A stretch of DNA of 64,000 nucleotides from an uncultured Acidobacteriota bacterium. GTDB lineage: Bacteria; Acidobacteriota; Vicinamibacteria; Vicinamibacterales; UBA2999. This document shows positions 1 to 64,000 of this stretch, piece by piece. Under the pieces are notes generated by a model. It was not told the origin of the DNA. It did not search any database and saw nothing but the letters and a program-made list of their open reading frames with translations. Numbering within the stretch: the first letter of the stretch is position 1; each line of letters begins with the position of its first letter. Both the position numbers and the translations under genes were made by a program. Where the stretch lies: positions 2,647,350 through 2,711,349 of the forward strand of contig CAWJVW010000005.1 of assembly GCA_963846425.1 (NCBI GenBank). Direction: 5' to 3'.

Positions 1-964
1 CAACGGTGATCCCAAAACTGGGGACGAACCAGATCGTCGCCAGCATCAGGGTGCTCAGGCACAGGCCAATCAGCAAAACGGTTGTACGTCGTCGAAAGAC
101 GCGACCCAGGTGCGGCACGAGCAGGCCGCCGGCAATTTGGGCCCCAGCGACGATCGCAGCCGCCAGTCCGGCAATCGCATAGGCACGTTGGTTGCCCCAC
201 AGTTCCAGCAGGTAGGGTTGCATCGCGTAGAACGCGTAGATCGTGACGCCGTCGGTGAAGAGGCCTGCCAGCATGATCCAGCGCACTGGCGGGTTGGCGA
301 GGCCCTGCTCGATCGAGCTGCGCAGAAGACTCTTCACTTCTTTCACAGGGTGCTTGTTGGCGCTTGGCGAGAATCCCAGGTCGCGCATCAAGGTGAAGGC
401 AACGAAAAAAGTGGCGCCAAGCACGAGCGCGCGAAGGACGTATGGAACGCCAAGATTGGTGGCTTGTGCCACGACCCCTCCCGCGACCGACCCGGAGAGC
501 ATCGCAACCCCCTCCACGATCTCACCCTTCGCCAGAACCTGTTCGAGCGTCCCTCCTCCCTCGAAGTACCCGCTGAACGTCAACGCGTCGACCAGCCACG
601 CCTGCACGGCTCCCGAGAAGAACGTAAAGCCTAGGCCGAGAAATACGGAGGCGATCGCCCATGCGGCGAAGGGCGCGGAGAGATACCACATCAGGAGATA
701 CAGCAGCGTGGAAATCGCGAGCGTGATCGTGCCGAGCAGATAGGAGAGTCGACGTCCGCGGGTGTCGGCAACGACACCCGTGGGAACCTCGAAGATCACC
801 AGACCGGCGGTGAAAAAGGCGTTCGCGGCGAACGCCTCGGTGTTGCTCAATCCCGCATCGAGCAGAAAGAGCGTGTTGATGCCCCAGATAAACGACGCTG
901 CCAGCGTGTGGAGCAGCAGCAGGAGCAAGTAAACGTTCTGAACCTTGCGCGACGCGGGGTTCAA
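1..964 (-). CDS. MFS transporter (partial; 3' end runs off the window at position 1)
   Basis: Absent from the ORF track because it is edge-truncated. My manual minus-strand translation is stop-free from 964 to 2. It reads ...KVQNVYLLLLLLHTLAASFIWGINTLFLLDAGLSNTEAFAANAFFTAGLVIFEVPTGVVADTRGRRLSYLLG...VPHLGRVFRRRTTVLLIGLCLSTLMLATIWFVPSFGITV. This shows a continuous TM-helix pattern plus the MFS TM2/3 loop signature D-x-x-G-R-R. Start is uncertain: there is no ATG, and TTG at 964-962 overlapping the upstream TGA is my best guess. Listed + ORFs 110..634 and 243..743 look like Arg/Pro-rich shadow ORFs. Confidence 0.65.
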   Translation of the reverse strand, partial: MNPASRKVQNVYLLLLLLHTLAASFIWGINTLFLLDAGLSNTEAFAANAFFTAGLVIFEVPTGVVADTRGRRLSYLLGTITLAISTLLYLLMWYLSAPFAAWAIASVFLGLGFTFFSGAVQAWLVDALTFSGYFEGGGTLEQVLAKGEIVEGVAMLSGSVAGGVVAQATNLGVPYVLRALVLGATFFVAFTLMRDLGFSPSANKHPVKEVKSLLRSSIEQGLANPPVRWIMLAGLFTDGVTIYAFYAMQPYLLELWGNQRAYAIAGLAAAIVAGAQIAGGLLVPHLGRVFRRRTTVLLIGLCLSTLMLATIWFVPSFGITV

Positions 965-2331
965 ATCACGCTGTTACCCTGGCGCAGTGCGCTGGCCATG
1001 TTGGTCAACGCCAACTCCACCAGCTTTCGCGACGTCGCGATGTTCATCCGCATGTGCCCGGCGCCGCCGTAGCCGTACGAGGCGCCCTGGTTCATGTGCA
1101 CCTTCGCGTGTTTCACGAAATAGCGTTCCACCATGGTCTCTGGTGTGACGGGCGCGGCGCTGGTCTTGCTCGCCTCGGCGGCGAGCGCCTTGGCGCCGAT
1201 CTTGTCGACGACCGCGCTCACGTCGAGCCAGGCGAGGTACGTGCCCTCAGGTTTGACGTACTTGACCATCGGCATGTTGGCGTTGATGAACCGCGCCACG
1301 AAGTCGTGATTGCCGTCGATGTAGTCCACGGCCTGGGTGAGCCAGTCTTCGCCATCGGCATACGCCGCGCGATTGGCGACCATACCGAGCGTGCTCAGGT
1401 CCGCACGGTGATTGACCTTCACCTTCTCGAGCAACTCCTGATTGGTGGAATAGAACCACCCGATCTTGTGCGCGGCAAGACCGAACGACTTGCTGGCGGC
1501 CTTGAAGGTGAGACTGTTGTTGACGATGTCGCGATTGGGCAGGCTCGCAAACGGCGTGTACCTGTGTCCCTTCGTGACGAAGTCACAGTGGATTTCATCG
1601 GCCAGGACAATCACGCCGCGCTTGAGGCAGATCTCGCCGAGCCTGGTGAGATCCTCGGCGTTCCAGCAGTTGCCCGTCGGATTCTGCGGGTTGCAAAGAA
1701 TGAGCGTCTTGGTGTCGGCACTGATCCGCCGCTCCAGATCCTCGAAGTCCATCGAGTAGCGACCGTCCACCAGCTTGAGGGGGCTTTCTTCCGGCGTGAC
1801 CTGAGCAAACCTCAGGTCTGAATAAAACCCGTTGTAGGTCGGCGTCTGCAGCAAGACCTTGCTGCCTCGCGGTGAAAAGGTCACGAGCGCCGCAATGAGC
1901 GCGGGGTGAACACCAGAGGCAATCACCAGCGAATCGGGGTTGATGTCCACGCCATACCGGCGTTTGTTCCAGGCGGCCACGCCCTCGTAAAAGGATCGCT
2001 GGCCTGGCATATCGAGGTAACCCCAGTTTTCATGCTCGAGGCGATCGCGCAACGCTTTGGTGATGCCTGGCGCGGCTCTGAAGTCCATGTCCGCGATTCC
2101 CATCCCGACCGCGATGCTGCCCGGACCGTACGTCCTGAGCTGTTGATCCCATTTAGTACAGTCGGTCCCGACACGGTTGTAAATCGTGTCGAAGTCGTAC
2201 TTCCCGTCGGGTGCTTTAACCGCGGGAGCGGCGACGAGCGACGGCGCCCTTACGCCGGCCGCGCCGACGAGTGCGGTCATGCCCGCGGTCTTCAGGAACG
2301 CTCTGCGGTCGAGTGCTGCACGTGGTGCCAT
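961..2331 (-). CDS. PLP-dependent C-S lyase / class I-II aminotransferase fold (MalY/PatB-like) with twin-arginine signal peptide
   Basis: 456-aa ORF. The N-terminus MAPRAALDRRAFLKTAGMTALVGAAG carries a Tat motif (RRxFLK) plus a hydrophobic region. The body has aminotransferase motifs LILCNPQNPTG and the PLP-lysine context KAASKSFGLAA. Confidence 0.8.
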   Translation of the reverse strand: MAPRAALDRRAFLKTAGMTALVGAAGVRAPSLVAAPAVKAPDGKYDFDTIYNRVGTDCTKWDQQLRTYGPGSIAVGMGIADMDFRAAPGITKALRDRLEHENWGYLDMPGQRSFYEGVAAWNKRRYGVDINPDSLVIASGVHPALIAALVTFSPRGSKVLLQTPTYNGFYSDLRFAQVTPEESPLKLVDGRYSMDFEDLERRISADTKTLILCNPQNPTGNCWNAEDLTRLGEICLKRGVIVLADEIHCDFVTKGHRYTPFASLPNRDIVNNSLTFKAASKSFGLAAHKIGWFYSTNQELLEKVKVNHRADLSTLGMVANRAAYADGEDWLTQAVDYIDGNHDFVARFINANMPMVKYVKPEGTYLAWLDVSAVVDKIGAKALAAEASKTSAAPVTPETMVERYFVKHAKVHMNQGASYGYGGAGHMRMNIATSRKLVELALTNMASALRQGNSVI

Positions 2332-2515
2332 GCCGGTGCCCCCCTTGGAGATTTGCGCTGCCGACTGCTCGTCTTGCCGCGGACCCGACCCCCGGCCGAC
2401 TCGGGCATACTACACCCGAATTGGCCCGCCCCGCCGGAGGCGGGGTAAGACCAGCACTGTGACTAGCGAGGCGGAGCCACACTCGACATGCTCGCCGGTC
2501 TAAGGCGGAGCCTCG

Positions 2516-3217
2516 CTAGTTCTTCGTCAGGCTCAGGCCGCTCACCACGGCGTCGGTATTGTGGGCGAAACGGATTCCGTACACCCCGTCCGTGGACTTG
2601 AGTTTGCCGGCGGCCACCAGATCAGCTTTGGGGTACCCCGCCACGACCGTGCCGTTGATGGCGCACTCGAGTCGATCGCCCTTGACCGATACCGCAATCT
2701 CCTGGGTCACCGACGCGCCTTTGCCTGCGGCCTTGTGGACCGCGGCGTTGGGCTCCGGACGTCGCCCGCCCATTTGAAAGGGCTCGGGACCAAAGCCCCG
2801 CACGATGAAGCTGCCGTCGCCGTACGCGGCGCAATAAAGATAACTCTGCTGTGCGGTGCCTAGATCGTTCCCGCCAATGACGATGCCGTAGGGGTGGGGG
2901 TGGTCATTGAGGCCCATGTAATTCGACTCGGTGAACGTCGCCTTCACCGTGTAGTTGCCCGTCGCCGTGTTCTTGGGATTCCAGTACGTCACGGCAGGGC
3001 CTGTCGTGACCTGGAGGTCTTTGCCAGTCGGCGCGAGCTTCGAATTGTTCAGGGTCTGTCCAGCCTTTTCCTCTTGAGCGTCGATTTTTCCAGTCCACCC
3101 TGGAACGGAAATGCCACCACCCGCAACGACGCGCGCAGCGTCCTGCGCCTGCGCGGTGATGTGCGTGGACGCGAACAGGAGAGCGAGAGCTAACGACGAA
3201 CGATGCACGAAACGCAT
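2516..3217 (-). CDS. secreted protein, DUF1080-like (LamG/3-keto-disaccharide-hydrolase-type jelly roll)
   Basis: 233 aa with signal peptide MRFVHRSSLALALLFASTHITAQA. C-terminal ...DGVYGIRFAHNTDAVVSGLSLTK resembles DUF1080 family ends. The family assignment is from memory only. Confidence 0.5.
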   Translation of the reverse strand: MRFVHRSSLALALLFASTHITAQAQDAARVVAGGGISVPGWTGKIDAQEEKAGQTLNNSKLAPTGKDLQVTTGPAVTYWNPKNTATGNYTVKATFTESNYMGLNDHPHPYGIVIGGNDLGTAQQSYLYCAAYGDGSFIVRGFGPEPFQMGGRRPEPNAAVHKAAGKGASVTQEIAVSVKGDRLECAINGTVVAGYPKADLVAAGKLKSTDGVYGIRFAHNTDAVVSGLSLTKN

Positions 3218-3275
3218 GTGAGTCCTCTCCGTGAAAAAGGTACAGCATCAAGAATATTACGATGCGGGCCGTCCA

Positions 3276-3335
3276 GGGGACAGGCCTTGTCATCGGGGGA
3301 CAGTCCCTGTCATCGGGGGACAGTCCCCCTATCCC
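3276..3335. repeat. 3 tandem 20-bp units with GGGGACAG(G/T)CC core
   Basis: Units are ggggacaggccttgtcatcg (3276-3295), ggggacagtccctgtcatcg (3296-3315) and ggggacagtccccctatccc (3316-3335). The array is intergenic, between the LigD-pol stop (3351) and the DUF1080-like start (3217). Confidence 0.9.
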
Positions 3336-3350
3336 GCAGCGGCGGTTTCT

Positions 3351-4217
3351 TCAAAGGCGTCGCAGTTTTTGAAGCGGGCGAGTCAACGATCGGCCACGCC
3401 TCCGCATGTCGGACCACAGATCACCGACCGCCGCTACTCGAACGGCCATAGTCCGCAGCGTGAACGTGCCGGGACCAATCTCGCCGTGTTCGAGCTCTTC
3501 CCACGTGCAGGGCGCGGACACCGGCGCGCCGGGCTTCGCACGCACGGCATACGCTGCGGCGAACGTCGCACCGTAGCCGTTGCGGCCAGTGTCGACGTAG
3601 ATCCGCCCCCGGCGGTCGGCCTTGCTGAACTCCTGCGTGAGGTGGGCAGGATCGCGATTTACCAGCGTCGTGCCCACGCTGTTCGCGAATTGTGCGACGT
3701 CGCTAAATCCCGCCTTGCCGTCGAGCGGGACGACAATGTGAAACCCCTTGGAGCCTGATGTCTTGAGCCAGCTGGGGAGGCCCAGCTCATTGAGAAGCTC
3801 GCGCAGCGCGAGCGCGGCCCCGCGCAGCTCCTCGGGCCGATCGGTCGAGGGATCCAAATCAAAGACACAAATATCCGGGTAATAGAGATTTGGCACGCGT
3901 GAGGTCCACACGTGCGGGGTGATCGTGTTCTGATTGGCAACCCAGAGCAGGGATCGCTTGTCGCGGATGATCGGATGGTGCACCGTCCCATCCTTTTTGG
4001 GGACGTCGACCCGCTCGAGCCACGCCGGGAAACCCTTGGACACATCCTTCTGCCAGAATCCCTTCTCGCCGATGCCCGAGGGATAACGCTCCATCGTAAT
4101 CGGACGCCCCCGGATGTGCGGCAGCATGACAAGCGCGATCGTCTCGTAGTACGCAGCCAGCTCCCCCTTGGTAATCCCCTCGTCCGGAAACAGCACCTTG
4201 TCAGGATGAGTGATCAT
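3351..4217 (-). CDS. ligD: NHEJ DNA polymerase/primase, LigD polymerase domain (stand-alone)
   Basis: MITHPDKVLFPDEGITKGELAAYY..., catalytic VFDLDP, and SGSKGFHIVVPL are typical of the LigD Pol/AEP primase domain. The ORF track starts at TTG 4229. ATG 4217 gives the canonical N-terminus, so the start is uncertain by 12 nt. Confidence 0.88.
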   Translation of the reverse strand: MITHPDKVLFPDEGITKGELAAYYETIALVMLPHIRGRPITMERYPSGIGEKGFWQKDVSKGFPAWLERVDVPKKDGTVHHPIIRDKRSLLWVANQNTITPHVWTSRVPNLYYPDICVFDLDPSTDRPEELRGAALALRELLNELGLPSWLKTSGSKGFHIVVPLDGKAGFSDVAQFANSVGTTLVNRDPAHLTQEFSKADRRGRIYVDTGRNGYGATFAAAYAVRAKPGAPVSAPCTWEELEHGEIGPGTFTLRTMAVRVAAVGDLWSDMRRRGRSLTRPLQKLRRL

Positions 4218-4236
4218 CGGTGTCAGCAACTGCGGG

Positions 4237-4257
4237 AAAAGGGGACTGTCCCCTTTT
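4237..4257. promoter_or_regulatory. perfect 21-bp palindrome AAAAGGGGACTGTCCCCTTTT (candidate operator or hairpin)
   Basis: 10+1+10 perfect inverted repeat centred on T4247. It lies in the 36-bp gap between the ligase stop (4266) and the pol start (4217/4229). It is identical to 24682-24702. Confidence 0.6.
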
Positions 4258-4265
4258 TCCTGGAA

Positions 4266-5093
4266 TCACCGGATGGCCAGCAGCCGCGAGTGGCGAAGCT
4301 TGCGATGCACCGTCCATTCGATGAAGGCAACGTGCGCGACGATCTCAGGTCGCACCCAGTGGGCGCGAATACGCGGCAGGCCGACCGCTTTGGTGAAGGG
4401 CGGCTTCGGGATCTCGAGCGCATCCAGCCGCGCGCGCAGTTCCAGAAGAAGCTTGGTATCGAAGCCGGTGCCGACCCTGCCGGCGAAGACGAAGTCGCCG
4501 TGCTCGAAGAAGCCGACGAGAAGCGCCCCGAGTCCGACGCGTCCGCCCTGCGGATCCGTAAACCCCCCGACGACGAAGTCCTGCGACGCCTCGCATTTCA
4601 TTTTCAGCCAGTGTGGCGAACGGCGGTGCTCGTATCGCGAGTCGCGCCGCTTGGCAATCACGCCCTCCCAGCCTTCGGCGCTCGCCCGTTCCCACGGTTT
4701 CGGATCATCGAGCGCATCCACGTGCGCGAGGGGCGCCCGAAACGTCATCTGTCTCACGAGCGCTCGTCGCGCATCGAGCGGCAAGGACGTCACGTCGCGA
4801 CCGTTGATCCACATGAGGTCGAAAACATGATAGGTCACGCGGGACCGTCCAAACGTGACTTCGCCGTCGAGGATCACATCGTCAACTGGCAAGGCTGCAA
4901 CCGCTGCCGCGACGGACGGGAGGCTCTGTGGCAGGCGGTTGCGGGAGAGCAGTCGAACCTCCGACCCGTTCTTGAACGCGATCAACCGGATGCCGTCGAA
5001 CTTGCGCTCGAAGATCCAGTCGGGTCCGGTGAACCGTTCCTCGGTCAAGGTCGCCGCCATGGGTACGAGCCAGTCGGGGAAGGTTGATGTCAC
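4266..5093 (-). CDS. ligD: ATP-dependent DNA ligase (LigD ligase domain, stand-alone)
   Basis: 275 aa. Ligase motifs are I ERKFDGIR (KxDG), III LDGEV, IIIa YHVFDLMW, IV EGVIAKR and V WLKMK. No phosphoesterase domain is present. Confidence 0.88.
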   Translation of the reverse strand: MTSTFPDWLVPMAATLTEERFTGPDWIFERKFDGIRLIAFKNGSEVRLLSRNRLPQSLPSVAAAVAALPVDDVILDGEVTFGRSRVTYHVFDLMWINGRDVTSLPLDARRALVRQMTFRAPLAHVDALDDPKPWERASAEGWEGVIAKRRDSRYEHRRSPHWLKMKCEASQDFVVGGFTDPQGGRVGLGALLVGFFEHGDFVFAGRVGTGFDTKLLLELRARLDALEIPKPPFTKAVGLPRIRAHWVRPEIVAHVAFIEWTVHRKLRHSRLLAIR

Positions 5094-5174
5094 TGACGAA
5101 AATCATTGTATCCACGGCGGTCCGAGGAGCGGCCGCGATGAACAATCGCATGACTCCGGCCGTCTGATTCGAGG

Positions 5175-7716
5175 ATGAAGTCCATCATTCAGGACGTCCG
5201 CTTCGGCCTGCGCCTCCTGATTCGTCAGCCGGGTTTTACTGCGATCGCGCTCGTGGTGCTGGCGTTGGGTATCGGCGTCAACACAGCGGCGTTCAGCCTG
5301 GTCAACGCGCTGATGCTCAAACCGCGCACTGGAGGAGTTGACGCGGAGCTCGCTGGCGTGTACAGCCGCAATCGCACCAGACCCGACACGTACCGCGAGT
5401 TTTCCTGGGCAGATTACGTCGCCCTTCGCGACGAGACCGATTTGTTCCGATCGCTTGCAGGTCACAGTTTTGGCCTTGTTGGAGTCGACGAGGGCGGGTC
5501 CACACGCCGGGTGTTTGCCAACATCGTGACCGCCAACTTTTTCGAGACGTTCGGCGTGAAGCCGGTACTCGGGCGGTCGTTCACACGCGAGGAAGAACGG
5601 CCCGGCGTAAACATCCCTGCAATCATCTTGAGTTACGGCCTGTGGAAACGTCTGGGCGGGTCGCCCGACATCGTTGGCGAATCGATCACCGTGAACACCC
5701 GAGCCTTCACGATTGTCGGCGTGGCCCCTGAAGGCTTCGGCGGATCGATGGTGATGGTCACCCCGGACGTCTGGGTGCCGACTGGCATGTACGACTCGAT
5801 CGCGTTCGAAGCCGTGAACGAGGGCGAAGCCGCGCGGCTCGGCGCACCTGGATTCCGCGCGCTGATCCTGGTGGCACGACTTCCCGAGGCTGCAACAATT
5901 GGATCACTGACCCCTGGATTGGATCTCGCCACGCGCCGGATGGCTGCTGCCGACCCTGCGGCAAACGCCGAGTACGAGCTCCAGCTTGCGCCGCTCTCAC
6001 GGCTATCGGTCAGCACCCGCCCTCAGACCGACGGCGAACTGACGACGTTTCTGGGACTGCTGCTGTCGCTGGCGGGCGTGGTGCTACTGATCGCGTCGTT
6101 CAATCTCGCCAACATGTTGCTGGCACGCGGTCGCGCACGCAGTCGCGAGTTCGCCATCAGACTGGCCATCGGCGGCAGTCACTGGCGGCTCGTCCGCCAG
6201 CTCGTCATCGAGAGCCTCGTGCTCGCGCTCCTCGGCGGCGTCGGGGGCTTGCTGTTGTCATCGTGGGCAACTCGTTTTCTCTTTACCAACTTACCGGCCG
6301 TGATGCCAGTGTCGCTGGCCTTCGACGCCACGCCGGATGTGCGAGTGCTGGGCGCAACAGTTCTGTTCTCAGGTACTGTCGGCACTTGTCTTCGGCTTGG
6401 GACCAGCGTGGCGGTTCGCACTCACAGAGGTGTTGCCGGCGCTCAAGGAACAAGCCGGGGAAGCTGAGGCACGCCGACTCTGGTTGCGTTGGCTGACGAC
6501 GCGAGACCTACTGGTGATGGGACAGTTGGCGCTGACGTTTGTGATGTTGACGGCGGCGGGCCTCTTCGTCCGCGGTGCGATCGAAGCGGCTGAATCCGAT
6601 CCCGGTTTCACGCTCGATCGCGGCATCATAGCGAACCTCGACACGACGCTCCTGGGCCTGTCGCAGACCGAGAGCCGCAACTTCTATCGGCAGGCGCTCG
6701 AACGATTGCGCCGGCTGCCAGGCGTCCAGGTTGGCGCATTTGCCTCGCACATGCCCTTCGGTGAGTTCGAGGACGCGGTTGGCGTCCAGCTGCCTGGGGC
6801 ACCGCTGCGACGCGGCGATCCTGGGGCACAGGAACGCCTTTTCTCTGCGACCACAGCGAGCATTGGCGCCGGCTACTTCGATGCGATCGGAGTGCCGCTG
6901 CTACGCGGACGCGAGTTCAGCGAGGGCGAGGAGTTCGCCAGCGGTGGCGATGCGCTTGCGATCATCGACGAAACACTCGCCAGGCGATTGTTTCCCGATA
7001 CCGATCCGATTGATCAATCTGTCCAGATCGCGGGCGATCGCGAGGGCGATCCGCCGACGCTCGCGCGTGTCGTCGGCGTCGTCGGTGGTGTACGGCCGAA
7101 TCTGTTCGACGAAGGACCACGGCCCTTCCTGTATCGGCCGTACGGTCAAGAGCCGCGGGGCAGCATGTATTTGCACGCGCGGACGGCGGCGCCGACACCA
7201 ACGGCCGAGGCGGCGATGCTCCCAAGCGTGCGCAGGATGATCACCGAGATCGCGCCGACACCTCCACTGGTGTCGCTCGAGACCCGGCCGATGTTTCGCG
7301 AGCGGAACCTGCTGCTGGCCGTGGTGCGAACGGGAGCCGCGCTGTTCGCTGTATTTGGAGCTGCGGCCCTGACGCTCGCTGCCGTGGGTATTTACGGCGT
7401 CAAGTCGTACCTGGTTTCCCGGCGCACACGTGAAATTGGCGTGCGCGTCGCGCTGGGCGCCGAGCCGCGCGACGTAATCTGGATGGTGATCCGCGAGGGT
7501 CTCGTCCTCATCGGGGCGGGCGTCGTCGCGGGCGCCGCGTTGTCCCTCCTCACGGGTCAGGCCTTGCGAGCCGTGCTCTTCCAGGGCCGCGCGCTCGACT
7601 TACCGGTTATCCTTGCGGCCACAGCGACGCTAATCATCTCGGTCCTCCTGGCGAGCTGGTTGCCCGCGCGGCGCGCAACGCGTGTCGCGCCGGCTACGGC
7701 GCTTCGCAATCAGTAG
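5175..7716 (+). pseudogene. ADOP-family duplicated FtsX/MacB-type ABC permease, split by a frameshift near 6373
   Basis: ORFs 5175..6467 and 6337..7716 are in different frames. Together they are colinear with the intact 808-aa paralogues at 11386 and 44893. The join is ...DVRVLGATVLFS | VLSALVFGLGPAWRFALTEVLPALKEQ, compare [32 protein letters not shown] in the 40394 paralogue. This is either a true pseudogene or an assembly indel. Confidence 0.8.
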
Positions 7717-7726
7717 GCATGAAGAC

Positions 7727-8722
7727 ATGCTGAGAATCACTGTTTCGGCGCTGGTCCTCGCATCGACCGTTCTTGCCGCGCAGGGGCGGGACGTGACGCT
7801 TTGGGTCACGCTCGGCGATTCCGATCAGCTCGTGGAGGTGGACGCGTACACGTTCAAGGAAGTCCGTCGCATTACCACAGACCCTAGGCCGCATGGCCTG
7901 GCCGCGTCGCCTGACGGATCCAAGATCTACATCGGGAGCGATCGCACGGGGAACCTCCAGGTCATCGATGCGCGATCCGGCAAAGTCGAGGCGCAGATTC
8001 CGCTTGGCAAAGATCCCAATCAGCTGACGCTAACAAGAGACGGCCGGTTTGCCTATATGCCGATGCGCGGCGAGAACTCAGTTGCGATTGTCCAACTCGA
8101 TCCGCTGAAGCTCGTGAAAAAGATCCCGATGAGCGAGGGACCCCACGACGCATACACGTCGGCGGACGGGTCGCGCATTTACGTCGGCGCGCAGTACGGC
8201 AATGCGATCGCCGTCTTCGACACGGCCACGCATTCGTTGCTGCACGAGATCCCGACGAGCGACGGCGTCAGGCCACTCGAACCAACGCACGACGGCAAGA
8301 CCATCTACACTGCGCTGTCCCACCTGATTGGCTTTGTTGTCGTGGATCCCGTGAGCCGGACAGTCACCAGACGCGTCGAGCTCGGGCCGCTGCCAGAGGG
8401 TGTTCCCAAGCCGTACCTCAACACCTACACACATGCGCTCCAACTGGTGAAGAACGACTCCGAGATCTGGGTCACCGACTGCATCAATGACCTCGTGCGG
8501 ATCGTTCGGACGAGCGACCTGACAGAGGTCGCGCAGATCCGTGTTGGAAAATTCCCGCACTGGATTACAGTGCGTCCAGACGGGCAGGTCCTGTTCGTGA
8601 GCCTGTGGGATTCGCATGCGGTGGCCGCGATCGACATCAACAGCCGCAAGGTCCTGGCGAACGTGCAGTTCGCGCGCGGGACCGGACCGAAGCGGATTCT
8701 CGTCGCGCGCAAGTCACAGTAG
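7727..8722 (+). CDS. secreted YVTN-type beta-propeller repeat protein
   Basis: Start moved to ATG 7727 (MLRITVSALVLASTVLAAQG signal peptide), because track start 7682 overlaps the upstream gene. Repeated ...DGSKIYIGS.., DGRFAYMP.., DGSRIYVGA.., DGKTIYTA.., DGQVLFVS.. blades are present. Confidence 0.7.
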   Translation: MLRITVSALVLASTVLAAQGRDVTLWVTLGDSDQLVEVDAYTFKEVRRITTDPRPHGLAASPDGSKIYIGSDRTGNLQVIDARSGKVEAQIPLGKDPNQLTLTRDGRFAYMPMRGENSVAIVQLDPLKLVKKIPMSEGPHDAYTSADGSRIYVGAQYGNAIAVFDTATHSLLHEIPTSDGVRPLEPTHDGKTIYTALSHLIGFVVVDPVSRTVTRRVELGPLPEGVPKPYLNTYTHALQLVKNDSEIWVTDCINDLVRIVRTSDLTEVAQIRVGKFPHWITVRPDGQVLFVSLWDSHAVAAIDINSRKVLANVQFARGTGPKRILVARKSQ

Positions 8723-8742
8723 GCGCACGAACCGCACGACCG

Positions 8743-9915
8743 TCATTGACGTGTCGAGGTGGGCTGAATCGCGCCCACGACCTTCCCCAGAAAATCGTTC
8801 AGCGCATTTCCGCCGCCAATCCATCGGACGACCACGACGAGATCGTTCTGCCAATCGAGGTAGATGATGTTCTGGCCGTTGCCGCGGAAGGTCACGCTCG
8901 ACGCCGGTACGGCAGGCAGTGGTTTTTGCCCGGTATTGAGGAACCAGTTCATGTAGCCGTACTCGCGGTTGGCCGGCCCGGGAGTCCGAGCCATTTCGAT
9001 CCATTTCTCGGAAACGACCTGTTTGTCCTTCCATTTGCCGTTCCGAAGAAAGAGATAGCCGAAGCGCGCCATATCCCACGCGTTGATGAACATTCCGCCG
9101 CCCCAGTGGCCGCCGCCGGTCATCGACTGCACCTTGCGGCCGTCGAGCTCAATCCAGGCGTTGTCGTAGCCGTGCCACCGCCAGGTGCTCGAAGCCCCAA
9201 TGGGTTCCATGACCTCCTCGCGGAGGACGTCTGGCAGTGGCTGGCGCAGCACATGCAACGCGGCAAGTGCCAGCACGTTGACACGCACATCGTTGTATTT
9301 GTAACGGGTCCCCGGCTCGTGAAGCGTGCGGCTGGCCCACTCCTCGGGCTTGCCTTCCGGCCGATCGGCCCAGTCAGGCTTGCCCCACAGCGTGCCCTTC
9401 CAGTCGCTGGTCTGACGCAACAAGTGTTCCCAGGTGATCGACTGGTTGTGTGGATCCTCGAAGAGATCCACGCCAGGGGGCATGTAGTCCCGCGCCCGGT
9501 CTGTCACGTCGCGAATGAGTCCCTTTTGCCAGGCGAGCCCGACGACCGTGGACAGAAACGTCTTCGTCACACTGAAGGTCATGTCGACGGATTTGGTGTC
9601 GCCCCACTCGGCCACGAGGTAGCCGTTGCGAATGATGACCCCGTTGGCAGCAGCGCGGGGCTTATGCGGCCCAATCGGCGTGTCGAACGGCTCGCTCGCA
9701 CCAAGACTCGCGGCATGGGCAAGCGCAAGGTCTTTTGGCGCGGGGTTTTCGTTCGCAATTGCGAACTTCACTGCAGCGTCGACGGCCGCCCGGTTCATAC
9801 CCGCTTGCTCGGGCGTCCGTCGCTGCCAGTCGAACCGTTCCGGATAGTAGTTGGTTTGCGCGCCAACCAGCGATGCGTGACCCAGAAGGAGCAGGCCGAT
9901 GAGAATCCGCAGCAT
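8743..9915 (-). CDS. serine hydrolase, beta-lactamase/PBP4*-like family
   Basis: SxxK motif in MTFSVTKTF. Signal peptide MLRILIGLLLLGHASLVGAQ begins at ATG 9915, which is preceded by GAGGAG. The track start 9951 would overlap the ankyrin gene. Confidence 0.75.
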   Translation of the reverse strand: MLRILIGLLLLGHASLVGAQTNYYPERFDWQRRTPEQAGMNRAAVDAAVKFAIANENPAPKDLALAHAASLGASEPFDTPIGPHKPRAAANGVIIRNGYLVAEWGDTKSVDMTFSVTKTFLSTVVGLAWQKGLIRDVTDRARDYMPPGVDLFEDPHNQSITWEHLLRQTSDWKGTLWGKPDWADRPEGKPEEWASRTLHEPGTRYKYNDVRVNVLALAALHVLRQPLPDVLREEVMEPIGASSTWRWHGYDNAWIELDGRKVQSMTGGGHWGGGMFINAWDMARFGYLFLRNGKWKDKQVVSEKWIEMARTPGPANREYGYMNWFLNTGQKPLPAVPASSVTFRGNGQNIIYLDWQNDLVVVVRWIGGGNALNDFLGKVVGAIQPTSTRQ

Positions 9916-9934
9916 AAGTCTCCTCAATTGATGG

Positions 9935-11299
9935 TCAGTGTCCTCGGCCATGATGCCGGAGCAACTCGTCCACTTCGGCGTACCCTGATGGCCATGCGAC
10001 CTCGTCTACCGAAGCCCCGGCGCGGAGCAGCGCGTCAACCGAGTCGGGCTTGCGACGGTCAGACCAGTACGAGTCTACGCACGCCTTGACAGCAAGTGCC
10101 AGAGGCGTGTGTCCCTTGCCGTCCCTGGCATCGAGTGGCGCGCCCCGTTCGATCAGCAGCGTCACCGTCTGGTGCCACGCGCGCCAGGCGGCGACGTGGA
10201 GCGCTGTGCTGCTTTTCGGGATACCGAAGTAGCCATCGCCTGCGTAGAGTGCATCCACCGGGACCCCGAGGTCGAGAAGCAACGCCACGCCTGCAGTGTT
10301 GCCGGTTCCCGCAAACTCCGCCAGCAACGTGCCTCCGGCCTCGAGCAGCTTGCGGACGAGTAATGGCTCACGCTCGGCGATGGATCGGACGGTTGCCGCA
10401 TCGTGGCGCGCGCAGGCGGCAATCAAGCGTTCGATACCGTGGAATTCGACGGCGATGCCGCGTCGTTCCATCTCGGCGAGCAGGTCACCGCGTCCTCGTC
10501 GCGCCGCCATCGCAGCGGCCGACCGGCCATCTTCACGCTGCATGGGATCGGCACCGTGGTCGAGGAGGAGCGCGATGATCTCGAGAGCATTGTCACGAGC
10601 GATGGCGTGATGAAGTGGTCGCCAGCCGCGCGGCCTCTTTTGATTGACGTCGATGCCCTGTGCGAGCAGATACTTGACGCCTTCGTAGTCGTGCCAGTCG
10701 TGCTTGCGGATCAGCATGAGTGCGAGGCTGTCCGCACTGAGCCTGCCGGTCTCGACGAGCAGCTTCATCGCCTCGTTGTTCTCGGTTTCGGGCGAGTGGT
10801 ACACGACTTCCTCGAGATCCGGCTCCGCGCCGCGTTCCAGTAGCAATCGGGTCATCTCCGCGTGGTGGGCAACGCCCGCGGCGCCATACAACGCGGGCTC
10901 CCATTCGGGCTTGGGTTGGTGGTCGTCCTCCCAGAAACCGGTGTTAGGGTTGGCGCCGGCATCAAGCAGGGCTGTCGCGGCGCGCACGAACGCGTCCGAT
11001 CGCGTGCCATCGCGCTGAAGGTAAGTCGAAAAGCACAAGTGGGTGAGCGGGTCCACGTTGCGTGGACCGCCCTTTGTGGTCGCGTTCGCCGGATTGACGG
11101 CGATGAACCGTTTCACCGTCACATCGTCGCCGAGCATCGCGGCGGTATGAATGCTCGAAGTCGCGACCTGCGGGTGTTGGGCGAGTATCGCGTTGGCCTT
11201 GTCCACCGAGCCGTGCCAGAAACAGGCCTCGATAAACGCGGCTGCGTGATCGTCTGCCTTCGGGTTCATTGCTGATTGAGTCACCAGAAGCACCGGCAT
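9935..11299 (-). CDS. ankyrin-repeat protein
   Basis: 454 aa with many ANK units, for example GWRPLHHAIARDNALEIIALLLDHGADP and TALHVAAWRAWHQTVTLLIERGAPLDARDGKGHTPLALA. An alternative start is at 11269. Confidence 0.8.
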   Translation of the reverse strand: MPVLLVTQSAMNPKADDHAAAFIEACFWHGSVDKANAILAQHPQVATSSIHTAAMLGDDVTVKRFIAVNPANATTKGGPRNVDPLTHLCFSTYLQRDGTRSDAFVRAATALLDAGANPNTGFWEDDHQPKPEWEPALYGAAGVAHHAEMTRLLLERGAEPDLEEVVYHSPETENNEAMKLLVETGRLSADSLALMLIRKHDWHDYEGVKYLLAQGIDVNQKRPRGWRPLHHAIARDNALEIIALLLDHGADPMQREDGRSAAAMAARRGRGDLLAEMERRGIAVEFHGIERLIAACARHDAATVRSIAEREPLLVRKLLEAGGTLLAEFAGTGNTAGVALLLDLGVPVDALYAGDGYFGIPKSSTALHVAAWRAWHQTVTLLIERGAPLDARDGKGHTPLALAVKACVDSYWSDRRKPDSVDALLRAGASVDEVAWPSGYAEVDELLRHHGRGH

Positions 11300-11385
11300 T
11301 TTACCGATTCAACTTGAGCTTGCATCTGCTGAATTTTTAGCACACACTTCCAACCGTCGCACCTTGAGACGCATCCAAGACTGAC

Positions 11386-13812
11386 ATGCTGAGCAATCTC
11401 CAGCAGGACCTTCGCTTCGCCGCGCGGGCCTTCCTCCGCGCGCCGCGCTTTACCGTCCCCGCGATACTGGCCTTGGCGCTCGGGATTGGCGCGACCTCGG
11501 CCATATTCAGCGTCGTACGCGGCGTCATTCTCAAGCCGCTGCCGTATCGCGATCCCGACCGCATTGTCGTGGTCTGGGAGAACAATCAGCGGCGGAATCG
11601 TCCACGCAACGTGATTGGCTCGGCGAACTTCGTGGAGTGGCGCGAACGAAACCGATCGTTGGAACACTTGGGGATGGTCGGGCCGTCGCGCTTGAGCGTG
11701 ATCCTCGATGGCCAGCCTGAAGAGGTCTCCGGCCTGTTTGCCTCATCTCACGTGTTTCCGGCGCTCGGCGTCCAGCCTGCGATGGGACGCACGTATACCG
11801 CGGATGAAGACTTGGAAGGTAACGACCGCGTCATCTTGTTGACCCATGAATTCTGGCAGCGGCGTCTCGGCGGCCGCAGCGACGTGCTGGGCACGACCAT
11901 CACCGCGAACGGCAGGCCACGGAGCGTTGTCGGCATCATGCCGCCTGGGTTCACGATCATCGGACAAAAGGCCGACTTCTTGATTCCGTACGGCTGGACG
12001 CTCGAGCGGCTGCGATCGTCACCTGGCCGCGGCTTTTCGCACGGTCTCGCGCGGTTGCGCGAAGGTGTGACGTTCGAACAGGCGGTCGCTGACATGACCA
12101 ACATTGCGGCGCAGCTCGAACAGGAATTCTCGCAACGGAACGCGAACTGGTCGGTGACGCTCGTGCCGGTCCATGAACAGATGGTCGACCAGATTCGTCC
12201 GGCGCTCATGGTCCTCGCGGGCGCCGTGCTGCTCGTGCTTCTCATCGCGTGCGTGAACGTCGCGAACCTGCTGCTCGCGCGCAGCACCGTGCGCGAGCGT
12301 GAGCTCGGCGTGCGCACGGCCCTTGGTGCGGGGCGCTGGCGGCTCTTGCGACAGATGCTCACTGAGAGCTTGTTGCTGTCGGTGATCGGCGGTGTCGCCG
12401 GGCTCGTCCTCGCTGTAGCGTTTCATCGAGGAATGCTTGCGCTCGTGGCGAATCGAATCCCGGTCCCACGGCTCGATCAGGTCTCGCTCGACATGCCCGT
12501 CGTCGCGTTCACGATGGCGCTGGCTCTCGGCACGGGTTTGATCTTTGGCATCATCCCCGCACTGGTTGCATCGAGCACCGCGAGCGACGCCTTGCGCGAA
12601 GGCGGTCGTCACGGTACTGGGCCGCGATCGCGACGCGTGCTCGGCACGCTGGTTGTCGCCGAAGTGGCCCTGTCCTTGGTCCTGCTCGCGGGCGCCGGGC
12701 TGTTAGTGCGGAGCTTCGTTCGACTCCAGAACGTCAGTCCCGGGTTCCGCACCGATGGGGTACTGACTGCGCGCGTGCAGCTTCCCAGCGCGCGATACGA
12801 CGACCCACGACGGTCGGCCGAGTTTTTCACTGAGACGGTGTCGCGCATCGCCGTCCTCCCGGGCGTGCAGAGTGCGGCGGGCGTCAGTTTTCTTCCACTT
12901 GCGGGACCCGGCATCGCGACCAGTTTCCATCGCGCCGATCAACCCGAGCCGGCTCCGGGAGAGTCGCCCACCACCGAGGTACGACCCGTCACGCCGGGCT
13001 TTTTCCGGACTATGGGCATCCCGCATCTGGCAGGTCGTGACTTCACGCAGGCCGACGCTGCAGATAGCCCCTTTGTCGCGATCATCGGTGAAACGCTGGC
13101 GAGGCGGCATCTGGCTGGCGAGAATCCCATCGGCAGACGGCTGCACGTGTCGATAGGTCCTCGAGGAGGGATGAACGTCGAAGTCGTTGGCGTGGTCGGC
13201 GACGTCAAGATGACATCCCTTGATACCGAGGCGCGGCCGGCTGTGTACATTCCACACACGCAGTTGTCTATCGGATTAATGACTCTCCTCGTGCGCACCG
13301 AGACGCCGCCGATGTCGCTGGTCGGCAGCGTCACTGGGGCTGTGCACTCGCTCGATCCCGAATTGCCGCTCGCCGATGTGAGGACGTTGGAAGACGTTGT
13401 GGATGCCACGCTCGCGCGCCCGCGCACGGTATCGGTGCTCCTCACGGCATTCGCATTGATCGCGCTGGTTCTCGCGGGCGTTGGGGTCTACGGCGTGATG
13501 GCATACTCCGTCGCCCAGCGCACGCAGGAGATTGGTGTGCGTATGGCGCTGGGAGCGACCACGCAATCGGTATTCCGTCTTGTGCTCGGCCAGGCGCTGC
13601 GGCTTGTGGCAGCGGGTGTGGTCGTGGGTCTTGTCGCCGCCGGCGCGTTAACGCGACTCCTCGAAACTCTGCTCTACGAAACCGAACCTCTGGATCCCGG
13701 GACGTTTGCGATCACGGCCATTCTGCTCGTCGGCGTTGCGACGCTCGCGTCATACATTCCCGCGCGTCGTGGAACGCGAATCGCCCCCGTCGAGGCGCTG
13801 AGGGCGGAATAG
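11386..13812 (+). CDS. ADOP-family duplicated FtsX/MacB-type ABC permease (intact, 808 aa)
   Basis: N-terminus MLSNLQQDLRFAARAFLRAPRFTVPAILALALGIGATSAIFSVV. There are two FtsX-like 4-TM halves with large periplasmic MacB-like loops. C-terminal ...RIAPVEALRAE. No ATPase gene is adjacent. Confidence 0.88.
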   Translation: MLSNLQQDLRFAARAFLRAPRFTVPAILALALGIGATSAIFSVVRGVILKPLPYRDPDRIVVVWENNQRRNRPRNVIGSANFVEWRERNRSLEHLGMVGPSRLSVILDGQPEEVSGLFASSHVFPALGVQPAMGRTYTADEDLEGNDRVILLTHEFWQRRLGGRSDVLGTTITANGRPRSVVGIMPPGFTIIGQKADFLIPYGWTLERLRSSPGRGFSHGLARLREGVTFEQAVADMTNIAAQLEQEFSQRNANWSVTLVPVHEQMVDQIRPALMVLAGAVLLVLLIACVNVANLLLARSTVRERELGVRTALGAGRWRLLRQMLTESLLLSVIGGVAGLVLAVAFHRGMLALVANRIPVPRLDQVSLDMPVVAFTMALALGTGLIFGIIPALVASSTASDALREGGRHGTGPRSRRVLGTLVVAEVALSLVLLAGAGLLVRSFVRLQNVSPGFRTDGVLTARVQLPSARYDDPRRSAEFFTETVSRIAVLPGVQSAAGVSFLPLAGPGIATSFHRADQPEPAPGESPTTEVRPVTPGFFRTMGIPHLAGRDFTQADAADSPFVAIIGETLARRHLAGENPIGRRLHVSIGPRGGMNVEVVGVVGDVKMTSLDTEARPAVYIPHTQLSIGLMTLLVRTETPPMSLVGSVTGAVHSLDPELPLADVRTLEDVVDATLARPRTVSVLLTAFALIALVLAGVGVYGVMAYSVAQRTQEIGVRMALGATTQSVFRLVLGQALRLVAAGVVVGLVAAGALTRLLETLLYETEPLDPGTFAITAILLVGVATLASYIPARRGTRIAPVEALRAE

Positions 13813-13813
13813 A

Positions 13814-13929
13814 GGTTCAGTTTCCAGTTGTCAGTTACCGGTTCAAGAACGTACTGAACGCCTACTCGCATAACCGGCCATCAGGAGGCCACGACTTTTG
13901 AATTTGTAACTGGAAACTGAAAACTGACT
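13814..13929. repeat. inverted pair of heptamer arrays between convergent genes
   Basis: Left arm 13814-13848 is ggttcag tttccag ttgtcag ttaccgg ttcaaga. Right arm 13895-13929 is cttttga atttgta actggaa actgaaa actgact. The arms are partly reverse-complementary (tttccagt / actggaaa). They begin 2 nt after the ADOP stop and abut the esterase stop. Likely a bidirectional terminator structure. Confidence 0.7.
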
Positions 13930-14835
13930 CTATTTCATCACCGTCAGTTGTTCCCGCATGAAACCAATTGCCGCCCTGATGATCTCGCGCGAGCGGTCGT
14001 CATCGGTTGTGTTCTCGAATCCATGTGCTCCGGTTGGATGAATCATCAGCGTGATCGGCGCGTTCCTCTCGATCGCGACTTTGAGAAAAGTCTCCATCCA
14101 GCTGTTCAGGCCGGGAATCTGGTCGCGGCCCGCCCGCATCACGAACATGGGAGGCATCGTGGCCGCATGTGCCTCCACCTGCGCAGCCGGCGAAAACAAG
14201 ACAAGCTGTTCAGGCTTCATGAACTTCGGATGCGGTTCTGAATTGCGGATGTCGAGCGCCGAGTAGAACGCGACCAGGCAGCGGACGTGCGGGCGGCGTT
14301 CGCGGATGTAGCTGCTCAGTAGCGGACCACCCCCGGAATAGGAGACAAGACAAATCCGCTCGGGATCTCCACCAAAATCTGCTGCGTGGCTTCGCGCGTA
14401 GGCGACGAGCCGTTCGACATCATCAGCGGCCTCGGTCATGCGCGGGTCGGGATAGCCAAGCCGGTGATTGAAAGTGATGGTGACGAACCCGGAGGCCGCA
14501 AGCAGCCGGCCCCAGCCCTGATAAAGGCCCCAGTCCTTCGGCAGCACCGGAATCTTTGGGACGCCGCCGTGGATCAGCACGACGATGGGCGTCCTCGCAC
14601 CTGTCGCCGCAGTTGCAGGTTCATAGATATCGGCTTTGCCTTCGGGGTCACTCCTGTAGACGACGTCCATACGAACGCGAACCTTGTCCTCGCCATCCAC
14701 GTGATAGACCAGTGGACGGTTGACTGCACCTGCCGCCGCGCGGACCAGGTCCTGCTGTGACGGCTGCTGAACAGGGCCTCCGCTGACGGAGCTCGCACTC
14801 ACAAGGACGAGGGCGGCGAGGAGAGGTTTGGTCAT
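13930..14835 (-). CDS. secreted alpha/beta hydrolase (esterase/lipase-like)
   Basis: Signal peptide MTKPLLAALVLVSASSVSG, oxyanion VLIHGG, and nucleophile elbow VSYSGGG. Confidence 0.7.
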   Translation of the reverse strand: MTKPLLAALVLVSASSVSGGPVQQPSQQDLVRAAAGAVNRPLVYHVDGEDKVRVRMDVVYRSDPEGKADIYEPATAATGARTPIVVLIHGGVPKIPVLPKDWGLYQGWGRLLAASGFVTITFNHRLGYPDPRMTEAADDVERLVAYARSHAADFGGDPERICLVSYSGGGPLLSSYIRERRPHVRCLVAFYSALDIRNSEPHPKFMKPEQLVLFSPAAQVEAHAATMPPMFVMRAGRDQIPGLNSWMETFLKVAIERNAPITLMIHPTGAHGFENTTDDDRSREIIRAAIGFMREQLTVMK

Positions 14836-14900
14836 ATGAGCTCCGGAGTGGATGATACTGTCGCACGGCTCGGCGACCTATTCACACTGGAGAGCAGATC

Positions 14901-15707
14901 ATGAAGAGAAGAGAGTTCCTTGTCTCCTCGGCCCTGGGCTCGGTTGCGGCTGCGGCGGGCCTCGATAAGCTGACTTCTGGTCTGTCCGACACGCATGCTG
15001 AAATTCAGGCTCCAGCATCGACCCGCAAGATCTTGATCGCTGGTGGTGGATTCGGGACGGCTTTCCTTCGCTACATGGCCGCACTCACCGGGAAAAAGCG
15101 CCCACGACTATGCTATCTCCCCACCGCATCCGCTGACTCGCCGAACGGGATCATCACGTGGTTTCGAAATTGCGCTCCACTCGACGTCGAGCCTCATGTT
15201 CAGGAAAGCTTCATTGCCAGCACCCGCCAGACCAAGAGTTGGGAAGAGGTGCTGCTCTCCATGGATGGGATCGTCGCTTCGGGCGGCAACACGCTCAATC
15301 AACAGGCAATCTGGAAAGCTCAGGGCATCGATCTGATTCTCAGGCAAGCCTGGGATCGCGGAATTGTCCTCGGCGGCGCCAGTGCCGGCTCGCTCTGCTG
15401 GTTTGAAGAAGGGACGACGGATTCGAGGCCGAAGGAGCTGACGACCGTGCAATGCCTGGGGTTCCTGAAGGGCAGTCACTCCCCGCATTACGATCGCGAG
15501 GCCGATCGCCGGCCGCTCTATCAGAAGCTCATTGCGTCCGGCGCCATGAAGCCCGGATACGCCTGCGACAACGACGCCGGGATCTACTTCGAAGACAACG
15601 CCGTCAAGCGTGTGGTATCCACGCGCGCCGAGGCGAAGGTTTATTACGTCAGCGTCATGGGCGGCAAAGTTGTCGAGAAGATAATGGAACCGGAACGGAT
15701 CGCGTAA
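14901..15707 (+). CDS. peptidase S51 (dipeptidase E-like) with Tat signal
   Basis: MKRREFLVSSALGSVAAAAG carries the Tat motif. S51 motifs are LPTAS, ASGGNTLN and GGASAGSLCW. Confidence 0.75.
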   Translation: MKRREFLVSSALGSVAAAAGLDKLTSGLSDTHAEIQAPASTRKILIAGGGFGTAFLRYMAALTGKKRPRLCYLPTASADSPNGIITWFRNCAPLDVEPHVQESFIASTRQTKSWEEVLLSMDGIVASGGNTLNQQAIWKAQGIDLILRQAWDRGIVLGGASAGSLCWFEEGTTDSRPKELTTVQCLGFLKGSHSPHYDREADRRPLYQKLIASGAMKPGYACDNDAGIYFEDNAVKRVVSTRAEAKVYYVSVMGGKVVEKIMEPERIA

Positions 15708-15739
15708 GCGCTTGGCCAGGCTTTTCCGAGGAGTTCGAC

Positions 15740-16342
15740 ATGCGAATTGATGTGTGGGTAGGAACGATCATCATGTGCGGCGTGTTTGCCGTGTCCCTCG
15801 CGGCGCAAGCGACAGGCGGGGCGCCCCCGGCAGCGGGCGCCCAACCGCCACGCGCGGCGATGACGCTGACCACGACGGCGTGGCCGGATGGCGGTCAGAT
15901 CCCCGTGAAGTACACGCAGGCCGGTGAGCAAGTGTCCCCCGCGCTTACCTGGGGAAACGTTCCGCCGAATACCGCAAGCTTCGTGTTGCACATGCGCGAT
16001 CCCGACGTGGCGCGCAACAAGACGACCGAAGATCAGGTGCACTGGCTGATGTGGAATATTCCCGGCACGGCAACCGGGCTTCCTGAAGGTGTGCCGAAGG
16101 GCGCCGAGCTACCGGACGGCAGCCGCCAGATCAGCGCGAGTGGACCGGTCTATCGTGGCCCTGGCGCGCCTGCAACCGGACCGATGCATCACTACACGTT
16201 CGAGATTTATGCGCTCGATACGAAGTTGGACATACAGCCTGGAGCTGATGCGTGGGAGACACGCACGAACCTGATGAAGGCCATGCAGGGGCACATCCTC
16301 GGCAAGGCAGTGTACGTCGGGCTGTTTCGACGGCCGCAGTAG
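15740..16342 (+). CDS. YbhB/YbcL-family PEBP (Raf-kinase-inhibitor-like) protein, secreted
   Basis: Start moved to ATG 15740, which has a GAGGAG 6 nt upstream. MRIDVWVGTIIMCGVFAVSLAAQA is a signal peptide. Also SPALTWGNVP, DPDV, HWLMWNIP and HHYTFEIYALD. Confidence 0.8.
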   Translation: MRIDVWVGTIIMCGVFAVSLAAQATGGAPPAAGAQPPRAAMTLTTTAWPDGGQIPVKYTQAGEQVSPALTWGNVPPNTASFVLHMRDPDVARNKTTEDQVHWLMWNIPGTATGLPEGVPKGAELPDGSRQISASGPVYRGPGAPATGPMHHYTFEIYALDTKLDIQPGADAWETRTNLMKAMQGHILGKAVYVGLFRRPQ

Positions 16343-16364
16343 CTCAGGCCTCAGGCCTCAGTGT

Positions 16365-16748
16365 TCAGGGGCTGGAGCCAGGACTGGGTCGTTCTTCACT
16401 GACCGAGATCACGAGTCCATCGGGGTCGGCGTACTGGGCGATTCGGGCACCAAAAGTGGTTTTCGGCTCCTCGACGCAGGGCACGCCGTTGTCGACCATT
16501 CGCCTGTGGAATTCATCCAGGTTCGGCACGCTCAGACCGGGACGGCATCGCCCCGCGGGAAGGTGTTCCGCGTTGGCGGTTCCCGCCGCGGCGGTTTCAG
16601 CAGCGTGAAGGGCGAGCGTGGCCCCATCCGTTGCGAACTCGGTCCATCCGGGTGACTCGAATTTCAAGGGCACTCCCAGCACATCGCGATAGAACGCCAC
16701 CGACCGCTTCATGTCGGTCACAAACACGATCGCATAGTTCAGTCGCAC
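16365..16748 (-). CDS. VOC/glyoxalase-family protein
   Basis: MRLNYAIVFVTDMKRSVAFYRDVLGVPLKF... is a typical glyoxalase-fold N-terminus. Confidence 0.75.
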   Translation of the reverse strand: MRLNYAIVFVTDMKRSVAFYRDVLGVPLKFESPGWTEFATDGATLALHAAETAAAGTANAEHLPAGRCRPGLSVPNLDEFHRRMVDNGVPCVEEPKTTFGARIAQYADPDGLVISVSEERPSPGSSP

Positions 16749-17284
16749 TCGTCGGCTGCCCCAGCACGATCAGGCTGGCAACCTGCCAACAGCTCGAGCA
16801 ATTCGTCAAGAGTGGCGTTGCCTGCATCAACCGCTTCCCGCGGCAGGCGTCCCGCTGCTTCCACCGCGGCGACAGCCTCCATCGGAGACAAGCCTCGCGC
16901 GGCGACAAGCCAGGCCGCAAGCACGTGACCGGTTCGGCCATTGCCGCCCCAGCAATGAATCACTGCGCGTTCACCATGGGCGTCGGCAGTGCGCAGGAAC
17001 CGCAGAATGTTGCGGAGCGCTTGGGATGAGCAGAGATGGTGGTCAGCCGTCGGCTCCATCAGCACGTTGCCCGCGCCGAAGAGTTTCTTGTACTCGGTCT
17101 CGAGGTCGACGGCAAAGCCGGCCAAATACTCGTCGTCGAGGAGGCAACACACTCGGGTCACACCTCGAGAACGCATGACGCGGGCCCACTCGTCGATGCC
17201 GCGGAGAGACGCATCTGGCGTTCGCGCCCCGTACGCGGTCGGCTCGCCGCTTTGAGCGGGTCCGAAATGGAAATCGGAATCCAT
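16739..17284 (-). CDS. dual-specificity / tyrosine protein phosphatase
   Basis: Active-site loop VIHCWGGNGRTGHV (HCxxGxxRT). Confidence 0.75.
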   Translation of the reverse strand: MDSDFHFGPAQSGEPTAYGARTPDASLRGIDEWARVMRSRGVTRVCCLLDDEYLAGFAVDLETEYKKLFGAGNVLMEPTADHHLCSSQALRNILRFLRTADAHGERAVIHCWGGNGRTGHVLAAWLVAARGLSPMEAVAAVEAAGRLPREAVDAGNATLDELLELLAGCQPDRAGAADECD

Positions 17285-17294
17285 GTCCTGAGCG

Positions 17295-19481
17295 TTACTG
17301 ACCGGGCCGATACTGGCGTTCGATATGACCCTCTAGTTCCGGACGATAGAAATAGACGTCGCGCAACGTGCCCGTGGCGTAGCGCGTCGCTTGGTCGTTG
17401 AAGTGCTTCGACGTCGGATCCCCACTTTGTCCACCTGCGGTGATTGCCTTCGCGCGCACGCGATCGCCGAACTCGACGACGGCCACGAAGCTGTTCCCGC
17501 TCGTTCCGTACATCTTTTTCGTCGCCGGATAGGTCCGCGCGCCGTATGACGCAAGCGATCCCCACCGCCCCGAGGTGAAGCCCACCGGTATGCTTGGTTG
17601 CGCGTCGCTGAACGGCTGCACGATGTCCCCGGTGAGACGCTGGAACCGATTGATGTCACCCCACGGCGTTTTCCACGTGCCGAAATCGGTGGCGAGCTTG
17701 TCGGACGCGGTTGCGAGCGCTTGCAGCAGCAGCTCGGGTGTTGCCTTGTTGACGATGAACTCCTCGGCGGACATTCCCGCCTTTCGTGCGTCGTCATTGA
17801 CACGCCGCGCGATCTCATCACCCCAATACACGGCGACGGAGGTCGCAACTGACGTTGCCGACCATCGGTAATCCCACGTACGCAGAACCTCGATCGGCTC
17901 GGTCACCTTCTTCTTGAGCGGGTTCTCGGCTGGCAATCGATCCCACGCCTTCAGCAACGCGGGGATTTGCCTCTCGAACGCCGGGAGGTAGCTGTCGTAC
18001 GCCGCCGCTATGAGCGAGTCCAAGGTGAAGTTTTTCGTGTTCTCGAGCACTTTGATCGCATGGATGCCCCGCGCGTTCTCACCGCTGCTCTCCACGTAGG
18101 CAGGGAAGTTTACCTTCTTGGGGCTGTTCGGACCTGCTGCAGACCATGGCCAGTTGTTCGTGTTGTACAGCCATCCACTCGGCGGATTGAGCAAACCGGG
18201 CGTCTCGTCGGTTGACAGCACGCCGTTCCACTCGGTGGCCGGATCGCTGCCGTCAACCGGCTTTGTCCAGTCGAACTTCGTGTCGCGCTTGGGAATGAAG
18301 TTGGAGTGGAAGTACGCGATGCTCCCGTCCGCGTCTGCGTAAATTGTGTTGTTCGATGAGTTCGTGTGCAGCTCCATCGACTGCCGGAACTCCTTGTAGG
18401 TTTTGGCCTTCGTGCGCGAATACGACTGTGTGAGCGCTTTGAGCGGCTCCTGCATGAGCCTGACGCTGATCCACTTGCCGTCGGCCTCACGGACCACTGG
18501 CCCGTGATGGGTGTAGTAAACGATAAATTCCTTCTGCCTCAAGCCCGAGCTCGACGTGTAGGGCACGACGATCTTCTTGGTGCTCATCCGCCGCTCTTCG
18601 TTTCCGTAGCGGTAATGGACACCGTCGTCCTTCTTGATGACAGTTTCGGCGTACTCATCGATGTTGTCTGCGCCGCTCGAGGTGTGCATCCATCCGGTGC
18701 GATCGTTGAAGCCCTGATAAATGAAGAACTGCCCCCATGTGATGGCGCCGTAGGCGTTCAAGCCTTCGTCACTGACCATCTGCGCTTCAGCTCTGAAGAA
18801 GAACGAAGTGTGCGGATTGATCAGGAGCAGCGATTTGCCGTTCACGGTGTTCGACGGGCCAATCGCGATGCCGTTGGACCCACGTGGTTCCACCTCCGCC
18901 TCAGCACCTTCGGCGCTTCGGCGCGACAAGTCCGCGGACGTGTAAAACGCCTCGAGCTGAGTCAGATTGACGCGTTCGATGTCGCCGCCAATGCTGCCCT
19001 CGCTGAACGTGAGCGCCATCCACGGCTCGAAGCGCTTGATCACCCTTGGCGCCACGTTGGGATGCGTGTGCAGGTAATAGTTCAGCCCATCGGCGTACGC
19101 GTCCATCAGCCCCTTCAACCAGCCCGGACTTTTCTCGTACTGAGCTTGCATGTCCACCGGATCGATGAACAACTTCATACGAAGGTCGCGGTACACCTCC
19201 TTCTCGCCTTCAGCTTCGGCGAGACGTCCCATTGCGTTGAGGTAGTTCGTTTCGACCCGGTTGAAGTCATCCTCCGCCTGCGCGTACATCACTCCAAAGA
19301 CAACATCGGCATCCGTCTTGCCATAGACATGTGGAATGCCCCAATCGTCACGGATGATCGTAACGTTCTGCGCTTGCCGCTCCCATGCGGTGATATCGCG
19401 GCTCGACTCCGCCTTATCGGCGGTCGCCTGAGGTGCGCACGCCGCGCCGATTGCCGCGAGAGCCAGAATGAGCGTCTTCAT
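17295..19481 (-). CDS. penicillin acylase / acyl-homoserine-lactone acylase family (peptidase S45, Ntn hydrolase)
   Basis: 728 aa with signal peptide MKTLILALAAIGAACA. The autoprocessing site context ...EPRGSNGIAIGPSNT places the beta-subunit Ser nucleophile. Family-like WGIPHVYG is present. Confidence 0.85.
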   Translation of the reverse strand: MKTLILALAAIGAACAPQATADKAESSRDITAWERQAQNVTIIRDDWGIPHVYGKTDADVVFGVMYAQAEDDFNRVETNYLNAMGRLAEAEGEKEVYRDLRMKLFIDPVDMQAQYEKSPGWLKGLMDAYADGLNYYLHTHPNVAPRVIKRFEPWMALTFSEGSIGGDIERVNLTQLEAFYTSADLSRRSAEGAEAEVEPRGSNGIAIGPSNTVNGKSLLLINPHTSFFFRAEAQMVSDEGLNAYGAITWGQFFIYQGFNDRTGWMHTSSGADNIDEYAETVIKKDDGVHYRYGNEERRMSTKKIVVPYTSSSGLRQKEFIVYYTHHGPVVREADGKWISVRLMQEPLKALTQSYSRTKAKTYKEFRQSMELHTNSSNNTIYADADGSIAYFHSNFIPKRDTKFDWTKPVDGSDPATEWNGVLSTDETPGLLNPPSGWLYNTNNWPWSAAGPNSPKKVNFPAYVESSGENARGIHAIKVLENTKNFTLDSLIAAAYDSYLPAFERQIPALLKAWDRLPAENPLKKKVTEPIEVLRTWDYRWSATSVATSVAVYWGDEIARRVNDDARKAGMSAEEFIVNKATPELLLQALATASDKLATDFGTWKTPWGDINRFQRLTGDIVQPFSDAQPSIPVGFTSGRWGSLASYGARTYPATKKMYGTSGNSFVAVVEFGDRVRAKAITAGGQSGDPTSKHFNDQATRYATGTLRDVYFYRPELEGHIERQYRPGQ

Positions 19482-19579
19482 GGGTACCGGAGCTTACACC
19501 AGGACTCATGACGTGAGCGGGTGGACTTCACGCTCGTGTGAGCTGATGAAGTCTTGCGCGAAACGTAGGCATCTAGTCA

Positions 19580-20266
19580 TCACCAGAGGCCGGGTAACAA
19601 ACGCTCGCGAACGTGATTCGCATACTCGCGATACCCGGCGAGTTCGGTCGTGAGCATGCCATCCTCGAACGACGTCCGGATGACCAGCAAAACACCGATC
19701 AATGTTGCGGGTAGTACTGCGAGCCACGACCCCAACATCAATGCCAGGCCGATCATGAGCACAATCAGGGACGTGTACATCGGATGCCGGACGAAGCGAT
19801 ACGGCCCGTGCCGAACGACTCTGTGTCCGCGGTCGCTCTGGATCCTCGCGCTCGATGACAGAAAATGATTGGCCGCCGTGCACCACCAGATGACGACCAA
19901 TGCCGCCATGACCGCTGCCGTCCCCATCACTTGCACGGCCGCGGGCATGTCCGACCATTGGAAACGACCCGCGTCGAGAGCCGCGGTTGCAAACACAGTC
20001 GATACCAGGATCCAATAGCCTCGCACGAGGAGCCTGTCCCAGTGGGGGACATTCTGTGCGGTCGTCACTCGCTCTCGCAGCAACTCGGGATCGCGACGAA
20101 ACAACCACCAACCGCCAAGCAAAAGATAGACGGCAAGCAGTGAGATCAAGAACCACGCTGCCGGCCAATCGAGACGTCCCCCGAGGCCAAAGAGCGTGAA
20201 ACTTGTCGCCGCCAGGCCGACCAGACCCTTCACGACGATTTTGACCAGCACGTGCGATGGAGACAC
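19580..20266 (-). CDS. isoprenylcysteine carboxyl methyltransferase (ICMT)/PEMT-family membrane methyltransferase
   Basis: HGPYRFVRHPMYTSLIVLMIGLAL is present, with multiple TM helices. The track start 20479 runs through the upstream gene. GTG 20266 (overlap TAGTG) or GTG 20251 is the likely start. Confidence 0.7.
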   Translation of the reverse strand: MSPSHVLVKIVVKGLVGLAATSFTLFGLGGRLDWPAAWFLISLLAVYLLLGGWWLFRRDPELLRERVTTAQNVPHWDRLLVRGYWILVSTVFATAALDAGRFQWSDMPAAVQVMGTAAVMAALVVIWWCTAANHFLSSSARIQSDRGHRVVRHGPYRFVRHPMYTSLIVLMIGLALMLGSWLAVLPATLIGVLLVIRTSFEDGMLTTELAGYREYANHVRERLLPGLW

Positions 20267-20805
20267 TAGGGCTTCGTTCCCCGTGTGGCGAGATATCGTG
20301 TCCGGAGAATCGCAATGTGGTGGATGACGTGGCCTACGGCGAGATACGCGAGTGCACGCACGGTGAACGGGTTTCCGCTGGCGATGCCGCGGCGGCTCCA
20401 GGCCTCGTCCGGGAGATTGCGAAAGAATGACAGGGTTGCCGCTCGGACCGTGCTGAACTCTTCCACGTGAGTGCGCCACGAACGCGCATCAGCGCCCGCC
20501 GCGGATGCCGCAACAGTCTGATCGAAGCTGGGCAACGGGCTCTCGAAGCCGCGTGCAAACCAGAACGCGCGGGAGACGAACAGCCGTTCGGTATCGTTGA
20601 TGTGACTCAGAAGCTGGCGAATGCTCCACTTGCCCGGAGCGTAGCGTTGTCGCGATTGCTCCTCGGTGATGCCCCGCAGCAGCGAGAGTGTCTCGGCCGA
20701 CTGCGCGTGCAGGAGGTCGCAAATGTCGCCGGCCGGCACGCGATCGATATAGCCGAAGTAATATTCAGCCGCCTCGGTGCGATCGGGACGCGTGGTGACG
20801 CTCAT
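20266..20805 (-). CDS. DinB-family (DinB_2) metal-dependent protein
   Basis: MSVTTRPDRTEAAEYYFGYIDRV..., with His motifs LLSHINDTE and GHVIHHIAIL. ATG 20805 overlaps the upstream stop (ATGA). Confidence 0.7.
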   Translation of the reverse strand: MSVTTRPDRTEAAEYYFGYIDRVPAGDICDLLHAQSAETLSLLRGITEEQSRQRYAPGKWSIRQLLSHINDTERLFVSRAFWFARGFESPLPSFDQTVAASAAGADARSWRTHVEEFSTVRAATLSFFRNLPDEAWSRRGIASGNPFTVRALAYLAVGHVIHHIAILRTRYLATRGTKP

Positions 20806-21218
20806 CGCAGCGTCTGCCCAAAGCCCAGGACGTACCCATCGCGGTCCCGCACGGCAAATTCCTCCATGTGATAAGCCTCCTGGAGAATCGGGCCGTACAC
20901 GACGTCCGCACCGTTTGCCCGCAGCTCTCGGTGCAGCGCCCGCGCGTCGCGAACCCAGAAGAACGCGTCCCACGTTCCTCCTTGTTTCTCGTTCGGGGAG
21001 ATGTGCTCCGGCGTTGACACCAACCGCAACATGATGGCCAGGCCGTCTCGGCTCAGGATCACAAACTGTGGCGGCGTACCGCCAGCGTACTCGCGACGGA
21101 AGCCGAGCACGTTTTCATAGTGAGCTGCCGATTGCTCGATGTCCGCGACGACGAAGTACGGAGCGCTGCGGAGCAGCTGATTCGTCGCATTCTCAGGCGT
21201 GGTTTCGTTGGTCACCAA
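20802..21218 (-). CDS. VOC family / bleomycin-resistance-like protein
   Basis: SAPYFVVADIEQSAAHYENVLGF...EFAVRDRDGYVLGFGQ. Confidence 0.7.
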   Translation of the reverse strand: MVTNETTPENATNQLLRSAPYFVVADIEQSAAHYENVLGFRREYAGGTPPQFVILSRDGLAIMLRLVSTPEHISPNEKQGGTWDAFFWVRDARALHRELRANGADVVYGPILQEAYHMEEFAVRDRDGYVLGFGQTLR

Positions 21219-21299
21219 GAAGCCCCCACGGGCTGGATACTGCCCAATATATCGCTGTTACGTCGCTGCATGGTCCATACTAATCGCGCGATTACGACT

Positions 21300-22907
21300 A
21301 TGACGAAGCTGGCTCCGCGAGCGCGCGTGAAATGCTCGGTCATCGCCATTGCGGCAGTCACCACGTTCACGCTGCCCGGTGCCCATCACGCGTCCGGCCA
21401 ATCAGCGGCGAGCGCCAAAGATCGACCGCGACTCGCTGATTCGGATCGGCGCGGGAAGCTGAGCAGTGCGTTCGCCGCGATCGATCGCGTCTTCACCGAC
21501 TTCACCACGAGCGAGCACGTGCCCGGCGCGGCGTGGGGCATCGTGATCGACGGCGAACTCGCACACACAGGCGCGACCGGAAACCGCGATGTGACGTCTA
21601 AGAGCGCCGTCGATCCCGATACGGTGTTTCGCATCGCCTCGATGACCAAGAGCTTCACGGCGATGGCGATTCTGAAACTTCGTGACGAGGGGAAGCTCTC
21701 GCTCGATGATCCTGCGGAGCGTTACGTTCCTGAGCTGAAGAATCTGAGCTACCCAACCAGCGATTCGCCGCGCATCACGATCCGGCACCTGCTCTCACAC
21801 GCGGAAGGCTTTCCGGAAGACAACCCGTGGGGCGATCAACAACTCGCCGCTACGGAAGACGAGATGTCGGCCATGCTGCGGGCGGGGATTCCGTTCTCGA
21901 ATGCACCGGGCGTCTCATACGAGTATTCCAACTACGGCTTCGCGATTCTCGGTCGAATCGTCACGAACGTGGCGAAGATGCCGTATCGCGATTACGTCTC
22001 AGCAAACATTCTGAAGCCGCTTGGCATGCACTTCACAACGCTCGAGCCCTCCTCGGTCACGCCCGAACGGCTGGCGCGCGGTTATCGATGGGAAGACGAG
22101 CGATGGAAAGAGGAACCGCAACTGCGCGACGGCGCGTTCGGACCGATGGGCGGCATGCTGACGTCGATACGTGATCTCGGCCGTTATGTGGCGGCCTTTG
22201 TCTCCGCGTGGCCTCCACGCGATGGTCCGGAGACGGCGCCGATCAAGCGATCGTCCTTGCGCGAGATGCAGCAGATCTCGCGACCGCGCGCCAGCACCGT
22301 GAATCGGACCGCCAACGGCTCGATTCAACTGAACGCCGGCGGGTACGGTTTCGGGCTCGGTATCTCGGAGAGCTGCACGTTTGGCCACGTCGTGGCGCAC
22401 AGCGGCGGGCTCCCAGGGTTTGGCTCCCAAATGCGGTGGCTGCCGGAATACGGCGTCGGCCTCATCGCAGTGGGTAGCCGCACTTACACGGGATGGGGCG
22501 GCGTGTTTTCGACTGCCCTGGAGCTCCTGGACAAGACCGGAGGTCTTCAACGCCGCACGCCGCAGCCGTCGCGCGCGCTTGTCGACGCACGTGACGCCGT
22601 ATCGCGTCTGATCGTTCAATGGGACGATGGCCTGGCGGATCGAATTGCCGCGGAAAATTTGTTTCTGGATCGATCGAAGGATCGCCGGCGTCGCGAAATT
22701 GAGGCGCTGCGCGCCAAAGTTGGCGCGTGTCGTCCCGATGGAACGTTCAGCGATGTCGAAAACGCGCTGCGCGGGTCGTGGTCGCTGGAATGCGAGCGAG
22801 GAGAGCTAGGCGTGTCCATCACCCTGGCGCCAACGATGCCCCCGACGGTGCAGTTCCTCTTGGTCGGTCTTTCGCTGCCGCAGCCGCGGCCGACGTGCGA
22901 ACCGTAA
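21300..22907 (+). CDS. serine hydrolase, class C beta-lactamase-like family
   Basis: Start moved to ATG 21300 (MTKLAPRARVKCSVIAIAAVTTFTLPGAHHASG). SxxK in FRIASMTKSF, a YSN-type motif YEYSNYGF, and HSGGLPGF. Confidence 0.8.
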   Translation: MTKLAPRARVKCSVIAIAAVTTFTLPGAHHASGQSAASAKDRPRLADSDRRGKLSSAFAAIDRVFTDFTTSEHVPGAAWGIVIDGELAHTGATGNRDVTSKSAVDPDTVFRIASMTKSFTAMAILKLRDEGKLSLDDPAERYVPELKNLSYPTSDSPRITIRHLLSHAEGFPEDNPWGDQQLAATEDEMSAMLRAGIPFSNAPGVSYEYSNYGFAILGRIVTNVAKMPYRDYVSANILKPLGMHFTTLEPSSVTPERLARGYRWEDERWKEEPQLRDGAFGPMGGMLTSIRDLGRYVAAFVSAWPPRDGPETAPIKRSSLREMQQISRPRASTVNRTANGSIQLNAGGYGFGLGISESCTFGHVVAHSGGLPGFGSQMRWLPEYGVGLIAVGSRTYTGWGGVFSTALELLDKTGGLQRRTPQPSRALVDARDAVSRLIVQWDDGLADRIAAENLFLDRSKDRRRREIEALRAKVGACRPDGTFSDVENALRGSWSLECERGELGVSITLAPTMPPTVQFLLVGLSLPQPRPTCEP

Positions 22908-22913
22908 GTTGGC

Positions 22914-22963
22914 GATCACTAGATCACTAGATCACTAGATCACCAGATCCCAGATCACCAGAT
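22914..22963. repeat. tandem GATC-containing octamer array (about 6 units)
   Basis: gatcacta x3, gatcacca, gatccca, gatcacca, gat... The array starts 7 nt after the stop at 22907 and ends 15 nt before the SDR ATG (22978). Confidence 0.9.
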
Positions 22964-22977
22964 GCCCCCCGACCCCC

Positions 22978-23733
22978 ATGGATCTCAACGGTAAGACGGC
23001 CTTCGTGACCGGCGGCTCCGGCGACATCGGTGCCGCAATTGCCCAGGCGCTGGCCCGTGCCGGTGCACATGTCGCGATCTCGTACGTCGGACACAAGGAT
23101 GGGGCCATGGCCACGGCGGCCGCGATCGACGCAGCCGGGGTGCGAAGCCTGATGGTGCAACTCGATCAGCGGGATCCAGACTCGATCGACGCGTCGGTCG
23201 ATCAGGTAGTCAAGGGACTGGGACGAGTGGACATTCTCGTCAACAATGCCGGCTGGAACATCGGCATTCCATTCGCGGCGCTCGACGAGCTCACCGCTGA
23301 CATCTGGAACCGTGTCCACGAGACGAATCTACGAGGCCCGTACCTCCTTTCCAGGGCGTTCGCGCCGCATCTACGCGCGCACGGCGCCGGGCGGATTGTC
23401 AATATTGCCTCCGTTGGCGGGCTGCTGCCCGCAAGCAGCAGCGTCGCCTATTCGGCGAGCAAGGCCGGCCTGATTCACCTCACGCGTTGCCTGGCCGTTG
23501 CACTCGCTCCAACGGTCACGGTGAATTGCGTGGCGCCGGGATTGGTGGAAGGAACGCGCATGGCCGAGCGGCTGCCTCCAGCAGTGGCTGAAGGCGCTCG
23601 TCGTCAGGCCGTGCTTGGCCGAACGGCCAGCGTAGCGGACATCGCGGATCAGGTCCTGACATTCTGCCGTGCGGAGTCGGTCACTGGACAGGTGCTCGTC
23701 GTCGACGGCGGCATGCCTGGCGGCATGCATTAG
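22978..23733 (+). CDS. SDR-family oxidoreductase (FabG-like)
   Basis: TGGSGDIGAAIA (TGxxxGxG), NNAG and YSASKAG (YxxxK). Confidence 0.85.
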   Translation: MDLNGKTAFVTGGSGDIGAAIAQALARAGAHVAISYVGHKDGAMATAAAIDAAGVRSLMVQLDQRDPDSIDASVDQVVKGLGRVDILVNNAGWNIGIPFAALDELTADIWNRVHETNLRGPYLLSRAFAPHLRAHGAGRIVNIASVGGLLPASSSVAYSASKAGLIHLTRCLAVALAPTVTVNCVAPGLVEGTRMAERLPPAVAEGARRQAVLGRTASVADIADQVLTFCRAESVTGQVLVVDGGMPGGMH

Positions 23734-23752
23734 CAGATATGATTGCGCCATC

Positions 23753-23808
23753 TTGTGATCTGGTGATCTGGTGATCTTGCGATCTTGCGATCTTGTGATC
23801 TTGTGATT
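23753..23808. repeat. tandem GATC-containing octamer array (7 units), inverted relative to 22914-22963
   Basis: ttgtgatc, tggtgatc x2, ttgcgatc x2, ttgtgatc, ttgtgatt. The unit tggtgatc is the exact reverse complement of gatcacca in the upstream array. Confidence 0.9.
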
Positions 23809-23850
23809 GTCGGTGCTCCCCGATCATCAGAGCACCTCGTACAAACGTCA

Positions 23851-24660
23851 ATGAGCTTCACCGATCTCGCGCTGGCGCGGCGACTCGAAAGGGCCGAGGC
23901 CCAGAGCAACGTCGATTTCGTCGAGGCTCGCGCGCGCGCGTTGCCCGACAGCGGGGCGCAATGGATCGAGGTCGCTGGCGCGTATGCCATGTTCGACGGC
24001 ATCACGTCGCCGCTGACGCAGTCGTTTGGTCTCGGCCTCTTCGACAGGGTTACGGATGCCGAGCTGCAGCGTCTCGAGGCCTTCTTCCAGCAGCGCAGGG
24101 CCCCCGTCTGCCACGAAGTGAGCCCGCTCGCGGATCCGTCACTCCTGCCGTTGCTGAACGCACGCGGCTATCAGCCGATCGAGTTCACGAGCGTCACCTC
24201 ACGTTCATTGACTAGGTCGGCGAGCGTCGAAGGACCGCGCAACGAGCGTATCCGCGTGCGGACTGTCGATGAGAGCGAGTACGACTTGTGGGCCGAAACC
24301 GCCGCGCGCGGATGGATAGAATCTCCCGAGCTGGCTGATTTCATGCTGACCTTGTCGCAAATCAGTGCGCAACGGCAAAACACCGTGTCCTTTCTGGCGG
24401 AACTGAGTGGCCGACCCGTCGCGACTGGCGCGATGAGTCTGTGCGGAGGCGTGGCGCTGCTCGCGGGCGCCAGCACGATCCCAGAGGCGCGAAAGCAGGG
24501 AGCGCAGCTCGCGCTGCTCGACAGCCGCCTGCACTACGCCGCCGAGCATGGCTGCGACATCGCGATGATGTGTGCGCTGCCCGGCAGCGCGTCGCAGCGC
24601 AATGCCGAACGCCAGGGGTTTCGGATCGCATATACGCGCATCAAGTGGAAAAAACTGTGA
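23851..24660 (+). CDS. GNAT-family N-acetyltransferase
   Basis: Start moved to ATG 23851 (MSFTDLALARRLERAEA...). The acetyl-CoA motif region is TIPEARKQGAQLALLDSRLHYAAEHGCD. Confidence 0.65.
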   Translation: MSFTDLALARRLERAEAQSNVDFVEARARALPDSGAQWIEVAGAYAMFDGITSPLTQSFGLGLFDRVTDAELQRLEAFFQQRRAPVCHEVSPLADPSLLPLLNARGYQPIEFTSVTSRSLTRSASVEGPRNERIRVRTVDESEYDLWAETAARGWIESPELADFMLTLSQISAQRQNTVSFLAELSGRPVATGAMSLCGGVALLAGASTIPEARKQGAQLALLDSRLHYAAEHGCDIAMMCALPGSASQRNAERQGFRIAYTRIKWKKL

Positions 24661-24681
24661 GACGCCACTGTCAACGCGCAG

Positions 24682-24702
24682 AAAAGGGGACTGTCCCCTT
24701 TT
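24682..24702. promoter_or_regulatory. perfect 21-bp palindrome AAAAGGGGACTGTCCCCTTTT (candidate operator)
   Basis: Identical to 4237-4257. It lies 22 nt after the GNAT stop, abuts a TATAAT hexamer, and is 25 nt upstream of the thyA ATG. Confidence 0.6.
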
Positions 24703-24707
24703 ATAAT
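24702..24707 (+). promoter_or_regulatory. candidate -10 box (TATAAT) for thyA-folA
   Basis: An exact TATAAT lies 21 nt upstream of the thyA ATG, with GGAAG between them. No convincing -35 element is visible; that position is occupied by the palindrome. Confidence 0.3.
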
Positions 24708-24727
24708 TCTGCACAGGCCGGAAGACC

Positions 24728-25513
24728 ATGAGGGCTTATCTCGACCTCGTTCAGCACGTCCTTGACACCGGGGAGACGCGGGAGGATCGAACAGGCACAG
24801 GCACAATTTCGGTGTTCGGCGCCCAAACCCGCTACGACCTTCGCGAGGGATTTCCACTCCTCACTACAAAAAAAGTTCTGTTTGAGGCTGTTGTCCGTGA
24901 GCTGCTCTGGTTTTTGGGCGGGTGCACGAACACTCATCAACAGAAGCTGCGCGATCACACGCCCATCTGGGACGCCTGGGCTGATGCCGACGGCAATCTG
25001 GGACCCATCTATGGCTATCAATGGCGTAACTGGAACGGCCAGGGCATCGATCAGGTGCAACACGCGATCGATCTGATCAAGAAGAACCCCGCGTCGCGAC
25101 GCATCATTGTCAGCGCGTGGAATCCGGGGCAGCTTGCGGAGATGCGGCTGCCGCCGTGTCACATCCTGTTTCAGTTTTACGTCAGCCGGTCGGGCCGGCT
25201 CGATTGCCAGCTCTATCAGCGGTCCGCCGATCTCGGCCTGGGAGTTCCGTTCAATATCGCGAGCTACGCACTGTTGCTGACGATGATTGCGCAGGAATGC
25301 GACCTGACGCCGGGTGTGTTCGTGCACACGTTGGGGGATGCACACATCTATCTCAATCATCTAGAGGGACTGAAAGAGCAGTTGAGGCGCGACCCGCTCC
25401 CGCTTCCGCGAGTGACCGTCGCCCGCAGGCCATTGGGCGACATCGGGATCGGTGATATCGAGCTGCACGGGTATCAGCACCATCCGTTCATCCGTCTGCC
25501 AGTCGCTGTTTGA
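24728..25513 (+). CDS. thyA: thymidylate synthase ThyA
   Basis: [31 protein letters not shown]..., active site [12 protein letters not shown], and C-terminal ...PVAV. Confidence 0.95.
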
Positions 25514-26079
25514 TGCCTCACTTCGACATTGTCGTCGCGGCCGACGAGGCCGGAGGCATCGGCAAGCAAGGGCAGCTGCCATGGCATCTAAAAAGGGACA
25601 TGGCGCATTTCAAGCGACTGACGCAGGAACCGCCGACCGCCGACACCGTGAACGCGGTGATCATGGGACGCGTCACGTGGCAGTCCATTCCCGAGAAGTT
25701 TCGTCCGTTGCCGAGGCGGATCAACGTAGTCATCTCGGGCAATGCCGCGGTGCCGCTGCCAGACGACGTGATTCGCGCGAAGAGCCTGGACGAAGCACTC
25801 GCCACGCTGGATAGGATGGCTGACGTCGGTCGCGTGTTCGTGATTGGCGGCGGACAGATCTATAGCCAGGCGATCGTGCATCGGGATCTCGACACGATCT
25901 ATCTGACCCGCGTCCATGCCACGTTCAATTGCGACACTCGTTTTCCGGCGATCCCTCGCGCATTCGCGCTCGTTTCCGAGTCGCCGCCGCAGACCGAAGG
26001 ACCGTTGATGTACAGATTCTGCGAATATCGCCGCGCTCCCGCCGCGTCAACCATTCGTCACCGGGGACAGTCCCTGTAA
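25513..26079 (+). CDS. folA: dihydrofolate reductase
   Basis: [24 protein letters not shown]..., VIMGRVTWQSIP and VFVIGGGQIY. The ATG at 25513 overlaps the thyA TGA (TGATG). The last 17 nt lie inside the 20-bp repeat array. Confidence 0.9.
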   Translation: MPHFDIVVAADEAGGIGKQGQLPWHLKRDMAHFKRLTQEPPTADTVNAVIMGRVTWQSIPEKFRPLPRRINVVISGNAAVPLPDDVIRAKSLDEALATLDRMADVGRVFVIGGGQIYSQAIVHRDLDTIYLTRVHATFNCDTRFPAIPRAFALVSESPPQTEGPLMYRFCEYRRAPAASTIRHRGQSL

Positions 26080-26122
26080 CGGGGGGACAGTCCCTGTCAC
26101 CGGGGGACAGTCCCCGTAACGG
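26063..26122. repeat. 3 tandem 20-bp units with GGGGACAGTCCC core
   Basis: Units are ggggacagtccctgtaacgg (26063-26082), ggggacagtccctgtcaccg (26083-26102) and ggggacagtccccgtaacgg (26103-26122). Same family as 3276-3335. Confidence 0.9.
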
Positions 26123-26221
26123 TGATCAGGCGATTCTTGCGCGGTCGTGTGAATTTTTAGCAGCCGCAGGGTTCGGAACTACAATCGGTCGTTCCCGTAT
26201 TCTTCAGATTAGGAGCGCAAG

Positions 26222-27289
26222 GTGGGCATCACAGATTTCTTCAAGGGCGAACTGCTCGAAATCATCGACTGGACCGACGACTCCAGGGACACGCTCTCGT
26301 ACCGTTTTCCGGACGAGGACAAGGCGATCAAGAACGGCGCACAGCTCATCGTCCGAGAGTCGCAGGTCGCCCAGTTCGTGTACCTCGGCGAGTTTGGCGA
26401 TACCTTCAAGCCTGGTAAGCACTCGCTGACCACCGACAACATCCCGATCCTGACCAGGCTGAAGTCGTGGAAGTTCGGCTTCAACTCTCCCTTCAAGGCG
26501 GACGTCTACTTCGTCGTCACGCGCTTGTTCACCGGCAACAAGTGGGGCACATCCAACCCGGTCATGCTCCGCGACAACGACTTCGGCGTCGTGCGGGTGC
26601 GGGCGTTTGGGACCTACGACTTCAAGATTGTGGAGCCGCAGACGTTTCTCCGCGAGGTCGCGGGCTCCGATCACAACTTCAGGCTCGACGAGTTCAGCGA
26701 CACCATGCGCTCGCGCATTGTCAGCATCTTCACCGACGCCGTGGCGTCTGCGAAAATCCCCGTGCTGGACGTCGCCGCGCGGTATACCGAGCTGGGCGAG
26801 GCGCTGCTGCCGTTGATCAATCCCGCGGTCACCTCGAAGTACGGTCTCGCGATCACGAGCTTCATCGTCGAAAACGTGTCGGTGCCCCCGGAGGTTGAGC
26901 AGGCGATCGACAAGCGATCCAGCATGGCCGCGATTGGCAATCTCAACGACTACGTCAAGTATCAGATGGGGAAGGGATTCGAAAGCGGTGGTGGCGCGGG
27001 CGCTGCAGGGACGGCTGCGGAACTGGCCGTTGGTTTCGGTCTGGCGAAAGAGATGATGCAGCAGGGATTCGCCGGCGGACAGGCGACGCCAACCATTGCG
27101 GTCGGCGGCGGCGCCTCCGCCGGCAGCAGTCTCCCCGAACTCATGAGCCCCGCAGAAGCTGCGCAGGCGCTTGGCGTTGCTGAAGCGGACGTGATGGCCG
27201 TCCTCGAAACGGGCGAACTCAAGGGCAAGAAGATCGGATCGACCTGGCGCATCCCGCGCGCGGCCTTGACCAGTTACATGACGCAATAA
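26222..27289 (+). CDS. SPFH/band-7 domain protein (YdjI/COG4260-like) fused to C-terminal excisionase-type HTH
   Basis: GTG start preceded by TAGGAG. The N-terminal ~250 aa read MGITDFFKGELLEIIDWTDD...FIVENVSVPPEVEQAIDKRSSM. A Gly/Ala linker follows. The C-terminus MSPAEAAQALGVAEADVMAVLETGELKGKKIGSTWRIPRAALTSYM fits the HTH_17/excisionase pattern. Confidence 0.75.
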   Translation: MGITDFFKGELLEIIDWTDDSRDTLSYRFPDEDKAIKNGAQLIVRESQVAQFVYLGEFGDTFKPGKHSLTTDNIPILTRLKSWKFGFNSPFKADVYFVVTRLFTGNKWGTSNPVMLRDNDFGVVRVRAFGTYDFKIVEPQTFLREVAGSDHNFRLDEFSDTMRSRIVSIFTDAVASAKIPVLDVAARYTELGEALLPLINPAVTSKYGLAITSFIVENVSVPPEVEQAIDKRSSMAAIGNLNDYVKYQMGKGFESGGGAGAAGTAAELAVGFGLAKEMMQQGFAGGQATPTIAVGGGASAGSSLPELMSPAEAAQALGVAEADVMAVLETGELKGKKIGSTWRIPRAALTSYMTQ

Positions 27290-27323
27290 GACGCGCGCGG
27301 CGTCTACAAGCGATCGGATCGCC

Positions 27324-29999
27324 ATGTCGTCCGAGATCCCTGCACTCGACAAGCATGCGTGCCCGGCGTGCGGCGCGCAGGCCGAGTGGCATCCCACCAG
27401 GCAGAAGCTCGTCTGCGCGTTCTGCGGAACGGAGTCGCCGTACCAGTTCGATCGCGAGACGGGAAAGGTGCGTGAGATCGATCTCGTCACCACATTGCGC
27501 GAGCTCCCCGAGGAGGAGCGGGGCTGGCAAACCGCACGACGCAGCGTGCAGTGTCAAAGCTGCAAGGCGGTCATGGTTTTCGACCCCGAGCGCGTGGGAC
27601 AGAATTGCGAATTCTGTGGATCGCCCTCCCTGGTCAGCTACGACGAGATCAAGGCGCCTATCAGACCCACGGGCGTCCTGCCATTCAAGATCGACAAGCC
27701 GCGCGTGCGCGACGACATTCGCCGCTGGTGGCGCAGCAAATGGCTGGCGCCTAGCCGGCTTTCGAAAGCCGCGCTGGTCGATACCGTGCACAGCCTCTAC
27801 ATTCCGTATTGGACCTTCGATGCCCAGGTCCACTGTCCCTGGGAGGCGGAAGCCGGCTATCACTACTATGTCAACGTCGAAGGCCGCGACAGCAAAGGCA
27901 ACAAGGTCGTGCGTCGAGAGCAGCGCACGCGCTGGGAGGCCGCGTCAGGCGTTGTTGATCATTTTTTCGATGACGAGCCTGTGCCCGGTACGCAGGGGCT
28001 GCCCATCGGGCTGTTGCGGCAGGTCGAGCCATTTCCGACTCCAGAGGTCGTTCCCTACGACACGGCGTTTCTCTCGGGACATGTGGTCGAGCACTACAAG
28101 GTCGTTCTGATGGAGGCGGCGAAGTTGTCGCAGGAGCAAATGTACGCCGCACTTGAAGAACTCTGTGCGAGGCAGATCCCTGGTGACACGTATCGCAACT
28201 TGCGTATTCACCCCGACTATTCCGGCCGCACCTTCAAACACGTTCTCGTGCCGGTCTGGCTGCTGTCCTACAACTACGGCGCTCGGGCGTTTCAGGTAAT
28301 CGTCAACGGTTACACCGGCAAGATCGCGGGCAAGTACCCGTACAGCGTGTGGAAGATCCTGTTTCTCGTGGCCCTGGCTCTCATCGCCCTGGTGACGTTC
28401 CTGACAGTGGCGTCGGAGGCCCAGTCCCCGCCGGCGCCCGTATTGCGACCGCCGACCCGAGCCGACATCCTCCGCGGTGAATACGGACGGCATCGCGCCA
28501 ACAACGATCTGCTCTTCTACAACCTTTCTGTCCGCGTCGATCCCGAGAAGAAACTGATCTCGGGCCGAAACATCATTCGCTTCCGGATGTTGAACGATGA
28601 CGCCCGCATCCAATTGGACCTTTACGAGAATCTGCGCGTCGACGACATTCGTCTTGCTGACAAAACTGTGAAATACGCCCGTGAGCTCAACGCGGTCTTC
28701 ATCGAGTTTCCCGAGACCCTGCGTGCCGGCCGTGAGTATGCCGTCGAGGTGCGCTACTCCGGCACGCCGATGGAGACAGGCAGATTCGGCGGCTTCAGCT
28801 TCGGCAAGGATCCCTCCGGTAAGCCTTGGATCACGACTGCCAACGAGGGGCAGGGCGCCAGCCTCTGGTGGCCCAACAAAGATCAGTGGCGCGATGAGCC
28901 CGAGAGAATGGAGCTCAGCGTCGCGATCCCGAACGACCTCGTGAACGTGTCCAACGGGAAGTTTCTGGGAAAGACCGACGTCGGAGACGGCTACACGCGC
29001 TGGGACTGGCGCGTCCACTATCCGATCAACTCGTACAACGTCTCGCTGAATATCGGCAACTACGTGCATTTCGGCGACACGTATGGCGACCTTTCGCTCG
29101 ACTACTTCGTGTTGCCCGACAGCCTGGAAAAGGCAAAGACGCAATTCGCGCAAGCCAAGCCCATGCTCGAGGTATTTGAGAAGATCTTTGGCGAGTATCC
29201 CTTCAAGAAGGACGGCTATAAGCTGATCGAAGTGCCCTACTCCGGGATGGAACATCAGAGTGCCGTGACCTACGGCAATCGTTTTGCCAACGGTTATCTC
29301 GAACGCGACTGGACGGGCGTCGGCGTCAGCCTGAAGTTCGATTTCATCATCATTCACGAGAGTGCGCACGAGTGGTTTGGCAATGCCGTGTCGGCCGCGG
29401 ACATCTCCGACATGTGGATTCAGGAAGGCTGGGCGACGTACCTCGAGAGCCTGTACGTCGAGCGTGTCTTTGGGTACGAGGATGCGCTGAAGTATGTGAA
29501 CGGCTACAAGGCAAAGGTTCAGAATCGCACGCCGATCATCACCCAGCGCGGCATTCACCGATCACCGCAGCAGGACCAATACTTCAAGGGCGCTCTCTTC
29601 ATTCATACGCTGCGCAGCGTGGTGAATGACGACGAGCGGTGGTGGAAGCTGTTAAGAGACCTGTATCAGCAGTTCAGATACAAGAACGTCGTGACCGAGG
29701 ATATAGTCGCGTTCTTCAATCGGCAACTCGGGCAGGACCTGACGTCAGTTTTCGACCAGTACCTCCGCCGCGCCGAGATCCCGACGCTCGAGCTCGCCTT
29801 TGATGTCAAGGAAGGCACCGTGGCGTATCGCTGGAAAGCCGGGGAACCGAGGTTCGCCATGCCGATTCGGGTCGGCACACCAGACAACTGGCAGATAATC
29901 CACCCGACGACGGATTGGAAGACCATGACGACCTCGCTCCAGAAAGAGGTCTTCGAGGTCGCAACAGACCTTTACTACGTAGACGTAGTCAAGCAGTAG
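27324..29999 (+). CDS. double zinc-ribbon (YdjG-like) cytoplasmic domain + TM helix + M1-family metallopeptidase
   Basis: The ribbons are CPACG...CAFCG and CQSC...CEFCG, with YIPYWTF and VPVWLLSYNY. The TM helix is VWKILFLVALALIALVTFLTVA. M1 motifs are SGMEHQ (a GxMEN variant) and HESAHEWFGN followed by the E of WIQEGWATY (HExxH-x18-E). Confidence 0.8.
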   Translation: MSSEIPALDKHACPACGAQAEWHPTRQKLVCAFCGTESPYQFDRETGKVREIDLVTTLRELPEEERGWQTARRSVQCQSCKAVMVFDPERVGQNCEFCGSPSLVSYDEIKAPIRPTGVLPFKIDKPRVRDDIRRWWRSKWLAPSRLSKAALVDTVHSLYIPYWTFDAQVHCPWEAEAGYHYYVNVEGRDSKGNKVVRREQRTRWEAASGVVDHFFDDEPVPGTQGLPIGLLRQVEPFPTPEVVPYDTAFLSGHVVEHYKVVLMEAAKLSQEQMYAALEELCARQIPGDTYRNLRIHPDYSGRTFKHVLVPVWLLSYNYGARAFQVIVNGYTGKIAGKYPYSVWKILFLVALALIALVTFLTVASEAQSPPAPVLRPPTRADILRGEYGRHRANNDLLFYNLSVRVDPEKKLISGRNIIRFRMLNDDARIQLDLYENLRVDDIRLADKTVKYARELNAVFIEFPETLRAGREYAVEVRYSGTPMETGRFGGFSFGKDPSGKPWITTANEGQGASLWWPNKDQWRDEPERMELSVAIPNDLVNVSNGKFLGKTDVGDGYTRWDWRVHYPINSYNVSLNIGNYVHFGDTYGDLSLDYFVLPDSLEKAKTQFAQAKPMLEVFEKIFGEYPFKKDGYKLIEVPYSGMEHQSAVTYGNRFANGYLERDWTGVGVSLKFDFIIIHESAHEWFGNAVSAADISDMWIQEGWATYLESLYVERVFGYEDALKYVNGYKAKVQNRTPIITQRGIHRSPQQDQYFKGALFIHTLRSVVNDDERWWKLLRDLYQQFRYKNVVTEDIVAFFNRQLGQDLTSVFDQYLRRAEIPTLELAFDVKEGTVAYRWKAGEPRFAMPIRVGTPDNWQIIHPTTDWKTMTTSLQKEVFEVATDLYYVDVVKQ

Positions 30000-30000
30000 T

Positions 30001-30105
30001 AAAAGGCAAAAGGCAACAGGCAAAAGGCAAAAGGCAAAAGGCACAAGGCAAAAGGCACAAGGCAAAAGGCACAAGGCACAAGGCACAAGGCACAAGACAC
30101 AAGTC
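30001..30105. repeat. 15-unit heptamer array (A[A/C]AAGGC)n
   Basis: The array starts 2 nt after the TAG stop of the M1 gene. Units read aaaaggc x2, aacaggc, aaaaggc x3, acaaggc, aaaaggc, acaaggc, aaaaggc, acaaggc x3, acaagac, acaagtc. I counted it base by base. Confidence 0.95.
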
Positions 30106-30155
30106 AATAGTGAGAAGGCAGAGGAACGACACGCGGTTTGGAGAGGAGGCCGGTC

Positions 30156-30476
30156 ATGCCGAAGTTCATGGTGAAAGCGTCGTATAACACCGAAGGCGTC
30201 AAGGGGCTCATCAAAGAGGGTGGATCGGGGCGGCGCGCGGCCGTCCAGAAGTTGATCGAAGGCATGGGAGGCAAAGTCGAATCGTTTTACTTCGCCTATG
30301 GCGCCGATGACGCCATTGTCATTGCAGACCTGCCCGATGCGGCCGCCGGCCTTGCCGTGAGCCTCGCCGTCAATGCGTCAGGCGCCGTTCGCGTGACCAC
30401 CGTGCCGCTCATCACTCCTGAAGAAATGGACGCCGCATCCAAGAAGTCTGTCGCGTATCGCCCGCCGGGCTCGTAG
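30156..30476 (+). CDS. GYD-domain protein
   Basis: MPKFMVKASYNTEGVKGLIKEGGSGRRAAVQKLIEGMGGKVESFYFAYGADD. The RBS GGAGAGGAGG is upstream of ATG 30156. Confidence 0.8.
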   Translation: MPKFMVKASYNTEGVKGLIKEGGSGRRAAVQKLIEGMGGKVESFYFAYGADDAIVIADLPDAAAGLAVSLAVNASGAVRVTTVPLITPEEMDAASKKSVAYRPPGS

Positions 30477-30553
30477 CCCCACTGGGCGGTCGGTGTGGTG
30501 AACGTTGAGCCAGCAACAACCAGGCCCCAAGTCACTCCATCGCACAGAAACGG

Positions 30554-30620
30554 GCCACGGAGACATAGAGACACAGAGAAAAGATAGGAGGTTTTCTCCG
30601 TGACACTGTGCCTCTGTGGC
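30554..30620. repeat. imperfect hairpin built from inverted octamer repeats (CAYRGAGA)
   Basis: Left arm is gccacggagacatagagacacagagaaaag and right arm is ttttctccgtgacactgtgcctctgtggc. There are 3 octamers per arm, and several of the arm differences are transitions. Related to 57403-57451. Confidence 0.7.
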
Positions 30621-30724
30621 TTGTACGCGACCCGTCTTTGTGTCGGCCGGTAGCGAAGTTACTCGATTGAGACTCATTGACCGCTTCCCCAGCACAGTCT
30701 TACCATCTATGAGTTGAGGTACCG

Positions 30725-32086
30725 ATGACCAAGACGACAAAGCGGTCTTTCGCGGTGTGCTGCGCGGTTCTCATGGGTTCGCTTGTGCTGACCGTCGGCC
30801 AGGCTGCCGCACAGGGTTCGCGAGCGAACACCGCAAAGCCCACGGTGACTTACAGCAAAGACGTCGCCCCCGTGCTCTACAAGCACTGCACCACGTGCCA
30901 TCGGCCTGGAGAGATCGCGCCGATGTCGCTCCTCACGTACGAGGACGCCAGGCCGTGGGCTCGCGCGATTCGGGACAACGTCGTCAAGGGAACGATGCCG
31001 CCGTGGCACGCGGATCCAGCCCACGGCACGTGGGCCAACGATCGACGGCTGAACGAACAGGAGAAAGACCTGATCGCACGCTGGGTGGATGCCGGCGCGC
31101 CACAGGGCAATCCGGAAGATCTGCCGCCCAAGCCGGTGTATGCCGAAGGCTGGTCGTTCGGGCAGCCGGACGCAGTACTTAGCATGGCTGCGGCGTACGA
31201 CGTGCCGGCGCAAGGCGAGATCCCGTACCAGTACTTCGAGGTGCCCACGAACTTCACCGAAGACAAATGGGTGCAGGCGTTCGAGATCCGGCCCGGCGCG
31301 CGATCGGTCGTCCATCACGTGCTCGTCTACGCGCGACCGCCGCAGCTCACGCGGCGCCCGCCCGTGTTCCGTCCGCAGAATCCGCCGGGACCGCTGTCGC
31401 CAACACAGGAACGAGAAATCGCCGAAGCGAAGAAGAATCCGCAGCAAGAGAACCCTGCGACGCGTCGTGGTCCACTGATTGCTCAAATCGCGCCCGGGGT
31501 GAGTTTCGCAGTGTACCCGGCTGGCACGGCGATGCTGGTGCCGGCCGGTTCAGTCTTGACGTTCCAAGTCCACTACACGACCAGCGGCAAGCCGGCCTCC
31601 GATCGGACGAGCATCGGGTTCCAGTTTGCCAAGCAGCCGCCCACAACGGAGGTTCGCGCGGGAGCCATGATCAATCCGCGCTTCATGATTCCTGCCGGCG
31701 CCGCGAAACATCCGGTGGAATCCGCCATGGAGTTCCTCGAGGATGTCACGCTCTACAGTCTCGGCCCGCACACTCACTTGCGCGGCCGGAGTTGGGAATA
31801 CCGAATCACGTATCCCGATGGTCGCAGCGAGGTCCTGCTGGCAGTGCCCAACTACGACTTCAACTGGCAGACCGGCTACGTCTTTGCCACTCCGCTGCGG
31901 GTCCCGAAAGGGGCCGTGTTGAAGGCGGTGGCGCACTACGACAACTCGAAGGAAAACCCGTCGAATCCTGACGCCACGCAGAACGTCTATTGGGGCGACC
32001 AGACGTGGGAAGAGATGCAATACACGGGTCTCCTCTACAGCGTGGACAAGGAACGCGTCACGACGAGCACGCCGGGGAAGCAATAG
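30725..32086 (+). CDS. secreted cytochrome c domain + copper monooxygenase (PHM/DBH-like) domain protein
   Basis: Has a signal peptide and the heme motif CTTCH in VAPVLYKHCTTCHRPGEIAP. Later His clusters are VVHHVLVY and GPHTHLRG, followed by EEMQY, as in peptidylglycine-monooxygenase-like Cu sites. The assignment is from memory. Confidence 0.6.
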   Translation: MTKTTKRSFAVCCAVLMGSLVLTVGQAAAQGSRANTAKPTVTYSKDVAPVLYKHCTTCHRPGEIAPMSLLTYEDARPWARAIRDNVVKGTMPPWHADPAHGTWANDRRLNEQEKDLIARWVDAGAPQGNPEDLPPKPVYAEGWSFGQPDAVLSMAAAYDVPAQGEIPYQYFEVPTNFTEDKWVQAFEIRPGARSVVHHVLVYARPPQLTRRPPVFRPQNPPGPLSPTQEREIAEAKKNPQQENPATRRGPLIAQIAPGVSFAVYPAGTAMLVPAGSVLTFQVHYTTSGKPASDRTSIGFQFAKQPPTTEVRAGAMINPRFMIPAGAAKHPVESAMEFLEDVTLYSLGPHTHLRGRSWEYRITYPDGRSEVLLAVPNYDFNWQTGYVFATPLRVPKGAVLKAVAHYDNSKENPSNPDATQNVYWGDQTWEEMQYTGLLYSVDKERVTTSTPGKQ

Positions 32087-32111
32087 CCCCTCGAACTTGA
32101 CCGCCCAGAAT

Positions 32112-32142
32112 CACGGCGCCGTCCTCCACGGGGGGCGCCGTG
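32112..32142 (+). terminator. GC-rich hairpin downstream of 30725..32086
   Basis: cacggcgcc (32112-20) pairs with ggcgccgtg (32134-42) to give a 9-bp stem. The loop is 13 nt and there is no U-tract. Confidence 0.35.
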
Positions 32143-32292
32143 CTCACAAATCCGGATCTCGCCAGTAGGCCGGGCGGATACAGCGCGGAGTTTACACACC
32201 GCTCTGTTGGCACCGATGTTGCCCCAAGCGTCGTCAGCAGGCTCGCCAGTCTGCTGCTTCCCAACATGACCTCTGCACTCTGGAGGTGCTCG

Positions 32293-32880
32293 ATGGTTTT
32301 CAATACACGTGTCTTTGGAACATGGGTCGGCGTCACCCTGCTCTTCCTCTCCGCTGCGGTGGTCTCGGCCGCCGCTCCCAGCCGGGACGACGCGCTCTCT
32401 CGCGTCAGCATCAGCAATTTCGCAATGGTCGATGCCGATTACTATCGGGGCGCTCAACCGAAAGGTGACGACTATGCGGACCTGGCCGCGCTCGGGATCA
32501 AGACGGTGATCGATCTCACGAAGGATGGCGAATCCGGCGAACAGCGGGCGGTGGAAGCCCAGGGCATGAACTTTCATCGCATTCCGATGACCACGCACTC
32601 ACGGCCCGATGAGGGGGCGGTGAGGCGCTTCCTCGCTCTCGTGAATGACCCGGCGAATCAACCGGTCTACGTGCACTGCCAGGGCGGGCGACATCGGACG
32701 GGCGCAATGACGGCGGTTTACCGCATGACCGAGCAGGGTTGGACGGCGGACCGTGCCTACGCCGAGATGAAGCGGCACGAATTCGACAAGGGATACTTTC
32801 ACGAAGATCTCAAACAATTCGTGTACGACTACTTCGGAAACCTGGGTCGTTCCCGGGCAGCGGCGGCAGCTGGACAATAG
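32293..32880 (+). CDS. secreted tyrosine/dual-specificity phosphatase-family protein
   Basis: Start moved to ATG 32293 (GGAGG upstream; MVFNTRVFGTWVGVTLLFLSAAVVSAAA). The active site is VHCQGGRHRTGAM. Confidence 0.75.
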   Translation: MVFNTRVFGTWVGVTLLFLSAAVVSAAAPSRDDALSRVSISNFAMVDADYYRGAQPKGDDYADLAALGIKTVIDLTKDGESGEQRAVEAQGMNFHRIPMTTHSRPDEGAVRRFLALVNDPANQPVYVHCQGGRHRTGAMTAVYRMTEQGWTADRAYAEMKRHEFDKGYFHEDLKQFVYDYFGNLGRSRAAAAAGQ

Positions 32881-32964
32881 CCAGATAAAGTCATGATCGC
32901 GAAAGGGGCGACGCGTTCTGTTGCCTCCTTTCGACGAATCCGGCGATAGGATAGCGGTCACGCT

Positions 32965-34629
32965 ATGCACCTGCGACTGCTGTCCCCCCTTTGCTTCGCG
33001 GTCCTCAGTGCGGTCATCGGTCTCGGAGCGTCCACGGCCCTTGTCGAACAATCTGCGGCCGATGTCGAGACGAAGGTCGATCGCGTTTTCGAGAAGTGGT
33101 CGATATCCACTCCCGGCTGCGCGGTAGGCGTCAGCGTCGGTGGTCAGCCCGCGCTGACCAAGGCGTATGGGATGGCCGATCTCGAGCACGCCGTCATGAA
33201 CCGAGCCGACACGATTTTCGAAGCCGGTTCGGTTTCAAAACAGTTCACGGCAGCGGCTATTCTCCTCCTCGCGCGCGACGGGAAACTGTCACTGGATGAT
33301 CCCGCCCGCAAGTACATCCCAGAGCTCCCAGACTATGGAGTACCGCTGACGATTCGCCACATGCTGAATCACACCAGCGGCCTTCGCGACTGGGGCAGTG
33401 TGGCGGCAATCGGAGGATGGCCTCGCGGCTCGCGAGCCTATACTCACGCTCACGTACTCGACATCGTCAGCCGTCAGCGCGCGCTGAACTTCCCGCCGGG
33501 GTCCAGATATTCGTACAGCAACACTGGCTACAATCTCGCCGCGATCATCGTGTCGCGTGTGAGTGGAATGTCGTTTGCCGACTTCACGCGTCAACGCATC
33601 TTCGAGCCCCTCGGCATGACGCGCACATCATGGCGCGACGACCATGGGCGAATTGTCAAAGGCCGCGCCATCGCGTACTCCGTTGACGGCGACGGCTATC
33701 GAACCGAGATGCCATTCGAGAACGTCCATGGCAATGGCGGACTGCTGACAACTGTCGGCGATCTGCTGAAATGGAACGAGAATTTTGTGCTGCCCAAAGT
33801 GGGTGACCGCGCGCTGGTCAGCGAGCAGGAACAGGCCGGTCGATTCACGGACGGCCGCGTGCATGGATACGCGTTGGGTCTCCAAGTCGGTCAATACAAG
33901 GGTCTTCGCGAAGTCTCGCACAGTGGCTCCACAGCAGGATATCGCGCGCAGCTCAGTCGATACCCTGACTCGCACGTTTCACTCGCCGTGCTTTGCAACG
34001 CGAGTGACGGCGACGCCACCGAGTCCGCCAACGCGGTTGCTGATGTGTACCTGGCCAGTCGGCTGAAACCAACGGTTCTGACCGCCAAACATGTCCTGAC
34101 GCCCGAGGAGACCCAGGCAGCGGTTGGTGTGTATCTCAATACGGTGACCAATGCGCCGGTGACGATGACTGGCGCCGCGCCAGGTGTCCGGATGGGGCGC
34201 GACCGCTCGTTTGCCGCCATGTCGCCCTCACGCTTCATGACGGCGGAAGGTGATGTCTTCGAGCTGGCGCCTGAACCAGGGGCCGCTCGTCTAATCGATT
34301 CGTTCGGAAGCGTTGAGCCACTCGCACGGATCACTGCACCGACTCTGAGCCCAGATCAGTTGCGCGAATTCACCGGCACCTACGCCAGCGACGAGGCTGA
34401 GATTTCGCTGCAAGCGGCAGTTGACGCCGGCACCCTAGTGTTGAAGACCCGCCCGGACAGGATCATCAGGCTGACACCGATTCACCAGGACGCGTTCACC
34501 AGTGAGCTGGGCACGGTGATTTTCAGGCGCGAGGGCGCGAGCGTCACCTCGTTCAGTGTTTCCCAGAGCCGCGTGTGGGATTTGCGGTTTACCAAACAAC
34601 CGGAGGTCACGAAATCATCGATGCCGTAA
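32965..34629 (+). CDS. serine hydrolase, class C beta-lactamase-like family
   Basis: Signal peptide present; SxxK in FEAGSVSKQF, YSNTGY and HSGSTAGY. Confidence 0.8.
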   Translation: MHLRLLSPLCFAVLSAVIGLGASTALVEQSAADVETKVDRVFEKWSISTPGCAVGVSVGGQPALTKAYGMADLEHAVMNRADTIFEAGSVSKQFTAAAILLLARDGKLSLDDPARKYIPELPDYGVPLTIRHMLNHTSGLRDWGSVAAIGGWPRGSRAYTHAHVLDIVSRQRALNFPPGSRYSYSNTGYNLAAIIVSRVSGMSFADFTRQRIFEPLGMTRTSWRDDHGRIVKGRAIAYSVDGDGYRTEMPFENVHGNGGLLTTVGDLLKWNENFVLPKVGDRALVSEQEQAGRFTDGRVHGYALGLQVGQYKGLREVSHSGSTAGYRAQLSRYPDSHVSLAVLCNASDGDATESANAVADVYLASRLKPTVLTAKHVLTPEETQAAVGVYLNTVTNAPVTMTGAAPGVRMGRDRSFAAMSPSRFMTAEGDVFELAPEPGAARLIDSFGSVEPLARITAPTLSPDQLREFTGTYASDEAEISLQAAVDAGTLVLKTRPDRIIRLTPIHQDAFTSELGTVIFRREGASVTSFSVSQSRVWDLRFTKQPEVTKSSMP

Positions 34630-34718
34630 GTGTAGACTCCACATTCACGAATAACGAAGTCAGATCTGCGCGCCGCTCAAGCGTGGTGCGCCAACGAGTC
34701 ATTGACAGGAGAAACAAC

Positions 34719-35819
34719 ATGCGCTCTATGCGTCCCATTCGACAGCTCGCGATCGCGGTTGCCGCGCTCGTTGCCGCCGGTTCTAGCGGCGGCCTAGGCA
34801 CAACACTAAAGGCGCAGTCGCCGATGCTAGTGATTGCGAGTGGCCTGGACAATCCCAGAAAACTCGCCTTTGGACCCGATGGCGCGTTGTACGTCGCGGA
34901 GGCCGGACGCGGCGGCGAGAGTGAGCTCTGCTCGATCGATCCGGGCACGGGTGCCAATCGTTGTTATGGACCGTCAGGAGCAATCACACGCATTACGGGG
35001 ATCGGAGTTCACTCGCGCGTGGTCAGCGATTTGCCGTCGATTGCTCCGGCAAGCGGCAATAATGCGCAAGGGCCGAACGACATCGACTTCGGATTCGATG
35101 CCGCTTGGGTGCTGATCGGGTACGCGGGCGATCCCTTGAACCGAACGGAGTTCGAGGCCGCCGGCATTCGACTGGGGTCGCTGATTCGCGTCGATGGGGT
35201 CGAGGATTGGGCACACGTGCTCGACGTGTCCGACCACGAGATCTACAATCCTGACGGCGGCGTGCGCGATACCAACCCGTTCGCGATGACTTTGCTGTCC
35301 AATCGAATCGTGGTCGCCGATGCGGGCGCCAACGCGCTGCTGCACATCGGGGCCTTTGGACAAATCTCGACGCATGCCGTCTTTCCGCCACGCACGGTGG
35401 GCCCCGTCACATTCCAGTCCGTTCCGACGACGGTGATTGAAGGACCCGACGGGAGTCTGTTCGTGGGCGAGCTGACGGGTTTCCCGTTTGTGGTCGGCGC
35501 CGCCCGCGTATACCGCGTTCCGAGTAGCGGTGGCACACCGGTAGTGGTGGCAACAGGCTTCACGAACATCATCGATATCGCGCTCGACAGCGTCAGGGGA
35601 TTCGGCTATGTGCTCGAACACGACGCGGACGGCATCATAGGCCCCGGTCTGGATGGCCGCTTGGTGCAGATCAATCTTGCGACCGGCGAGCAGAAAGACC
35701 TCGCGAAAGCCGGCCTCGTCAAGCCGGGCGGCGTCGCCGTCGGATCTGACGGGGCGCTTTACGTCACCACCCGGACCAACTTCGCTGGGACAGGAGAAGT
35801 CGTGCGCATCGTGCCGTAA
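34719..35819 (+). CDS. ScyD/ScyE-family beta-propeller protein, secreted
   Basis: Start moved to ATG 34719 (AGGAG upstream). Reads ...SGLDNPRKLAFGPDGALYVAEAGRGGESELC...CYGPSGAITRI. Confidence 0.6.
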   Translation: MRSMRPIRQLAIAVAALVAAGSSGGLGTTLKAQSPMLVIASGLDNPRKLAFGPDGALYVAEAGRGGESELCSIDPGTGANRCYGPSGAITRITGIGVHSRVVSDLPSIAPASGNNAQGPNDIDFGFDAAWVLIGYAGDPLNRTEFEAAGIRLGSLIRVDGVEDWAHVLDVSDHEIYNPDGGVRDTNPFAMTLLSNRIVVADAGANALLHIGAFGQISTHAVFPPRTVGPVTFQSVPTTVIEGPDGSLFVGELTGFPFVVGAARVYRVPSSGGTPVVVATGFTNIIDIALDSVRGFGYVLEHDADGIIGPGLDGRLVQINLATGEQKDLAKAGLVKPGGVAVGSDGALYVTTRTNFAGTGEVVRIVP

Positions 35820-35838
35820 CGCTTTCGCGTCCGCGACG

Positions 35839-36285
35839 ATGGCGCCTTTGATCGTTCTCGCCGCTGCCACGCTGATTGCGCGCTTGGCGGGACGCCTCGG
35901 CATCAGGGGTCTCGACTGGGCAGGGGCTACACGCATGGGGCTGGCGGTGATGTTCTGTTTCACCGCCGCCGCCCATTTCAACGCCATGCGCGCCGACCTG
36001 GTTCGGATGGTGCCGCCCTGGGTGCCCAATCCGGAGCTGATGGTGTCGTTCACGGGCGTGTGTGAGATCCTCGGAGCAATCGGGTTGCTCCTGCGACAAA
36101 CGCGACGCCTGGCAGCGATCGCGCTGATCATTTTTCTGATCGCGGTCCTGCCAGCCAACGTGCACGCTGCCACGACAGAGGTGACGATCGGGGGTGCGCC
36201 GGTCACGCCGCTCATTCCGAGAATCGCGGTGCAGGTGCTGTTCATCGTGCTCGTCTGGTGGTCGGGGCTTCGAGCGACGAGCTAG
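35839..36285 (+). CDS. small integral membrane protein (DoxX-like)
   Basis: Start moved to ATG 35839. It is 148 aa with about 4 TM helices (MAPLIVLAAATLIARLAG...). The family call is weak. Confidence 0.45.
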   Translation: MAPLIVLAAATLIARLAGRLGIRGLDWAGATRMGLAVMFCFTAAAHFNAMRADLVRMVPPWVPNPELMVSFTGVCEILGAIGLLLRQTRRLAAIALIIFLIAVLPANVHAATTEVTIGGAPVTPLIPRIAVQVLFIVLVWWSGLRATS

Positions 36286-36447
36286 GACCCGTCCAGGAAT
36301 AAGCGCGCCATTTTCGCAGCCGATGCATCCCGCCTGGCGGCGTTGCTCCTCGCTTGCATACACCCGGTATGCCACGCTCGTCGCGCCTTGCCATACGGGC
36401 GCCTCGACGCCGAGAAATGGCACACTTATTCCCGGACGAATCCTTAC

Positions 36448-37818
36448 GTGCCCAGCAAGACTCCAAGTGAGGTCCTCGAAGTCGCCGGCCGGGAGGTATC
36501 GATATCGAATCCCGACAAAGTGCTGTTCCCCGATGCGGGCTACACGAAGCGGGATCTGGCCCACTACTACCTTTCAGTTGCGGAGGGCGCGCTCGTCGGA
36601 GCAGGTGGACGGCCCAATGTGCTCGTTCGTTATCCGAACGGCATCACCGGCGAGTTCTTCTACCAGAAGCGCGCGCCCGAGTCGCGTCCCGACTGGATCG
36701 AGGTCGTCGCGCTGAAATTTCCATCAGGCCGTACCGCAGAGGAAATGGTGCCGCGGGATGCTGCCGCACTGGTGTGGATGGCAAACCTCGCGTGCCTGGA
36801 GCTGCACCCACACCCCGTGCGGGCCGACGATCTGGATCATCCCGACGAGCTGCGCGTGGACCTGGATCCAGTGCCCGGTGTTGAATGGGCGCAGGTGCGC
36901 GAGGTGGCGCGCGTCGTGGAAGCTGCGCTTGCGGATCTCGGACTCGTCGGCTGGCCCAAGACATCGGGATCGCGCGGCATCCACGTCAACGTGCGGATCG
37001 AGCGGCGCTGGACCTTCCACCAGGTCCGGCGTGCGGCCCTTGCGCTGGCCCGAGAGGTCGAGAGGCGAGCGCCCAGGCTTGCGACGAGCAAATGGTGGAA
37101 GGAAGAACGCCACGGCGTGTTCGTGGACTACAACCAGAACGCAAAGGACCGCACCGTCGCCTCCGCGTACTCCGTGCGTCCCAAGCCCGACGCGCGCGTA
37201 TCGGCGCCGCTGGCGTGGAGCGAAGTCGTCGAGGCAGAACCTGCCGACTTCACACTGAAGACCATGCCGGTGCGTTTCGCAAAGCTGGGTGACCGCCACC
37301 AGGCGATCAACGATCACCCGGGATCATTGGAACGCTTGTTGGAGCTGTCGGCACGACATGAAAAGGAAGGGCTCGGCGACGCGCCGTGGCCACCGCAATA
37401 CAAGAAACAGCCGGGCGAGCCGCCGCGGGTCCAGCCCTCGCGCCGCCGGAAGGCCAGTGACGTGAAATCAGTGGCCAGTGGTCAGAAGCCCGTGCCCAGC
37501 AGTCAGAAGTCAGAGGCCAGCGGCCGGCGCCGATCGAAGCATCCGCTGATCGAAATCGGTCGCGCACAAAAGAAAGAGGACGCCCTGGCTGGCCTGGAGC
37601 GCTGGAAGGAGCGTCATCCTACGGCGGCCGAACACCTCGAGCCCGCCGATGTGCTCGTGGACGCGATGCGTGGGCGTTCGTCCACGTGGACGCGGGTGCG
37701 GATCAACTTGCAGCATGTGCCAGCCAGTCTTCGACCCGAGCAAGAAGCCCTCGATCCCGATGATCCGCCCGAAGGCTTCACCGAGTGGCAAAGACTTTCT
37801 CGAGCTCGTAAGGCATAG
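36448..37818 (+). CDS. AEP primase-polymerase (LigD Pol-like / Prim-PolC-like) with ~145-aa C-terminal extension
   Basis: ...LEVAGREVSISNPDKVLFPDAGYTKRDLAHYY, catalytic RVDLDP, and SGSRGIHVNVRI. The start is ambiguous: GTG 36448 is preferred, and the track uses TTG 36343. The 3' end overlaps the convergent ligase gene by 41 nt. Confidence 0.85.
   Translation: MPSKTPSEVLEVAGREVSISNPDKVLFPDAGYTKRDLAHYYLSVAEGALVGAGGRPNVLVRYPNGITGEFFYQKRAPESRPDWIEVVALKFPSGRTAEEMVPRDAAALVWMANLACLELHPHPVRADDLDHPDELRVDLDPVPGVEWAQVREVARVVEAALADLGLVGWPKTSGSRGIHVNVRIERRWTFHQVRRAALALAREVERRAPRLATSKWWKEERHGVFVDYNQNAKDRTVASAYSVRPKPDARVSAPLAWSEVVEAEPADFTLKTMPVRFAKLGDRHQAINDHPGSLERLLELSARHEKEGLGDAPWPPQYKKQPGEPPRVQPSRRRKASDVKSVASGQKPVPSSQKSEASGRRRSKHPLIEIGRAQKKEDALAGLERWKERHPTAAEHLEPADVLVDAMRGRSSTWTRVRINLQHVPASLRPEQEALDPDDPPEGFTEWQRLSRARKA
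37454..37523 (+). repeat. heptamer-periodic tract inside the Prim-Pol CDS
   Basis: Units are ccagtga cgtgaaa tcagtgg ccagtgg tcagaag cccgtgc ccagcag tcagaag tcagagg ccagcgg. They are translated as 7-aa repeats ASDVKSV/ASGQKPV/PSSQKSE/ASGRRRS. Confidence 0.75.
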
Positions 37819-38848
37819 TCACGTCGAGTTGATCGTAGCGACAGTCGCCAGGCTGTTTGTCGGGGCGCCATCGGAGAAAGACGGCCGCGTGCCGAAAACG
37901 ATCGCCCTGCAGGTGGTCGTACTTCACCTCGCAGACGCGTTCAATCCGCAACGGCTCCCACGAGAGGTCCTTGCCTGCGCTCCAACGGCTCTGCCCCCCC
38001 GGCATGCGCGTCGTCACGCCCTCAGCTGCCGCCCATTCGCGCCAGGGGTGCTCCTTCATAGCGTTCTTACGCAGCGGCTCGAGCTCGACCGCCAGCTCCT
38101 TGCGCTTCGCCATCGTGAATGATGATGTCACGCCGACATGCTGCAGTTTGCCCCCGTCGTCGTATAGCCCCAGCAGGAGCGAGCCCACCGACCCCTCGCC
38201 AACCTTGTGCCAGCGGAATCCCGCGACGACGCAATCGGCCGTGCGCGCGTGCTTGATCTTGATCATCGCGCGCTTACCCGGCTGGTAGACGCCGTCGATC
38301 GGCTTCGCGATGACGCCATCGAGGCCGGCGCCCTCGAATTGCTCGAGCCAATCGCGAGCCACGTCGCGGTCCCGGGTCATCGGCGTTAAATGGAGCGGCG
38401 GTTTGACCCGAGCTAGAAGCTGCTCGAGTTTGCCTCGGCGCTCGTCTTGCGGCGCCGCCAGCAGGGCGTGATCGTTGACAGCCAGAAGATCGAAAGCCAC
38501 GAACGAGGCCGGCGTCTCTTTGGCCAGTTTCGCGACTCGCGACGCCGCGGGATGCAGGCGCAACTGCAGCAGATCGAAGTCGAGGCCATGCGGAGTTGCG
38601 ATGACGATCTCGCCGTCGAGGACGCAACCCGGCGGGAGGGTCTCGAGGAGCACCTCGTGCAGTTCGGGAAAGTAGCGGTCGAGCGGCCGTGAATCGCGGC
38701 TCTGGATGTACACCTCTGAATCGCCGCGAAACACAATCGCGCGAAACCCATCCCACTTCGGCTCGAACAGAAAATTCCCAGCCGCGGGAAGCTCCTCGGC
38801 CAGTTTGGCCAGCATGGGCTCAATAGGGGGGTCGATGGGAAACGGCAT
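37778..38848 (-). CDS. ligC: ATP-dependent DNA ligase (LigC-type, stand-alone)
   Basis: MPFPIDPPIEPMLAKL... starts at ATG 38848, while the track start is 38956. Motifs are EPKWDGFR (KxDG), LDGEIV, FVAFDLL, DGVIAKP and MIKIKH. Confidence 0.85.
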   Translation of the reverse strand: MPFPIDPPIEPMLAKLAEELPAAGNFLFEPKWDGFRAIVFRGDSEVYIQSRDSRPLDRYFPELHEVLLETLPPGCVLDGEIVIATPHGLDFDLLQLRLHPAASRVAKLAKETPASFVAFDLLAVNDHALLAAPQDERRGKLEQLLARVKPPLHLTPMTRDRDVARDWLEQFEGAGLDGVIAKPIDGVYQPGKRAMIKIKHARTADCVVAGFRWHKVGEGSVGSLLLGLYDDGGKLQHVGVTSSFTMAKRKELAVELEPLRKNAMKEHPWREWAAAEGVTTRMPGGQSRWSAGKDLSWEPLRIERVCEVKYDHLQGDRFRHAAVFLRWRPDKQPGDCRYDQLDVTMPYELEKVFATR

Positions 38849-38888
38849 GCGGCAAGCAGTATCAAGGCAACAGGAAAAAGGCAATAAG

Positions 38889-40367
38889 ATGCGCGCCATG
38901 AAGGCTTCGGTTCTGTGTATAGCGCTCGCAATGTTGACGGCCTGCGCCTCTCGCACGGCCCCGACTCCGCCAGAACGCTTTGCGGACGCGGCTCAGTACC
39001 GCGCCGCGCGCGAGCGGCTCATCCAACGAGAGCGCGCGCTCGGGCTTGGGGGCGATCTCGTCCTGACGCCCGACGAAGAATCAGCCAATCGCCGGCTGAT
39101 GGCCCTCAAGCGGGATGAGCTCGAGCGGACGCGCGAGCATTTTCCTCCCGCTCGCAGCTTCCTCCTCAACGAGACCAAGCAACGGATTGCCATGTCGCCT
39201 GTGCTCGACGTGATGCGCCGGATGCCCAAGGGCGGCATTCTCCATGCCCACGGGTCTGCAATGGGTGACTTTCGCTGGCTCGTCTCCCACGTGACATATT
39301 TACCCAACTGCTACATGTATGTCGGTGACGCCCCGCAGCTGGTTCGCGGCATGCTGCGGGTCTCGGACCAGACCCCTGGCGAAGGTTGGCGTCTTGTCAG
39401 CGAGCTTCGCGCAGCGGCCCCGGACCTCAAGGCGTTCGACGAGGAGATCTACCAATCGATTACGCTCGGCGAAGAGGACATTCGCGATCCGCAAATCTGG
39501 GACGAATTTGGCCGCAACTTCCGCCGCAGCGGCGGTCTCCTCGCAAATCGCGCCGTTCACACCGAGTTCTGGCGCAGGATGCTCTTGAGCCTGATCGACG
39601 AGAACGTCCAGTACCTGGAATCGCGCACGCCACCCATCGATGAAGCAATCATTCGCGACATTCGACAACGTGACCCGGACTTCGACGTCAAGTTCATTCC
39701 GGCAGCCGGACGCGGCGAGGGGCGCGAGCGGATCGCGCAGAGTTTGAACTACGCCGTACAACAGCGTGTCGAGAATCCCGAACGGGTCAAGGGTTTTGAC
39801 CTGGTTCAGGAAGAAGATCGGACGAACACCAACCTGTTCTACCTCGAGGAGCTCCTGGCGGCACGGCGTGAAGCGGAGCGGCGCGGCACCAGCCTGCCCT
39901 TATATCTGCACTCGGGCGAGAGCAACTGGGCCGAGAACGAAAACCTGTACGATGCTGTCCTGCTTGGCGCGTCACGCATTGGACATGGGCTGGCGCTCAT
40001 CAAGCATCCACTCTTGATGGAAATCGTGAAGGCGCGTGGGATCGCGATCGAAGTTTGCCCAATCAGCAACCAGGTTCTCGGCTTCGTGCCCGATCTCAGG
40101 AACCATCCCGCGGTGTACTACATCAACGCCGGATTCCCGGTGGTCCTGTCGCCAGACGACCCTGGCATCATGCAACACTCCCTGTCCCACGACTTCTATA
40201 CCGCGTTCATGGCGTGGGGACTCGACCTCAGGAGCCTGAAGCAGCTGGCGATCAACTCACTGGTTCATTCGGCGATGAACCCCGACGAAAAGCGTCGCGC
40301 GCTCGATGCGTTTGGCCGCCGATGGGCTGCTTTCATTCAGTGGCTCGCACGCGACGCCGTGCAATGA
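38889..40367 (+). CDS. adenosine deaminase-family lipoprotein (ADA2/ADGF-like)
   Basis: Start moved to ATG 38889. The lipobox is in MRAMKASVLCIALAMLTAC. Catalytic motifs are ILHAHG, LHSGES, RIGHG and SPDDPG. Confidence 0.8.
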   Translation: MRAMKASVLCIALAMLTACASRTAPTPPERFADAAQYRAARERLIQRERALGLGGDLVLTPDEESANRRLMALKRDELERTREHFPPARSFLLNETKQRIAMSPVLDVMRRMPKGGILHAHGSAMGDFRWLVSHVTYLPNCYMYVGDAPQLVRGMLRVSDQTPGEGWRLVSELRAAAPDLKAFDEEIYQSITLGEEDIRDPQIWDEFGRNFRRSGGLLANRAVHTEFWRRMLLSLIDENVQYLESRTPPIDEAIIRDIRQRDPDFDVKFIPAAGRGEGRERIAQSLNYAVQQRVENPERVKGFDLVQEEDRTNTNLFYLEELLAARREAERRGTSLPLYLHSGESNWAENENLYDAVLLGASRIGHGLALIKHPLLMEIVKARGIAIEVCPISNQVLGFVPDLRNHPAVYYINAGFPVVLSPDDPGIMQHSLSHDFYTAFMAWGLDLRSLKQLAINSLVHSAMNPDEKRRALDAFGRRWAAFIQWLARDAVQ

Positions 40368-40393
40368 AGCAAAACTACCCCTTCGAGCGTCTA

Positions 40394-42875
40394 ATGCTGC
40401 GGGGGTGTCGCCATCGAAGCATTTCTCAAGGATTTAAGGCACTCGCTGCGAGCGTTCGCCAAGAGTCCGGCGTTCACGCTCGCCGCTATCGCGGCGCTCA
40501 CGCTCGGTATTGGCGCCAACACGGCGATTTTCTCCGTCGTCAACGCGATCATGCTGCGGCCGGTGGCTTTCCCCGATGCCGACCGCATCGTCGCGTTCAT
40601 GAACGTGTCGGCGGGCGGGTCGGGTGGCGGCGCCTCGCCCGCCAAATTCTGGCATTGGCACGACCAGACAAGCGTCGTGCAGGATGTCGCCGCCTATCGT
40701 GGTGGCATCGTGAATTACACCGGCGGAACGTTTCCAGAACAGCTCCGTTCCGGGCAGGTATCCATCGACTTCTTCAGGCTTTTTGGCGCACCTGTGGCAT
40801 TGGGCCGCACGTTTGCGGCAGAGGAAGACGCGCCCGATGGTCCAAAGGTTGCCGTGCTCAGCCAGAGCACGTGGGCCACGCGTTTCAACAGCGATCCGCA
40901 AGTTGTCGGCAAGTCGATTTCCCTCAGCGGCGAACCATTCACGATCGTTGGCGTCCTTGGCGAGTTCGACTTTGGGGAGTTCGGGCTGGCGCCCCACGTG
41001 TGGACTGCCTTTCAGCTTGATCCCAACACCACCGACCAGGGGCACTTCTTCCAGGCCGCCGGACGTCTGAAGCCCGGTGTCACGCTCGAGCAGGCGAAAG
41101 CCGGGCTCGATCTCTCGGCAAAGGAGTTCGAGCGTAAGTTCCCGGGCGCGTTGGGCCAGGGCAACAGCTTCACCGTCGAGCCGGTGAAAGAGGTGCTGGT
41201 TCGCAACGTTCGCACGTCGCTCTTCGTGCTCGTAGGTGCTGTCACGTTCGTGCTGCTGATTGCGTGCGCGAATGTCGCGAACCTTCTGATGGTGCGTGCA
41301 ACGGGTCGGAAGCGGGAGATCGCGCTCAGGGCCGCGCTCGGTGGATCGCGCAGACGAATCGCTCGTCAACTCCTCACCGAGAGCGTCGTGCTCGCGTTCG
41401 CGGGAGGCGTGCTGGGTCTCATCGTTGGGCTTGTCGGGATTCGCGCGCTGCTATCGGTTAACACGGCGGGCTTTCCACGCGTGGGTGTCGATGGCGCGCT
41501 GGTGGGGCTGGATTGGCGCGTGCTCGGGTTCACGCTCGTCATCGCGCTTGGAACCGGCATCCTCTTTGGTCTCTTTCCGGCATTTCAGAGCGCTCGCACC
41601 GACCTGACGACGACGCTCAAGGAGGGCGGGGGACGATCTGGGACAGGCTTCCGGCAGAACAAAGCGCGATCGATCCTGGTCGTGACCGAGGTTGCACTGG
41701 CGCTCATTCTGCTCGTCGGATCGGCGCTCCTCATTCGCACGGCCGTGGCGCTCGGCCGTGTCGATCCAGGCTTTGATGCACGCAACATTCTCACCATGCG
41801 GATGTCGCTGACGGGGCCGCGATTCCTGCAATCGGAAGGCGTCGAGCAGATCGTCCGCGACGGCGTCGAACGATTGCGCGGCGTCCCTGGTGTCGTGTCT
41901 GCCAGCGCCACGTGTTGCGTGCCGCTCGAGGGCGGCTACGGTTTGGGGTTCACCATCGTTGGCCGGGCCCTTCCGCAGGACCGCCCGTCCCATGGCGTCG
42001 GCCAGTGGATGACCGCGTCGCCCGGTTATTTCGATGTGTTCAAGATCCCCGTGAAGCGCGGCCGTGCGTTCAACGATCGCGACAACAGCGCGGCACAGCG
42101 GGTCGTCGTCATCAACGAGGCCATGGCGAAGGAGTTCTGGCCGGAAGGGGATCCGCTGAACGATCGCCTCGTGATCGGTCGAGGTGTCATGAAAGAGTTC
42201 GCCACCGAATCCGAACGCCAGATCATCGGCATTGTCGGCAACACGCGTGATGGCGGGTTGAACAACGATCCCGGCCCCGCGATGTTCATTCCGCAAGCGC
42301 AAGTGCCCGACGCGGTGAACGCCTTGAACGTGCGCATCACCCCGATCGCATGGGTCGTGCGGACCGAGGGTAATCCCAACCTTGTCAGTACCCAGGTGCA
42401 GGAGCAGCTTCGTCAGGCCACTGGCCTTCCTGTCACCAATGTGAGGTCGATGGAGGAGGTCGTGTCGCGCTCGACGTCGCGTCAACGATTCAACATGTGG
42501 CTGATGACCGTGTTTGGCGTATGCGCCTTGCTCCTCGCGGCAATAGGGATTTACGGATTGATGGCGTACGCGGTTGAACAGCGCACACAGGAGATCGGGA
42601 TTCGCCTGGCGCTCGGGGCCAGCGCGTCCAAGGTGAAGAAGATGGTGGTTCGGCAGGGGATGATCCTGGCGATTGCCGGCGTAGTCATTGGGCTGGCCGC
42701 CGCATTTGCCCTCGCACGCCTCATGGAAACGCTGCTCTTCGGCGTGACCACGCAGGATGCGCTGGTGTTTGTGGGTGTGCCGGTGCTGTTGACGCTGGTC
42801 GCGTTCGTCGCAGTCTGGCTGCCGGCGCGGAAAGCCAGCAAAGTCGATCCGATGGTTGCGCTGCGGTACGAATGA
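40394..42875 (+). CDS. ADOP-family duplicated FtsX/MacB-type permease; N-terminus apparently out of frame at a G5 run (40401-40405)
   Basis: The main frame has no ATG/GTG/TTG between the TAA at 40392 and ATG 40551. It nevertheless encodes the conserved N-terminus ...VAIEAFLKDLRHSLRAFAKSPAFTLAAIAALTLGIGANTAIFSVVNAIMLRP. ATG 40394 is in another frame. Removing one G from GGGGG gives MLRGVAIEAFLKDL... A track-style call would be 40551..42875, which lacks TM1. Confidence 0.75.
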
Positions 42876-42885
42876 CAGGGCGTAT

Positions 42886-42918
42886 GGGCTCAGGCCCTTG
42901 TCCTCGGGCCTGAAGCCC
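42886..42918 (+). terminator. GC-rich hairpin just after the ADOP stop
   Basis: tcaggccc (42890-97) pairs with gggcctga (42906-13), with flanking gggc/gccc and an 8-nt loop. No U-tract. Confidence 0.35.
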
Positions 42919-43161
42919 CCGACTCCCGCACCTGCGCGCGAAGCCTGCTACACTCGACCCGGGAGTCGGAAGCAGTCACGGCCGCGTAGCGGCTGCTGAT
43001 CCTGCGCATTGCCCTCCCGGTGGGAAATCACCAGGGTTCAACTCCCTTCTCCGTTCTGCCTTGGGGCCGGCGCTTGTCGCACTCGCCGCTTCGCTCTGCA
43101 GGTTTACACCTCCGCGAAGCGTCGAGGGTTCTCGAGGCAGGGCGGTTTTTAGTGGCAGCCT

Positions 43162-43959
43162 ATGACACCAATTTTCGTTGTCGCTGTGGTTGTTCTTCTG
43201 ATGACATTGGTCATCGGGGTCCTGCGGGTGTCGTCCGTAACGGTTTTCGAGTACGAACGGGGCCTGCGTTTCGTCCGCGGAAGGCTGACAGAGGAAGTCG
43301 CACCTGGATTGTATCGCTACCTCGGCGCGTATACGACGATACGCAAGTTCGATCTTCGCACAACCCATTCGGCCGTCAATTCACAAGAGGTGGTCAGTAA
43401 AGACGGCGTCGCCGTGAAAGTTAGCCTGAGTGCGTCATATCGCATCGTCAACCTACGCACGGCGGTGCTGAATGTTGGCGACTACACGACAGCGCTCTAC
43501 ACCGAACTGCAGCAGAGCCTCCGAGCCGTCGTGTCAAGCGCGGAGGTCGAGGATCCGTTTGCCAAACGCGCGGAGATGGGACCGCAGATATTGACGCTGA
43601 CCCAGCCTTTTGCCGAACGAATTGGTCTCACGCTTGAAAGCGTGGCGATCAAGGATCTAACGCTTCCGGGTGACCTCAAAAAGATCTTCGCGCAAGTAGT
43701 CAGGGCGCGGCAGGAAGGCCTCGCTGCTCTGGAACGTGCGCGCGGAGAAACCGCGGCGCTGAGAAACCTCGCGAATGCGGCCCAGATGGTCCAACGCAGC
43801 CCACAGCTGCTGCAACTCCGACTGCTGCAGGTGGCGGGCCAGCAAGCTGGCACCACCCTTGTCGTCGGGATGCCTTCTGGGACGACGCCGTTGCCTCTGC
43901 CGGAAACGACCACCGAGACGAGCCGACTTCCTGCCGAAGGAACGAACTCTGATCAGTGA
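43162..43959 (+). CDS. SPFH/band-7 protein (slipin/stomatin-like)
   Basis: An N-terminal TM (MTPIFVVAVVVLLMTLVIGVL) is followed by FEYERGLRFVRGRL...IKDLTLPGDLKKIFAQVVRARQEGLAALERARGE. Confidence 0.85.
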   Translation: MTPIFVVAVVVLLMTLVIGVLRVSSVTVFEYERGLRFVRGRLTEEVAPGLYRYLGAYTTIRKFDLRTTHSAVNSQEVVSKDGVAVKVSLSASYRIVNLRTAVLNVGDYTTALYTELQQSLRAVVSSAEVEDPFAKRAEMGPQILTLTQPFAERIGLTLESVAIKDLTLPGDLKKIFAQVVRARQEGLAALERARGETAALRNLANAAQMVQRSPQLLQLRLLQVAGQQAGTTLVVGMPSGTTPLPLPETTTETSRLPAEGTNSDQ

Positions 43960-44002
43960 AGCGATAGCCGCGGCGCGAGCCATTGGGCCCAGACGACCGA
44001 AC

Positions 44003-44848
44003 ATGAATGTGAGCGACACACATAAAGCACGGGTAACGAACTTTTACGACACACATCCCATCAACGAACACGAGATCCTCGCCAAAGTTGCTGCGAAAGG
44101 CGCGAATCTCGAGGCATTGACCCAGGACGATCTTCGGGACTTCGATCAAGACCACTACGGTGGGTTCGAGGCGACGGATACGCTGGCTGCGCTGGCAGAC
44201 ATCCGCAGAGAGCACGCCGTTCTCGACGTGTGCAGTGGACTCGGCGGTCCTGCGCGGTGGCTCGCCCATCGACTCGGCTGCAAGGTCACGGGGATCGACC
44301 TCACAGAAAGTCGGGTGGACTGTGCGCGTCGGTTGTCCGAGAGTGTGGGCCTGTCGCATCTGGTGGACTTCGTTCAGGGCGATGCGACAGCGATGCCGTT
44401 TCCGAATGCCCGATTCGATCGCGGGATAGGGCAGGAAGCCTGGATTCACATCGCCGACAAAACGACATTGCTCTCCGAAATCCGGCGTGTCCTGAAGCCC
44501 GGAGGAGTGCTCGGCTTTACGGACATTATTTCGTGCGCGCCGCTGACATCGGACGAAGCGATTCAGATGGCTGACGAAATGCAGTTCCCGACAATCGCCA
44601 CCGCCGGGCACTATCTCGCCACCCTGAAGGCCTCCGGGTTCGCCGTTGAACGCCAGGACGATTTGTCGCCGGGGTGGAAGGATATCCTGGTGGCCCGACT
44701 GCGGATGTACCGATCGCTTCGCGACACGACTGTTGCACGCTTCGGCGAAGCGCACTTCGCGAAGTGGGATCGGACCTACAGCGCGTTTGTCGACTTGTAC
44801 GTCGCGGGCAAGTTAGGCGGAATTCGCGTGGTCGCGCGAGCTATGTAG
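44003..44848 (+). CDS. class I SAM-dependent methyltransferase
   Basis: Start moved to ATG 44003. Motif I is VLDVCSGLGGPARWLA, with post-I GIDL and LKPGGVLGFTD. Confidence 0.8.
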   Translation: MNVSDTHKARVTNFYDTHPINEHEILAKVAAKGANLEALTQDDLRDFDQDHYGGFEATDTLAALADIRREHAVLDVCSGLGGPARWLAHRLGCKVTGIDLTESRVDCARRLSESVGLSHLVDFVQGDATAMPFPNARFDRGIGQEAWIHIADKTTLLSEIRRVLKPGGVLGFTDIISCAPLTSDEAIQMADEMQFPTIATAGHYLATLKASGFAVERQDDLSPGWKDILVARLRMYRSLRDTTVARFGEAHFAKWDRTYSAFVDLYVAGKLGGIRVVARAM

Positions 44849-44892
44849 TGCCGGCAAGCCGGGCGCGAGCCGGAGCGCAGTTGCGGTAGTCT

Positions 44893-47319
44893 GTGCGCAC
44901 AGTGAAAACGGACCTCCGAGAAGCCGTCCGGTTCCTCGCGTCGAACCGCGGGTTTGCCGCCATCATCGTGCTGACGTTGGGCCTGGCAATTGGTGTCAAT
45001 TCCACGATCTTCAGCGTCCTCAACGGCGTGCTGCTGCGGCCGCTGGCGTATGCCGAGCCCGATCAACTGATTGGCATCTGGGAAAGCAATCCCTCGCAGG
45101 GGCAGGATCGCTCGCAGGTCGCGGCGGCCACGTATCTCGATTGGCGGGAGCGATCGCGCACCTTTGCCAACATCGGATTGTCCCGATATCGCGGCTACAC
45201 CCTGACCGGCGCAACTGAGCCGGAGCGGTTGATCACGGTCGATGTGTCCCCCGTGCTCTTCCGGGTGCTGGGTGTGACGCCCCTGCTTGGCCGGACCTTT
45301 ACCGACGAGGAGGAGCGACCAGGCCCCGATTCGCGCAAGGTCATCCTGAGCCATGGCGCGTGGGTGCGCCGCTTCGGGCAGGATCCGAATGTCCTTGGCA
45401 GGACGCTGACGCTCGACGATGCGACACACACGATTGTGGGTGTGATGCCACGCGAGTTTCAGTATCCCGCCACCGATCCGGACGTCGAACTGTGGTCGCC
45501 GCTGACAATCAATCTCGAAGCGCTCGCATCGCGGCCGCACCGCATGTACCAGGCAATGGGCCGACTGACGCCCGGTACCACGATCGAACAGGCGCGCCAC
45601 GAGATGGCCGCCGTCAGCGGCGCCATCGCGCGCGAGAACCCCGACTCGAACAGCGGCTGGGCCGTTGCGCTGGTGCCGGCGCACGAGCAGGTTGTCGGCA
45701 AAATCGGCGACACGCTCTGGGTGTTGTTCGGCGCGGTCGTCCTGGTGCTCGGGATTGCCTGCGCCAACATCGCCAGCTTGATGCTCGCCCGTTCATCGAC
45801 CGCTGCCAAAGGCTTCGCGTTATGTGCTGCGTTTGGCGCCGGCCGATGGGCGCTCGTCCGACGGTCGCTGGTAGAAAGCGCGTTTCTCACCTCAGCCGGC
45901 GGAATAGTCGGGTTGCTGCTGGCGTGGTGGGGCACGAGTGCCCTGCGACCGCTGATCCCACCCAACGTCCCGCGAGCGTACAGCATTGGTCTCGATCTAC
46001 CGGTGCTCGCTTTCACGGCCACCATCACGATTGTTTCGGGCCTGCTTGTCGGCATCGTGCCCGCGTGGCGCGCCATGCGACCCAACCTGTTGGACGTCCT
46101 GCAGGAATCGAGTCGCGGATCGACGACTGGCCGCTCGACGCGACGACTGTCGAATGTGATGGTGGCTGCCGAAGTGGCGCTCGCGCTGATGCTTCTCGTG
46201 AGCGCAGGCCTGCTCGTCCGCAGCTTCGCACGTCTCAACGCTGTGGACCCGGGCTACCGGACGTCCGGGATCGTCGCGGCGCACGTGGTACTGCCCAACA
46301 GCCGCTACCCCGATCCACCCGCCAAGCGGCGCTTCTTTGATGCCCTTGTCACACGAGTGAAGACAGTACGTGGCGTCGAGCGGGCGTCGGCCGTGTCAGC
46401 GCTCCCGATGAGCGCGCTCGGCGTGCAATTCGAACTGCCGTTCACGATTGCGGGCCTCGAAACCACGTCACCCACCGAACGGCCGCGTGCACGTTATCGC
46501 GCCGTCGTCGGCGACTACTTTCAGACGATAGGGATCGAGTTGAAGAGAGGTCGTCTGTTCGATGATTTCGACGGCCGGGAGAACGGCCCAAGAGTCGCCA
46601 TCGTGAACGAATCAGTGGTACGCCGATATTTTGGCAGGGTGGATCCTATCGGCCAGCTCGTAAAGATCCCCATGGCCGGCGATCTCCACATCGTCGGCAT
46701 CGTGTCGGATATCAAGCACGACGGCTTGCAGGGCACTGCGCAAGCCGAAGTATTCGTGCCGTACTTTCAGTTTCCCCTGACTGAGATGCAGATCGTGATG
46801 GCGACCGATGGGGATCCGTCGGATGTGATTATCGGCGTCAAGCGCGAGATGTCCGCGCTTGATCCCGATCTGCCGATTGTCAGGGTCTCGAAGATCGAGG
46901 ATCTCGTCTCAGCCTCCATCGCGCAGCCACGTTTCAATATGACGCTGCTCGCGTCGCTCGCGCTCTGCGCGGCGCTGCTCGCCGCAGTGGGCGTCTATGG
47001 TGTCGTGACCTACTCCGTCGCCAGACGCACCGCCGAAATCGGCGTGCGCATGGCGCTGGGCGCCGATGCCGACCGCACGTTCCGGCTCGTCGTCGGCGGG
47101 GCGTTGAAGGTCGTGCTTCTCGGCGTTGTCCTGGGGCTTGCAGGCGCCGCCGTGGCTGGCCGATCCCTTCAGAGCCTCCTCTTTGGTGTGCCGCCGCTGG
47201 ATATCCTGACGTATGTCTCGAGCGGCCTGGCGATTATCGCAGTTGGCGCGATCGCGGCGAGTGTCCCAGCGCTGCGCGCGGCTCGCATCGATCCTGTTGG
47301 GGCGCTGAGAACGGAGTAG
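44893..47319 (+). CDS. ADOP-family duplicated FtsX/MacB-type ABC permease (intact, 808 aa)
   Basis: GTG start (alternative GTG 44902). Reads ...DLREAVRFLASNRGFAAIIVLTLGLAIGVNSTIFSVLNGVLLRPL, with two FtsX halves and C-terminal RIDPVGALRTE. Confidence 0.88.
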   Translation: MRTVKTDLREAVRFLASNRGFAAIIVLTLGLAIGVNSTIFSVLNGVLLRPLAYAEPDQLIGIWESNPSQGQDRSQVAAATYLDWRERSRTFANIGLSRYRGYTLTGATEPERLITVDVSPVLFRVLGVTPLLGRTFTDEEERPGPDSRKVILSHGAWVRRFGQDPNVLGRTLTLDDATHTIVGVMPREFQYPATDPDVELWSPLTINLEALASRPHRMYQAMGRLTPGTTIEQARHEMAAVSGAIARENPDSNSGWAVALVPAHEQVVGKIGDTLWVLFGAVVLVLGIACANIASLMLARSSTAAKGFALCAAFGAGRWALVRRSLVESAFLTSAGGIVGLLLAWWGTSALRPLIPPNVPRAYSIGLDLPVLAFTATITIVSGLLVGIVPAWRAMRPNLLDVLQESSRGSTTGRSTRRLSNVMVAAEVALALMLLVSAGLLVRSFARLNAVDPGYRTSGIVAAHVVLPNSRYPDPPAKRRFFDALVTRVKTVRGVERASAVSALPMSALGVQFELPFTIAGLETTSPTERPRARYRAVVGDYFQTIGIELKRGRLFDDFDGRENGPRVAIVNESVVRRYFGRVDPIGQLVKIPMAGDLHIVGIVSDIKHDGLQGTAQAEVFVPYFQFPLTEMQIVMATDGDPSDVIIGVKREMSALDPDLPIVRVSKIEDLVSASIAQPRFNMTLLASLALCAALLAAVGVYGVVTYSVARRTAEIGVRMALGADADRTFRLVVGGALKVVLLGVVLGLAGAAVAGRSLQSLLFGVPPLDILTYVSSGLAIIAVGAIAASVPALRAARIDPVGALRTE

Positions 47320-47323
47320 ATCC

Positions 47324-48397
47324 ATGAGACGCGTGGCACTCGGCCTCCTGCTTCTGTTCACGACGACTGGAGCGGTTAAGCAAGCCGTCCTTCCTGCCGG
47401 GACGCTCGTCGAAAGCAAAGTCGCGTCCGTTGCGCTCAAGAGCAATCTCCTCGGGGATCCTGCGGAATCGCGGGTGGCGGTCTATCTGCCCCCAAGCTAC
47501 GCCAACTCCCCTCAGCAGCGATATCCCACCATGTATCTGCTCCACGGATATCTGACCGACATCGAGATCTTCACGCGCGGATTTCAGAGCAAGGCCCTCT
47601 CCGTAACCATGGACAACCTGATTGCGCGCGGCGTGACGCGCGAGATGATTGTCGTGGTTCCGAGCGGTCGCAATGGCTACTTTGGCGGCTTCTACACGAA
47701 TTCGCCTGTCGGCGGCGGTTGGGAGGATTACATCGCGCGCGAGCTCGTCTCGTGGGTGGATGCGAAGTACCGCACGATTCCAAACGCTCGAAGCCGAGGC
47801 ATTGTCGGACACTCGATGGGCGGCTACGGCGCCCTAATGCTGGCGATGAAATATCCGGACGTCTTTGGCGCCGTGTATGCGATGAGCCCATGCTGCCTCA
47901 GCTTCGACGCCGATGTCGGGCGCGACAATCCTGCGTGGCACAGGTCGCTGAAATTCAAGACGCGTGAGGAGTTGAATGCCATCCCTCGCTCGCTGGCGGA
48001 CTTTTACTCCACAGTCTTCGTAGCCCTGGCCGCCGCATTCTCACCAAACCCTGCAAAGGGCCCGCTGTTTGTCGACTTGCCGTTCCAGGAGCAGGAGGGC
48101 GCGCTGGTGATCAATGAAGAGGCGTACGAAAAGTGGCGGACGAAGATGCCGCTCTATCTCGTGGAGGATTACCGCCGGAACCTCGAGAAACTACGAGGCA
48201 TTTATCTGGAGTACGGCGCCCTCGAGGAGTTTCCGCACATTCGCATCGGAACACGTGCCTTCTCGGACGAGCTGACTGCCCGTGGCATTGCTCACACCTT
48301 TGAGGTCTACGCGGGCGGGGACCATGTCAATAAGGTGCACCAGCGTATCGAAACACGCGTCGTGCGCTTCTTTTCGGAGACTCTCGAGTTGCAGTAG
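47324..48397 (+). CDS. secreted esterase-family alpha/beta hydrolase (putative esterase/CE1-like)
   Basis: Has a signal peptide. PTMYLLHGY and nucleophile elbow GHSMGGYGA. Confidence 0.75.
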   Translation: MRRVALGLLLLFTTTGAVKQAVLPAGTLVESKVASVALKSNLLGDPAESRVAVYLPPSYANSPQQRYPTMYLLHGYLTDIEIFTRGFQSKALSVTMDNLIARGVTREMIVVVPSGRNGYFGGFYTNSPVGGGWEDYIARELVSWVDAKYRTIPNARSRGIVGHSMGGYGALMLAMKYPDVFGAVYAMSPCCLSFDADVGRDNPAWHRSLKFKTREELNAIPRSLADFYSTVFVALAAAFSPNPAKGPLFVDLPFQEQEGALVINEEAYEKWRTKMPLYLVEDYRRNLEKLRGIYLEYGALEEFPHIRIGTRAFSDELTARGIAHTFEVYAGGDHVNKVHQRIETRVVRFFSETLELQ

Positions 48398-48448
48398 ACA
48401 TGCCCTCACGACCCACGGCCGGTGACGGTGAGTACAGCAGGAGGCACC

Positions 48449-49598
48449 ATGGGTGAGCGTCAGCATCGGTCAAGGCATCGGCGGTCCGCCGTAGCTTTCG
48501 CGATGGCGGCCATTTTTCTCGCGTCCTCTTCATCCGCCCAGCGGCGCGCAGCCGACGGCGTCACGCTCAACGACGAAGGGCTGCCACAGTACTCCACGTT
48601 CTCACTGTGTGCGATCGATCCTGCGACTGGGCAATCGGGCGCTGGGGTCACGACGCGCGTCCCGTTCGTGGGTCGCGCGGTCCCGCATGTCCGCGCCGGT
48701 GTTGGCGCCGTTTGCACGCAGGCATCAACAGTAGTCGAGTACGGGCCGCGCGGGCTTGATTTGCTGGCCGAAGGCGTCGAGCCGCAGGCGGTGCTGCAGC
48801 AGTTGCTGGCCGACGATGAGCAACGTGAATCGCGGCAGGTTGGCGTGATCGACATGAAGGGCCGCGCTGCGGCTCATACGGGCAAGAACAACGGCAATTG
48901 GGCGGGGAGCCGGCAGGGTCTCAACTACAGCGTCCAGGCGAACATCATGGTGGGTCCCGAAGTCGTCGAAGCAATCGCAACCAACTTTGAATCTACCGAA
49001 GGCACGGGCATGGCGCTTGCCGAGCGCATGATCCTTGCGATGGAAGCAGGGCAGGCCAAGGGTGGCGATTCACGATGGGGCAATCTGCAGTCGGCGGCCA
49101 TCAAAATCGCGGACCCCAATGATCCGGGACGCGGCGGCGATTACATTGCGCTCGCGATCGAAGTGGGCGAGCACGCCGAGCCCGTCGGTGAACTGAAACG
49201 CATCTACTACACGACAGGCCGTCGTCTCGGTTACCGTACGTTCTCGCACGTCGATGGTCCCGACGTCATCGAGTTGAAGCGCATGCTGCACGCACTCGGC
49301 TACTGGCGACCGACGTTGGCGGCCTTCCCGGAGCCGCCGCCCTCCACCACCACCTCCAAGATGCGTGAGCTGCAGAAGACTGACCGCAAACAGGACCGAG
49401 AAGCTGATCGCCGAATCGCGTCGCGTCTCGCAGGACTACACGCGCGCCTACGCGCAGTACGACGAAGAGGCCATTGCCGCGGTCGACAAATTTCGCGCGG
49501 ACCGCAAATTGAACTATCAGGGCAACCCGGCCGGGCTCGTCGATACCCGGCTGATTGATGTGTTGAAATCTGCCTATCTCGCAAAGAAGAAGCAATGA
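48449..49598 (+). pseudogene. DUF1028-family Ntn-hydrolase-like protein with C-terminal PG-binding-like repeats; frameshift near 49390
   Basis: Frame A carries STFSLCAIDPATGQSGAGVTT (DUF1028 N-terminal region) and decays into an Arg-rich tail ending at 49558. Frame B (49365..49598) reads ...TEKLIAESRRVSQDYTRAYAQYDEEAIAAVDKFRADRKLNYQGNPAGLVDTRLIDVLKSAY. Its TGA overlaps the next gene's ATG (ATGA at 49595-98). ATG 48449 is preceded by AGGAGG. Confidence 0.65.
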
Positions 49599-51688
49599 AC
49601 CAACGAACGCCAGCCGCAGCCATCCTCGTCGTTGTGACCCTCGCGTCAGCGGCCTACACTCAGTCGCCAGTCACGCTCGAAGCGCTGTTGTCTGCGCCCT
49701 TTCCATCGGAAATCGCCGCAGCGCCGGCCGGCGGCCACGTGGCGTGGGTGGAGAACGCGAAGGGCTCACGGAACGTATGGCTGGCGTCGCCACCGACTTA
49801 CACCGCCCGGCCGCTCACGCTCTACACGGGAGACGACGGCCAGGACATCACGACGCTGACCTGGGCGCCTGACGGGCGCACGCTCTTGTACGTTCGCGGC
49901 GGTGGACCAAATCGTCAGGGCGAGATTCCCAATCCAGCCCTGGCGGTCGACGGCGCTGAACAAGCGATTTGGGCGGTCGATGTGTCGGGTACGACGGTAC
50001 CGCGTAAGTTAGCCGCCGGCAGCAACCCTGCAGTCGCGCCGACGGGAGAAGTGGCGTTCCTGGTGCGTGGACAAGTGTGGACGACGAGTCTGGCGACCAC
50101 GCAACGGCCGGGGCCGCTCTTCACGACGCGCGGGCAAGCGCGCGAGCTGCGATGGTCGCCCGATGGCACGCGACTGGCCTTTGTCAGCGGCCGCAGCGAT
50201 CACAGCTTCATTGGCACCTACGATCGCACGGCGAAGTCGCTTCGATTCCTGGATCCGAGCATCGATTTGGACGGAAACCCGACCTGGTCACCTGACGGAA
50301 CGCGGATCATCTTTACGCGCACACCCACATCCGGCGAGAACTTCATGTTCGCCCCGAGGCGAGCGGCCTCGCCGTGGTCGATTCGTATTGCCCACGTCGG
50401 AACAGGGCGTGGCGCGCAGGTCTGGAAGGCACAAGAAGGTGCGGGCAGCGTGTTTCAGAGCGTGACCGCATCCGCCCAACTGCAGTGGGCCGCCGGCGAT
50501 CGCATCGTGTTTCCCTGGGAACGCGACGGGTGGATTCACTTGTATGCCGTCCCGGTGTCCGGCGGTGAGGAGTCACTTCTGACGCCCGGCCCCTTCGAAG
50601 TGGAACACGTCACGGTGACGCCGAATCGCACCCGGCTCGTATACAGCTCGAACCAGGATGATATCGACCGCCGGCATCTCTGGTCCGTGCCGGTCACGGG
50701 TGGGCCGGCAACGCCGCTCACGCGCGGGCAGGGCGCCGAGTGGATGCCTGCAAGCGTCGACGAGGCGACGACGGCGTTTCTCCGATCCGATGGCCGTCGG
50801 CCTGCACATGCCGCGATTCTGCAGAATGGCAACGCGCGCGCGCTCGCGCCGCAGTCGATGCCGGGTGAGTTTCCGATCGATGCCCTCGTTGAGCCACAAG
50901 GTGTTACGTTTCCTGCCGCCGATGGCATGCCTATCTTTGGACAGTTGTTCGTGCCTCGCGACAACGCCGGAGGGGCGAAGCGGCCAGCGGTGATCTTTTT
51001 CCATGGCGGCTCCAGGCGGCAGATGCTGCTAGCGTGGCATTACCTGTCCTACTATCACAACACCTACGCCCTGAATCAGTTCCTCGCGAGTCGTGGCTAT
51101 CTGGTGCTCTCGGTGAACTATCGCAGCGGCACGGGTTACGGTCTCAACTTTCGCGAGGCGCTCAACTACGGTGCCACGGGCGCGAGCGAGTTCAACGACG
51201 TGATCGGCGCGGGGCACTATCTGAAGCAGCGGGCCGATGTCGATCCGCAGAGAATTGGTGTCTACGGCGGATCGTACGGCGGATATCTGACGGCACATGC
51301 GCTGGCGCGTGCGTCGGATCTGTTTGCCGCCGGCGTCGACATCCATGGGGTTCACGACTGGAACGTCGGGATTCGCACGTTCATTCCGACCTACGATCCC
51401 ACTCCTGAAATCGAGCGCCGGAACTTCGACGCCTCACCGCTTGCGCACGTTGCCGGCTGGCGGTCCCCCGTGTTGCTGGTGCACGGCGATGACGACCGCA
51501 ACGTGTCGTTCGCGGAGACTGTCACGCTGGCGCAGGCGTTGCGGAAGCAAGGCGTGGTATTCGAGCAGTTGGTTCTGCCCGATGAGATCCACGGTTTCCT
51601 GCGGTATGACAGTTGGTTGCAGGTGTTTCGCGCGTCGGCGGACTTCTTGGACCGTCACCTGAAAGCGAAGAAGACCACGGATCAGTGA
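49595..51688 (+). CDS. S9-family serine peptidase (prolyl oligopeptidase/acylaminoacyl-peptidase type) with N-terminal beta-propeller
   Basis: Propeller WSPDG repeats are present. The catalytic triad contexts are GGSYGGYL (Ser), LLVHGDDDRNV (Asp) and DEIHGF (His). Confidence 0.88.
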   Translation: MNQRTPAAAILVVVTLASAAYTQSPVTLEALLSAPFPSEIAAAPAGGHVAWVENAKGSRNVWLASPPTYTARPLTLYTGDDGQDITTLTWAPDGRTLLYVRGGGPNRQGEIPNPALAVDGAEQAIWAVDVSGTTVPRKLAAGSNPAVAPTGEVAFLVRGQVWTTSLATTQRPGPLFTTRGQARELRWSPDGTRLAFVSGRSDHSFIGTYDRTAKSLRFLDPSIDLDGNPTWSPDGTRIIFTRTPTSGENFMFAPRRAASPWSIRIAHVGTGRGAQVWKAQEGAGSVFQSVTASAQLQWAAGDRIVFPWERDGWIHLYAVPVSGGEESLLTPGPFEVEHVTVTPNRTRLVYSSNQDDIDRRHLWSVPVTGGPATPLTRGQGAEWMPASVDEATTAFLRSDGRRPAHAAILQNGNARALAPQSMPGEFPIDALVEPQGVTFPAADGMPIFGQLFVPRDNAGGAKRPAVIFFHGGSRRQMLLAWHYLSYYHNTYALNQFLASRGYLVLSVNYRSGTGYGLNFREALNYGATGASEFNDVIGAGHYLKQRADVDPQRIGVYGGSYGGYLTAHALARASDLFAAGVDIHGVHDWNVGIRTFIPTYDPTPEIERRNFDASPLAHVAGWRSPVLLVHGDDDRNVSFAETVTLAQALRKQGVVFEQLVLPDEIHGFLRYDSWLQVFRASADFLDRHLKAKKTTDQ

Positions 51689-51987
51689 TCAGCGGTCAGA
51701 ACGATGCCGAGCTGCTGCAGTTTCCGCGCAAAGCCGTCACTTGTATTCAGCGTGTGAACGAAAGTGCCATCGCGACGGTGGTAACTGATCAGACCGCCTC
51801 CATCGAATTTCCCGATCACAACGGCATCTCTTGCCGTGGGCACGTGAAATGTCGAGAACATCGTGTCTGCTCCCGCGAGGTCCTGCGGCGAGAGCAGAGC
51901 CTGACCCTCGTGAGCCAGCACGAATCGACCGGGGCAGTTGGGGATGGGCCGCCACGTCCACGCAGTCGCCAGCTGTTGAAACGTCAT
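51682..51987 (-). CDS. hypothetical protein (101 aa)
   Basis: ATG 51987 (MTFQQLATAWTWRPIPNCPGRFVL...). The track's N-terminal extension MWTVDRRPWTVDRDQV is merely the translated heptamer array. I recognised no family. Confidence 0.4.
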   Translation of the reverse strand: MTFQQLATAWTWRPIPNCPGRFVLAHEGQALLSPQDLAGADTMFSTFHVPTARDAVVIGKFDGGGLISYHRRDGTFVHTLNTSDGFARKLQQLGIVLTADH

Positions 51988-51992
51988 GACCT

Positions 51993-52033
51993 GGTCACGG
52001 TCCACGGTCCACGGTCGACGGTCCACGGTCCAC
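51993..52033. repeat. heptamer array (GGTCCAC)n, 6 units
   Basis: Units are ggtcac ggtccac ggtccac ggtcgac ggtccac ggtccac. The array fills the gap between the ThuA stop (52037) and the start of the hypothetical gene (51987). Confidence 0.9.
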
Positions 52034-52036
52034 AAA

Positions 52037-52876
52037 TCACTGGCGAGTGGCCCACCGGATTGCGCCGATCAGGTGCTGTTGGAACCGTCGATCGTTCCAG
52101 ACTTCGTCTCGATGACCGAGCGCCGTGTAGAACACGCGGCCGCTGCCGTAGGTGTGTGACCAAGCAAATGGATAGTCGCCGGGCTGACCTGCGGCCGGAT
52201 GGCCGTCATCGGGGTGCCGATCGAGCGACAACAGGATGTTCACCCGCCCCCGTGGGTTGGTGCGAAACTCGTACAGCTCATCAAAGATCCTGAAAGGATT
52301 TGGGAGTGGTGCGCCGGCCGGGTGAGTGGGATCCTCCACACGAAGGTCTGCGGTCGCTTCATTGCCGTGCGTCTCGAACTCTGCGCCGAGCATGGCGAGG
52401 TAGTCGGGCGAATCGTGGTACGTGTCCGACGCGCTGTGCGCGCCGAGAAACGCGTGACCATCGCGAATCCAGGCGAGAAACCCCGGTAGATCGGCGATAC
52501 CCAGGTTGCCCGTCGTGTTGGCGAAGAATACGCCATCGGCGTTGGCGAGTCCCGTAGGCGTCAACAGTCGCGCGATATCCGACGCGTCACGGCAGAAGGT
52601 CACAGTGAAATTGCGACTCTCGTCGACAAGTCGCGCCAGCACCGTTTCCGCTGTCGCAATCGATGCGTGGCGGAACCCGGTTGTGTGTGTCACAACGATC
52701 AGACGTTTGGGTGCGCCCGACGGTGCGGGGGACGTGGGCGAACTCGCCTGACCGCATGACGTCACCCCGGCCGCGATTGCGGCACACAAGGCCAGCCGGG
52801 ATAGAAGCTGCGACGCCACGGCGGTCTTTAGTTTACGCCCGCTCGTGCGGTCGGGCTTCGAAGCAGATATGTGCAA
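52037..52876 (-). CDS. ThuA-domain protein (class I glutamine-amidotransferase-like fold), lipoprotein
   Basis: Lipobox AAGVTSC. Also VVTHTTGFRH, FANTTGN, FLGAHSASDTY and YTALGH. Confidence 0.7.
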   Translation of the reverse strand: MHISASKPDRTSGRKLKTAVASQLLSRLALCAAIAAGVTSCGQASSPTSPAPSGAPKRLIVVTHTTGFRHASIATAETVLARLVDESRNFTVTFCRDASDIARLLTPTGLANADGVFFANTTGNLGIADLPGFLAWIRDGHAFLGAHSASDTYHDSPDYLAMLGAEFETHGNEATADLRVEDPTHPAGAPLPNPFRIFDELYEFRTNPRGRVNILLSLDRHPDDGHPAAGQPGDYPFAWSHTYGSGRVFYTALGHRDEVWNDRRFQQHLIGAIRWATRQ

Positions 52877-52914
52877 ACGCGCGTTCGCAGCAGTAGCATT
52901 TCGCTCAGGCGATC

Positions 52915-53670
52915 ATGAGCACCTTCCTGCAGGAAGAGGAGAGCGATCTCTTCCAACTTCGCTTGCTTCTGGAAGAAGTCTGCTGCGATCTCTGCCGTTT
53001 TCACCACCTCGCCAAAGATGGCTGCCGTCCTGAGGACGTCGTCATCGATCGCGAGTTCCACCTGGGTGAGCCGGGTGCGTTTGCCGACATGCGCGTCGCA
53101 CCGCCGGGCGCCGCGCCGTACTTCGTCGAGGTGAAGTTTGGCTACTCCGCCGAAACCCTCCGGCGCCATTTGAGTCGGAAGTACGGCCCTCGGACCGCTG
53201 CCGCTCAATCGGGGTCGAAGGTGTAGCTGGAAACATGGGACGAGCGCGACATTCTCGTGCCGCGCAAGTACGAACGCGTGGCCGTCCTGCTCGCCGATCT
53301 GTGTTCGTTCTCGAGTTACGTGCGAGACACCGCGGACTCGGGGATCGTCCGCGATTGCCTGACCGCGTTCTACTCGAAGGCGAGATATCAGATCATCAAC
53401 AACGGAGGAATGCTGTATCAGTTTGCCGGCGACGAGGTCATCGGCTTCTTCGGGATTCCGGATGCTGATGACAGTGCTCTGACCAGAGCGCTCGCGACTG
53501 CCGAAGCATTGCTGAGCATCGGCGAATCAGTGGCGAATCATTGGCAGCGTCGGATTGAGGAATCCAGGGACGTTTCAGTGAAGCAGAACCGGTCGAAGCC
53601 CGTAATGTCGGCCGCATCAAATCGTGGAAGTTCGTGCGGACGGAGTTGTGCAAAACTCCTGGGAGATTCC
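52915..53670 (+). pseudogene. degraded class III adenylate/guanylate cyclase with N-terminal PD-(D/E)xK-like region; in-frame TAG at 53224-53226
   Basis: ORFs 52915..53226 and 53257.. share one frame and are interrupted only by TAG. The cyclase motifs ERVAVLLADLCSFSS and YQFAGDEVIGFFGIPD are present. The second half of the cyclase domain is missing or scrambled before 53671. Confidence 0.6.
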
Positions 53671-54159
53671 ATGACGTATAAGCAGTCGTTCACCATCGGC
53701 CTTTGCTTTATTGCTGGCTGCGCCGGAGGCTTCGTCGTCGGGTGCGGTACCGAGTCCGAGCAAACGCCCAACACTCCCGCCGCCTCCCCGGTCACCGGTG
53801 CAGGCCCGCGCGTTGTCGAAATCGCCGCCAATCGCGGATGGCAGGACAGCGGGATCTCGGTCTCACCCCAACAGAGGTTTCAATTGCGTTATCGGTCGGG
53901 CGAGATCACCGACAAGGATACGAAGATTGCGGATGCGCACGGCAGCGACTACGTGTGCGGCGACCCCGGCTGTTGCGAGCCGCTTCCCGATGAGCGCCGC
54001 GCATCCCTGGTCGCCAGAGTCGGCACGGACGTCTTTGCTGTCGGCAACGGCGGCGAATTCAGTTCGCCGTCGGGCGGTGCGATTTTCCTGCGAGTCAATG
54101 ACTGCGACGATGGGTTGGGCGACAATACTGGGCGATTGAATGTGGAATTCATTCCGTAA
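53671..54159 (+). CDS. lipoprotein with LecA/PA-IL-like beta-sandwich domain
   Basis: ATG 53671 follows GGGAG. The lipobox is in MTYKQSFTIGLCFIAGC. Also ...RGWQDSGISVSPQQRFQLRY...SLVARVG...FAVGNGGEF...GAIFLRVNDCDDGLGDNTGRLNVEF. Confidence 0.55.
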   Translation: MTYKQSFTIGLCFIAGCAGGFVVGCGTESEQTPNTPAASPVTGAGPRVVEIAANRGWQDSGISVSPQQRFQLRYRSGEITDKDTKIADAHGSDYVCGDPGCCEPLPDERRASLVARVGTDVFAVGNGGEFSSPSGGAIFLRVNDCDDGLGDNTGRLNVEFIP

Positions 54160-54269
54160 ATGTCGGATTTTTCGCACCGCCTCCCCGCTGGACAATCGCG
54201 TCAATCGCGGCCTGTCATGGATCGAGTGCTCAAGGAAGTTGTGCCGGCATTAGTACGTGCGAACGAGTC

Positions 54270-54833
54270 GTGACATCCGAAGAAGAACGGTGTGCGCAAG
54301 CGCGTAAGTTTCGGAGGATTGACGAGGCCTTCCGTGCTGGAGATCTGGCTGCGCTTCGCGCCGCCGTGGACGACCCCGACAGTGTTCCGAACGGACCGAT
54401 GCCGCTCGTCATCGGCCCCTGTCTCGTGTACGCCGTCTATCACAGCCCGCTGGCGTTCATTCGAACGCTGCTCGAAATTGGCGCCGACCCGAACTTGTCG
54501 GACCACGACGGGTTTCCCCCGCTCATCGCTGCACTCTCGTGTACGCGCGCGCAACCTGGTTCCCCGGGACGGAAGGACGTTGCGGAGATCGTGACACTGC
54601 TCCTCGAGTTTGGCGCCGATCCGTCGCTCCGTGGGATCAACGATTACACCGCGCTCCACATGGCAGTTGCTGAACGCCATCGCGACGTCGTCGAGATTCT
54701 CCTCGAGCGCGGAGCCGATCCCCACCTGCGCACGCGAATTGACGATTGTGAAACTCCGCGCGAGATGGCCGAGCATGCGGGCTTGACGGATATCGCCGCC
54801 CTGCTCGCGGCATGCGAGAAAAAGTTGAACTAA
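54270..54833 (+). CDS. ankyrin-repeat protein
   Basis: ANK units LLEIGADPNLSDHDGFPPLIAAL, LLLEFGADPSLRGINDYTALHMAV and ILLERGADPHLRT. Confidence 0.8.
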   Translation: MTSEEERCAQARKFRRIDEAFRAGDLAALRAAVDDPDSVPNGPMPLVIGPCLVYAVYHSPLAFIRTLLEIGADPNLSDHDGFPPLIAALSCTRAQPGSPGRKDVAEIVTLLLEFGADPSLRGINDYTALHMAVAERHRDVVEILLERGADPHLRTRIDDCETPREMAEHAGLTDIAALLAACEKKLN

Positions 54834-54931
54834 ACGCTCCATGATCGGGCGTCTGGGTGTAGTCTTCTGTTGGTCCGCTGGCCTCGGTGCAAGCCTGTCG
54901 GCCGACCGGCTCGTCTTTCAAAGGAGATCAG

Positions 54932-55231
54932 ATGGCTAAGAAGAGTGCCAAGAGCGCGAAGAAAGCAAAGAAGGCTCCACGTAAGGCCAACGCCGCGTTC
55001 ATGAAACCCGTGTCCCCAAGCCCCGCGCTGGCGGAGATCGTCGGCTCGAAGCCGCTCCCGCGCACGGAAGTGACCAAGAAGCTCTGGGCCTACATCAAGA
55101 AGAACGGCCTGCAGGACCAGAAGAACAAGCGGATGATCAAGGCCGACGCGGCGCTCAAGACTGTGTTCGGCGGCAAGGCCACCGTAAACATGTTCGAAAT
55201 GACGAAGCTGGTCGGCAAGCATTTGAAATAG
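54932..55231 (+). CDS. SWIB/MDM2-domain protein with Lys-rich N-terminal tail
   Basis: AAGGAG lies 5 nt upstream of ATG 54932. The tail MAKKSAKSAKKAKKAPRKAN is followed by SPALAEIVGSKPLPRTEVTKKLWAYIKKNGLQDQKNKRMIKAD. Confidence 0.85.
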   Translation: MAKKSAKSAKKAKKAPRKANAAFMKPVSPSPALAEIVGSKPLPRTEVTKKLWAYIKKNGLQDQKNKRMIKADAALKTVFGGKATVNMFEMTKLVGKHLK

Positions 55232-55284
55232 ATGAGTGGGGCCGGGCTTTGCCCGGCCACCAACTCCCGACAGCGGGAACGCAC

Positions 55285-56241
55285 ATGAGACTTCTCACTT
55301 CGCTGGTTCTTGCATGTGTGGTCTGGACGGTGGCGACAGTGGCCGGGGCCCAACCACCGCAACCACCATCTCCGCAGGGACAAGGACCAGGACAGAACCG
55401 CCCGCCGTTGACAGCCGAGCAACAGGAGGCGCAACGTGCGCGCCAGGCGGCGGCTGCGCCCGACGCTCCGCGGCCGATCGACATGCTCGATACGGTGTGG
55501 ATCGAAGAGCAGACGTGGATGGAAACTCGCGATGCGATCAAAGCGGGGAAAACGACCGCGATCATCGGAACCGGCGGCCTCGAGCAGAACGGCCCATACA
55601 ATGCGAACGGGAAACACAACTACGTGTTGCGCGCAACGTGTGAGGCAACGGCGCGCAAACTCGGCAACGCATTGTGCGCGCCAATCGTGACGCTCGAACC
55701 AGGCAACCCCGAGCGTCAAGGACTCACGCCGGGCAGCGTCTTCATCACGGCCGACACGTTCAAGGCCATCCTGTCGGACATGTCAACGAGCCTGAAAACC
55801 ATGGGCTTCACTGACATCGTGATGATCGGCGACAGCGGCGGCAACGTGAACGGCATGAAAGAGACGGCGGCGGCGCTCAACGCGAAATGGTCCGGTTCGC
55901 AGGCGCGCGTGCATTTCGTCCCCGAGTATTACGACGAAGACAAATGGAGCTTCGAGTTTCTAAAGAGCATCGGCATCGTTCAGAAGCCGGATGTGCAATC
56001 CGCGACGCGCTACGACATCCACGACGACTACCATTACGAGGCACTGGTGGCGCTCGTCGACCCGAAACTGATTCGTGCCGAGCAGCGGATGAAGGCGAAG
56101 AAGTTCAGCATCAACGGCGTCGAGATTGGGTCGATCGCCAAGATGCTCGAGAACGGCCGGAAGATTCAGGAGCATCGGGCCACGATCACGGCCAACGCCA
56201 TTCGTAAGGCGATTGCCTCGTCCAAGCCCACGCAGAACTGA
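55285..56241 (+). CDS. secreted creatininase-fold family protein (divergent)
   Basis: Signal peptide MRLLTSLVLACVVWTVATVAGA followed by a Pro/Gln-rich linker. IIGTGGLEQNGPY... and GFTDIVMIGDSGGN resemble the creatininase motifs GSxEQHGPH and NGHGGN, but with substitutions. Confidence 0.5.
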   Translation: MRLLTSLVLACVVWTVATVAGAQPPQPPSPQGQGPGQNRPPLTAEQQEAQRARQAAAAPDAPRPIDMLDTVWIEEQTWMETRDAIKAGKTTAIIGTGGLEQNGPYNANGKHNYVLRATCEATARKLGNALCAPIVTLEPGNPERQGLTPGSVFITADTFKAILSDMSTSLKTMGFTDIVMIGDSGGNVNGMKETAAALNAKWSGSQARVHFVPEYYDEDKWSFEFLKSIGIVQKPDVQSATRYDIHDDYHYEALVALVDPKLIRAEQRMKAKKFSINGVEIGSIAKMLENGRKIQEHRATITANAIRKAIASSKPTQN

Positions 56242-56247
56242 GCACTC

Positions 56248-56268
56248 GTGGACCGTAGGCCGTAGACC
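56248..56268. repeat. heptamer triplet gtggacc gtaggcc gtagacc
   Basis: It lies 7 nt after the stop at 56241. It is the reverse-complement family of the GGTCCAC array at 51993-52033. Confidence 0.75.
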
Positions 56269-56316
56269 GCTGCCCCGATTACCTATGGCCGAGCTAACTC
56301 TTGTAAACTCTGTGTA

Positions 56317-57381
56317 ATGGGGATACGCCCCACCGAACTCAACCTGCGGCTGGCGCCGCAACGACGATTCGAGGCGATCGACGTCAATACGAGGATCGTC
56401 CAGGAGGCCGGCGACATTCTCAGCCGGCACCGGCGCGCCCTGTATTGCTCGTTTCATACAACCGCCGGCTATCTCGATCAAAGCCTGTCGGCTCGGATGC
56501 GTCACAGCCAGGACCGTCTTTCGCAGTTCTTCCGGACCTTCCACGCGCTCTTCCCCCAGGGTGGCGAATACCGCCACGATCAGATGGAGTTCCGCACGGA
56601 GCTCACCGACGCGCAGAAAGAGGTCGAGCCTCGTAACGGCGACTCGCACCTCACCTACATCGGCGCCGGCCTGAGAAACTGCGTCACCTATCGCACGCGG
56701 CCGGCCGCCCCGGTGTATTTCATCGAGCTCGATGGGATGAGCGACGCGATGCGGCGCGAGCGGACGACGACCGTGCTGGCCTATGACGAAGAGCGGGTGA
56801 TCGAGCGCACGTCGGTGCGGATTCCGGTCTCCAAGCATCCGGTCGATTCGGTGAACCTGGCAGATCCTCGGCTTGGACTGCTCGACGAGGTGAATGATCT
56901 GATCGGTCGGCACGGCCTGGCGCGTGGACGCGTGGATCTCGTCATCGATCCCGCCGAGCGAAACGTGGGGCTGACCGTCAACGAGTACGAAACGTTGCTG
57001 ATGCAACACGACCTGATTGACGTGTTGAGAGATCCGCTGCGCTTCGCGAAAATCAAGGCGCGCAATGCGCTGATCGACCCGTTTGCGGTGCCAGGCAAAA
57101 CACTCAACTACGCCAAGTTCGACGCGGTCCGCGTGCTGAACTCGTTGATGGAGGCGTTGCACCTCGATCAGTCATCGTTCGAGCGCCTGGTAGCCAAAGT
57201 GATGTCCGTCCCTGCCCGGCGGTTCCTGCGATCGCGGCGCGTCAGCTTTCTCGCAGCATCCGACGCGAACCACGGCGCCCGTCTGGTCCGAGGCACGTAT
57301 CAGAGCCCGATCCTTGTCCAGTGGCAGCCGGCCGAACGCCAGGAGCGCCGGATCGCCGTAGTGCTGAGTCAACTGAGCTGA
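56317..57381 (+). CDS. hypothetical protein with YjbQ/UPF0047-like N-terminal region
   Basis: 354 aa. SFHTTAGYLDQ, GDSHLTYIGAG and GTYQSPILVQWQ faintly recall the YjbQ motifs HTTA, aHl and LGtWQ. The resemblance is weak. Confidence 0.4.
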   Translation: MGIRPTELNLRLAPQRRFEAIDVNTRIVQEAGDILSRHRRALYCSFHTTAGYLDQSLSARMRHSQDRLSQFFRTFHALFPQGGEYRHDQMEFRTELTDAQKEVEPRNGDSHLTYIGAGLRNCVTYRTRPAAPVYFIELDGMSDAMRRERTTTVLAYDEERVIERTSVRIPVSKHPVDSVNLADPRLGLLDEVNDLIGRHGLARGRVDLVIDPAERNVGLTVNEYETLLMQHDLIDVLRDPLRFAKIKARNALIDPFAVPGKTLNYAKFDAVRVLNSLMEALHLDQSSFERLVAKVMSVPARRFLRSRRVSFLAASDANHGARLVRGTYQSPILVQWQPAERQERRIAVVLSQLS

Positions 57382-57402
57382 AGAACGTACGTTGCATTGA
57401 AC

Positions 57403-57451
57403 CACAGAGGCACAGAACTCTCTGCAAAAACGTAATTCCGTGCTTCCGTGC
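57403..57451. repeat. inverted octamer repeats (cacagagg cacagaac / ttccgtgc ttccgtgc)
   Basis: Begins 22 nt after the stop at 57381. The arms are complementary apart from transitions. Same family as 30554-30620. Confidence 0.6.
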
Positions 57452-57569
57452 ACCGTCGGAAATCCTCAGAAATCCAGTCATTTGCAACCAGTGGCAAAGA
57501 AATACAAAGGATTACAACGATCTGGCGCCCCCGGACCGTATCCTGACATTACAACGACAGAGGGGAAGC

Positions 57570-57620
57570 ACCGGGTGGAGCGTCTCCAGTGAGCCGCAGC
57601 GCTTCACCCGGTTTTTTATT
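57570..57620 (+). terminator. rho-independent terminator-like hairpin + T6
   Basis: accgggtggagcg (57570-82) pairs with cgcttcacccggt (57600-12). The stem is 13 bp including one G-U pair, the loop is 17 nt, and tttttt (57612-17) follows. Confidence 0.65.
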
Positions 57621-57647
57621 TGCAGCTTACGCAGATTACGCAGATTT
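57621..57647. repeat. 9-mer repeats tgcagctta cgcagatta cgcagattt
   Basis: Sits between the terminator and ATG 57670. The same CGCAGAT(A/T) unit recurs in both orientations at 62261-62480. Confidence 0.7.
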
Positions 57648-57669
57648 GGGGTTCATAGGATCCAAGAAG

Positions 57670-57990
57670 ATGGCTGAAAACGTCACCCGAGCGAGCGTCG
57701 ATCGTCGAAGTTTCCTGCGCGGATCGGTGGTGTTTGCCGCCGCCCTCGGTCTGGCTGCCGTTCCCGCCCTGGCGCAACAGCCCGAAAAGCCACAGTCGCC
57801 ACCAAAGCCGGAAGAAGGCGAAGAGAAGAAGCCGGCCGACCCATTTGGCGAGCCCGACAAGACGAAGGACGGGAAACTCATCGACAAGGAAGGCCGCGAG
57901 TACCGCGTGTGCCCGCAGTGCGCTTACAACATGTACAAACAAGGCCGCATGTGGGTATGTGAGAACTGCGGCTACAGCTACGTCGAATAG
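57670..57990 (+). CDS. small Tat-signal protein with C-terminal zinc ribbon
   Basis: MAENVTRASVDRRSFLRGSVVFAAALGLAAVPALA (Tat RRxFLR), then a Pro/Glu/Lys-rich linker, then CPQC...CENC. Confidence 0.7.
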   Translation: MAENVTRASVDRRSFLRGSVVFAAALGLAAVPALAQQPEKPQSPPKPEEGEEKKPADPFGEPDKTKDGKLIDKEGREYRVCPQCAYNMYKQGRMWVCENCGYSYVE

Positions 57991-58019
57991 GCCGTAGGCC
58001 CCACACTCCAGGTTTAGGA

Positions 58020-58052
58020 ACGCCCGGCCCTCTGCAGAGCCGGGCGTTTTTG
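58020..58052 (+). terminator. rho-independent terminator
   Basis: acgcccggc (58020-28) pairs with gccgggcgt (58039-47) to give a 9-bp GC stem. tttttgttt follows. It lies 30 nt after the stop at 57990. Confidence 0.8.
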
Positions 58053-58070
58053 TTTGGGCGGGTTTGAGAC

Positions 58071-58577
58071 CTACTGAACGCGTTCGACCTTCTTTGCAAT
58101 CAGAACGGCTGCCTGTTTTTCGACTTCAGCCTCGATCTTCGGATCGAGATCCCACCCGACTTCGCGCTCGATCTCGACCACGGTCATCTTGCCGACCGTG
58201 CCGGTCACGCGCACTTCGTCGTTGAGCCACTGATCGTCGAGGTCCGCCAGCGACGCTGATTTCGGATAGAACACAAGCAGGTCATTGTCGATCCCCGCTT
58301 CGAGAGGCGCATCCTCGTCCAGCGCGAACGCCATCGGGCTCAGCACCTCGTCGACTTCACCGATGACCGTGATTTCCTGTCCCATGTACCGGTCGGGATT
58401 CTTCATGACGTCTTCGACGCCTATCGCTGTGTTGGCGGCTGGAGCCGCGTCGCTTGAGGCCGCTGGGGGTGCCGGCTCGGTCTGTTGCGCCGTTTTCGTC
58501 TCATTACGATCGCATCCATACACTGCGACCGACAGAGCCACAACGGCACAGGCGGTCATCGTTTTCAAGGATTTCAT
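58071..58577 (-). CDS. lipoprotein, function unknown
   Basis: Lipobox in MKSLKTMTACAVVALSVAVYGC. The protein is acidic and I recognised no family. Confidence 0.55.
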   Translation of the reverse strand: MKSLKTMTACAVVALSVAVYGCDRNETKTAQQTEPAPPAASSDAAPAANTAIGVEDVMKNPDRYMGQEITVIGEVDEVLSPMAFALDEDAPLEAGIDNDLLVFYPKSASLADLDDQWLNDEVRVTGTVGKMTVVEIEREVGWDLDPKIEAEVEKQAAVLIAKKVERVQ

Positions 58578-58674
58578 CAGGCTGCCTCCGTGAGGGCTGG
58601 GGAAGCCCTCGTCTCATCAGTTACCGAAAATATGAGGCGTACCGTGCAAGAACATTGCCTACACTTAGCGCTGC

Positions 58675-59505
58675 ATGGCCGGTCTTGCTGGAAAAACACT
58701 GTTCATCACGGGCGCCAGCCGCGGCATTGGGAAAGCCATTGCCCTTCGGGCCGCACGCGACGGCGCCAACGTCGTCATCGCGGCAAAAACAGTCGAGCCT
58801 CACCCAACACTGCCCGGTACGATTTACACCGCCGCTGAGGAGGTTGAGCGGGCTGGCGGCCGAGCGCTACCTCTTCGGGTCGACATTCGCGATGAACAGC
58901 AAGTAGATGGGGCGGTGGAACGCGCCGCCGCACACTTTGGACACATCGATGTCCTCGTCAACAATGCCTCAGCGATTTCGCTGACCGGGACACTCGACAC
59001 ACCCATGAAGCGGTTCGACCTGATGCATCAGGTCAATGTGCGCGGCACGTATCTGTGCTCGCAGAAGGTGGTGCCGCATCTTCGACGGAGCGTCAACCCG
59101 CATATCCTGAACATTGCGCCGCCCCTCGAGTCAACGTTGCAGGCGCGATGGTTCGCGCCACATGTGGCCTACACGATGGCGAAGTACGGGATGACGCTCT
59201 GTGTGCTGGGCATGGCCGAGGAGTTTCGTGCAGAGGGCATCGCCGTCAACGCCCTGTGGCCGCGGACTGCAATCGATACAGAAGCCATCCGCTTGATTGC
59301 TGGCGCGGCTGCACGTACACGCACACGGAGTCCAGAGATCATGGCGGATGCGGCCTATGTCATTCTCACGCGGCCTAGTCGGGAATGCACCGGCAGCTTT
59401 TTCATCGACGAAGACGTACTGCGAGATGCGGGTGTCACAGACCTCTCGCGCTATCAACCGGCAGGTGTCGACGAGAAAGACCTGATGCGTGATTTTTTCG
59501 TGTGA
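58675..59505 (+). CDS. SDR-family oxidoreductase (HSDL2-like)
   Basis: ITGASRGIGKAIA, NNAS and YTMAKYG (YxxxK). Confidence 0.85.
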   Translation: MAGLAGKTLFITGASRGIGKAIALRAARDGANVVIAAKTVEPHPTLPGTIYTAAEEVERAGGRALPLRVDIRDEQQVDGAVERAAAHFGHIDVLVNNASAISLTGTLDTPMKRFDLMHQVNVRGTYLCSQKVVPHLRRSVNPHILNIAPPLESTLQARWFAPHVAYTMAKYGMTLCVLGMAEEFRAEGIAVNALWPRTAIDTEAIRLIAGAAARTRTRSPEIMADAAYVILTRPSRECTGSFFIDEDVLRDAGVTDLSRYQPAGVDEKDLMRDFFV

Positions 59506-59520
59506 GCCCTTGGCGGCGGG

Positions 59521-60024
59521 TCACGATCGATAGTTGCCAAACTGGAGATGGATGCCGAAATCGTGGTTTTTCAAGAGCTGAATGGCTGCCTGAAGGTCGT
59601 CGCGAGATGGCGCCTGGATCCGAACCTGATCGCCCTGAATGGATGCCTGCACCTTTTTGAGCTTCGCGTCCTTGATAACCTTGACGATTTCACGCGCCGT
59701 GTCGGTGGGGATGCCGATCTGCAGCGTGAACACCTGCCTCACGGTTCCGGCCGACGCCGGCTCGATCTCGGCGGGTTTCAGGTTCTGCACCGGCACGTTG
59801 CGACGGACCATGCGAGTTTGGAGGATCTCCAGGAGCGCGCCAATCTTGAACTTGTCTTCTGCGGTCAGCGTTAGGGTCTTGTTCTTCTGGTCGAGCTCGA
59901 TCGAGGCTGGCGAGCCCTTGAAGTCGTAGCGCTGCGACACTTCCTTCCGCGCCTGGTTGATCGCGTTGTCCACCTCTTGCAGGTCGATCTCGGAGGTCAC
60001 GTCGAAGGAATTGATGGTGGCCAT
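59521..60024 (-). CDS. yajQ: YajQ-family (UPF0234) nucleotide/c-di-GMP-binding protein
   Basis: MATINSFDVTSEIDLQEVDNAINQARKEVSQRYDFKGS is the canonical YajQ N-terminus. Confidence 0.88.
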   Translation of the reverse strand: MATINSFDVTSEIDLQEVDNAINQARKEVSQRYDFKGSPASIELDQKNKTLTLTAEDKFKIGALLEILQTRMVRRNVPVQNLKPAEIEPASAGTVRQVFTLQIGIPTDTAREIVKVIKDAKLKKVQASIQGDQVRIQAPSRDDLQAAIQLLKNHDFGIHLQFGNYRS

Positions 60025-60118
60025 GCATCAATCGTACACGAGGGTTCACGCACCTCCGTGAACCCCTGTGAAGATGTGCTTGTTCAGCCGAACCGGGCCA
60101 GCTAGAGTAGCTGAGTCG

Positions 60119-60508
60119 ATGAGGAACTCGGCCGAACCGCTCGTCCTCGTGGTCGACGATTATCAGGACGCTCGTGATATGTACTGCGAGTACCTGAAGG
60201 CGTCAGGCTTCCGTGTGGCCGAAGCGCGCACCGGGATCGAAGCGGTCGCGAAGGCGCACGAGCTGCAGCCCGACTGTATTTTGATGGACCTTTCGCTCCC
60301 AGGCATCGATGGATGGGAAGCGACTCGCCAGCTCAAGGCTGACAAATCCACGGCCCACATACCGGTGATTGCAATTACCGGCCACACTTCAGAGCTGGCA
60401 TCCCGCGACGCGCAAGCAGCCGGGTGCTCATCATTTGTTCTCAAGCCGGCACTCCCTGATGCGGTCATCGCTGAGGTTCGCAAAGCGATGGGCGCGGCCA
60501 ATACGTAG
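60119..60508 (+). CDS. stand-alone response regulator receiver domain (CheY-like)
   Basis: LVLVVDDYQDARD, phospho-acceptor context ILMDLSLPGIDG, and IAITGH. No output domain or adjacent kinase is present. Confidence 0.85.
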   Translation: MRNSAEPLVLVVDDYQDARDMYCEYLKASGFRVAEARTGIEAVAKAHELQPDCILMDLSLPGIDGWEATRQLKADKSTAHIPVIAITGHTSELASRDAQAAGCSSFVLKPALPDAVIAEVRKAMGAANT

Positions 60509-60514
60509 GCGCGC

Positions 60515-61336
60515 ATGAGCGCGACCGGTAGCCGGCAAGTCCACGCACAGAAGGTCGGCACGGCTACGCGGTCCGATTACCACGACGTCGTGGCGGTCGA
60601 GGAACCGATGGAGGTGCGGGTCAACGGCGCTGCCTTTGCCGTCATCATGCGCACGCCCGGCCACGATCGTGAGCTGGCGGCCGGCTTTCTGCTAGCCGAA
60701 GACGTCATTCGAGACAGCCACGAGATCGCAACGATCGAATACTGCGAAGACGCTGACCAGGAGGGCCGTGAGAACACGCTGAACGTCACAGTGATCGGCG
60801 ACGCGGTGGACCGGCTCAGCACACGGCTTGGCGAACGGCGACAAGTAATGATGACGGCCTCGTGCGGCCTCTGTGGTCGCCGAACGATCGAATCACTCCG
60901 CTCACGTGTGCCGTTCGCTGACGGCCGGTGGACCGTGAAAGCCGAGATCGTCCGGGGACTCCCGCATACCCTGCGACAGTCTCAAAACGTGTTCGACACG
61001 ACCGGAGGGCTGCACGCCGCGGGACTGTTTTCGCTCGAGGGTGCATTGCAGGTGTTGGCTGAAGACGTCGGCCGCCACAATGCCGTGGACAAAGTCGTCG
61101 GCCGCCGCCTCCTCGAAGACGCCCTGCCCCTCGATCGGGCGTTGCTCGTCGTGTCGGGCCGCACGTCGTTCGAGCTCGTGCAGAAGGCGCTGCTCGCCGG
61201 CATCCCATTGATCGCTGCCGTCTCGGCGCCGTCGAGCCTGGCCATCGAGCTGGCCCAGGAATCCGGGGTCACCCTCTGCGGATTCGTGCGGGGAGACACG
61301 TTCAACGTGTATGCGCACCCTGAGCGGATCGCCTAG
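60515..61336 (+). CDS. fdhD: formate dehydrogenase accessory sulfurtransferase FdhD
   Basis: VEEPMEVRVNG, RTPGHDRELAAGFLLAE, SCGLCG and GRHNAVDK. Confidence 0.9.
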   Translation: MSATGSRQVHAQKVGTATRSDYHDVVAVEEPMEVRVNGAAFAVIMRTPGHDRELAAGFLLAEDVIRDSHEIATIEYCEDADQEGRENTLNVTVIGDAVDRLSTRLGERRQVMMTASCGLCGRRTIESLRSRVPFADGRWTVKAEIVRGLPHTLRQSQNVFDTTGGLHAAGLFSLEGALQVLAEDVGRHNAVDKVVGRRLLEDALPLDRALLVVSGRTSFELVQKALLAGIPLIAAVSAPSSLAIELAQESGVTLCGFVRGDTFNVYAHPERIA

Positions 61337-61350
61337 CGGCTGAGACGTGC

Positions 61351-61368
61351 GGTCTACGGCCGTGGACC
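61351..61368. terminator. palindrome ggtctacggccgtggacc between convergent fdhD and nei
   Basis: A 7-bp stem (one G-U pair) plus a GGCC loop, built from GTRGRCC-family heptamers. It contains the nei stop codon (61354-56). Confidence 0.4.
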
Positions 61369-62202
61369 GTCGGCCTGATTCTTTTGACACCCTGGACACC
61401 AATAGGTGACCCGCGCGTCGTCTCCATCTTTGCGACTGGCGATTGGCGTGCAGCATTTGCGACAGGGCTGACCACCGCGGCTGTACACCCAAAGGCGATC
61501 TTCGTGATTGACACGGCTGGCCGTCCGACGCAGGCCGGAATACGTGACGATAGCGGCACCTGAAGTGTCGGAGACGTTGGCCTTCAACAGCTTGCGCGCA
61601 AGCGCCATGACGCCACGAAGCTGCTCGTCGGTCAGGGCGCTGGCTGGCATGTCGGGATGGATGCCCGACAAGAACAGAATTTCGGACTTATAGACGTTGC
61701 CGATACCGCTCATCACGCGCTGATTGAGCAGCAGGGCGTGCATTGGCATGTCACCGATCTGGCGGAGGCGCGCGAGCGCCAAATCCGCATTGAAGTCACC
61801 GAGCAGGTCGGGTCCAAGCCCCGCGAGCGGCGGATGCTGCGGGAGCTTTTCTGCCCGGATGAACTCTGCGACGTAAACGTCGAAGGCGACAGCAACCCAA
61901 TCCGCAGTCTCTATCAGAATGCGCATCGCGCGTGCGGGCCTTTGCCACTTTTCGCCGTGGCGATAGATGTGCCACGACCCGTTCATCCGCATATGGGTGC
62001 GGAGCACGAGACCGCCCGAAAGCGTCATCAAGAGATGCTTGCCTGCGGACTCCACGCGCTCGACCGTACGACCTCTGATCGGCTCGCCCCGGTCAATTTG
62101 AGCGAGCGCGACGAGACCGGTCTCGAAGCGGGTGATCTGCTGACCGGCCAGCGCACGATCAAGCGTCCGCGCGGCCCTGAAGATGGTGTCGCCTTCTGGC
62201 AT
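61354..62202 (-). CDS. nei: Fpg/Nei-family DNA glycosylase (endonuclease VIII-like)
   Basis: ATG 62202 gives MPEGDTIFRAARTL (catalytic Pro2/Glu3). The C-terminal zinc finger is CRKC...CPGC. The track's longer N-terminus is read through the palindromic element. Confidence 0.88.
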   Translation of the reverse strand: MPEGDTIFRAARTLDRALAGQQITRFETGLVALAQIDRGEPIRGRTVERVESAGKHLLMTLSGGLVLRTHMRMNGSWHIYRHGEKWQRPARAMRILIETADWVAVAFDVYVAEFIRAEKLPQHPPLAGLGPDLLGDFNADLALARLRQIGDMPMHALLLNQRVMSGIGNVYKSEILFLSGIHPDMPASALTDEQLRGVMALARKLLKANVSDTSGAAIVTYSGLRRTASRVNHEDRLWVYSRGGQPCRKCCTPIASRKDGDDARVTYWCPGCQKNQADGPRP

Positions 62203-62260
62203 GACTCTGTCTTTGATTACACCAATACTCCGATACCGTGATGACTCAGAAAAGGTCAGC

Positions 62261-62480
62261 CGCAGATATCGCAGATATGAAGTGGCTTGCGCGCGGCCGT
62301 AGGCCGCGTAGAAGACCGTGTGGGGGTGCGGGGATAAGTGAACCACATGTTCAATCCCGTTCACTTATCTCCGCACCCCCACACGGTCTTCTTAGCGCCC
62401 GCTACGCGGGCGCCGCAAGCCACTCTGTCGCAGATAAGATCATCTGTGTTCATCTGCGTTAATCGGCGTAATCTGCGGCG
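62261..62480. repeat. composite palindromic element (33-bp stem core 62311-62391) between lhr and nei
   Basis: gaagaccgtgtgggggtgcggggataagtgaac (62311-43) pairs with gttcacttatctccgcacccccacacggtcttc (62359-91) with 1 mismatch and a 15-nt loop. Flanking hairpins are gcggcc-gta-ggccgc and gcgcccgc-tac-gcgggcgc. The outer match is agtggcttgc/gcaagccact. CGCAGAT 9-10-mers occur on both sides. Confidence 0.85.
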
Positions 62481-64000
62481 GCCTTTGTCTCGGCGTCATC
62501 TGCGGTACCAGAGACATTCGCCCGTGCACGGCGGGCGACTCGAAGCTGCAGTCCCATTGCCGTGGCGGCGAAGCCAACCTCCAACAGGAACGGGGCCGCA
62601 GCGTCGGCCGCCGCCGCCGCGCCATTGATCTCTTCGATGAGCCAACCTCGACTTCCTTCAGGTGCGCGATGCGCGAGATTGACGAGCTCCTTCGCAAGCG
62701 CCCGTGCGATGCGTGAGCGATCGGGCTCGTCGGGCGGCAGCGCCACAAGCAGCGAGCGATCGCCTCGCGCAATCCATGCCGTCAGGCGGCCATCTACCAG
62801 CACCACGCGGGCGCCGGCCGACCGCGATGCTCTGAGCGGACTCGCCGTGCCAGACGGCCCCGCCCAATCCGGCCACGGCAGCATGGCGCCGTAAGGACTT
62901 GCGGGATCGGTTGCCGCAAGCGTGACGACGCTGGGGGTTTCGCCTTCCTCGCGCGCGGCGCGCAGCAAGTCAACGGCGCCAGGCTGCGCAAATTGCGCGG
63001 CACCAAGCCCGGTTACGAAATACCCGCGTCGCACACGGCCCGTTTCCTCCAGCCGGCGCAACACCGGATACACGGCGCTGAAGCCACCTGGGATCTGCTC
63101 GACGGAGGTGACCTCGCGGGTCACGATGCCGTGGCGAGTCAGGAGCTGCTGTGAAAACGCGGTGGCCCATTCTGTCAGCGATCGCATTTCAGGCGTCACA
63201 ATCGCGGTCCAGCGTCCCTCGGCCGATGGGGGAACGAGCCTGCGTGATCGAAAAGCCGTCGCGCGTCCCGGTCGTCGCGATCGCTCCGGCGGTCGCAAGT
63301 AGGCACGCAGCGCGTGCAGCGTGTCGTTGGTTACAAGGCCCTTCCACACGAGTGACCACAACGCGTCAACCGTTTCTTGCGGGAATCCGCCGCCAGTGGA
63401 CGCGTGGAGCGGTGCGAAGAATGCTGCACCCGAACCACGCAGCCGATCCAGGATCTCGGGCTCGCGGCCCGTCAAGGGCGTGGGAGTCGCGGCCTCCTTG
63501 AAGCCCTCACGAGGGGGCAGCAGCCGAGAGAGATGATCGGTGAGATACAAGGCGATCCGCCCGTCGCGATCCCCCAGCGGTTCTACGCCGATCCACGCCA
63601 CCTCGCCCGCGCCAAGCAGCGTGTCGAGCTGCGCCGGTATGTACCCGCGCACGCGGGCAGGCAGAATGTCGAATTCCAGCAGCGATGCCACGAGCGGGAC
63701 GCCCTGCAATTGCTCAATGACATCCAGCAAGGCATCGAGTCCACCGTGTGCCCGGTTGATGCCGTGCCATGCCGTGAGAAAGCGACTAAGCACCGGGGCC
63801 TCCACCGGTTCGACTTCCTGGCGGAGCCGAGCAAGCGAGCGCCGACGAATGCTGCGCAGGACGTCGGCATCACACCATTCGCGGCCGCGCCCGCCAGGCC
63901 GAAACGCACCCTCGACCACGCGGCCCGTGGCCGTAAGGCGCGCAAGAACTGTCTCGATGCCGGTCAGCGGAAGACCCAACCGTACGCTGATATCACTCGA
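62459..64000 (-). CDS. lhr: Lhr-family ATP-dependent helicase, C-terminal region (partial; 5' end beyond window)
   Basis: ...GRVVEGAFRPGGRGREWCDADVLRSIRRRSLARLRQEVEPV... and the following ~500 aa resemble the DEAD-associated/C-terminal domains of Lhr. The reading frame stays open to position 64000. Lhr-Nei adjacency is a known synteny. Confidence 0.7.
   Translation of the reverse strand, partial: SSDISVRLGLPLTGIETVLARLTATGRVVEGAFRPGGRGREWCDADVLRSIRRRSLARLRQEVEPVEAPVLSRFLTAWHGINRAHGGLDALLDVIEQLQGVPLVASLLEFDILPARVRGYIPAQLDTLLGAGEVAWIGVEPLGDRDGRIALYLTDHLSRLLPPREGFKEAATPTPLTGREPEILDRLRGSGAAFFAPLHASTGGGFPQETVDALWSLVWKGLVTNDTLHALRAYLRPPERSRRPGRATAFRSRRLVPPSAEGRWTAIVTPEMRSLTEWATAFSQQLLTRHGIVTREVTSVEQIPGGFSAVYPVLRRLEETGRVRRGYFVTGLGAAQFAQPGAVDLLRAAREEGETPSVVTLAATDPASPYGAMLPWPDWAGPSGTASPLRASRSAGARVVLVDGRLTAWIARGDRSLLVALPPDEPDRSRIARALAKELVNLAHRAPEGSRGWLIEEINGAAAAADAAAPFLLEVGFAATAMGLQLRVARRARANVSGTADDAETKAAADYAD

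Follow-up and report, generated by a model that had tools for sequence, protein, structure and literature searches.

The 64-kb window analyzed here is a single stretch of DNA from a 3.33-Mb metagenomic contig (ENA ERZ25039588, contig_5182), of which about 71 kb around the window were read. The named homologues of the LigD polymerase encoded in the window come from Vicinamibacterales (Acidobacteriota). Copies of a short palindrome are located next to genes for a LigD polymerase and a LigD ligase module, and next to the thyA-folA gene pair. The genes and repeat copies are, in order of position:

3276..3328: array 1, three 20-bp units with cores at 3276 (degenerate), 3296 and 3316
3351..4217, minus strand: LigD primase-polymerase, 288 aa (Pfam LigD_Prim-Pol, E = 6e-85; exact match to P0001)
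4237..4257: single copy 1, A4-GGGGACTGTCCCC-T4, core at 4241-4253, in the 48-nt gap from the ligase stop to the polymerase ATG
4266..5060, minus strand: ATP-dependent DNA ligase, the LigD ligase module, 264 aa (Pfam DNA_ligase_A_M and A_C; L122 gene call)
4266-4268, minus strand: stop codon of the ligase
23785..24660, plus strand: GNAT acetyltransferase, start codon uncertain (Pfam; gene calls in relatives)
24682..24702: single copy 2, the identical plus-strand 21-mer with its core at 24686-24698, between the GNAT stop and the thyA ATG
24728-25513, plus strand: thyA (Pfam Thymidylat_synt, E = 5e-111)
25510-26079, plus strand: folA (Pfam DHFR_1, E = 2e-38)
26063..26115: array 2, three 20-bp units with cores at 26063, 26083 and 26103
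from 26222: SPFH gene, the next gene after array 2 (Pfam)

The 21-mer AAAAGGGGACTGTCCCCTTTT has two exact plus-strand occurrences, at 4237-4257 and 24682-24702, as the first-pass annotation of this DNA had stated. In 100 shuffles the expected number of matches was 0, with up to 3 mismatches tolerated. When the core GGGGACWGTCCC was searched with at most one mismatch, 14 strand-matches were obtained compared with 0.54 expected, and all were confined to four loci. In total, the window contains eight cores over these four intergenic loci. Both arrays of 20-bp units noted earlier at 3276 and 26063 were also recovered by Tandem Repeats Finder (3276-3327, period 20, 2.6 copies; 26063-26122, period 20, 3.0 copies), the first unit at 3276 being the degenerate GGGGACAGGCC. 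On one strand, the core starts with GGGGACAG in every window copy. The conserved core GGGGACWGTCCCC is made up of two GGGGWSAS-type termini placed head to head with a 3-nt overlap, which yields a 13-mer. It is flanked by A/T runs at the single copies and by CG/TG in the arrays; neither GTAG nor CGTC is found in these flanks. A search of the window against Rfam returned no family at the gathering thresholds and only chance-level matches around the four sites. In the literature, the literal core string was encountered only in eukaryotic primers and sites.

All four loci are short gaps between co-directional genes, and the repeats lie shortly 3' of a stop codon. Since the polymerase starts at ATG 4217 in the public gene call, the gap between ligase and polymerase measures 48 nt (4218-4265), which corrects the 36 bp given previously. 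Copy 1 starts 8 nt past the ligase TGA. Copy 2 is located 21 nt past the GNAT stop and 25 nt 5' of the thyA ATG, and for each of the single copies a post-stop position is as good a description as a pre-start position. Array 1 has the polymerase stop (3351) on one side and the start (3217) of the next minus-strand gene on the other. Array 2 extends into folA, whose final codons and TAA stop it overlaps, so that in this region (26040-26079) the repeat now encodes a protein tail; the folA product has 189 aa, 14 aa more than in the relatives L209 and L213.

The palindrome had been proposed to be a shared operator linking NHEJ repair and thymidylate synthesis, through which a dimeric, palindrome-binding transcription factor would co-regulate the LigD polymerase and thyA-folA. 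The dyad is indeed perfect through to its centre and the two copies are identical; in addition, a TATAAT is found directly 3' of the thyA copy, 19 nt before the ATG. However, scans for promoters gave no promoter-like site near the ligD copy or around the thyA copy, and the same core is also present in the arrays after pol and after folA, where it follows genes. Furthermore, minus-strand genes surround the copy at 4237 and plus-strand genes the copy at 24682, so that the identical 21-mers are oppositely oriented with respect to transcription.

Other repeats were noticed in the same region. On the plus strand, three of the four loci in the window (24667-24672, 26047-26053, 4223-4231) have a GTCAAC-like word 12-14 nt 5' of the core, as does the folA-downstream copy of the relative L209. 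The word could belong to a longer element, reflect a target preference or be there by chance. A short-chain dehydrogenase gene (22978-23733) has inverted octamer arrays on both sides (22914-22963 and 23750-23807). The upstream array is (GATCACYA) x ~6, and the downstream array, (ATCTKGYG) x ~7, includes the reverse complement TGGTGATC of the upstream octamer. Both arrays are missing in L213, and L209 keeps no more than a short GATCACRA run on the upstream side. Two intergenic heptamer arrays were also seen, (AAAAGGC/ACAAGGC) x 15 at 30001-30107 directly 3' of the stop of an M1 peptidase gene, and (CACGGTC) x 5 at 51996-52033.

As single-stranded DNA, the 21-mer is predicted to form a hairpin of -7.6 kcal/mol, and RNA folds that include the flanks are predicted at -17 to -20 kcal/mol. 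The array units are each self-complementary, and adjacent ones are therefore predicted to pair with each other in a 12-bp REPIN-like stem. The RNA folds, and the stop codon that precedes every copy in the window, would fit an element that serves primarily as an intrinsic (bidirectional) terminator or as an mRNA-stabilising 3' hairpin. An A-run, a GC stem and a T-run shortly 3' of stop codons are features shared with Rho-independent bidirectional terminators, and E. coli REPs affect termination and mRNA decay (cited in PMC5581495). Yet the loop is very small, the T-run has only 4 nt and is predicted to be paired with the A-run, and the arrays are devoid of T-runs. In line with the earlier judgement that the palindrome makes a poor intrinsic terminator, neither single copy was called in terminator consensus scans (GC stem-loop followed by at least 5 T in 8 nt).

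The orthologous loci of relatives were then compared. In L123 and L124, whose polymerase is 95% identical, the ligase-pol junction has the element in the same place in mutated form: one C is lost in L124, and L123 carries two substitutions and reads GAAAGGGGGCCGTCCCCTTTT. In L126, L127 and L128 (polymerase 81-82% identical), the junction has neither the palindrome nor a gap. Here, the ligase TGA overlaps the GTG start of the polymerase (GTGA), and the ligase is 11 codons longer (...RTDKSAREVVRE) than the window ligase. Absence at 81-82% and damage at 95% identity mean that the element is an insertion in the window lineage. It took the place of the GTGA overlap, cost the ligase its last 11 codons and opened the 48-nt gap, and it thereby separated a gene pair that is translationally coupled in relatives, a location that argues against a terminator function. 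In the window lineage, the polymerase starts at a new ATG that follows the palindrome by 19 nt and has no obvious Shine-Dalgarno sequence.

Four contigs (L209-L212; ThyA 90% identical) carry AAAAGGGCTCTGTCCCCTTTTT upstream of thyA, in which the dyad symmetry is lost, and in eight others (L213-L220; ThyA 87% identical) the spacer is unrelated and lacks the element. The arrays vary as well: the one after pol has 3 units in the source genome and 5 in L123, and the one after folA has 3 units in the source, 1 in L209-L212 and 0 in L213-L220. The ligD and thyA copies are old enough to be common to relatives at 90-95% identity. Conservation of the site at orthologous ligD and thyA regions had been suggested as a test of the shared operator, and when this test was run the site proved to be absent or decayed in relatives. 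The window copies are thus lineage-specific insertions that decay like neutral DNA, and in being gained, decaying and changing in copy number they behave like a dispersed repeat and unlike a conserved operator. With the site missing at 81-87% identity and mutated or asymmetric at 90-95%, and with the core located beside transposase genes and unrelated genes in many phyla (see below), we regard co-regulation through the 21-mer as highly improbable.

Downstream of the polymerase gene of L128, which is another organism of the same sample, a GTAG-tagged REP-like pair (gtaGGGGACGGTCTTCAGACCGTCCC, twice) was observed at about 10995-11085. It has a GGGGAC...GTCCC foot, as in the window core, around a longer stem.

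The sequence AGGGGACWGTCCCT was searched in 185,579 species genomes (596 Gb), which gave at least 120 stretches, and 186 copies were examined. By our arithmetic, about 1,000-2,000 chance matches to this 15-mer are expected in 596 Gb. Since this number is large, and many matches have terminator-like A-run/T-run flanks, single matches in other phyla prove little. Among the matches listed, the core occurs in many phyla and beside unrelated genes, and three features nevertheless set these matches apart from random ones: recurring genomes, clustering, and a variable extension of the palindrome (see below). The genomes that recur include MAGs of Polyangiales, Solirubrobacteraceae and Coriobacteriaceae. 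Many of the listed loci contain two to four cores or tandem arrays, the repeat period being about 20-21, 39 or 56 bp. Examples of the longer periods, from unrelated taxa, are Metabacillus bambusae (L058, 4000-4150), with the core inside a 56-bp tandem unit, and an Actinomycetota MAG (L074, 7900-8000), with a 39-bp unit. The core is also found in other Vicinamibacterales and Acidobacteriota genomes (L047, L049, L088, L114). This recurrence bears on the possibility that the window copies are a local accident, i.e. the result of segmental duplication, gene conversion or slippage within the 64-kb region and not members of a genome-wide family. The inspected source sequence amounts to 64-71 kb and the array sizes change in slippage-like steps, both of which would be compatible with such an origin. 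However, distances of up to 23 kb separate the four sites, whose flanks are unrelated, and together with the copies in related genomes and in many phyla this leaves a purely local origin very little probability.

The copies in other genomes were also inspected for features beyond the core. Among the 186 copies listed, 50 are the full A4...T4 21-mer, and in 78 the palindrome is at least 4 bp longer than the 13-mer, the extension differing between copies. At the positions left free by the search pattern, the 5' flank is A in 70, 59 and 51% and the 3' flank is T in 74, 70 and 56% of these copies. In the 186 oriented copies, no conserved asymmetric flank of the type of a guide or cleavage motif was found past the A/T runs (+/-4). 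Motif sites fall inside stop-free stretches of at least 200 codons in 56% of cases, compared with 90% for random sites, although this is a crude test in GC-rich DNA.

Some of the listed copies are accompanied by a further conserved arm (GGGTTAA / TTAACCC), always at +11 or -16 relative to the core. It is present in 11 of the 186 copies, with about 1.4% expected, and the genomes concerned (L010, L031, L041, L065, L067, L094, L099, L106, L111) are mostly Myxococcota, which points to a longer, composite form of the element there. In L209, a similar ...TTTTTATKGTTAAC is located 3' of both copies.

In five of the 120 motif-selected loci listed, fewer than 100 bp separate the core from a Y1_Tnp / REP_Tyr_transpos gene. 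These loci are from Nitrospira (L012), Planctomycetota (L005, L077, L118) and Patescibacteria (L050); the core is found on both sides of the gene in L012, L005, L077 and L118 and on one side in L050. The encoded proteins (176-241 aa) are IS200-like HUH/Y1 transposases of the RAYT type. All five match Pfam Y1_Tnp (E = 1e-11 to 5e-16), and scores of 81.7 and 70.6 bits were obtained with the NCBIfam model REP_Tyr_transpos (REP-associated tyrosine transposase), the cutoff of which is 80. Although their pairwise identity is only 26-54%, the residues N64, H65, H67, Y125, N129, R132 and A133 (HUH and Y---NP) are invariant in their alignment (A1). Past the 121-position core of the alignment, all five have a C-terminal extension. 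The five proteins gave no match to the Pfam HTH or Bac_DnaA_C domains even at E <= 5, and the assignment of the transposases to subclass 2.1 is putative. A further pair of cores, about 755 bp apart in L025, turned out not to surround a transposase gene; it encloses a glutamine-amidotransferase-like gene (hisH-like, by eye), and spacing alone is therefore not diagnostic.

In the reverse approach, a transposase-centred scan of metagenomes, 80 homologue loci were collected. The exact core flanks two of them (L137, L145), which brings the number of loci with an exact core next to a transposase gene to seven (five motif-selected and two transposase-selected). Another five of the 80 (L131, L133, L134, L154, L165) have longer flanking hairpins with the foot GGGAC...GTCCC, and under this search the remaining homologue loci showed neither the core nor a hairpin with this foot. 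As the exact core was found at only two of 80 loci, we do not claim that the whole transposase clade recognizes the 13-mer and retain only the weaker pattern, the GGGAC...GTCCC foot. Core and transposase are genuinely associated, although the clade as a whole does not share the exact 13-mer. For the source genome, tblastn and the L122 gene list gave no Y1 transposase gene in the approximately 71 kb read, and the link to a transposase is thus made there by analogy only.

With these data, the terminator explanation can be weighed in its complete form, in which the sequence would recur because its shape of A-run, GC stem and T-run performs well, and its recurrence across phyla would be due to convergence and ascertainment. 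The A-rich 5' and T-rich 3' flanks and the 50 full 21-mers among the 186 listed copies speak in its favour. Convergence, however, leaves the invariant 13-mer apex, the tandem clustering and the flanking of Y1 genes on both sides unexplained, and Rho-independent terminators are conserved in shape and not, like this element, in sequence; nor do they share its tandem arrays and its association with transposase genes. We therefore consider termination or mRNA stabilization unlikely to be the primary function, while it is compatible with a secondary effect of a REP-like element.

Two kinds of known repeats were used for comparison. Classical REP, BIME and REPIN sequences with their RAYTs (Enterobacteria, Pseudomonas, Stenotrophomonas) are likewise short, GC-rich, extragenic palindromes in multiple copies. 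They are also located 3' of stop codons, within and between operons, they form regularly spaced clusters, their presence differs among close relatives, and repeats flank a single-copy gene for the cognate Y1 transposase (REPtron). Unlike them, the window element lacks the unpaired GT[AG]G (or CGTC) tag of the hairpin foot, its palindrome is perfect to a single central base, and its core is not species-specific. BIMEs alternate in orientation, whereas the arrays in the window are direct 20-bp tandems.

A closer match is provided by the repeats ('TIRtrons') of TIRYTs, which are tyrosine transposases of the IS200-like HUH/Y1 kind. TIRYT genes are flanked by inverted repeats in place of GTAG-tagged REPs; many of these repeats have the motif GGGGWSAS, some are self-complementary, and some make up moderately abundant dispersed families in which dimers or clusters occur (Di Nocera et al. 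2013, PMC3733652). A sharply defined group of TIRYTs was described for Acidobacteria (PMC3733652). Most TIRYTs belong to TnpA_Y1 subclass 2.1, which corresponds to the group 1 RAYTs of Bertels and has the consensus GGGG[AT][CG]A[CG]; REP-like sequences were not found around the genes of this subclass (Quentin et al. 2018, PMC6006769). Group 1 is the most widely distributed group of RAYTs and shows signs of horizontal transfer (Bertels et al. 2017, PMC5581495). In agreement with these descriptions, the terminus GGGGACAG of the window element is an exact fit to GGGGWSAS, the element is self-complementary, and its copies are single, paired or clustered in intergenic DNA. In other genomes, from several phyla, HUH/Y1 transposase genes also have the core on either side, and the transposase group is the one with the widest taxonomic spread and a distinct subgroup in Acidobacteria. 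There are differences, too: the window element consists of two abutting termini only (13 nt, or 21 with the A/T runs), the identical 21-mer recurs over many phyla, and the flanking transposases identified here have no detectable C-terminal HTH or DnaA_C domain.

Taken together, the 21-mer and the 20-bp arrays most probably belong to one family of small, selfish-type, dispersed extragenic palindromes (REP-like, TIRYT-type) that inserted in the lineage of this soil bacterium, and do not constitute a regulatory switch. This agrees with the alternative already offered by the first-pass annotation, a dispersed REP-like hairpin, and refines it to a GGGGWSAS/TIRYT-type repeat. By analogy to IS200/IS605 TnpA and E. 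coli TnpA-REP, the element would form a hairpin where its DNA is single-stranded at the replication fork. Action on a single-stranded hairpin has been shown for E. coli TnpA-REP in vitro; for TIRYTs, we know of no biochemical demonstration that any of them moves such repeats. A Y1 transposase encoded elsewhere in the genome might then, again by analogy, cut and rejoin the hairpin and in this way seed intergenic copies, and slippage would subsequently expand or contract those in tandem. We infer that effects on expression (a hairpin at the mRNA 3' end, weak attenuation, the loss of translational coupling) are a by-product of insertion and not the signal of a regulon, and a secondary role as 3' hairpin or weak attenuator may exist.

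More tentatively, and with doubts outweighing our confidence, the 13-mer, which often occurs as the complete A4-core-T4 21-mer, might represent a mobile element of 'zero length' in which two TIRYT termini are fused head to head, unchanged across Acidobacteriota, Planctomycetota, Nitrospirota, Myxococcota, Actinomycetota (Coriobacteriia), Omnitrophota, Patescibacteria and other phyla. If this were true, the 'zero-length' element would be the missing equivalent of REPs and REPINs for the group 1 / subclass 2.1 RAYTs, and the DNA specificity would have been conserved or repeatedly transferred across phyla despite the divergence of the transposases to about 27-33% identity. The recurrence of a 13- to 21-mer over many phyla and beside divergent transposases is mildly novel.

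For the organism itself, the result removes the apparent regulon of NHEJ and thymidylate synthesis from this window. Instead, a repeat of 21 bp reshaped two operons: the overlap of ligase and polymerase was split, the tail of the ligase was clipped, and the end of folA was supplied by the repeat. An uncultured lineage of Vicinamibacterales is thereby added to the hosts of GGGGWSAS-type repeats. For the transposases, our data suggest that the largest and least understood group of RAYTs may have very short cognate palindromes that are conserved across phyla.

Follow-up and report, generated by a model that had tools for sequence, protein, structure and literature searches.

Gene context of the locus

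The window, that is, the whole 64-kb stretch of DNA analysed here, contains, at this locus, five co-directional genes on the plus strand, separated by short spacers. The first is a beta-lactamase-family (serine hydrolase) gene (21120..22907; Pfam PF00144, E = 2e−66), the real start of which is probably located downstream of 21120. The same gene is the upstream neighbour of the second one in the relatives L002, L003, L004-6, L202 and L205. The second gene (22978..23733) encodes an SDR-family oxidoreductase of 251 aa (Pfam adh_short, E = 6e−52) and is followed by a gene for a GNAT-type acetyltransferase (23851..24660; Pfam PF13480 and PF00583, as well as gene calls of L001, L002 and L004), thyA (24728-25513) and folA (25510-26079). 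The SDR gene is an ordinary conserved chromosomal gene and not a passenger; it has 3291 homologues at E ≤ 1e−40, and thousands of homologues are 251 aa long. None of the NCBIfam models matched the SDR protein at the cut-off; the best-scoring ones were of the FabG or glucose dehydrogenase type, and the models for pteridine reductase and TmpR matched weakly. The DNA of the window is of acidobacterial origin: it carries three ADOP permeases scoring above the TIGR03434 cut-off, and all of its nucleotide matches outside the arrays described below are to Vicinamibacterales loci, at 69-75% identity.

Two inverted arrays of GATC-centred octamers

Both spacers of the SDR gene are occupied by short tandem repeats. 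Array A (22914..22963, plus strand) occupies the upstream spacer, which is 70 nt long; 6 nt separate it from the TAA stop codon of the beta-lactamase-family gene (22905-22907) and 14 nt from the ATG of the SDR gene (22978). Its six GATC-centred units, of the type GATCACNA, come in the order GATCACTA three times, GATCACCA, GATCCCA and GATCACCA, and are followed by GATG; the sense strand is C/A-rich, an orientation denoted F. Array B (23753..23808, minus strand) is separated by 19 nt from the SDR stop codon (23731-23733) and by 42 nt from the ATG of the GNAT gene (23851). Its seven units read TTGTGATC, TGGTGATC twice, TTGCGATC twice, TTGTGATC and TTGTGATT on the sense strand, where they are G/U-rich (orientation R), and correspond to the units GATCACAA, GATCACCA and GATCGCAA on the minus strand. 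TRF detected both arrays with a period of 8 (6.4 copies and a score of 72 for A, 7.2 copies and a score of 88 for B), and an inverted-repeat search matched A to B over arms of 39 nt with 85% complementarity, 801 nt apart. When the 64-kb window was searched for two consecutive units, allowing up to two mismatches, 10 matches were obtained, every one within A or B, with 0.39 matches expected from shuffles and none of 100 shuffles reaching 10; the same search revealed no further array of this type in the window. The inverted GATC-octamer arrays on both sides of the SDR gene, reported by a first-pass annotation of this DNA, are thus real. They also enclose exactly one gene (22978-23733), as had been claimed, and the call of that gene is sound. 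The same annotation placed six GATC sites at 8-bp spacing in each array. This is correct for B, whereas in A the six sites are spaced by 8, 8, 8, 8 and 7 bp, the single 7-bp unit being present already in the annotation's own list of units.

Directly after array B there is a small hairpin (23812..23836, plus strand; GGTGCTC, 11 nt, GAGCACC), which is present in the MFE fold and which, in the comparison of flanks, is kept in L202 and partly in L205. No T-tract follows it, and it is not called by the terminator scan. Promoter and terminator scans of positions 20500-26500 gave counts no higher than those in shuffles and nothing at the arrays. Neither A nor B has a sigma-70-like promoter in these scans, whose models do not extend to the promoter types of this phylum. 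An Rfam scan of the whole window returned nothing at gathering thresholds.

Arrays and gene order in related genomes

Relatives of the locus differ in the arrays that they carry. An array at the position of A is found in L202, L002 and L004-6, with a different order and number of units, and is missing in L205, L203, L003 and L204. Array B is present in L202 and, in a degenerate form, in L205, and is missing in L002, L003, L004-6, L203 and L126. L002 and L004-6, with array A only, share the gene order bla-SDR-GNAT-thyA-folA, and its bla-SDR part is seen in L205 (B only) and L202 (both arrays). In L205 (89% identity) the upstream spacer is a different one, of 139 nt, and lacks array A. In L126 the GNAT gene directly follows the SDR gene at a distance of 4 nt, with no array in between; the contig of L126 starts 5 nt before the SDR gene, so that the comparison there covers the downstream side. 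In the closest JGI relative, P0124, the gene calls point to spacers of 7-8 nt. In all, array A still occupies this spacer in relatives with as little as 78% gene identity (78-81% SDR identity), and array B is seen in the closest relatives only. A metagenome scan with the SDR protein yielded 80 loci, all with identity of at most 84%, and none of the first 35, for which the SDR flanks were inspected, has a GATC array in them; the scan therefore shows only the absence of arrays in more distant relatives.

One of the possibilities raised by the first-pass annotation was that the arrays are the termini of a small non-autonomous cassette. As terminal inverted repeats of a mobile element carrying the SDR gene, they would account for inverted arms of 39 nt with 85% complementarity around exactly one gene, and a small ORF of L090 that matches PF05635 at a borderline level sits between inverted arrays. 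However, the position of the SDR gene and the order of the genes around it stay the same in relatives, whether these have two arrays, a single one or none, and the cassette reading fails for this reason. The strain comparison proposed to reveal presence or absence of the cassette found the gene accompanied by both arrays, by one or by none, without any polymorphism of the whole unit. Furthermore, A and B differ in age (see below), there is no target-site duplication (the outer flanks, GTTGGC on the left and GTCGGT on the right, do not form a direct repeat), a second copy is absent from the window and no transposase gene is located nearby. The annotation had also suggested looking for arrays paired around other single genes, and no second F-gene-R bracket exists among the 69 array loci described in the next section. 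We therefore consider a mobile cassette to be hardly credible.

A family of intergenic arrays in Acidobacteriota

To collect similar arrays, we scanned species-representative genomes with the pattern (GATCNCNA)x3+GATC. This retrieved at least 115 stretches carrying arrays of the same octamers; among the matches listed, about 75 come from Acidobacteriota, mostly Vicinamibacteria, with 12 loci in MAG MFD04850.bin.2.120 and nine in CA_2019_TPBF_130. Statistics of the family are based on 8-kb loci ascertained by the GATC array pattern itself, and those of orientation and placement rely on the gene calls of a simple codon-usage caller. The set comprises about 87 arrays in 69 loci, and nearly all of them are intergenic (79 of 85 sub-arrays are located outside called genes). 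The consensus of the family unit is A-GATC-N-C-N, in which GATC, C6 and A8 are constant and positions 5 and 7 are variable. GATCACCA is the commonest unit, and ACTA units predominate in just 3 of 79 arrays. At the SDR locus, GATC is kept in approximately 80-100% of the units in all strains. The same loci contain 62 arrays without GATC, with units of 6-11 nt, mostly 7-9 nt; GATC-containing units dominate the period-8 arrays of these genomes, in loci that were themselves ascertained via the GATC pattern. On these grounds we favour, with moderate confidence, the view that A and B belong to a family of intergenic tandem repeats that is spread across the lineage and changes rapidly.

The orientation of the arrays depends on the nearest gene end. 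Where the nearest boundary is a stop codon, 33 arrays are R-sense and 10 are F-sense, and where it is a start codon, 18 are F-sense and 9 are R-sense (Fisher p = 4e−4). R-sense arrays begin at a median of 11 nt past stop codons, and several ORFs terminate within the first unit of such an array. When two inverted arrays are neighbours, the order is R-then-F in all 12 acidobacterial cases. Convergent spacers are enriched in arrays, and divergent, promoter-bearing spacers have the fewest (5 of 70). For the non-GATC arrays the corresponding rule of strand composition gave no signal (16 versus 11). The opposite orientation of A and B fits the family-wide rule, according to which the C/A-rich sense is found before starts and the G/U-rich sense after stops. 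The rule might reflect a filter of tolerance. A G/U-rich strand before a gene would be harmful owing to GTG and TTG starts and GGUGA-like motifs, while behind a gene the TGA or TAG stops that it carries in most variants would be harmless or even useful. Variants without a stop on the R strand (CCCA, GCAA and GCCA) show the same trend in small numbers, which leaves the tolerance filter short of proof. Taken together, the constant GATC, C6 and A8 positions, the persistence of A down to 78% identity, the R-then-F order in 12 of 12 cases and the enrichment in convergent spacers hint at more than neutral slippage.

Comparison with known repeat systems

The first-pass annotation stated that no element of this form has been described. 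As regards the exact sequences this stands: the repeat strings were not found in the literature, which also yielded nothing relevant on GATC or octamer tandem repeats or on intergenic tandem repeats in Vicinamibacter. The class itself, however, is known from cyanobacteria. STRR are dispersed intergenic short tandem repeats able to form hairpins, and in 2009 their function was described as unknown, with effects on transcript stability or translational coupling being proposed (PMC2670836). Like STRR, the family arrays are dispersed, lineage-specific and composed of very short tandem units located in spacers, including those within operons, with hairpins arising from inverted arrays. Up to at least 12 loci are found per MAG and 79 of 85 sub-arrays lie outside genes; there are 12 R-F inverted pairs, and for the window pair a hairpin is predicted over 0.8 kb. 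The differences concern the unit, which is 7 bp in STRR and here has a period of 8 (occasionally 7) and a GATC core, so that a strict 7-bp definition excludes the arrays, although these acidobacterial genomes also contain arrays of heptamers with other sequences. The hosts differ as well, being heterocystous cyanobacteria for STRR and Acidobacteriota (Vicinamibacteria) here. Unlike in STRR, the inverted partners at the SDR locus are 0.8 kb apart around a gene. We know of no rule for STRR that relates orientation to gene ends. Since the arrays populate intergenic spacers beside other arrays of 7-9 nt, we are inclined to see them as the acidobacterial counterpart of cyanobacterial STRR, an explanation that, taken as a whole, we place slightly on the probable side.

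Other systems resemble the arrays in part. REP, REPIN and BIME elements are likewise multi-copy and extragenic, enriched behind genes and in convergent spacers, and form inverted doublets of fixed polarity able to fold into long hairpins. Yet a REP is a single imperfect palindrome of about 20-40 nt and of defined sequence that is mobilised by RAYT transposases, whereas the arms here consist of octamers that vary in number and type and are not such palindromes. HIP1 (GCGATCGC) is also a lineage-specific, highly over-represented octamer centred on GATC, and TTGCGATC contains most of it; in contrast to the arrays, it is a palindrome scattered as single copies, within genes as well, and does not form tandem arrays in spacers. 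HIP1 abundance has been linked to DNA methyltransferases. The stems processed by RNase III on either side of rRNAs and of 23S rRNA intervening sequences share with A and B complementary flanks and an extended predicted duplex enclosing an RNA segment. Those stems are conserved and their cleavage is shown, whereas the complementarity of A and B is neither conserved nor compensated among relatives and any cleavage of their predicted duplex is hypothetical. Finally, simple-sequence contingency loci consist of short tandem units that differ in number between close strains, but they belong to particular surface or restriction genes, where they lie within the ORF or separate the promoter hexamers, while the arrays are found behind stops and in leaders genome-wide, and an 8-nt unit in a spacer has no effect on the reading frame.

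Several more specific likenesses were considered and set aside. Mimicry of 16S rRNA, with GAUCACC equal to the 3′ end of 16S rRNA and GGUGAUC acting as an extended Shine-Dalgarno sequence, was rejected, as ACCA is the commonest variant in every class of arrays and not specifically behind stops, and the units of many arrays break the match; it survives only within the punctuation idea discussed below. The tandem operators of omega and MetJ type differ in unit and period. R-F junctions bear some likeness to the CRP consensus (TGTGATCTAGATCACA), but in the junctions inspected the spacing is inconsistent (0, 6 or 7 nt).

Origin and turnover of the arrays

The arrays change quickly. In L202 (97.1% SDR identity) array A has six units as in the window, in a changed order, and array B has nine units versus seven. 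Two assemblies that are 99.95% identical differ by one unit in a heptamer array nearby. The two arrays of L202 are almost perfectly complementary, and both contain two adjacent units of the rare ACTA type. The arrays may arise and change through slipped-strand mispairing and through local copying between arrays. At the SDR locus the upstream array A would be the older one. Array B is probably an inverted copy of A, because B of L202 mirrors A almost perfectly, including the rare ACTA units; the copy would have been placed in the next spacer in a recent ancestor that L202 and L205 share with the window strain.

Alternatively, two arrays of a common type might have been born independently in adjacent spacers. 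Such arrays are common in this lineage, GATCACCA is their commonest unit, and the orientation rule by itself would place F upstream and R downstream of a gene. Nevertheless, at a rough density of one array per 50-100 kb (excluding arrays adjoining the ascertained hit) the chance of finding an array in the adjacent spacer is only a few percent, and pure coincidence would not explain why the arrays of L202 share rare ACTA units in the same local order along with near-perfect complementarity. We thus regard coincidence as very doubtful and retain inverted copying as the probable origin of array B.

The copying model offers no explanation for the route by which an inverted copy of an array reaches a spacer 0.8 kb away.

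Predicted pairing of the flanking arrays in RNA

Complementary flanks of the SDR gene had been proposed to pair in the mRNA. Predicted folds and energies agree that they could: in the folding of 22908-23850 both the MFE and the centroid structures pair A with B (z = −5), and the predicted duplex energy is −70.3 kcal/mol for the window and −96 kcal/mol for L202. Co-transcription of the five co-directional genes would allow the two arrays to form a duplex of about 45-50 bp with the SDR ORF looped out, and such a duplex would be a plausible substrate for RNase III. On the other hand, the pairing is dispensable, L205 having no A, and L002 and L004-6 having no B.

Whether the duplex has been maintained for a function is a separate matter. 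In a functional device, cleavage of the A:B stem by RNase III would release or stabilise a monocistronic SDR mRNA uncoupled from its neighbours. The folds and duplex energies given above are consistent with this, as are the matching rare ACTA/TAGT units in both arrays of L202 and the five co-directional genes with short spacers; for STRR hairpins in operon spacers of cyanobacteria, a role in the stability of transcripts or in translational coupling has been suggested (PMC2670836). Several observations argue against it, in addition to the relatives with a single array (L205, at 89% identity, with B only, and L002 and L004-6 with A only). The window pair has decayed to 85% complementarity by changes that are uncompensated, and array A of the window is predicted to pair better with B of L202 (−92.5 kcal/mol) than with its own partner (−70.3 kcal/mol). 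Moreover, the polarity is F then R, opposite to that of the 12 typical inverted pairs, and the spacing is far larger. Such a device thus appears unlikely. As the pairing is neither conserved nor kept perfect, we regard the predicted duplex as a by-product and not as a maintained device.

A broader and rather improbable idea is that the arrays serve as strand-specific punctuation of transcripts in Vicinamibacteria, with C/A-rich unstructured leaders, G/U-rich trailers and paired arrays acting as processing or insulating stems. The GGUGAUC core of the G/U-rich arrays is complementary to the universal GAUCACC of the 16S rRNA 3′ end. If it were true, the SDR pair would be a working example, in which one cistron is excised or insulated from an operon transcript.

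Possible action at the level of DNA

The arrays might instead act on DNA, either through Dam-type GATC methylation and a binder sensitive to it or as tandem operators occupied by one protein per unit, and thereby switch expression of the SDR gene in a heritable or copy-number-dependent manner. Ribbon-helix-helix repressors bind tandem boxes of 7-8 bp, and the arrays may resemble operators of MetJ and omega type. At the SDR locus GATC is kept in about 80-100% of the units while positions 5 and 7 vary, and GATC-containing units dominate period-8 arrays, albeit in loci ascertained via the GATC pattern. The window shows neither avoidance nor enrichment of GATC: 523 sites are observed versus 545 expected from the trinucleotide background, a ratio (0.96) that is uninformative about a methylase or a restriction system. 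However, C6 and A8 are as constant as GATC, which means that the conserved part is wider than a Dam site, and with a spacing of 8 bp consecutive GATC sites do not face the same side of the helix. No sigma-70-like promoter was detected at either array, and neither a methyltransferase nor a candidate binder was identified in the 64-kb window and the 8-kb loci. In addition, there are apparently dozens of loci per genome, mostly behind stops or in convergent spacers, and divergent promoter-bearing spacers hold few of them (5 of 70). A switch operating on DNA is therefore improbable in our judgement.

Implications

Because the gene-cassette claim does not hold, the SDR locus itself is of modest importance. 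The wider point concerns Vicinamibacteria, an abundant and poorly studied soil lineage that carries GATC-centred octamer arrays, apparently dozens of them in each genome. The regularities of these arrays, namely, the constant positions, a distance of no more than about 10 nt from stop codons, the orientation by gene end and the R-then-F order of neighbours, are not obviously explained by plain slippage. Since the arrays change faster than the surrounding genes, they might be usable for telling strains apart; short-read assemblies may also break at them. With a system analogous to STRR in a second, independent lineage for which many long-read MAGs are available, comparative tests would become possible, and such comparisons could tell whether the arrays are by-products of mutation, punctuation of RNA or sites of protein binding.

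Two inverted arrays around the SDR gene

Array A (22914-22963) has its first base 6 nt past the TAA stop codon of a beta-lactamase-family ORF. It consists of three GATCACTA units, GATCACCA, GATCCCA, another GATCACCA and a final GATG, and ends 14 nt short of the ATG that opens the SDR gene (22978-23733, 251 aa). Array B (23753-23808), which starts 19 nt after the SDR stop codon and stops 42 nt short of a GNAT acetyltransferase gene (ATG at 23851), reads TTGTGATC, TGGTGATC twice, TTGCGATC twice, TTGTGATC and TTGTGATT. Both have a period of 8, with 6.4 (A) and 7.2 (B) copies according to Tandem Repeats Finder, and an inverted-repeat search connects them through 39-nt arms of 85% complementarity, 801 nt apart. 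The two-unit pattern has 10 matches in 64 kb, all within A or B, against a chance expectation of 0.39; A and B are the sole such arrays in the window. Arrays around one SDR gene, as described in the first-pass annotation, are borne out by each of these analyses and by direct reading. GATC itself occurs 523 times in the window versus 545 expected, a ratio that is uninformative as to a role at the DNA level. No Rfam family matched anywhere in the window, and a scan revealed no prominent promoter-like or terminator-like sites near the arrays.

The surrounding genes form a co-directional run encoding a beta-lactamase-family hydrolase (bla), SDR, GNAT, thymidylate synthase (thyA) and dihydrofolate reductase (folA). 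In NCBIfam the SDR matches pteridine reductase and the bifunctional dihydropteridine/dihydrofolate reductase TmpR, both below threshold, and its gene lies two genes upstream of thyA-folA (24728-26079) in several relatives as well; it may have a folate- or pterin-related function. A second repeat family, with the palindromic core GGGGACAGTCCC(T/C)GT, has 8 copies in the window (0.55 expected), at 3276-3330, 4239-4253, 24684-24698 and 26063-26117. It forms three tandem 20-mers in two places, one of which overlaps the folA end, and a single copy occupies the GNAT-thyA spacer. Some repeat is found in each spacer of the bla-SDR-GNAT-thyA-folA cluster. Elsewhere, a 21-nt tandem repeat (2.8 copies, 37464-37521) would encode an in-frame 7-residue protein repeat within a LigD primase-polymerase-domain gene (36343-37818).

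The window has three full-length duplicated permeases of the ADOP family, all scoring above the NCBIfam cut-off (11386-13812, 40551-42875 and 44893-47319), and a comparison with 115 loci drawn from many phyla gives non-array nucleotide matches solely to Vicinamibacterales MAGs (69-75% identity); both observations identify it as acidobacterial. A shorter FtsX/MacB-type permease is encoded at 6337-7716; such a set of permeases in 64 kb is typical of Acidobacteriota.

A 3.33-Mb ENA metagenome contig (L001) is 99.95% identical to the window, and the GATC arrays are unchanged between the two. The window also holds a heptamer array (30001-30107, AAAAGGC and CAAGGCA units, about 15 copies) between two plus-strand genes; near 30059, L001 is shorter by exactly one 7-nt unit, which directly shows that such arrays gain or lose units, or that assemblies differ there. 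L001 has one additional C at 24281, inside the GNAT gene (23851-24660), so that this ORF is called as two genes there; the extra base reflects a sequencing error or else a frameshift at strain level.

A family of arrays in Acidobacteriota

Scanning one genome per bacterial or archaeal species for three GATCNCNA units followed by GATC retrieved at least 115 stretches. Among the matches listed, about 75 come from Acidobacteriota, mostly Vicinamibacteria/Vicinamibacterales; a single MAG (MFD04850.bin.2.120) has 12 loci, a second one 9, and several others 5-6 each. Other phyla have sporadic arrays, including five loci in a single Bifidobacteriaceae MAG (L011, L018, L045, L074 and L076) and further loci L030, L055, L085, L099 and L104. 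Some arrays are long and pure, with 15 units in a Clostridia MAG and 16 in a Planctomycetota genome; genomes of Lacisediminimonas, Microbacterium and Paracoccaceae have such arrays as well. Outside Acidobacteriota, too, GATCACCA is the most frequent unit.

The window and 69 acidobacterial loci together contain about 87 arrays in which four or more GATC are spaced 7-9 nt apart. Nearly all are intergenic according to a simple codon-usage gene caller, which agrees with L001's own gene calls over most of the checked region. The unit consensus is A-GATC-N-C-N, with a constant core and variable positions 5 and 7; GATCACCA is the commonest major unit (29/79 arrays), and GATCACTA is rare as such (3/79). 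The same loci contain 62 other arrays of unrelated 6-11-nt units, mostly of 7, 8 or 9 nt, some of them also in inverted pairs, indicating that short tandem repeats have generally settled in the spacers of these genomes. The GATC arrays are real, intergenic and unstable members of a lineage-wide family.

Orientation and placement

We denote as F the strand reading (A)GATCACCA-like (C/A-rich) and as R the TGGTGATC-like one (G/U-rich), and scored orientation against whichever gene boundary lies closest, up to 100 nt away. Where this boundary is a stop codon, the gene's sense strand carries R in 33 cases and F in 10; where it is a start codon, the numbers are 9 and 18 (Fisher p = 4e-4). A single geometrical rule describes this: the left side of a spacer is R and the right side F. 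The median distance from the stop codon to the start of an R-sense array is 11 nt (5-17 nt in 24/33), and several ORFs terminate within the first, degenerate unit. Arrays are found in 24% of the convergent spacers of these loci, compared with 13% of the co-directional and 7% of the divergent ones (p = 0.01). A role at the DNA level, putatively through GATC methylation or a unit-binding protein, is improbable given that the family sits behind stop codons and is rare in divergent spacers.

Inverted neighbours within 1 kb read R-then-F in 12/12 acidobacterial cases, 10 of them less than 100 nt apart, and these pairs are near-perfect palindromes because their unit variants usually match. The window obeys the gene-end rule, with F ahead of the SDR start and R past its stop; as a pair it is atypical, reading F-then-R with the arrays 790 nt apart. 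No other F-gene-R bracket exists among the 69 acidobacterial loci sampled. The sole other case in this sample of inverted arrays around an ORF (locus L090, 6935-7513) has the opposite polarity, R-ORF-F, with arrays 499 nt apart. Its small ORF matches the 23S rRNA intervening-sequence protein family PF05635 at borderline level (32.5 bits; cut-off 33.8) and has no stop before the F array, reading in frame through it into the next gene.

The SDR locus in relatives

Homologues of the 251-aa SDR number in the thousands, and the closest were compared together with their flanks. At 97.1% SDR nucleotide identity to the window (L202), both arrays are present. At 89% (L205), B is present in degenerate form and A is absent: the upstream gene is conserved, and the 139-nt spacer is unrelated. 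At 84% (L203) both are absent; at 81% (L004-6, from three metagenomes) and 78% (L002), A is present with 4 and 6-7 units, respectively, and B is absent; at 76% (L003, L204) neither is found. The bla-SDR spacer of L205 holds a CCCTGTCAGGGA motif similar to the GGGGACAGTCCC(T/C)GT core.

A metagenome scan with the SDR yielded at least 80 further, more distant loci. In the first 35, whose SDR flanks were read, no GATC array lies beside the SDR, and two have an unrelated heptamer array immediately 3' of it (AAGAATT after position 1383 of L122 and GGGGACT after 1584 of L130; SDR homologues at 80-82% aa identity). Just past the SDR stop codon, the repeats that have become established differ from lineage to lineage.

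The full bla-SDR-GNAT-thyA-folA order is kept in L002 and L004, which have array A only, and bla-SDR in L205, which has B only; in L126, GNAT directly follows the SDR without a downstream array, the upstream side being missing from the contig. Since gene order is kept in one-array relatives, the SDR is a stable part of this locus, around which the arrays appear and disappear independently. The SDR gene is not mobile, and the suggestion that the arrays are termini of a non-autonomous cassette, against which the strain comparison mostly speaks, retains negligible probability.

Probable kinship and predicted pairing of A and B

Using ACTA, ACCA and GCCA as shorthand for unit variants, A of L202 reads ACCA, ACCA, ACTA, ACTA, ACCA, ACCA, and the reverse complement of its B reads ..., GCCA, ACCA, ACTA, (T)ACTA, ACCA, ACCA, ACCA, .... 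In both arrays, two of the rare ACTA units stand next to each other in matching context. Away from ascertained hits, array density is roughly estimated at one per 50-100 kb, making independent origins of A and B unlikely; with the shared ACTA pair, this renders pure coincidence distinctly improbable. We read B most readily as A's inverted copy, or as a partner trading units with it; B probably dates from the ancestor shared by the window strain, L202 and L205.

Folding predicts an A:B duplex around the SDR ORF in both MFE and centroid structures (z = -5), which would be strongly favoured thermodynamically if both flanks lie on one RNA. In L202 the computed duplex is almost perfect (-95.8 kcal/mol). 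B of the window lineage has TTGT and TTGC units mismatched to the ACTA units of A, and A of the window pairs better with B of L202 (-92.5 kcal/mol) than with its own (-70.3 kcal/mol), indicating that complementarity is not being maintained. The proposed pairing of the flanks is upheld by the folds, but not as a conserved feature. The main rival reading, that the duplex may be used, e.g. as an RNase III site separating or stabilising the SDR cistron, draws on these folds; it is rather unlikely, because A or B is lost in close relatives and decay in the window is uncompensated.

We somewhat favour, as a whole, a lineage-wide unstable repeat family whose arrays would expand and vary through slippage and local copying. 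The orientation rule may reflect which strand is tolerated beside starts and stops: the R strand presents GTG and TTG codons, GGUGA-like motifs and, in most variants, TGA or TAG in all frames, and the F strand has none of these. The long-range A:B duplex would then be a by-product.

Relation to known repeats

The nearest described parallel is the STRR (short tandemly repeated repetitive sequences) family of heterocystous cyanobacteria, which can form hairpins in operon spacers and whose function is still unknown (PMC2670836). STRR units are heptamers, whereas the arrays described here are acidobacterial, GATC-centred and octameric. A literature search found their repeat strings in no paper. 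The exotic readings favoured in the first-pass annotation are not supported; the arrays are an acidobacterial counterpart, octameric and GATC-centred, of dispersed tandem repeats of the STRR type, and we found no prior description of them. Their interest lies in the regularities of the family: a constant core, proximity to stop codons, an orientation tied to gene ends and a fixed polarity of hairpin pairs.

Follow-up and report, generated by a model that had tools for sequence, protein, structure and literature searches.

In the REP/BIME and REPtron systems of Enterobacteria and Pseudomonads, short extragenic palindromes lie mostly just after genes, singly or in arrays, may stand inside operons (for example, malE-malF), and flank the gene of a Y1 HUH transposase (RAYT/TnpAREP). 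The canonical REP is a multi-copy, mainly extragenic sequence of 20-40 nt that is found downstream of genes and carries a GT[AG]G foot, and termination and mRNA stabilisation are among the roles proposed for it (PMC3733652).

TIRYT genes are RAYT-like and are flanked by inverted repeats that have GGGGWSAS in common (Di Nocera et al. 2013, PMC3733652). The repeat families derived from these TIRs are of moderate abundance and are found as single copies, as dimers or in clusters, with the Acidobacteria forming a group of their own (PMC3733652). TIRYT corresponds to subclass 2.1 of TnpAY1 (Quentin et al. 2018, PMC6006769). Among the classes of Y1 HUH transposases, it ranks second in size. Subclass 2.1 is present in 14.9% of strains, has a median length of 238 aa and is recognised by its NH[VYF]H motifs (NHVH or NH[YF]H), a YIELNP or Y[IV]HLNP motif and a C-terminal HTH-like tail (PMC6006769). 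The 2018 survey reported no REP-like hairpins associated with this subclass (PMC6006769).

Here, we describe a palindrome from a 64-kb window (the whole stretch of DNA that was analysed) that stands between the gene of a GNAT-family acetyltransferase and thyA-folA. The first-pass annotation of this DNA had read it as the operator of a repressor of thymidylate synthesis, with termination of the GNAT gene as the alternative. The palindrome is not a thyA-specific repressor operator. It belongs to a kind of element that is already known, namely, the REP-like repeats associated with RAYT/TIRYT transposases.

Results

A palindrome and a TATAAT box between the GNAT gene and thyA

The GNAT gene (23785-24660, plus strand; Pfam Acetyltransf_6 and Acetyltransf_1), the synteny of which is kept in relatives, is followed on the same strand by thyA (thymidylate synthase, 24728-25513; Pfam PF00303, E = 5e-111) and folA (dihydrofolate reductase, 25510-26079; Pfam PF00186), whose start overlaps the thyA stop codon (ATGA). 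The perfect 21-nt palindrome AAAAGGGGACTGTCCCCTTTT occupies positions 24682-24702 and is separated by 21 nt from the GNAT stop codon TGA (24658-24660), so that the region from 24660 to 24730 reads tgA gacgccactgtcaacgcgcag AAAAGGGGACTGTCCCCTTTT ATAATtctgcacaggccggaagacc ATG. With its core GGGGACTGTCCCC at 24686-24698 (no strand), the palindrome is a single-copy form of the repeat family described below. The last nucleotide of the palindrome, T24702, is also the first nucleotide of an exact TATAAT hexamer (24702-24707, plus strand), 20 nt upstream of the thyA ATG (24728). The coordinates given for the palindrome, the hexamer, the thyA ATG and the GNAT stop in the first-pass annotation are all correct.

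The exact 21-mer AAAAGGGGACTGTCCCCTTTT is present twice in the window (24682-24702 and 4237-4257), compared to 0 copies in 100 shuffles, and the 13-nt core GGGGACWGTCCCC, with up to two mismatches, gives 14 strand-matches at 7 sites, compared to 1.8 on average and at most 7 in the shuffles, which places the palindrome beyond chance. It can be extended to a 29-nt palindrome, GCAGAAAAGGGGACTGTCCCCTTTTCTGC, which spans 24678-24712 (no strand) and is broken by exactly 6 nt, TATAAT. As read from the sequence, the extended form is GCAGAAAAGGGGAC-T-GTCCCCTTTT[TATAAT]CTGC, and without the interruption it becomes GCAGAAAAGGGGAC-T-GTCCCCTTTTCTGC. The 4-nt extension taken alone has a chance probability of about 6% (~0.06).

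As RNA, the 21-mer is predicted to fold into a hairpin of 9 bp with a 3-nt loop (−10.7 kcal/mol), and its 37-nt context has a predicted folding energy of −15.2 kcal/mol (z = −3.9). In the MFE structure, CAGAA is paired with UUCUG around a 6-nt bulge formed by the TATAAT sequence. An intrinsic terminator was defined as a stable G/C-rich hairpin followed by about five or more U within 8 nt. For a stem of 5 bp, 5 of 8 nucleotides in the tail after the hairpin, UUUUAUAA, are U, with only 4 of them consecutive, and the terminator scan of the window did not call the hairpin at 24682-24702. Rfam returned no match for the whole window at gathering thresholds or for 24550-26250 at E <= 1, and a full-text literature search for the core as DNA or RNA retrieved unrelated eukaryotic primers only.

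In the 64 kb, both strands considered, there is a single TATAAT, compared to about 6 copies expected from base composition, which makes it fair to call it the only obvious promoter, as had been done. The −35 position is occupied by CAGAAA, which matches in 3 of 6 positions, and the thyA-proximal TATAAT site was not called in the promoter scan of the window. Four related loci (L205-L208) have ATTCCGTTAAGCTAC in common, in which TAAGCT is conserved 21-22 nt ahead of the thyA ATG. Since TAAGCT holds the equivalent position, it supports a genuine −10 element at TATAAT. Judged from its sequence and placement, the hexamer is plausibly the −10 element of thyA and, at the same time, part of the AT-rich tail of the hairpin.

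Copies of the element at four loci of the window

The second identical 21-mer (4237-4257, no strand) lies in a split ligD locus (3351-5093, minus strand; Pfam DNA_ligase_A_M/C and LigD_Prim-Pol) that consists of a ligase-domain gene (4266-5093) and a primase-polymerase gene (3351-4217/4229). It is found in the 48-nt spacer between the stop of the ligase domain (4266) and the ATG of the polymerase domain (4217), within the lig-pol operon and 19 nt ahead of the ligD-pol ATG. Downstream of ligD-pol stands a tandem array of three units with a 20-nt period (3276-3329), two with good cores and the third degenerate (minus strand, AAGGCCTGTCCCC). Copies of the repeat thus flank and separate both split-ligD genes. 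Another tandem array follows folA (26063-26115, no strand); it has three cores that repeat every 20 nt (GGGGACAGTCCCTGTMAYCG) and lacks a T-tract, and its predicted RNA fold has an energy of −40.6 kcal/mol (z = −2.8). The folA open reading frame encodes 189 aa, compared to 173-183 aa in relatives, and its last ~15 codons enter this array.

The core is therefore present at four loci of the window (ligD-pol downstream, ligD spacer, thyA upstream and folA downstream). That the 21-mer upstream of thyA is also found in the interior of an unrelated ligD operon argues against a thyA-specific operator. The array downstream of ligD-pol and that downstream of folA were aligned with two arrays from relatives, one downstream of the L205 GNAT gene and one upstream of Ank-lig-pol in L206. 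A composite unit that includes the degenerate third repeat shows 81% column identity among these arrays. As this unit is common to non-orthologous loci, the arrays are copies of a dispersed element and not local expansions.

The window shows no general habit of using structures of this type. The scan for hairpins with a T-tract gave 9 terminators, compared to 6.5 expected, and none of the 6-7 convergent gene pairs of the window has a perfect hairpin of at least 6 bp. Neither the window, 64 kb of a 3.33-Mb contig, nor the 20-kb loci of its relatives yielded a Y1 transposase gene. Duplicated MacB/FtsX permeases, along with the MFD-style naming of the contig, suggest an Acidobacteriota-like origin.

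The element follows the GNAT stop codon in related genomes

A profile-free protein search identified a clade with ThyA 82-99% identical to that of the window, and the GNAT-thyA spacer was compared across eight lineages with ThyA identities of 86-99%. Gene order is kept in these relatives (beta-lactamase, SDR, GNAT, thyA, folA, (x), Band7/HTH). A thyA scan of the JGI metagenomes returned only relatives of <=73% identity that have a different synteny and lack the core.

The state of the spacer differs between lineages. In one relative (L332, ThyA 99%), the spacer AAAAAGGGACTGTTCCCTTTTATAATT carries one change in each half-site of the palindrome and keeps TATAAT, and the hairpin is retained through a register shift despite the mutation of both half-sites. 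With changes at 2 of 21 positions, the palindrome of L332 has diverged at a rate equal to that of the remaining spacer (6 of 67). At ThyA 90% (L333-336), the spacer AAAAGGGCTCTGTCCCCTTTTTATGGTTAAC has the hairpin followed by T5, without TATAAT. At 89%, one lineage (L207) has an element, TAAAAGGGGACAGGCCCCTTTTT, that overlaps the GNAT stop and is located ~100 nt before the thyA ATG. L205 and L206 (86%) carry a triple array right after the GNAT stop, and in L208-211 (87%) the copy is degenerate and the GNAT open reading frame reads through it. The element is absent from L202-204 (87%), where the GNAT-thyA spacer is 16 nt long, and from L337 (89%), where GNAT overlaps thyA. Downstream of folA, a single copy is found in each of L205, L207 and L333, at the site of the array of the window, and none in L202 or L208. 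In L206, the ligase and polymerase genes overlap (GTGA) with no element between them. The empty ligD site of L206 has diverged so far from the filled site of the window that their comparison defines neither insertion boundaries nor a target duplication.

The comparison of orthologous thyA upstream regions shows that the element is tied to the GNAT stop codon and not to the thyA start or its −10 element: the 13-nt core is located 2 nt (L205, L207) to 25 nt (window) after the GNAT stop, and between the element and the thyA ATG there are anywhere from ~36 to 143 nt. In four lineages, minimal hairpins followed by T4-5 (−5.7 to −10.7 kcal/mol) are retained despite substitutions and form the best-conserved part of an otherwise unalignable GNAT-thyA spacer.

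The core recurs at gene ends in more than ten phyla

An exact scan of species-representative genomes with AAGGGGACTGTCCCCTT returned at least 120 loci. Among the matches listed, the GGGGACWGTCCCC core is a multi-copy, mostly gene-end element of more than ten phyla; the groups matched are Actinomycetota (many of them Coriobacteriia), Myxococcota, Planctomycetota, Acidobacteriota, Nitrospirota, Omnitrophota, Aminicenantes, Bacteroidota, Bacillota and several proteobacterial classes. The flanks usually lengthen the palindrome by lineage-specific lower stems. The 8-kb loci around the listed matches contain an additional 24 13-mers and 13 11-mers of the core, compared to ~0 expected, and they hold hardly any other palindromes of the GGGG-XY-N-Y'X'-CCCC form. 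At least one match, located in a MetRS-like open reading frame (L086), is a chance coding match. The proposition that the cross-phylum matches as a whole are chance 17-mers or convergent terminators was considered and rejected in view of the extra copies at the same loci, the extended palindromes and the link to transposases.

The median distance from the core to the nearest stop codon is 16 nt among the matches listed. Using a GC-frame heuristic as the gene caller, for which the 'genic' class is unreliable in high-GC loci, 95 of the listed sites were classified as intergenic, 49 of them between co-directional, 31 between convergent and 15 between divergent genes. The A-runs and T-runs that flank the core are symmetric regardless of the direction of the upstream gene; a comparison of T-runs and A-runs with respect to transcription revealed no asymmetry. 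This symmetry fits a DNA-level palindrome as well as it fits a terminator. A tblastn search of the listed loci with ThyA, FolA, LigD, GNAT and Band7 returned nothing, so there is no cross-phylum regulon.

No stop codon is present in any of the six reading frames of the element. In an Omnitrophota MAG (L023), three double-core copies are found in frame within an otherwise intact MiaB, where an alignment to PDB 7mjz shows them to be insertions of 11-15 residues in loops. In this respect the element resembles the Rickettsia palindromic elements (RPE) and further in-frame inserting repeats: it is free of stop codons in six frames, has inserted three times in frame into surface loops of MiaB, and the folA open reading frame of the window and the GNAT open reading frame of L208 read into copies of it. 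It differs from RPE in its length (21-48 nt, compared to ~100-150 nt) and in the lack of a CGTC tag.

In viral contigs, hairpins of the type AAAGGGG-N5-CCCCTTT are common and have many different loops. A viral preference for ACWGT in the loop was considered and rejected, as this loop was present in 1 of 129. A BLAST search of 7.3 Gb of plasmid sequence with the 33-nt palindrome produced no real match.

Copies of the element flank Y1 transposase genes

At three loci from different phyla, namely, L004 (Planctomycetota), L009 (Nitrospira) and L109 (Gammaproteobacteria), the open reading frame of a Y1 transposase is flanked on both sides by A5GGGGACAGTCCCCT5. Among the matches listed, these complete A5-GGGGACAGTCCCC-T5 copies lie 26-120 nt from the ends of the three open reading frames. 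All three proteins match the Pfam family Y1_Tnp (PF01797), and NCBIfam NF047646 ('REP-associated tyrosine transposase'; cut-off 80) gives them scores of 70.9, 81.7 and 87.5 bits, so that two of them pass. Their mutual identity is 28-37%.

Two additional transposase genes (P0135 and P0220, at L338 and L339), which had been picked by protein similarity alone, are flanked by AAAAGGGGACATTCT ... AGAATGTCCCCTTTT, that is, by the two halves of the palindrome of the window in the form of terminal inverted repeats. The flanked transposases of all five loci carry the motifs NHVH/NHFH and YIE[W/Q/L]NP (YIEWNP, YIEQNP, YIELNP); they are 183-228 aa long, compared to the published median of 238 aa for subclass 2.1, to which their motifs point. 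None of the Y1 transposase homologues listed is located on a contig of the thyA-locus clade.

The start of the core, GGGGACAG(TCCCC), fits the GGGG[AT][CG]A[CG] consensus of the flanking repeats of TIRYT genes. Like a canonical REP, the element is a multi-copy, mainly extragenic sequence in the 20-40 nt range that is found downstream of genes, at four loci in this window; its foot, however, is an A-run, a T-run or GCAG/CTGC, and neither GTAG nor GTGG is present in any copy. On these grounds, the 21-mer is best described as a TIR-TIR, REP/MITE-like derivative of the TIRYT transposase family, and this derivation explains why the same apex recurs across phyla.

Discussion

Comparison with described repeat systems

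The closest likeness is to the TIRtrons. In addition to the fit of GGGGACAG to the flanking consensus, copies or half-copies of the element flank Y1 genes at five loci, it is moderately abundant as single copies, dimers and clusters, and the hosts reported for TIRtrons include Acidobacteria and Planctomycetes. In contrast to the long TIR of a TIRtron, the repeat described here is a complete self-complementary hairpin in which two TIR halves are fused, and Quentin et al. reported no REP-like hairpins for subclass 2.1 (PMC6006769). Furthermore, the window displays no transposase gene, and the putative subclass membership comes from motifs and not from phylogeny. With REP/BIME sequences the element shares its placement just after genes, singly and in arrays, its presence inside an operon and its position on both sides of a Y1 HUH transposase gene. 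Unlike them, it has no GT[AG]G foot, its stem is perfect and has no bulge, its apex is constant across phyla whereas classical REPs are lineage-specific, and its copy density looks modest (four loci in 64 kb).

A model for the GNAT-thyA spacer

Combining these findings, we consider it probable that the palindrome is a dispersed REP/MITE-like, transposase-associated repeat, the hairpin of which would serve as a terminator or attenuator for GNAT and the AT-rich tail of which would supply the −10 element of thyA. In this model, the core GGGGACWGTCCCC with its A-run and T-run flanks would represent the terminal inverted repeat sequence of a TIRYT (TnpAY1 subclass 2.1), and the 21-mer would in effect be the terminal repeats AAAAGGGGACA and TGTCCCCTTTT fused head to head. 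A copy would have entered, or arisen, just after the GNAT stop codon in the ancestor of the clade and would afterwards have been kept, expanded into arrays, eroded or lost, depending on the lineage. The 3′ end of the GNAT mRNA would fold into a hairpin of 9-14 bp followed by UUUUAUAAUU, and this hairpin, acting as a partial intrinsic terminator, an attenuator or a 3′-end stabiliser, would split GNAT from thyA-folA. RNA polymerase would then re-initiate at the TATAAT hexamer, which lies inside the right arm of the palindrome and interrupts it.

The part of this model that concerns termination faces several observations: the T-run is only 4 nt long and the arrays have no T-tract; the ligD copy cannot strongly terminate, given its place within an operon, 19 nt ahead of the pol ATG; one array (L206) occupies the divergent promoter region upstream of Ank-lig-pol; and the window makes no general use of hairpin and T-tract terminators. 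The suggestion that the palindrome simply terminates GNAT was closer to the mark than the operator, yet incomplete, since the hairpin is a member of a dispersed family of repeats linked to transposases, in a window that otherwise has no habit of terminating genes in this way.

Alternative explanations

The short T-run, the read-through of the ligD copy, the T-less arrays, the divergent array and the absence of a terminator habit make a neutral insertion a serious rival, which we regard as unlikely. Here, the same transposase-related repeat would have no effect, thyA-folA would be expressed by read-through from GNAT, and TATAAT would be an accident of the AT-rich tail. GNAT and thyA overlap in one lineage (L337) and are 16 nt apart without a promoter in another (L202-204), so the ancestral unit could be one operon. 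Furthermore, the T-run does not exceed 4 nt, transcription has to pass through the ligD copy, the −35 element is poor (3/6), the promoter scan did not call the site, and L333 has the hairpin without TATAAT. However, TATAAT, expected about six times, has its sole copy of the 64 kb 20 nt before the ATG, at the position of TAAGCT in L205-L208, and in four lineages the hairpin is the best-conserved part of a spacer that cannot otherwise be aligned.

It is improbable that the hairpin is a locus-specific intrinsic terminator that evolved in place after GNAT and resembles the other copies by convergence on an A4-G4-loop-C4-T4 design. Such a design is generally convergent, as the many-loop AAAGGGG-N5-CCCCTTT hairpins of viruses demonstrate, and the palindrome has features of one: it stands 21 nt after a stop codon and combines a stable hairpin with a T-run. 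Its A-run, G/C stem, short loop and T-run a few nucleotides after a stop are also those of bidirectional Rho-independent terminators, from which it differs in that the T-run has 4 nt, identical copies occur inside an operon, arrays lack T, and convergent gene ends of the window have none. Convergence leaves unexplained (i) the identical 21-mers and the common composite arrays at non-orthologous loci, (ii) the ACWGT loop, which accounts for 1 of 129 viral hairpins, yet is essentially the sole G4-palindrome in motif-bearing genomes, and (iii) the position of the motif on both sides of Y1 transposases in three phyla. In addition, the window is otherwise without such terminators.

Even less probable is an operator of a repressor or a MerR-type regulator, in which a dimer would bind GGGGAC-N-GTCCCC over the −35/spacer region of thyA, control a DNA-metabolism regulon together with ligD, and bind cooperatively to the arrays. 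The geometry does fit: as in LexA, NrdR and MerR-type operators, a perfect dyad covers the −35/spacer region next to a consensus −10 element, and the 20-bp period of the tandem copies corresponds to about two helical turns. All four loci of the window and every copy in its relatives adjoin thyA-folA or ligD in a sample that was centred on thyA, and the array of L206 falls within the divergent promoter region ahead of Ank-lig-pol. Unlike that of known operators, though, the position relative to the promoter is not fixed, being tied to the upstream stop codon with 36-143 nt to the thyA ATG. The element is missing where GNAT and thyA overlap or nearly abut, its half-sites are conserved no better than their flanks, and both of them are mutated in a 99%-identical relative that keeps the hairpin potential. 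Elsewhere, the core lies beside different genes, among the matches listed at a median distance of 16 nt from a stop codon, frequently with convergent neighbours and with no link to ThyA, FolA or LigD; it is inserted in frame in MiaB and it flanks transposase genes. Regulated thymidylate synthesis by way of this palindrome is therefore not supported.

Finally, a DNA-level site for a nucleoid-associated protein or gyrase that would shape supercoiling around thyA-folA and ligD in the manner of BIMEs is very improbable. Perfect DNA palindromes with A-runs and T-runs that are symmetric whatever the direction of transcription, regularly spaced arrays and the REP/BIME precedent (PMC3733652) speak for it, whereas the tight coupling to stop codons favours an effect at the RNA level or at the site of insertion.

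Implications

Beyond the model of a transposase-associated repeat between GNAT and thyA, we tentatively propose, as a possibility that we hold with less than even confidence, that the GGGGACWGTCCCC hairpins are the REP-type cognate repeats of TnpAY1 subclass 2.1, that their apex has been constant across more than ten phyla while the transposases diverged to 28-37% identity, that the copies tolerate open reading frames and insert beside stop codons, and that the −10 element of the essential thyA-folA operon was born inside such a repeat. The sole consensus −10 element of the window may have been, at its origin, a 6-nt interruption of the repeat.

For annotation, the locus shows that a dyad over the −35/spacer region should not be called an operator before its copy number and its orthologues have been checked; at thyA, these two checks remove the proposed thymidylate regulon. 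What is modestly new is the full hairpin form linked to subclass-2.1-like genes, the wide phylogenetic spread of the family and the possible birth of a −10 element through an interruption of the repeat. The hairpin AAAAGGGGACWGTCCCCTTTT is searchable, is tied to RAYT-like TIRYT genes in several phyla, and is found at gene ends, in arrays and in frame in MiaB, which makes it a testable substrate for a class of enzymes with poorly defined DNA targets. Together with the abutting TATAAT, it suggests a route by which an inserted repeat may turn one ancestral GNAT-thyA-folA operon into two separate transcription units.

Repeat copies within open reading frames

Copies of the dispersed hairpin palindrome also occur within a protein-coding gene. 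The MiaB-like gene of an Omnitrophota MAG (JAUSED010000009.1, locus L023, 4300–4875) carries three in-frame double-core repeat insertions of about 45–48 nt each, which encode peptides such as KMGTVPKRRGQSPFF and map to loops relative to PDB 7mjz.

The folA ORF of the window is 189 aa long, compared with 173–183 aa in its relatives. The 3' part of the ORF (26040–26079) runs into the repeat array and stops within the second of the array's units, so that the C-terminal ...RHRGQSL is repeat-encoded. A degenerate repeat copy, GGGGACAGTTCCC, is likewise read through by the GNAT ORF in the related loci L208–L211. In the window, GNAT is a single uninterrupted ORF of 291 aa (23785–24660) with a putative start codon, and it measures 269–291 aa in the relatives; the assembly's gene caller divides this region (L001, 9123–9933) between two ORFs, one of 162 aa and the other of 124 aa, which overlap.

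Repeat variants in other genomes

Some phage contigs in IMG/VR (L239, L252 and L330) have their own multi-copy palindrome, AAAGGGGTCWGACCCCTTT, which shares the A-G4...C4-T scaffold of the window repeat but differs from it at the apex. In Nitrospira sp. (JANDJI010000003.1, L338), four tandem half-sites (3880–3965) lie upstream of a gene for TIRYT, the RAYT-like Y1 transposase whose terminal inverted repeats match the palindrome halves; three of the four read AAAAGGGGACA and the most distal one reads AAAAGGGGAAA. The neighbourhood also contains a PIN/antitoxin pair and Csm6/Cas2 genes.

Repeat copies of Myxococcota-type loci (L024, L033, L047, L049, L067, L089, L093, L101, L103, L106 and L116) have an additional flank, TTAACCCYYY(S)AAAAA, in most cases on one side only, which can pair with the A-run/G-run to give alternative hairpins. 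When the copies are oriented by this flank, 12 of 15 have a central T.

Gene arrangement, terminators and promoters

LigD is encoded as separate ligase and primase-polymerase genes, the arrangement of which varies among close relatives: in the window (3351–5093) both genes point the same way and a 48-nt spacer separates them, in L206 (1–1587) they overlap (GTGA) behind an ankyrin-repeat gene, and in L203 (17789–20183) they are convergent and overlapping. Across all intergenic regions of the window, neither a perfect hairpin of at least 6 bp nor a T-run was found in any of the 6–7 convergent gene pairs, and canonical intrinsic terminators appear to be rare in the source genome.

A Band7/SPFH-HTH_17 fusion gene (26222–27289 in the window) follows folA in all relatives, either directly or with one ORF between them. 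Upstream of it is a promoter-like TTAGCA-17-TACAAT (26157–26185); conservation of the block GAACTACAAT extends to L202 and L333. Among the more distant thyA relatives from metagenomes (L123–L163, 60–73% identical) are many high-GC loci in which the upstream neighbour of thyA is oriented divergently and TGCTATA(C/T) ends 6–8 nt before the thyA ATG, a position that suggests that their thyA mRNAs may be leaderless and transcribed from an extended −10 promoter.

Follow-up and report, generated by a model that had tools for sequence, protein, structure and literature searches.

Palindromic sequences of the REP, BIME and REPIN kinds are species-specific at orthologous positions and act as barriers to mRNA decay. 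Arrays of the heptamer TAACTGA have been described near start codons in Beggiatoaceae, cyanobacteria and Bacteroidetes (PMC4679880), and template switching has been found to correct and to grow quasi-palindromes in work on short inverted repeats (PMC5941160). The criteria by which MITEs are recognized, together with the effects of such elements at the RNA level, are also established (PMC3184786). The genes lhr and nei2 form an operon in mycobacteria (PMC11323726), for which co-transcription and induction by damage were reported (PMC9841417).

Here, the spacer between the DNA-repair genes lhr and nei is described in a stretch of 64,000 nucleotides from an uncultured soil member of the Acidobacteriota, which was analysed as a whole and is hereafter called the window. 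The main point is a mirror layout that recurs between these two genes and outlasts complete turnover of the underlying sequence. The mirror region of the window is best explained jointly by two layers of different age, a MITE-like origin of the inner layer, and an effect as an intercistronic barrier or processing site, a combination to which we give an even chance of being right. Thus, what looks like one "composite palindrome" in a single genome can represent two unrelated events that differ in age.

Organization of the lhr–nei region

The best matches of Nei are proteins of Vicinamibacterales and Acidobacteriota; the host is Vicinamibacterales-like, and the mycobacterial setting implied by an earlier, sequence-only reading of the window is therefore wrong. 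Its description of lhr and nei as a conserved adjacent pair holds at this locus, as judged from Pfam domains and from synteny in relatives; lhr is followed by nei on the same strand and in the same order in L001, L002, L088, L091 and L094. Both genes are encoded on the minus strand of the window, separated by a gap of 256 bp, and the features of the region, listed from lhr to nei, are as follows.

62459-64000, minus strand: 3′ part of lhr, encoding the Lhr C-terminal domain and extending beyond the window; Pfam WH3_Lhr and WH4_Lhr; C-terminus of the product GLQLRVARRARANVSGTADDAETKAAADYAD (translation), i.e. ...TKAAADYAD; stop codon 62459-62461
62425-62518, minus strand: lhr-side arm (X) of layer 1, CGCAGAT(G/T)A units of 9-10 nt
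62414-62424: lhr-side arm of the outer stem, CGCAAGCCACT on the plus strand, 11/11 complementary to 62281-62291
62395-62413: small GC hairpin hp1, GCGCCCGC tac GCGGGCGC, 8-bp stem and 3-nt loop
62311-62392: core hairpin (layer 2), 82 bp, near-perfect inverted arms; ends to be expected of a related IS630/Tc1-like gene, GAAGACCGTGTGGGGG
62292-62308: small GC hairpin hp2, CGCGGCC gta GGCCGCG, 7-bp stem and 3-nt loop
62281-62291: nei-side arm of the outer stem, AGTGGCTTGCG on the plus strand, partner of 62414-62424
62203-62280, minus strand: nei-side arm (X′) of layer 1, inverted copies of the 9-nt unit, growing more degenerate
61354-62202, minus strand: nei, encoding an Fpg/Nei-family DNA glycosylase of 282 aa with the N-terminus MPEGD; Pfam Fapy_DNA_glyco and H2TH

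Arm X spans the final ~19 codons of lhr, the stop codon and 34 nt of the spacer. Its units lie at 62496-62504, 62469-62477 and 62450-62458, with a degenerate unit at 62440-62448 and a unit of opposite orientation at 62429-62437. The sequence-only reading had correctly placed CGCAGAT units in opposite orientations on the two sides and had recognized that the repeats encode AADYAD at the end of Lhr, in which the product indeed terminates, but it overlooked the additional plus-strand unit at 62429-62437. Arm X′ contains two perfect CGCAGATAT units on the plus strand (62261-62278); it complements the lhr tail and stops at the ATG of nei. The best block of the mirror alignment is 40/48 identical, and the symmetry extends over ~62203-62518, wider than had been described; the last ~19 lhr codons are therefore included. 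The repeats were also compared with the DnaA box, the LexA box and Tn7-like ends, and these candidates were rejected for misfits in spacing or consensus.

The core arms proposed at 62311-62343 and 62359-62391, with one mismatch and a 15-nt loop, were recovered exactly, and the A-T pair 62310/62392 lengthens this 33-nt stem to 34 positions, such that the arms 62310-62343 and 62359-62392 form 33 pairs and one mismatch around the loop 62344-62358. The core is bounded by TA at 62309-62310 and TA at 62393-62394. The two small GC hairpins reported to flank it are present (62292-62308 and 62395-62413), as is the outer inverted match, for which the length of 10 bp had to be corrected to 11/11, and ORFs containing VHLSPHPHTVF were found on both strands, as claimed. 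The reading frame of nei stays open through the hairpin arm, and for this reason the ENA call of the gene (61354-62364, minus strand; P0243 in L085, a 336-aa ORF starting MNGIEHVVHLSPHPHTVF...) is 54 codons too long; nei truly begins with the conserved MPEGD at 62202, and the longer call is an annotation artefact.

Full-length Lhr has 1553 aa according to the gene call in L085. Past the GLQLRV(A/P)RR motif, the Lhr tails (P0121-P0175) are hypervariable and mostly acidic, often with a D-A or A-D end, a pattern that appears to fit unstable in-frame repeats as a source of coding sequence. A protein search with the Lhr C-terminus for nearer relatives reached ~79% at best. Elsewhere in the window, a LigD primase-polymerase domain gene (36343-37818, plus strand) is convergent with, and slightly overlaps, an ATP-dependent DNA ligase gene (37778-38956, minus strand); a LigD-domain protein and a DNA ligase are components of bacterial end-joining repair.

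Strength and uniqueness of the fold

A 33-nt arm match with one mismatch was absent from 100 shuffles of the window. The 298-nt spacer is predicted to fold at -173.8 kcal/mol (z -13.5), and the 144-nt module gave z -15.6 as RNA and z -16.4 as DNA, with a predicted four-way junction; the RNA folding that had been suggested as a check thus places both the spacer and the module (z -13.5 and -15.6) far beyond chance. The lhr–nei palindrome is the only compact one of such strength in the 64-kb window. When the core and one TA were removed in silico, the predicted energy changed from -200.1 to -130.8 kcal/mol and the remaining fold was unaltered, the core contributing about -69 kcal/mol and the 34-position duplex.

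Two further readings of the core are very improbable, namely that it serves lhr as a conserved intrinsic terminator or attenuator and that it is an assembly artefact. L085, a second assembly of the species, carries an identical element while differing from the window at 6 sites in 12.6 kb (99.95% identity), and the palindrome is therefore not an artefact of assembly. With regard to termination, hp1 lies 46 nt downstream of the lhr stop, within the range of distances at which inverted repeats are most frequent in bacteria (PMC13155455), but no terminator-like site with a U-tract was found on either strand of 61900-62800, the sequences after the stems being CUACGCGG and CUAAGAAG; the 34-position stem is far longer than terminator stems, and the core is absent from all relatives. 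A terminator or attenuator role is thus unsupported, given the missing consensus and the relatives, and the suggestion that the element carries a promoter fared no better, as no sigma-70-like promoter consensus was found at the locus. Rfam 15 gave no match at the gathering threshold, only generic microRNA hairpins below it, and no match in the spacers of relatives. No tRNA or tmRNA was found in the region.

The lhr–nei spacer in related lineages

About ten lineages were compared at lhr–nei. The identity of their Nei to that of the window is 86-89% in L003, 75% in L093, 68% in L094, L095 and L096, and 54% in L017 and L020, and layer 1 occurs, whole or in part, in relatives with Nei of only 68-77% identity. 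Alignment of the window spacer without its core gave z 15.1 for L001, z 13.8 for L094 and z 8.6 for L093.

L003, the closest relative available, shares the lhr tail, the CGCAGAT units, the outer-stem arm AGTGGCTTGCG and hp1 with the window. Its lhr tail and spacer match X at 89% over 130 nt, and its hp1 has the same stem with a different loop. After hp1, the L003 sequence reads TA-G and passes straight into the last ~20 nt before nei; the core is absent, and the spacer fold is unremarkable. The L094 group possesses the full plan, with six direct and six inverted CGCAGAT-type units, the outer stem and two GC hairpins, and has no long hairpin. The six direct CNCAGAT units of this group emerge from the lhr tail (...NTDSADSADFEHNAD*), its inverted units stop 7 nt before the nei ATG, and its fold reaches z -4.5 to -5.0. 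The outer stem of L094 has a different sequence at the equivalent position, and a different hairpin of 10-11 bp takes the position of hp1, while hp2 is kept as GCGGCC-TWC-GGCCGCGCGC. The alignment of L094 is continuous across the core position, with the two small hairpins adjacent and nothing between them. L093 carries a homologue of the nei-side arm upstream of nei ("TATCTGCGGCTGAC", "TTTTCTGAGTCATC").

The core was absent from L003, from L094 and from all other relatives examined, and it showed no similarity to the spacers of relatives (z about 0). On this comparison, the repeats, the outer stem, hp1 and hp2 are old resident sequence, and 62311-62392 appears to be the sole new part, specific to this species among the lineages examined. 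Empty sites, which the sequence-only reading had proposed to look for, were found in L094, where the hairpins are adjacent, and in L003, where hp1 is followed by TA; the element is thus not one that all relatives keep at this junction. Since parts of layer 1 are common to L003, L001, L093 and L094, the composite is not one inserted element. Accordingly, the proposal that a MITE-like insertion splits the gene pair may hold for the 82-bp core as the added DNA, and falls for the whole ~200-bp composite, the halves of which are resident in relatives.

A single MITE-like mobile element of ~200 bp between lhr and nei is indeed scarcely credible. The large inverted symmetry, the very stable fold and a 12-nt imperfect direct repeat near the outer stem (TCGCAGATATGA / TCGCAGATAAGA) would be expected of one, but the "direct repeat" consists of two copies of the 9-nt satellite unit found throughout the locus, orthologues of the lhr-side half, which includes lhr codons, are present in L003, L001 and L094, the nei-side half is common to L093 and L094, and the window holds no other copy.

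The missing nei-side half of L003 was most likely lost by that lineage. When positions 150-190 of L003 are compared with 62222-62394 of the window, the missing stretch begins exactly at the TA of the core and ends ~20 nt before nei, which, as a sequence pattern, suggests a deletion provoked by the palindrome or a fragile site. The boundary of the deletion coincides with the position of the core, and the core could therefore predate the split from L003; its arms would then have to owe their lasting identity to selection or to arm-to-arm correction. Two further candidates were tried and rejected. A one-step fold-back duplication giving the core together with X′, first suggested by L003, fails because L093 and L094 show X′, hp2 and the outer stem to be old, and hp2 did not arise by mirroring of hp1 followed by compensatory changes, because it has its own ortholog in L094.

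Origin of the core

According to the proposed mechanism, layer 2 would be a small palindromic element that inserted, in this species only, at a TA between hp1 and hp2, landing at the tip of the older structure and leaving the older pairing undisturbed. The core has the MITE traits of near-perfect inverted arms, small size, TA flanks, empty sites and no relation to its surroundings. We put a MITE-like origin at close to an even chance, or slightly below, and the evidence for it is weak. The check for a target-site duplication yielded TA..TA only, which is 2 bp long and self-complementary, and which arises by chance about once in 16 cases, and more often given the freedom of boundary placement.

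Searches for further copies of the core were negative throughout. The other copies that had been anticipated were found neither in ~72 kb of the ~3.3-Mb genome, i.e. the rest of the ~64-kb window and 8 kb of L085, nor in the collections searched: an exact 30-mer of the core has no other copy in 185,579 species-representative genomes, a 21-mer matched only L004 among JGI metagenome contigs, by chance and without a palindrome, a gapped palindrome search of IMG/VR and blastn against plasmids and phages returned nothing, and blastn-short revealed no copy in ~400 kb of collected sequence. At the protein level, HMMER with the 74-aa ORF across the element found two repeat proteins only (P0244 and P0245), and a search with words of the 54-aa ORF returned nothing. 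P0244 and P0245 consist of many tandem copies of one unit and are evidently translated repetitive DNA from elsewhere, the similarity being compositional. The 40 largest window ORFs included no transposase.

The main rival is a local, non-mobile origin, which we consider rather unlikely. New sequence at the tip would have been mirrored by template switching or by hairpin-primed repair synthesis, and arm-to-arm correction would have kept the core near-perfect since. No search produced a second core copy, and the core sits exactly on the symmetry centre of the older palindrome. Template-switch correction of imperfect inverted repeats is documented (PMC5941160), and bacteria have been seen to undergo symmetric indels that leave inverted repeats intact (PMC13155455). 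As TA is its own reverse complement, TA..TA is equally expected from mirror growth. Against this origin, the core arms are unlike the local sequence and the spacers of relatives, so that the source of ~48 nt of new sequence is unexplained, and the asymmetric 15-nt loop is unlike the product of a simple fold-back.

Rebuilt mirror spacers and tandem arrays

Layer 1 is a palindromic resident spacer that changes fast between lineages. In the window, a 9-nt repeat (CGCAGATGA-like) doubles as code for the acidic tail of Lhr and continues past the stop, followed by the 11-bp outer stem around two GC hairpins and then by inverted repeats up to the nei ATG. This layout is inherited and, according to lineage, kept whole, kept half or rebuilt from other units.

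The 237-bp spacer of L088 is built of a 25-nt unit, GGGGTCAGGTCATGAAC(A/G)TGA, in three direct and four inverted copies, which leave only 10 nt free past the lhr stop and 4 nt in front of the nei ATG (763-1001; z -10 to -11). The 177-bp spacer of L091 and L092 (L091 823-1001; z -3) uses 8-nt GGCGATTG-type units that begin inside the lhr tail, and CAATTACC x4 reaches the nei ATG. The Nei proteins of L088 and L091 are 94% identical, whereas their spacers share no sequence beyond "TAATTTG" after the stop; the units are unrelated, yet both spacers are mirror-symmetric. All spacers of at least 173 bp are strongly structured (z -3.0 to -13.7), and the shorter ones of L001, L002, L003 and L005 are not. 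Homology of the core to the 25-nt unit of L088, with which it shares TGAACATG, was considered and rejected (z 0.37).

Direct arrays without an inverted partner run up to the nei start in L017 (GCTGARA x10, 1433-1502) and in L020 (CCCTGAT x4, 155-190), and arrays abut the nei ATG in L017, L020, L088, L091 and L094 and, likewise, the starts of several window genes. No repeat-number polymorphism was seen among near-identical strains (L088/89/90, L091/92, L094/95/96 and window/L085), samples that are possibly non-independent.

Tandem arrays also fill other spacers of the window. The 8-nt array GATCACCA x6.4 (22914-22963) lies just before a short-chain dehydrogenase gene (22978-23733), and its reverse complement, ATCTGGTG/ATCTTGTG x7.2 (23750-23807), lies just after the gene, so that 39-nt arms, 85% complementary and 801 nt apart, form a mirror pair around a whole gene. 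Three heptamer arrays directly follow stop codons: AAAAGGC x15 (30001-30107) that of a peptidase M1 gene, CACGGTC x5.4 (51996-52033) that of a ThuA gene, and CTCAGGC x2.7 (16343-16361) that of a PBP-family gene. A second array of the lhr-tail motif, GCAGATTAC x2.8, is located at 57622-57646, where it follows a T-rich, terminator-like run and precedes the ATG of a small ORF by ~23 nt, and is 94% complementary to 62461-62477; CGCAGAT units occur in the window only in this array and at lhr–nei. A REP-like family of 20-nt hairpins (GGGGACAGTCCCTGT; unit GGGGACAGTCCCTGTNACSG), partly tandem, has 8 copies, where 0.06 are expected, at the following four loci.

Window, REP-like family: 3276-3330, 4239-4253, 24684-24698 and 26063-26117

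Satellite-filled spacers thus appear to be a genome-wide trait, and layer 1 of lhr–nei is, given the tandem arrays in many other spacers of the window, a local mirrored case of a genome-wide habit.

These observations bear on the question of whether the layout has a function at all. The whole region may be a neutral, self-maintaining palindromic satellite without function, a reading that we take seriously while holding it to be less than even. A coding 9-nt microsatellite at the 3′ end of lhr would have spilled into the spacer and once been duplicated in inverted orientation; slippage and arm-to-arm conversion would renew it, and deletions would erode it in some lineages. Short tandem arrays in many spacers of this genome and at lhr–nei in L017 and L020 agree with such a history, as do the patchy distribution of the layout over the tree, half of it being deleted in L003 and in L001, and the wholly different spacers of L088 and L091 despite 94% identity of Nei, which is unlike a conserved regulator. 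On the other hand, the mirror layout outlasts complete turnover of its units, of which there are at least three families, hp1 and the outer stem recur with different sequences at equivalent positions in the window and L094, and a long palindrome usually disappears if nothing acts to keep it.

The same persistence could be taken to mean that the spacer of this Vicinamibacterales clade is a structure-conserved element with a freely changing sequence, a long hairpin with satellite arrays as arms, one of them coding for the Lhr tail, the arms of which stay complementary through full replacement of the units, even between lineages with Nei of 94% identity, and of which the core is the newest extension rather than a foreign transposon. 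We consider this improbable. Selection would then act on an RNA or cruciform structure that links nei expression to lhr and is renewed by slippage and arm-to-arm copying.

Possible role of the hairpin

In an lhr–nei transcript, a single hairpin of ~295 nt is predicted for the region, with a near-perfect 34-position duplex at its tip. Such a hairpin could act as an intercistronic barrier or processing site, as the target of a double-strand-specific RNase, and it would block exonucleases or read-through, partly uncoupling the expression of nei from that of lhr. Going by the behaviour of comparable hairpins in other bacteria, an intercistronic RNA barrier or processing site would be the most likely effect; neither a promoter nor a classical terminator is as probable.

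Layer 1 could alternatively be a translational device, in which the repeats by the nei ATG would serve as a single-stranded landing or enhancer site and pairing with the lhr tail would mask them, such that nei is translated only when ribosomes reach the end of lhr. Between the inverted arrays and the nei ATG there are 0-20 nt, nei has no clear Shine-Dalgarno sequence in the window, L088, L091, L094, L017 or L020, the partner strand consists of the last ~19 lhr codons, and translational roles have been proposed for start-proximal heptamer arrays of other phyla (PMC4679880). In the predicted fold, the lhr tail does pair with repeats that lie further upstream of nei. Yet when the lhr tail was masked in partition-function folding, the accessibility of nei positions -20..+13 changed from 0.50 to 0.50 in the window and from 0.36 to 0.37 in L088, and went down in L091; accessibility is not raised by masking, and the simple unmasking version is therefore unsupported. 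Moreover, the L088 hairpin begins after the lhr stop, and the 82-bp core is left unexplained. We thus regard a translational device as a long shot, and an RNA barrier or processing site remains the preferred effect.

If the mirror layout is selected, it would be a new way to tie the expression of a DNA glycosylase to that of its partner helicase; if it is not, it would offer a natural system for the birth, maintenance and loss of palindromes in bacteria. The core would illustrate clearly how a hairpin can land at the single harmless spot of an older structure. More broadly, the arrays point to a little-described habit of these abundant soil bacteria, in which spacers consist of 7-9-nt and 20-25-nt tandem repeats, sometimes as mirror pairs, that turn over much faster than the flanking genes.

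Comparison with known systems

The locus resembles the mycobacterial lhr–nei2 operon in the gene pair, its order, the C-terminal winged-helix domains of Lhr and the Fpg/Nei glycosylase. It differs in that the host belongs to the Acidobacteriota, the spacer is long, structured and clade-specific, and the pairing is known here from gene order alone.

Template switching would account for the complementarity of the arms despite sequence change, and for a near-perfect tip arising or persisting. Unlike the short repeats used in that work, the palindrome described here is built of satellites, is ~300 bp long and extends over a gene end. To our knowledge, a satellite-built palindrome of ~300 bp spanning a gene end has not been described before.

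As in the TAACTGA-type repeats, units of 7-9 nt form arrays at many loci, near starts that lack a canonical ribosome-binding site. Unlike in those repeats, the motif varies by locus, and at lhr–nei it is mirrored, complementary to the upstream coding tail and part of a long hairpin.

REP, BIME and REPIN sequences (PMC3116915, PMC3337134) are likewise palindromic units in operon spacers, but the lhr–nei units are not dispersed in high copy, their stems are much longer, and a block of direct copies faces a block of inverted copies instead of alternating with it; no RAYT gene was seen in the window. The lhr–nei units are also distinct from the dispersed REP-like family of this genome.

The core itself is comparable to the TA-duplicating bacterial MITEs of the Correia, ERIC and Nezha type (PMC3184786), in that it is 82 bp long, intergenic and inside an operon, consists almost entirely of inverted arms, forms a very stable hairpin, and has TA..TA flanks and empty sites. 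In contrast to these elements, neither another copy nor a partner transposase or insertion sequence was found for it in the ~72 kb of the genome searched; it is shorter than the named families, its arm sequence matches nothing in the collections searched, and a 2-bp flank is weak evidence. The core and layer 1 are thus variations on element types already known, a MITE-like hairpin being combined with satellite-built spacers.
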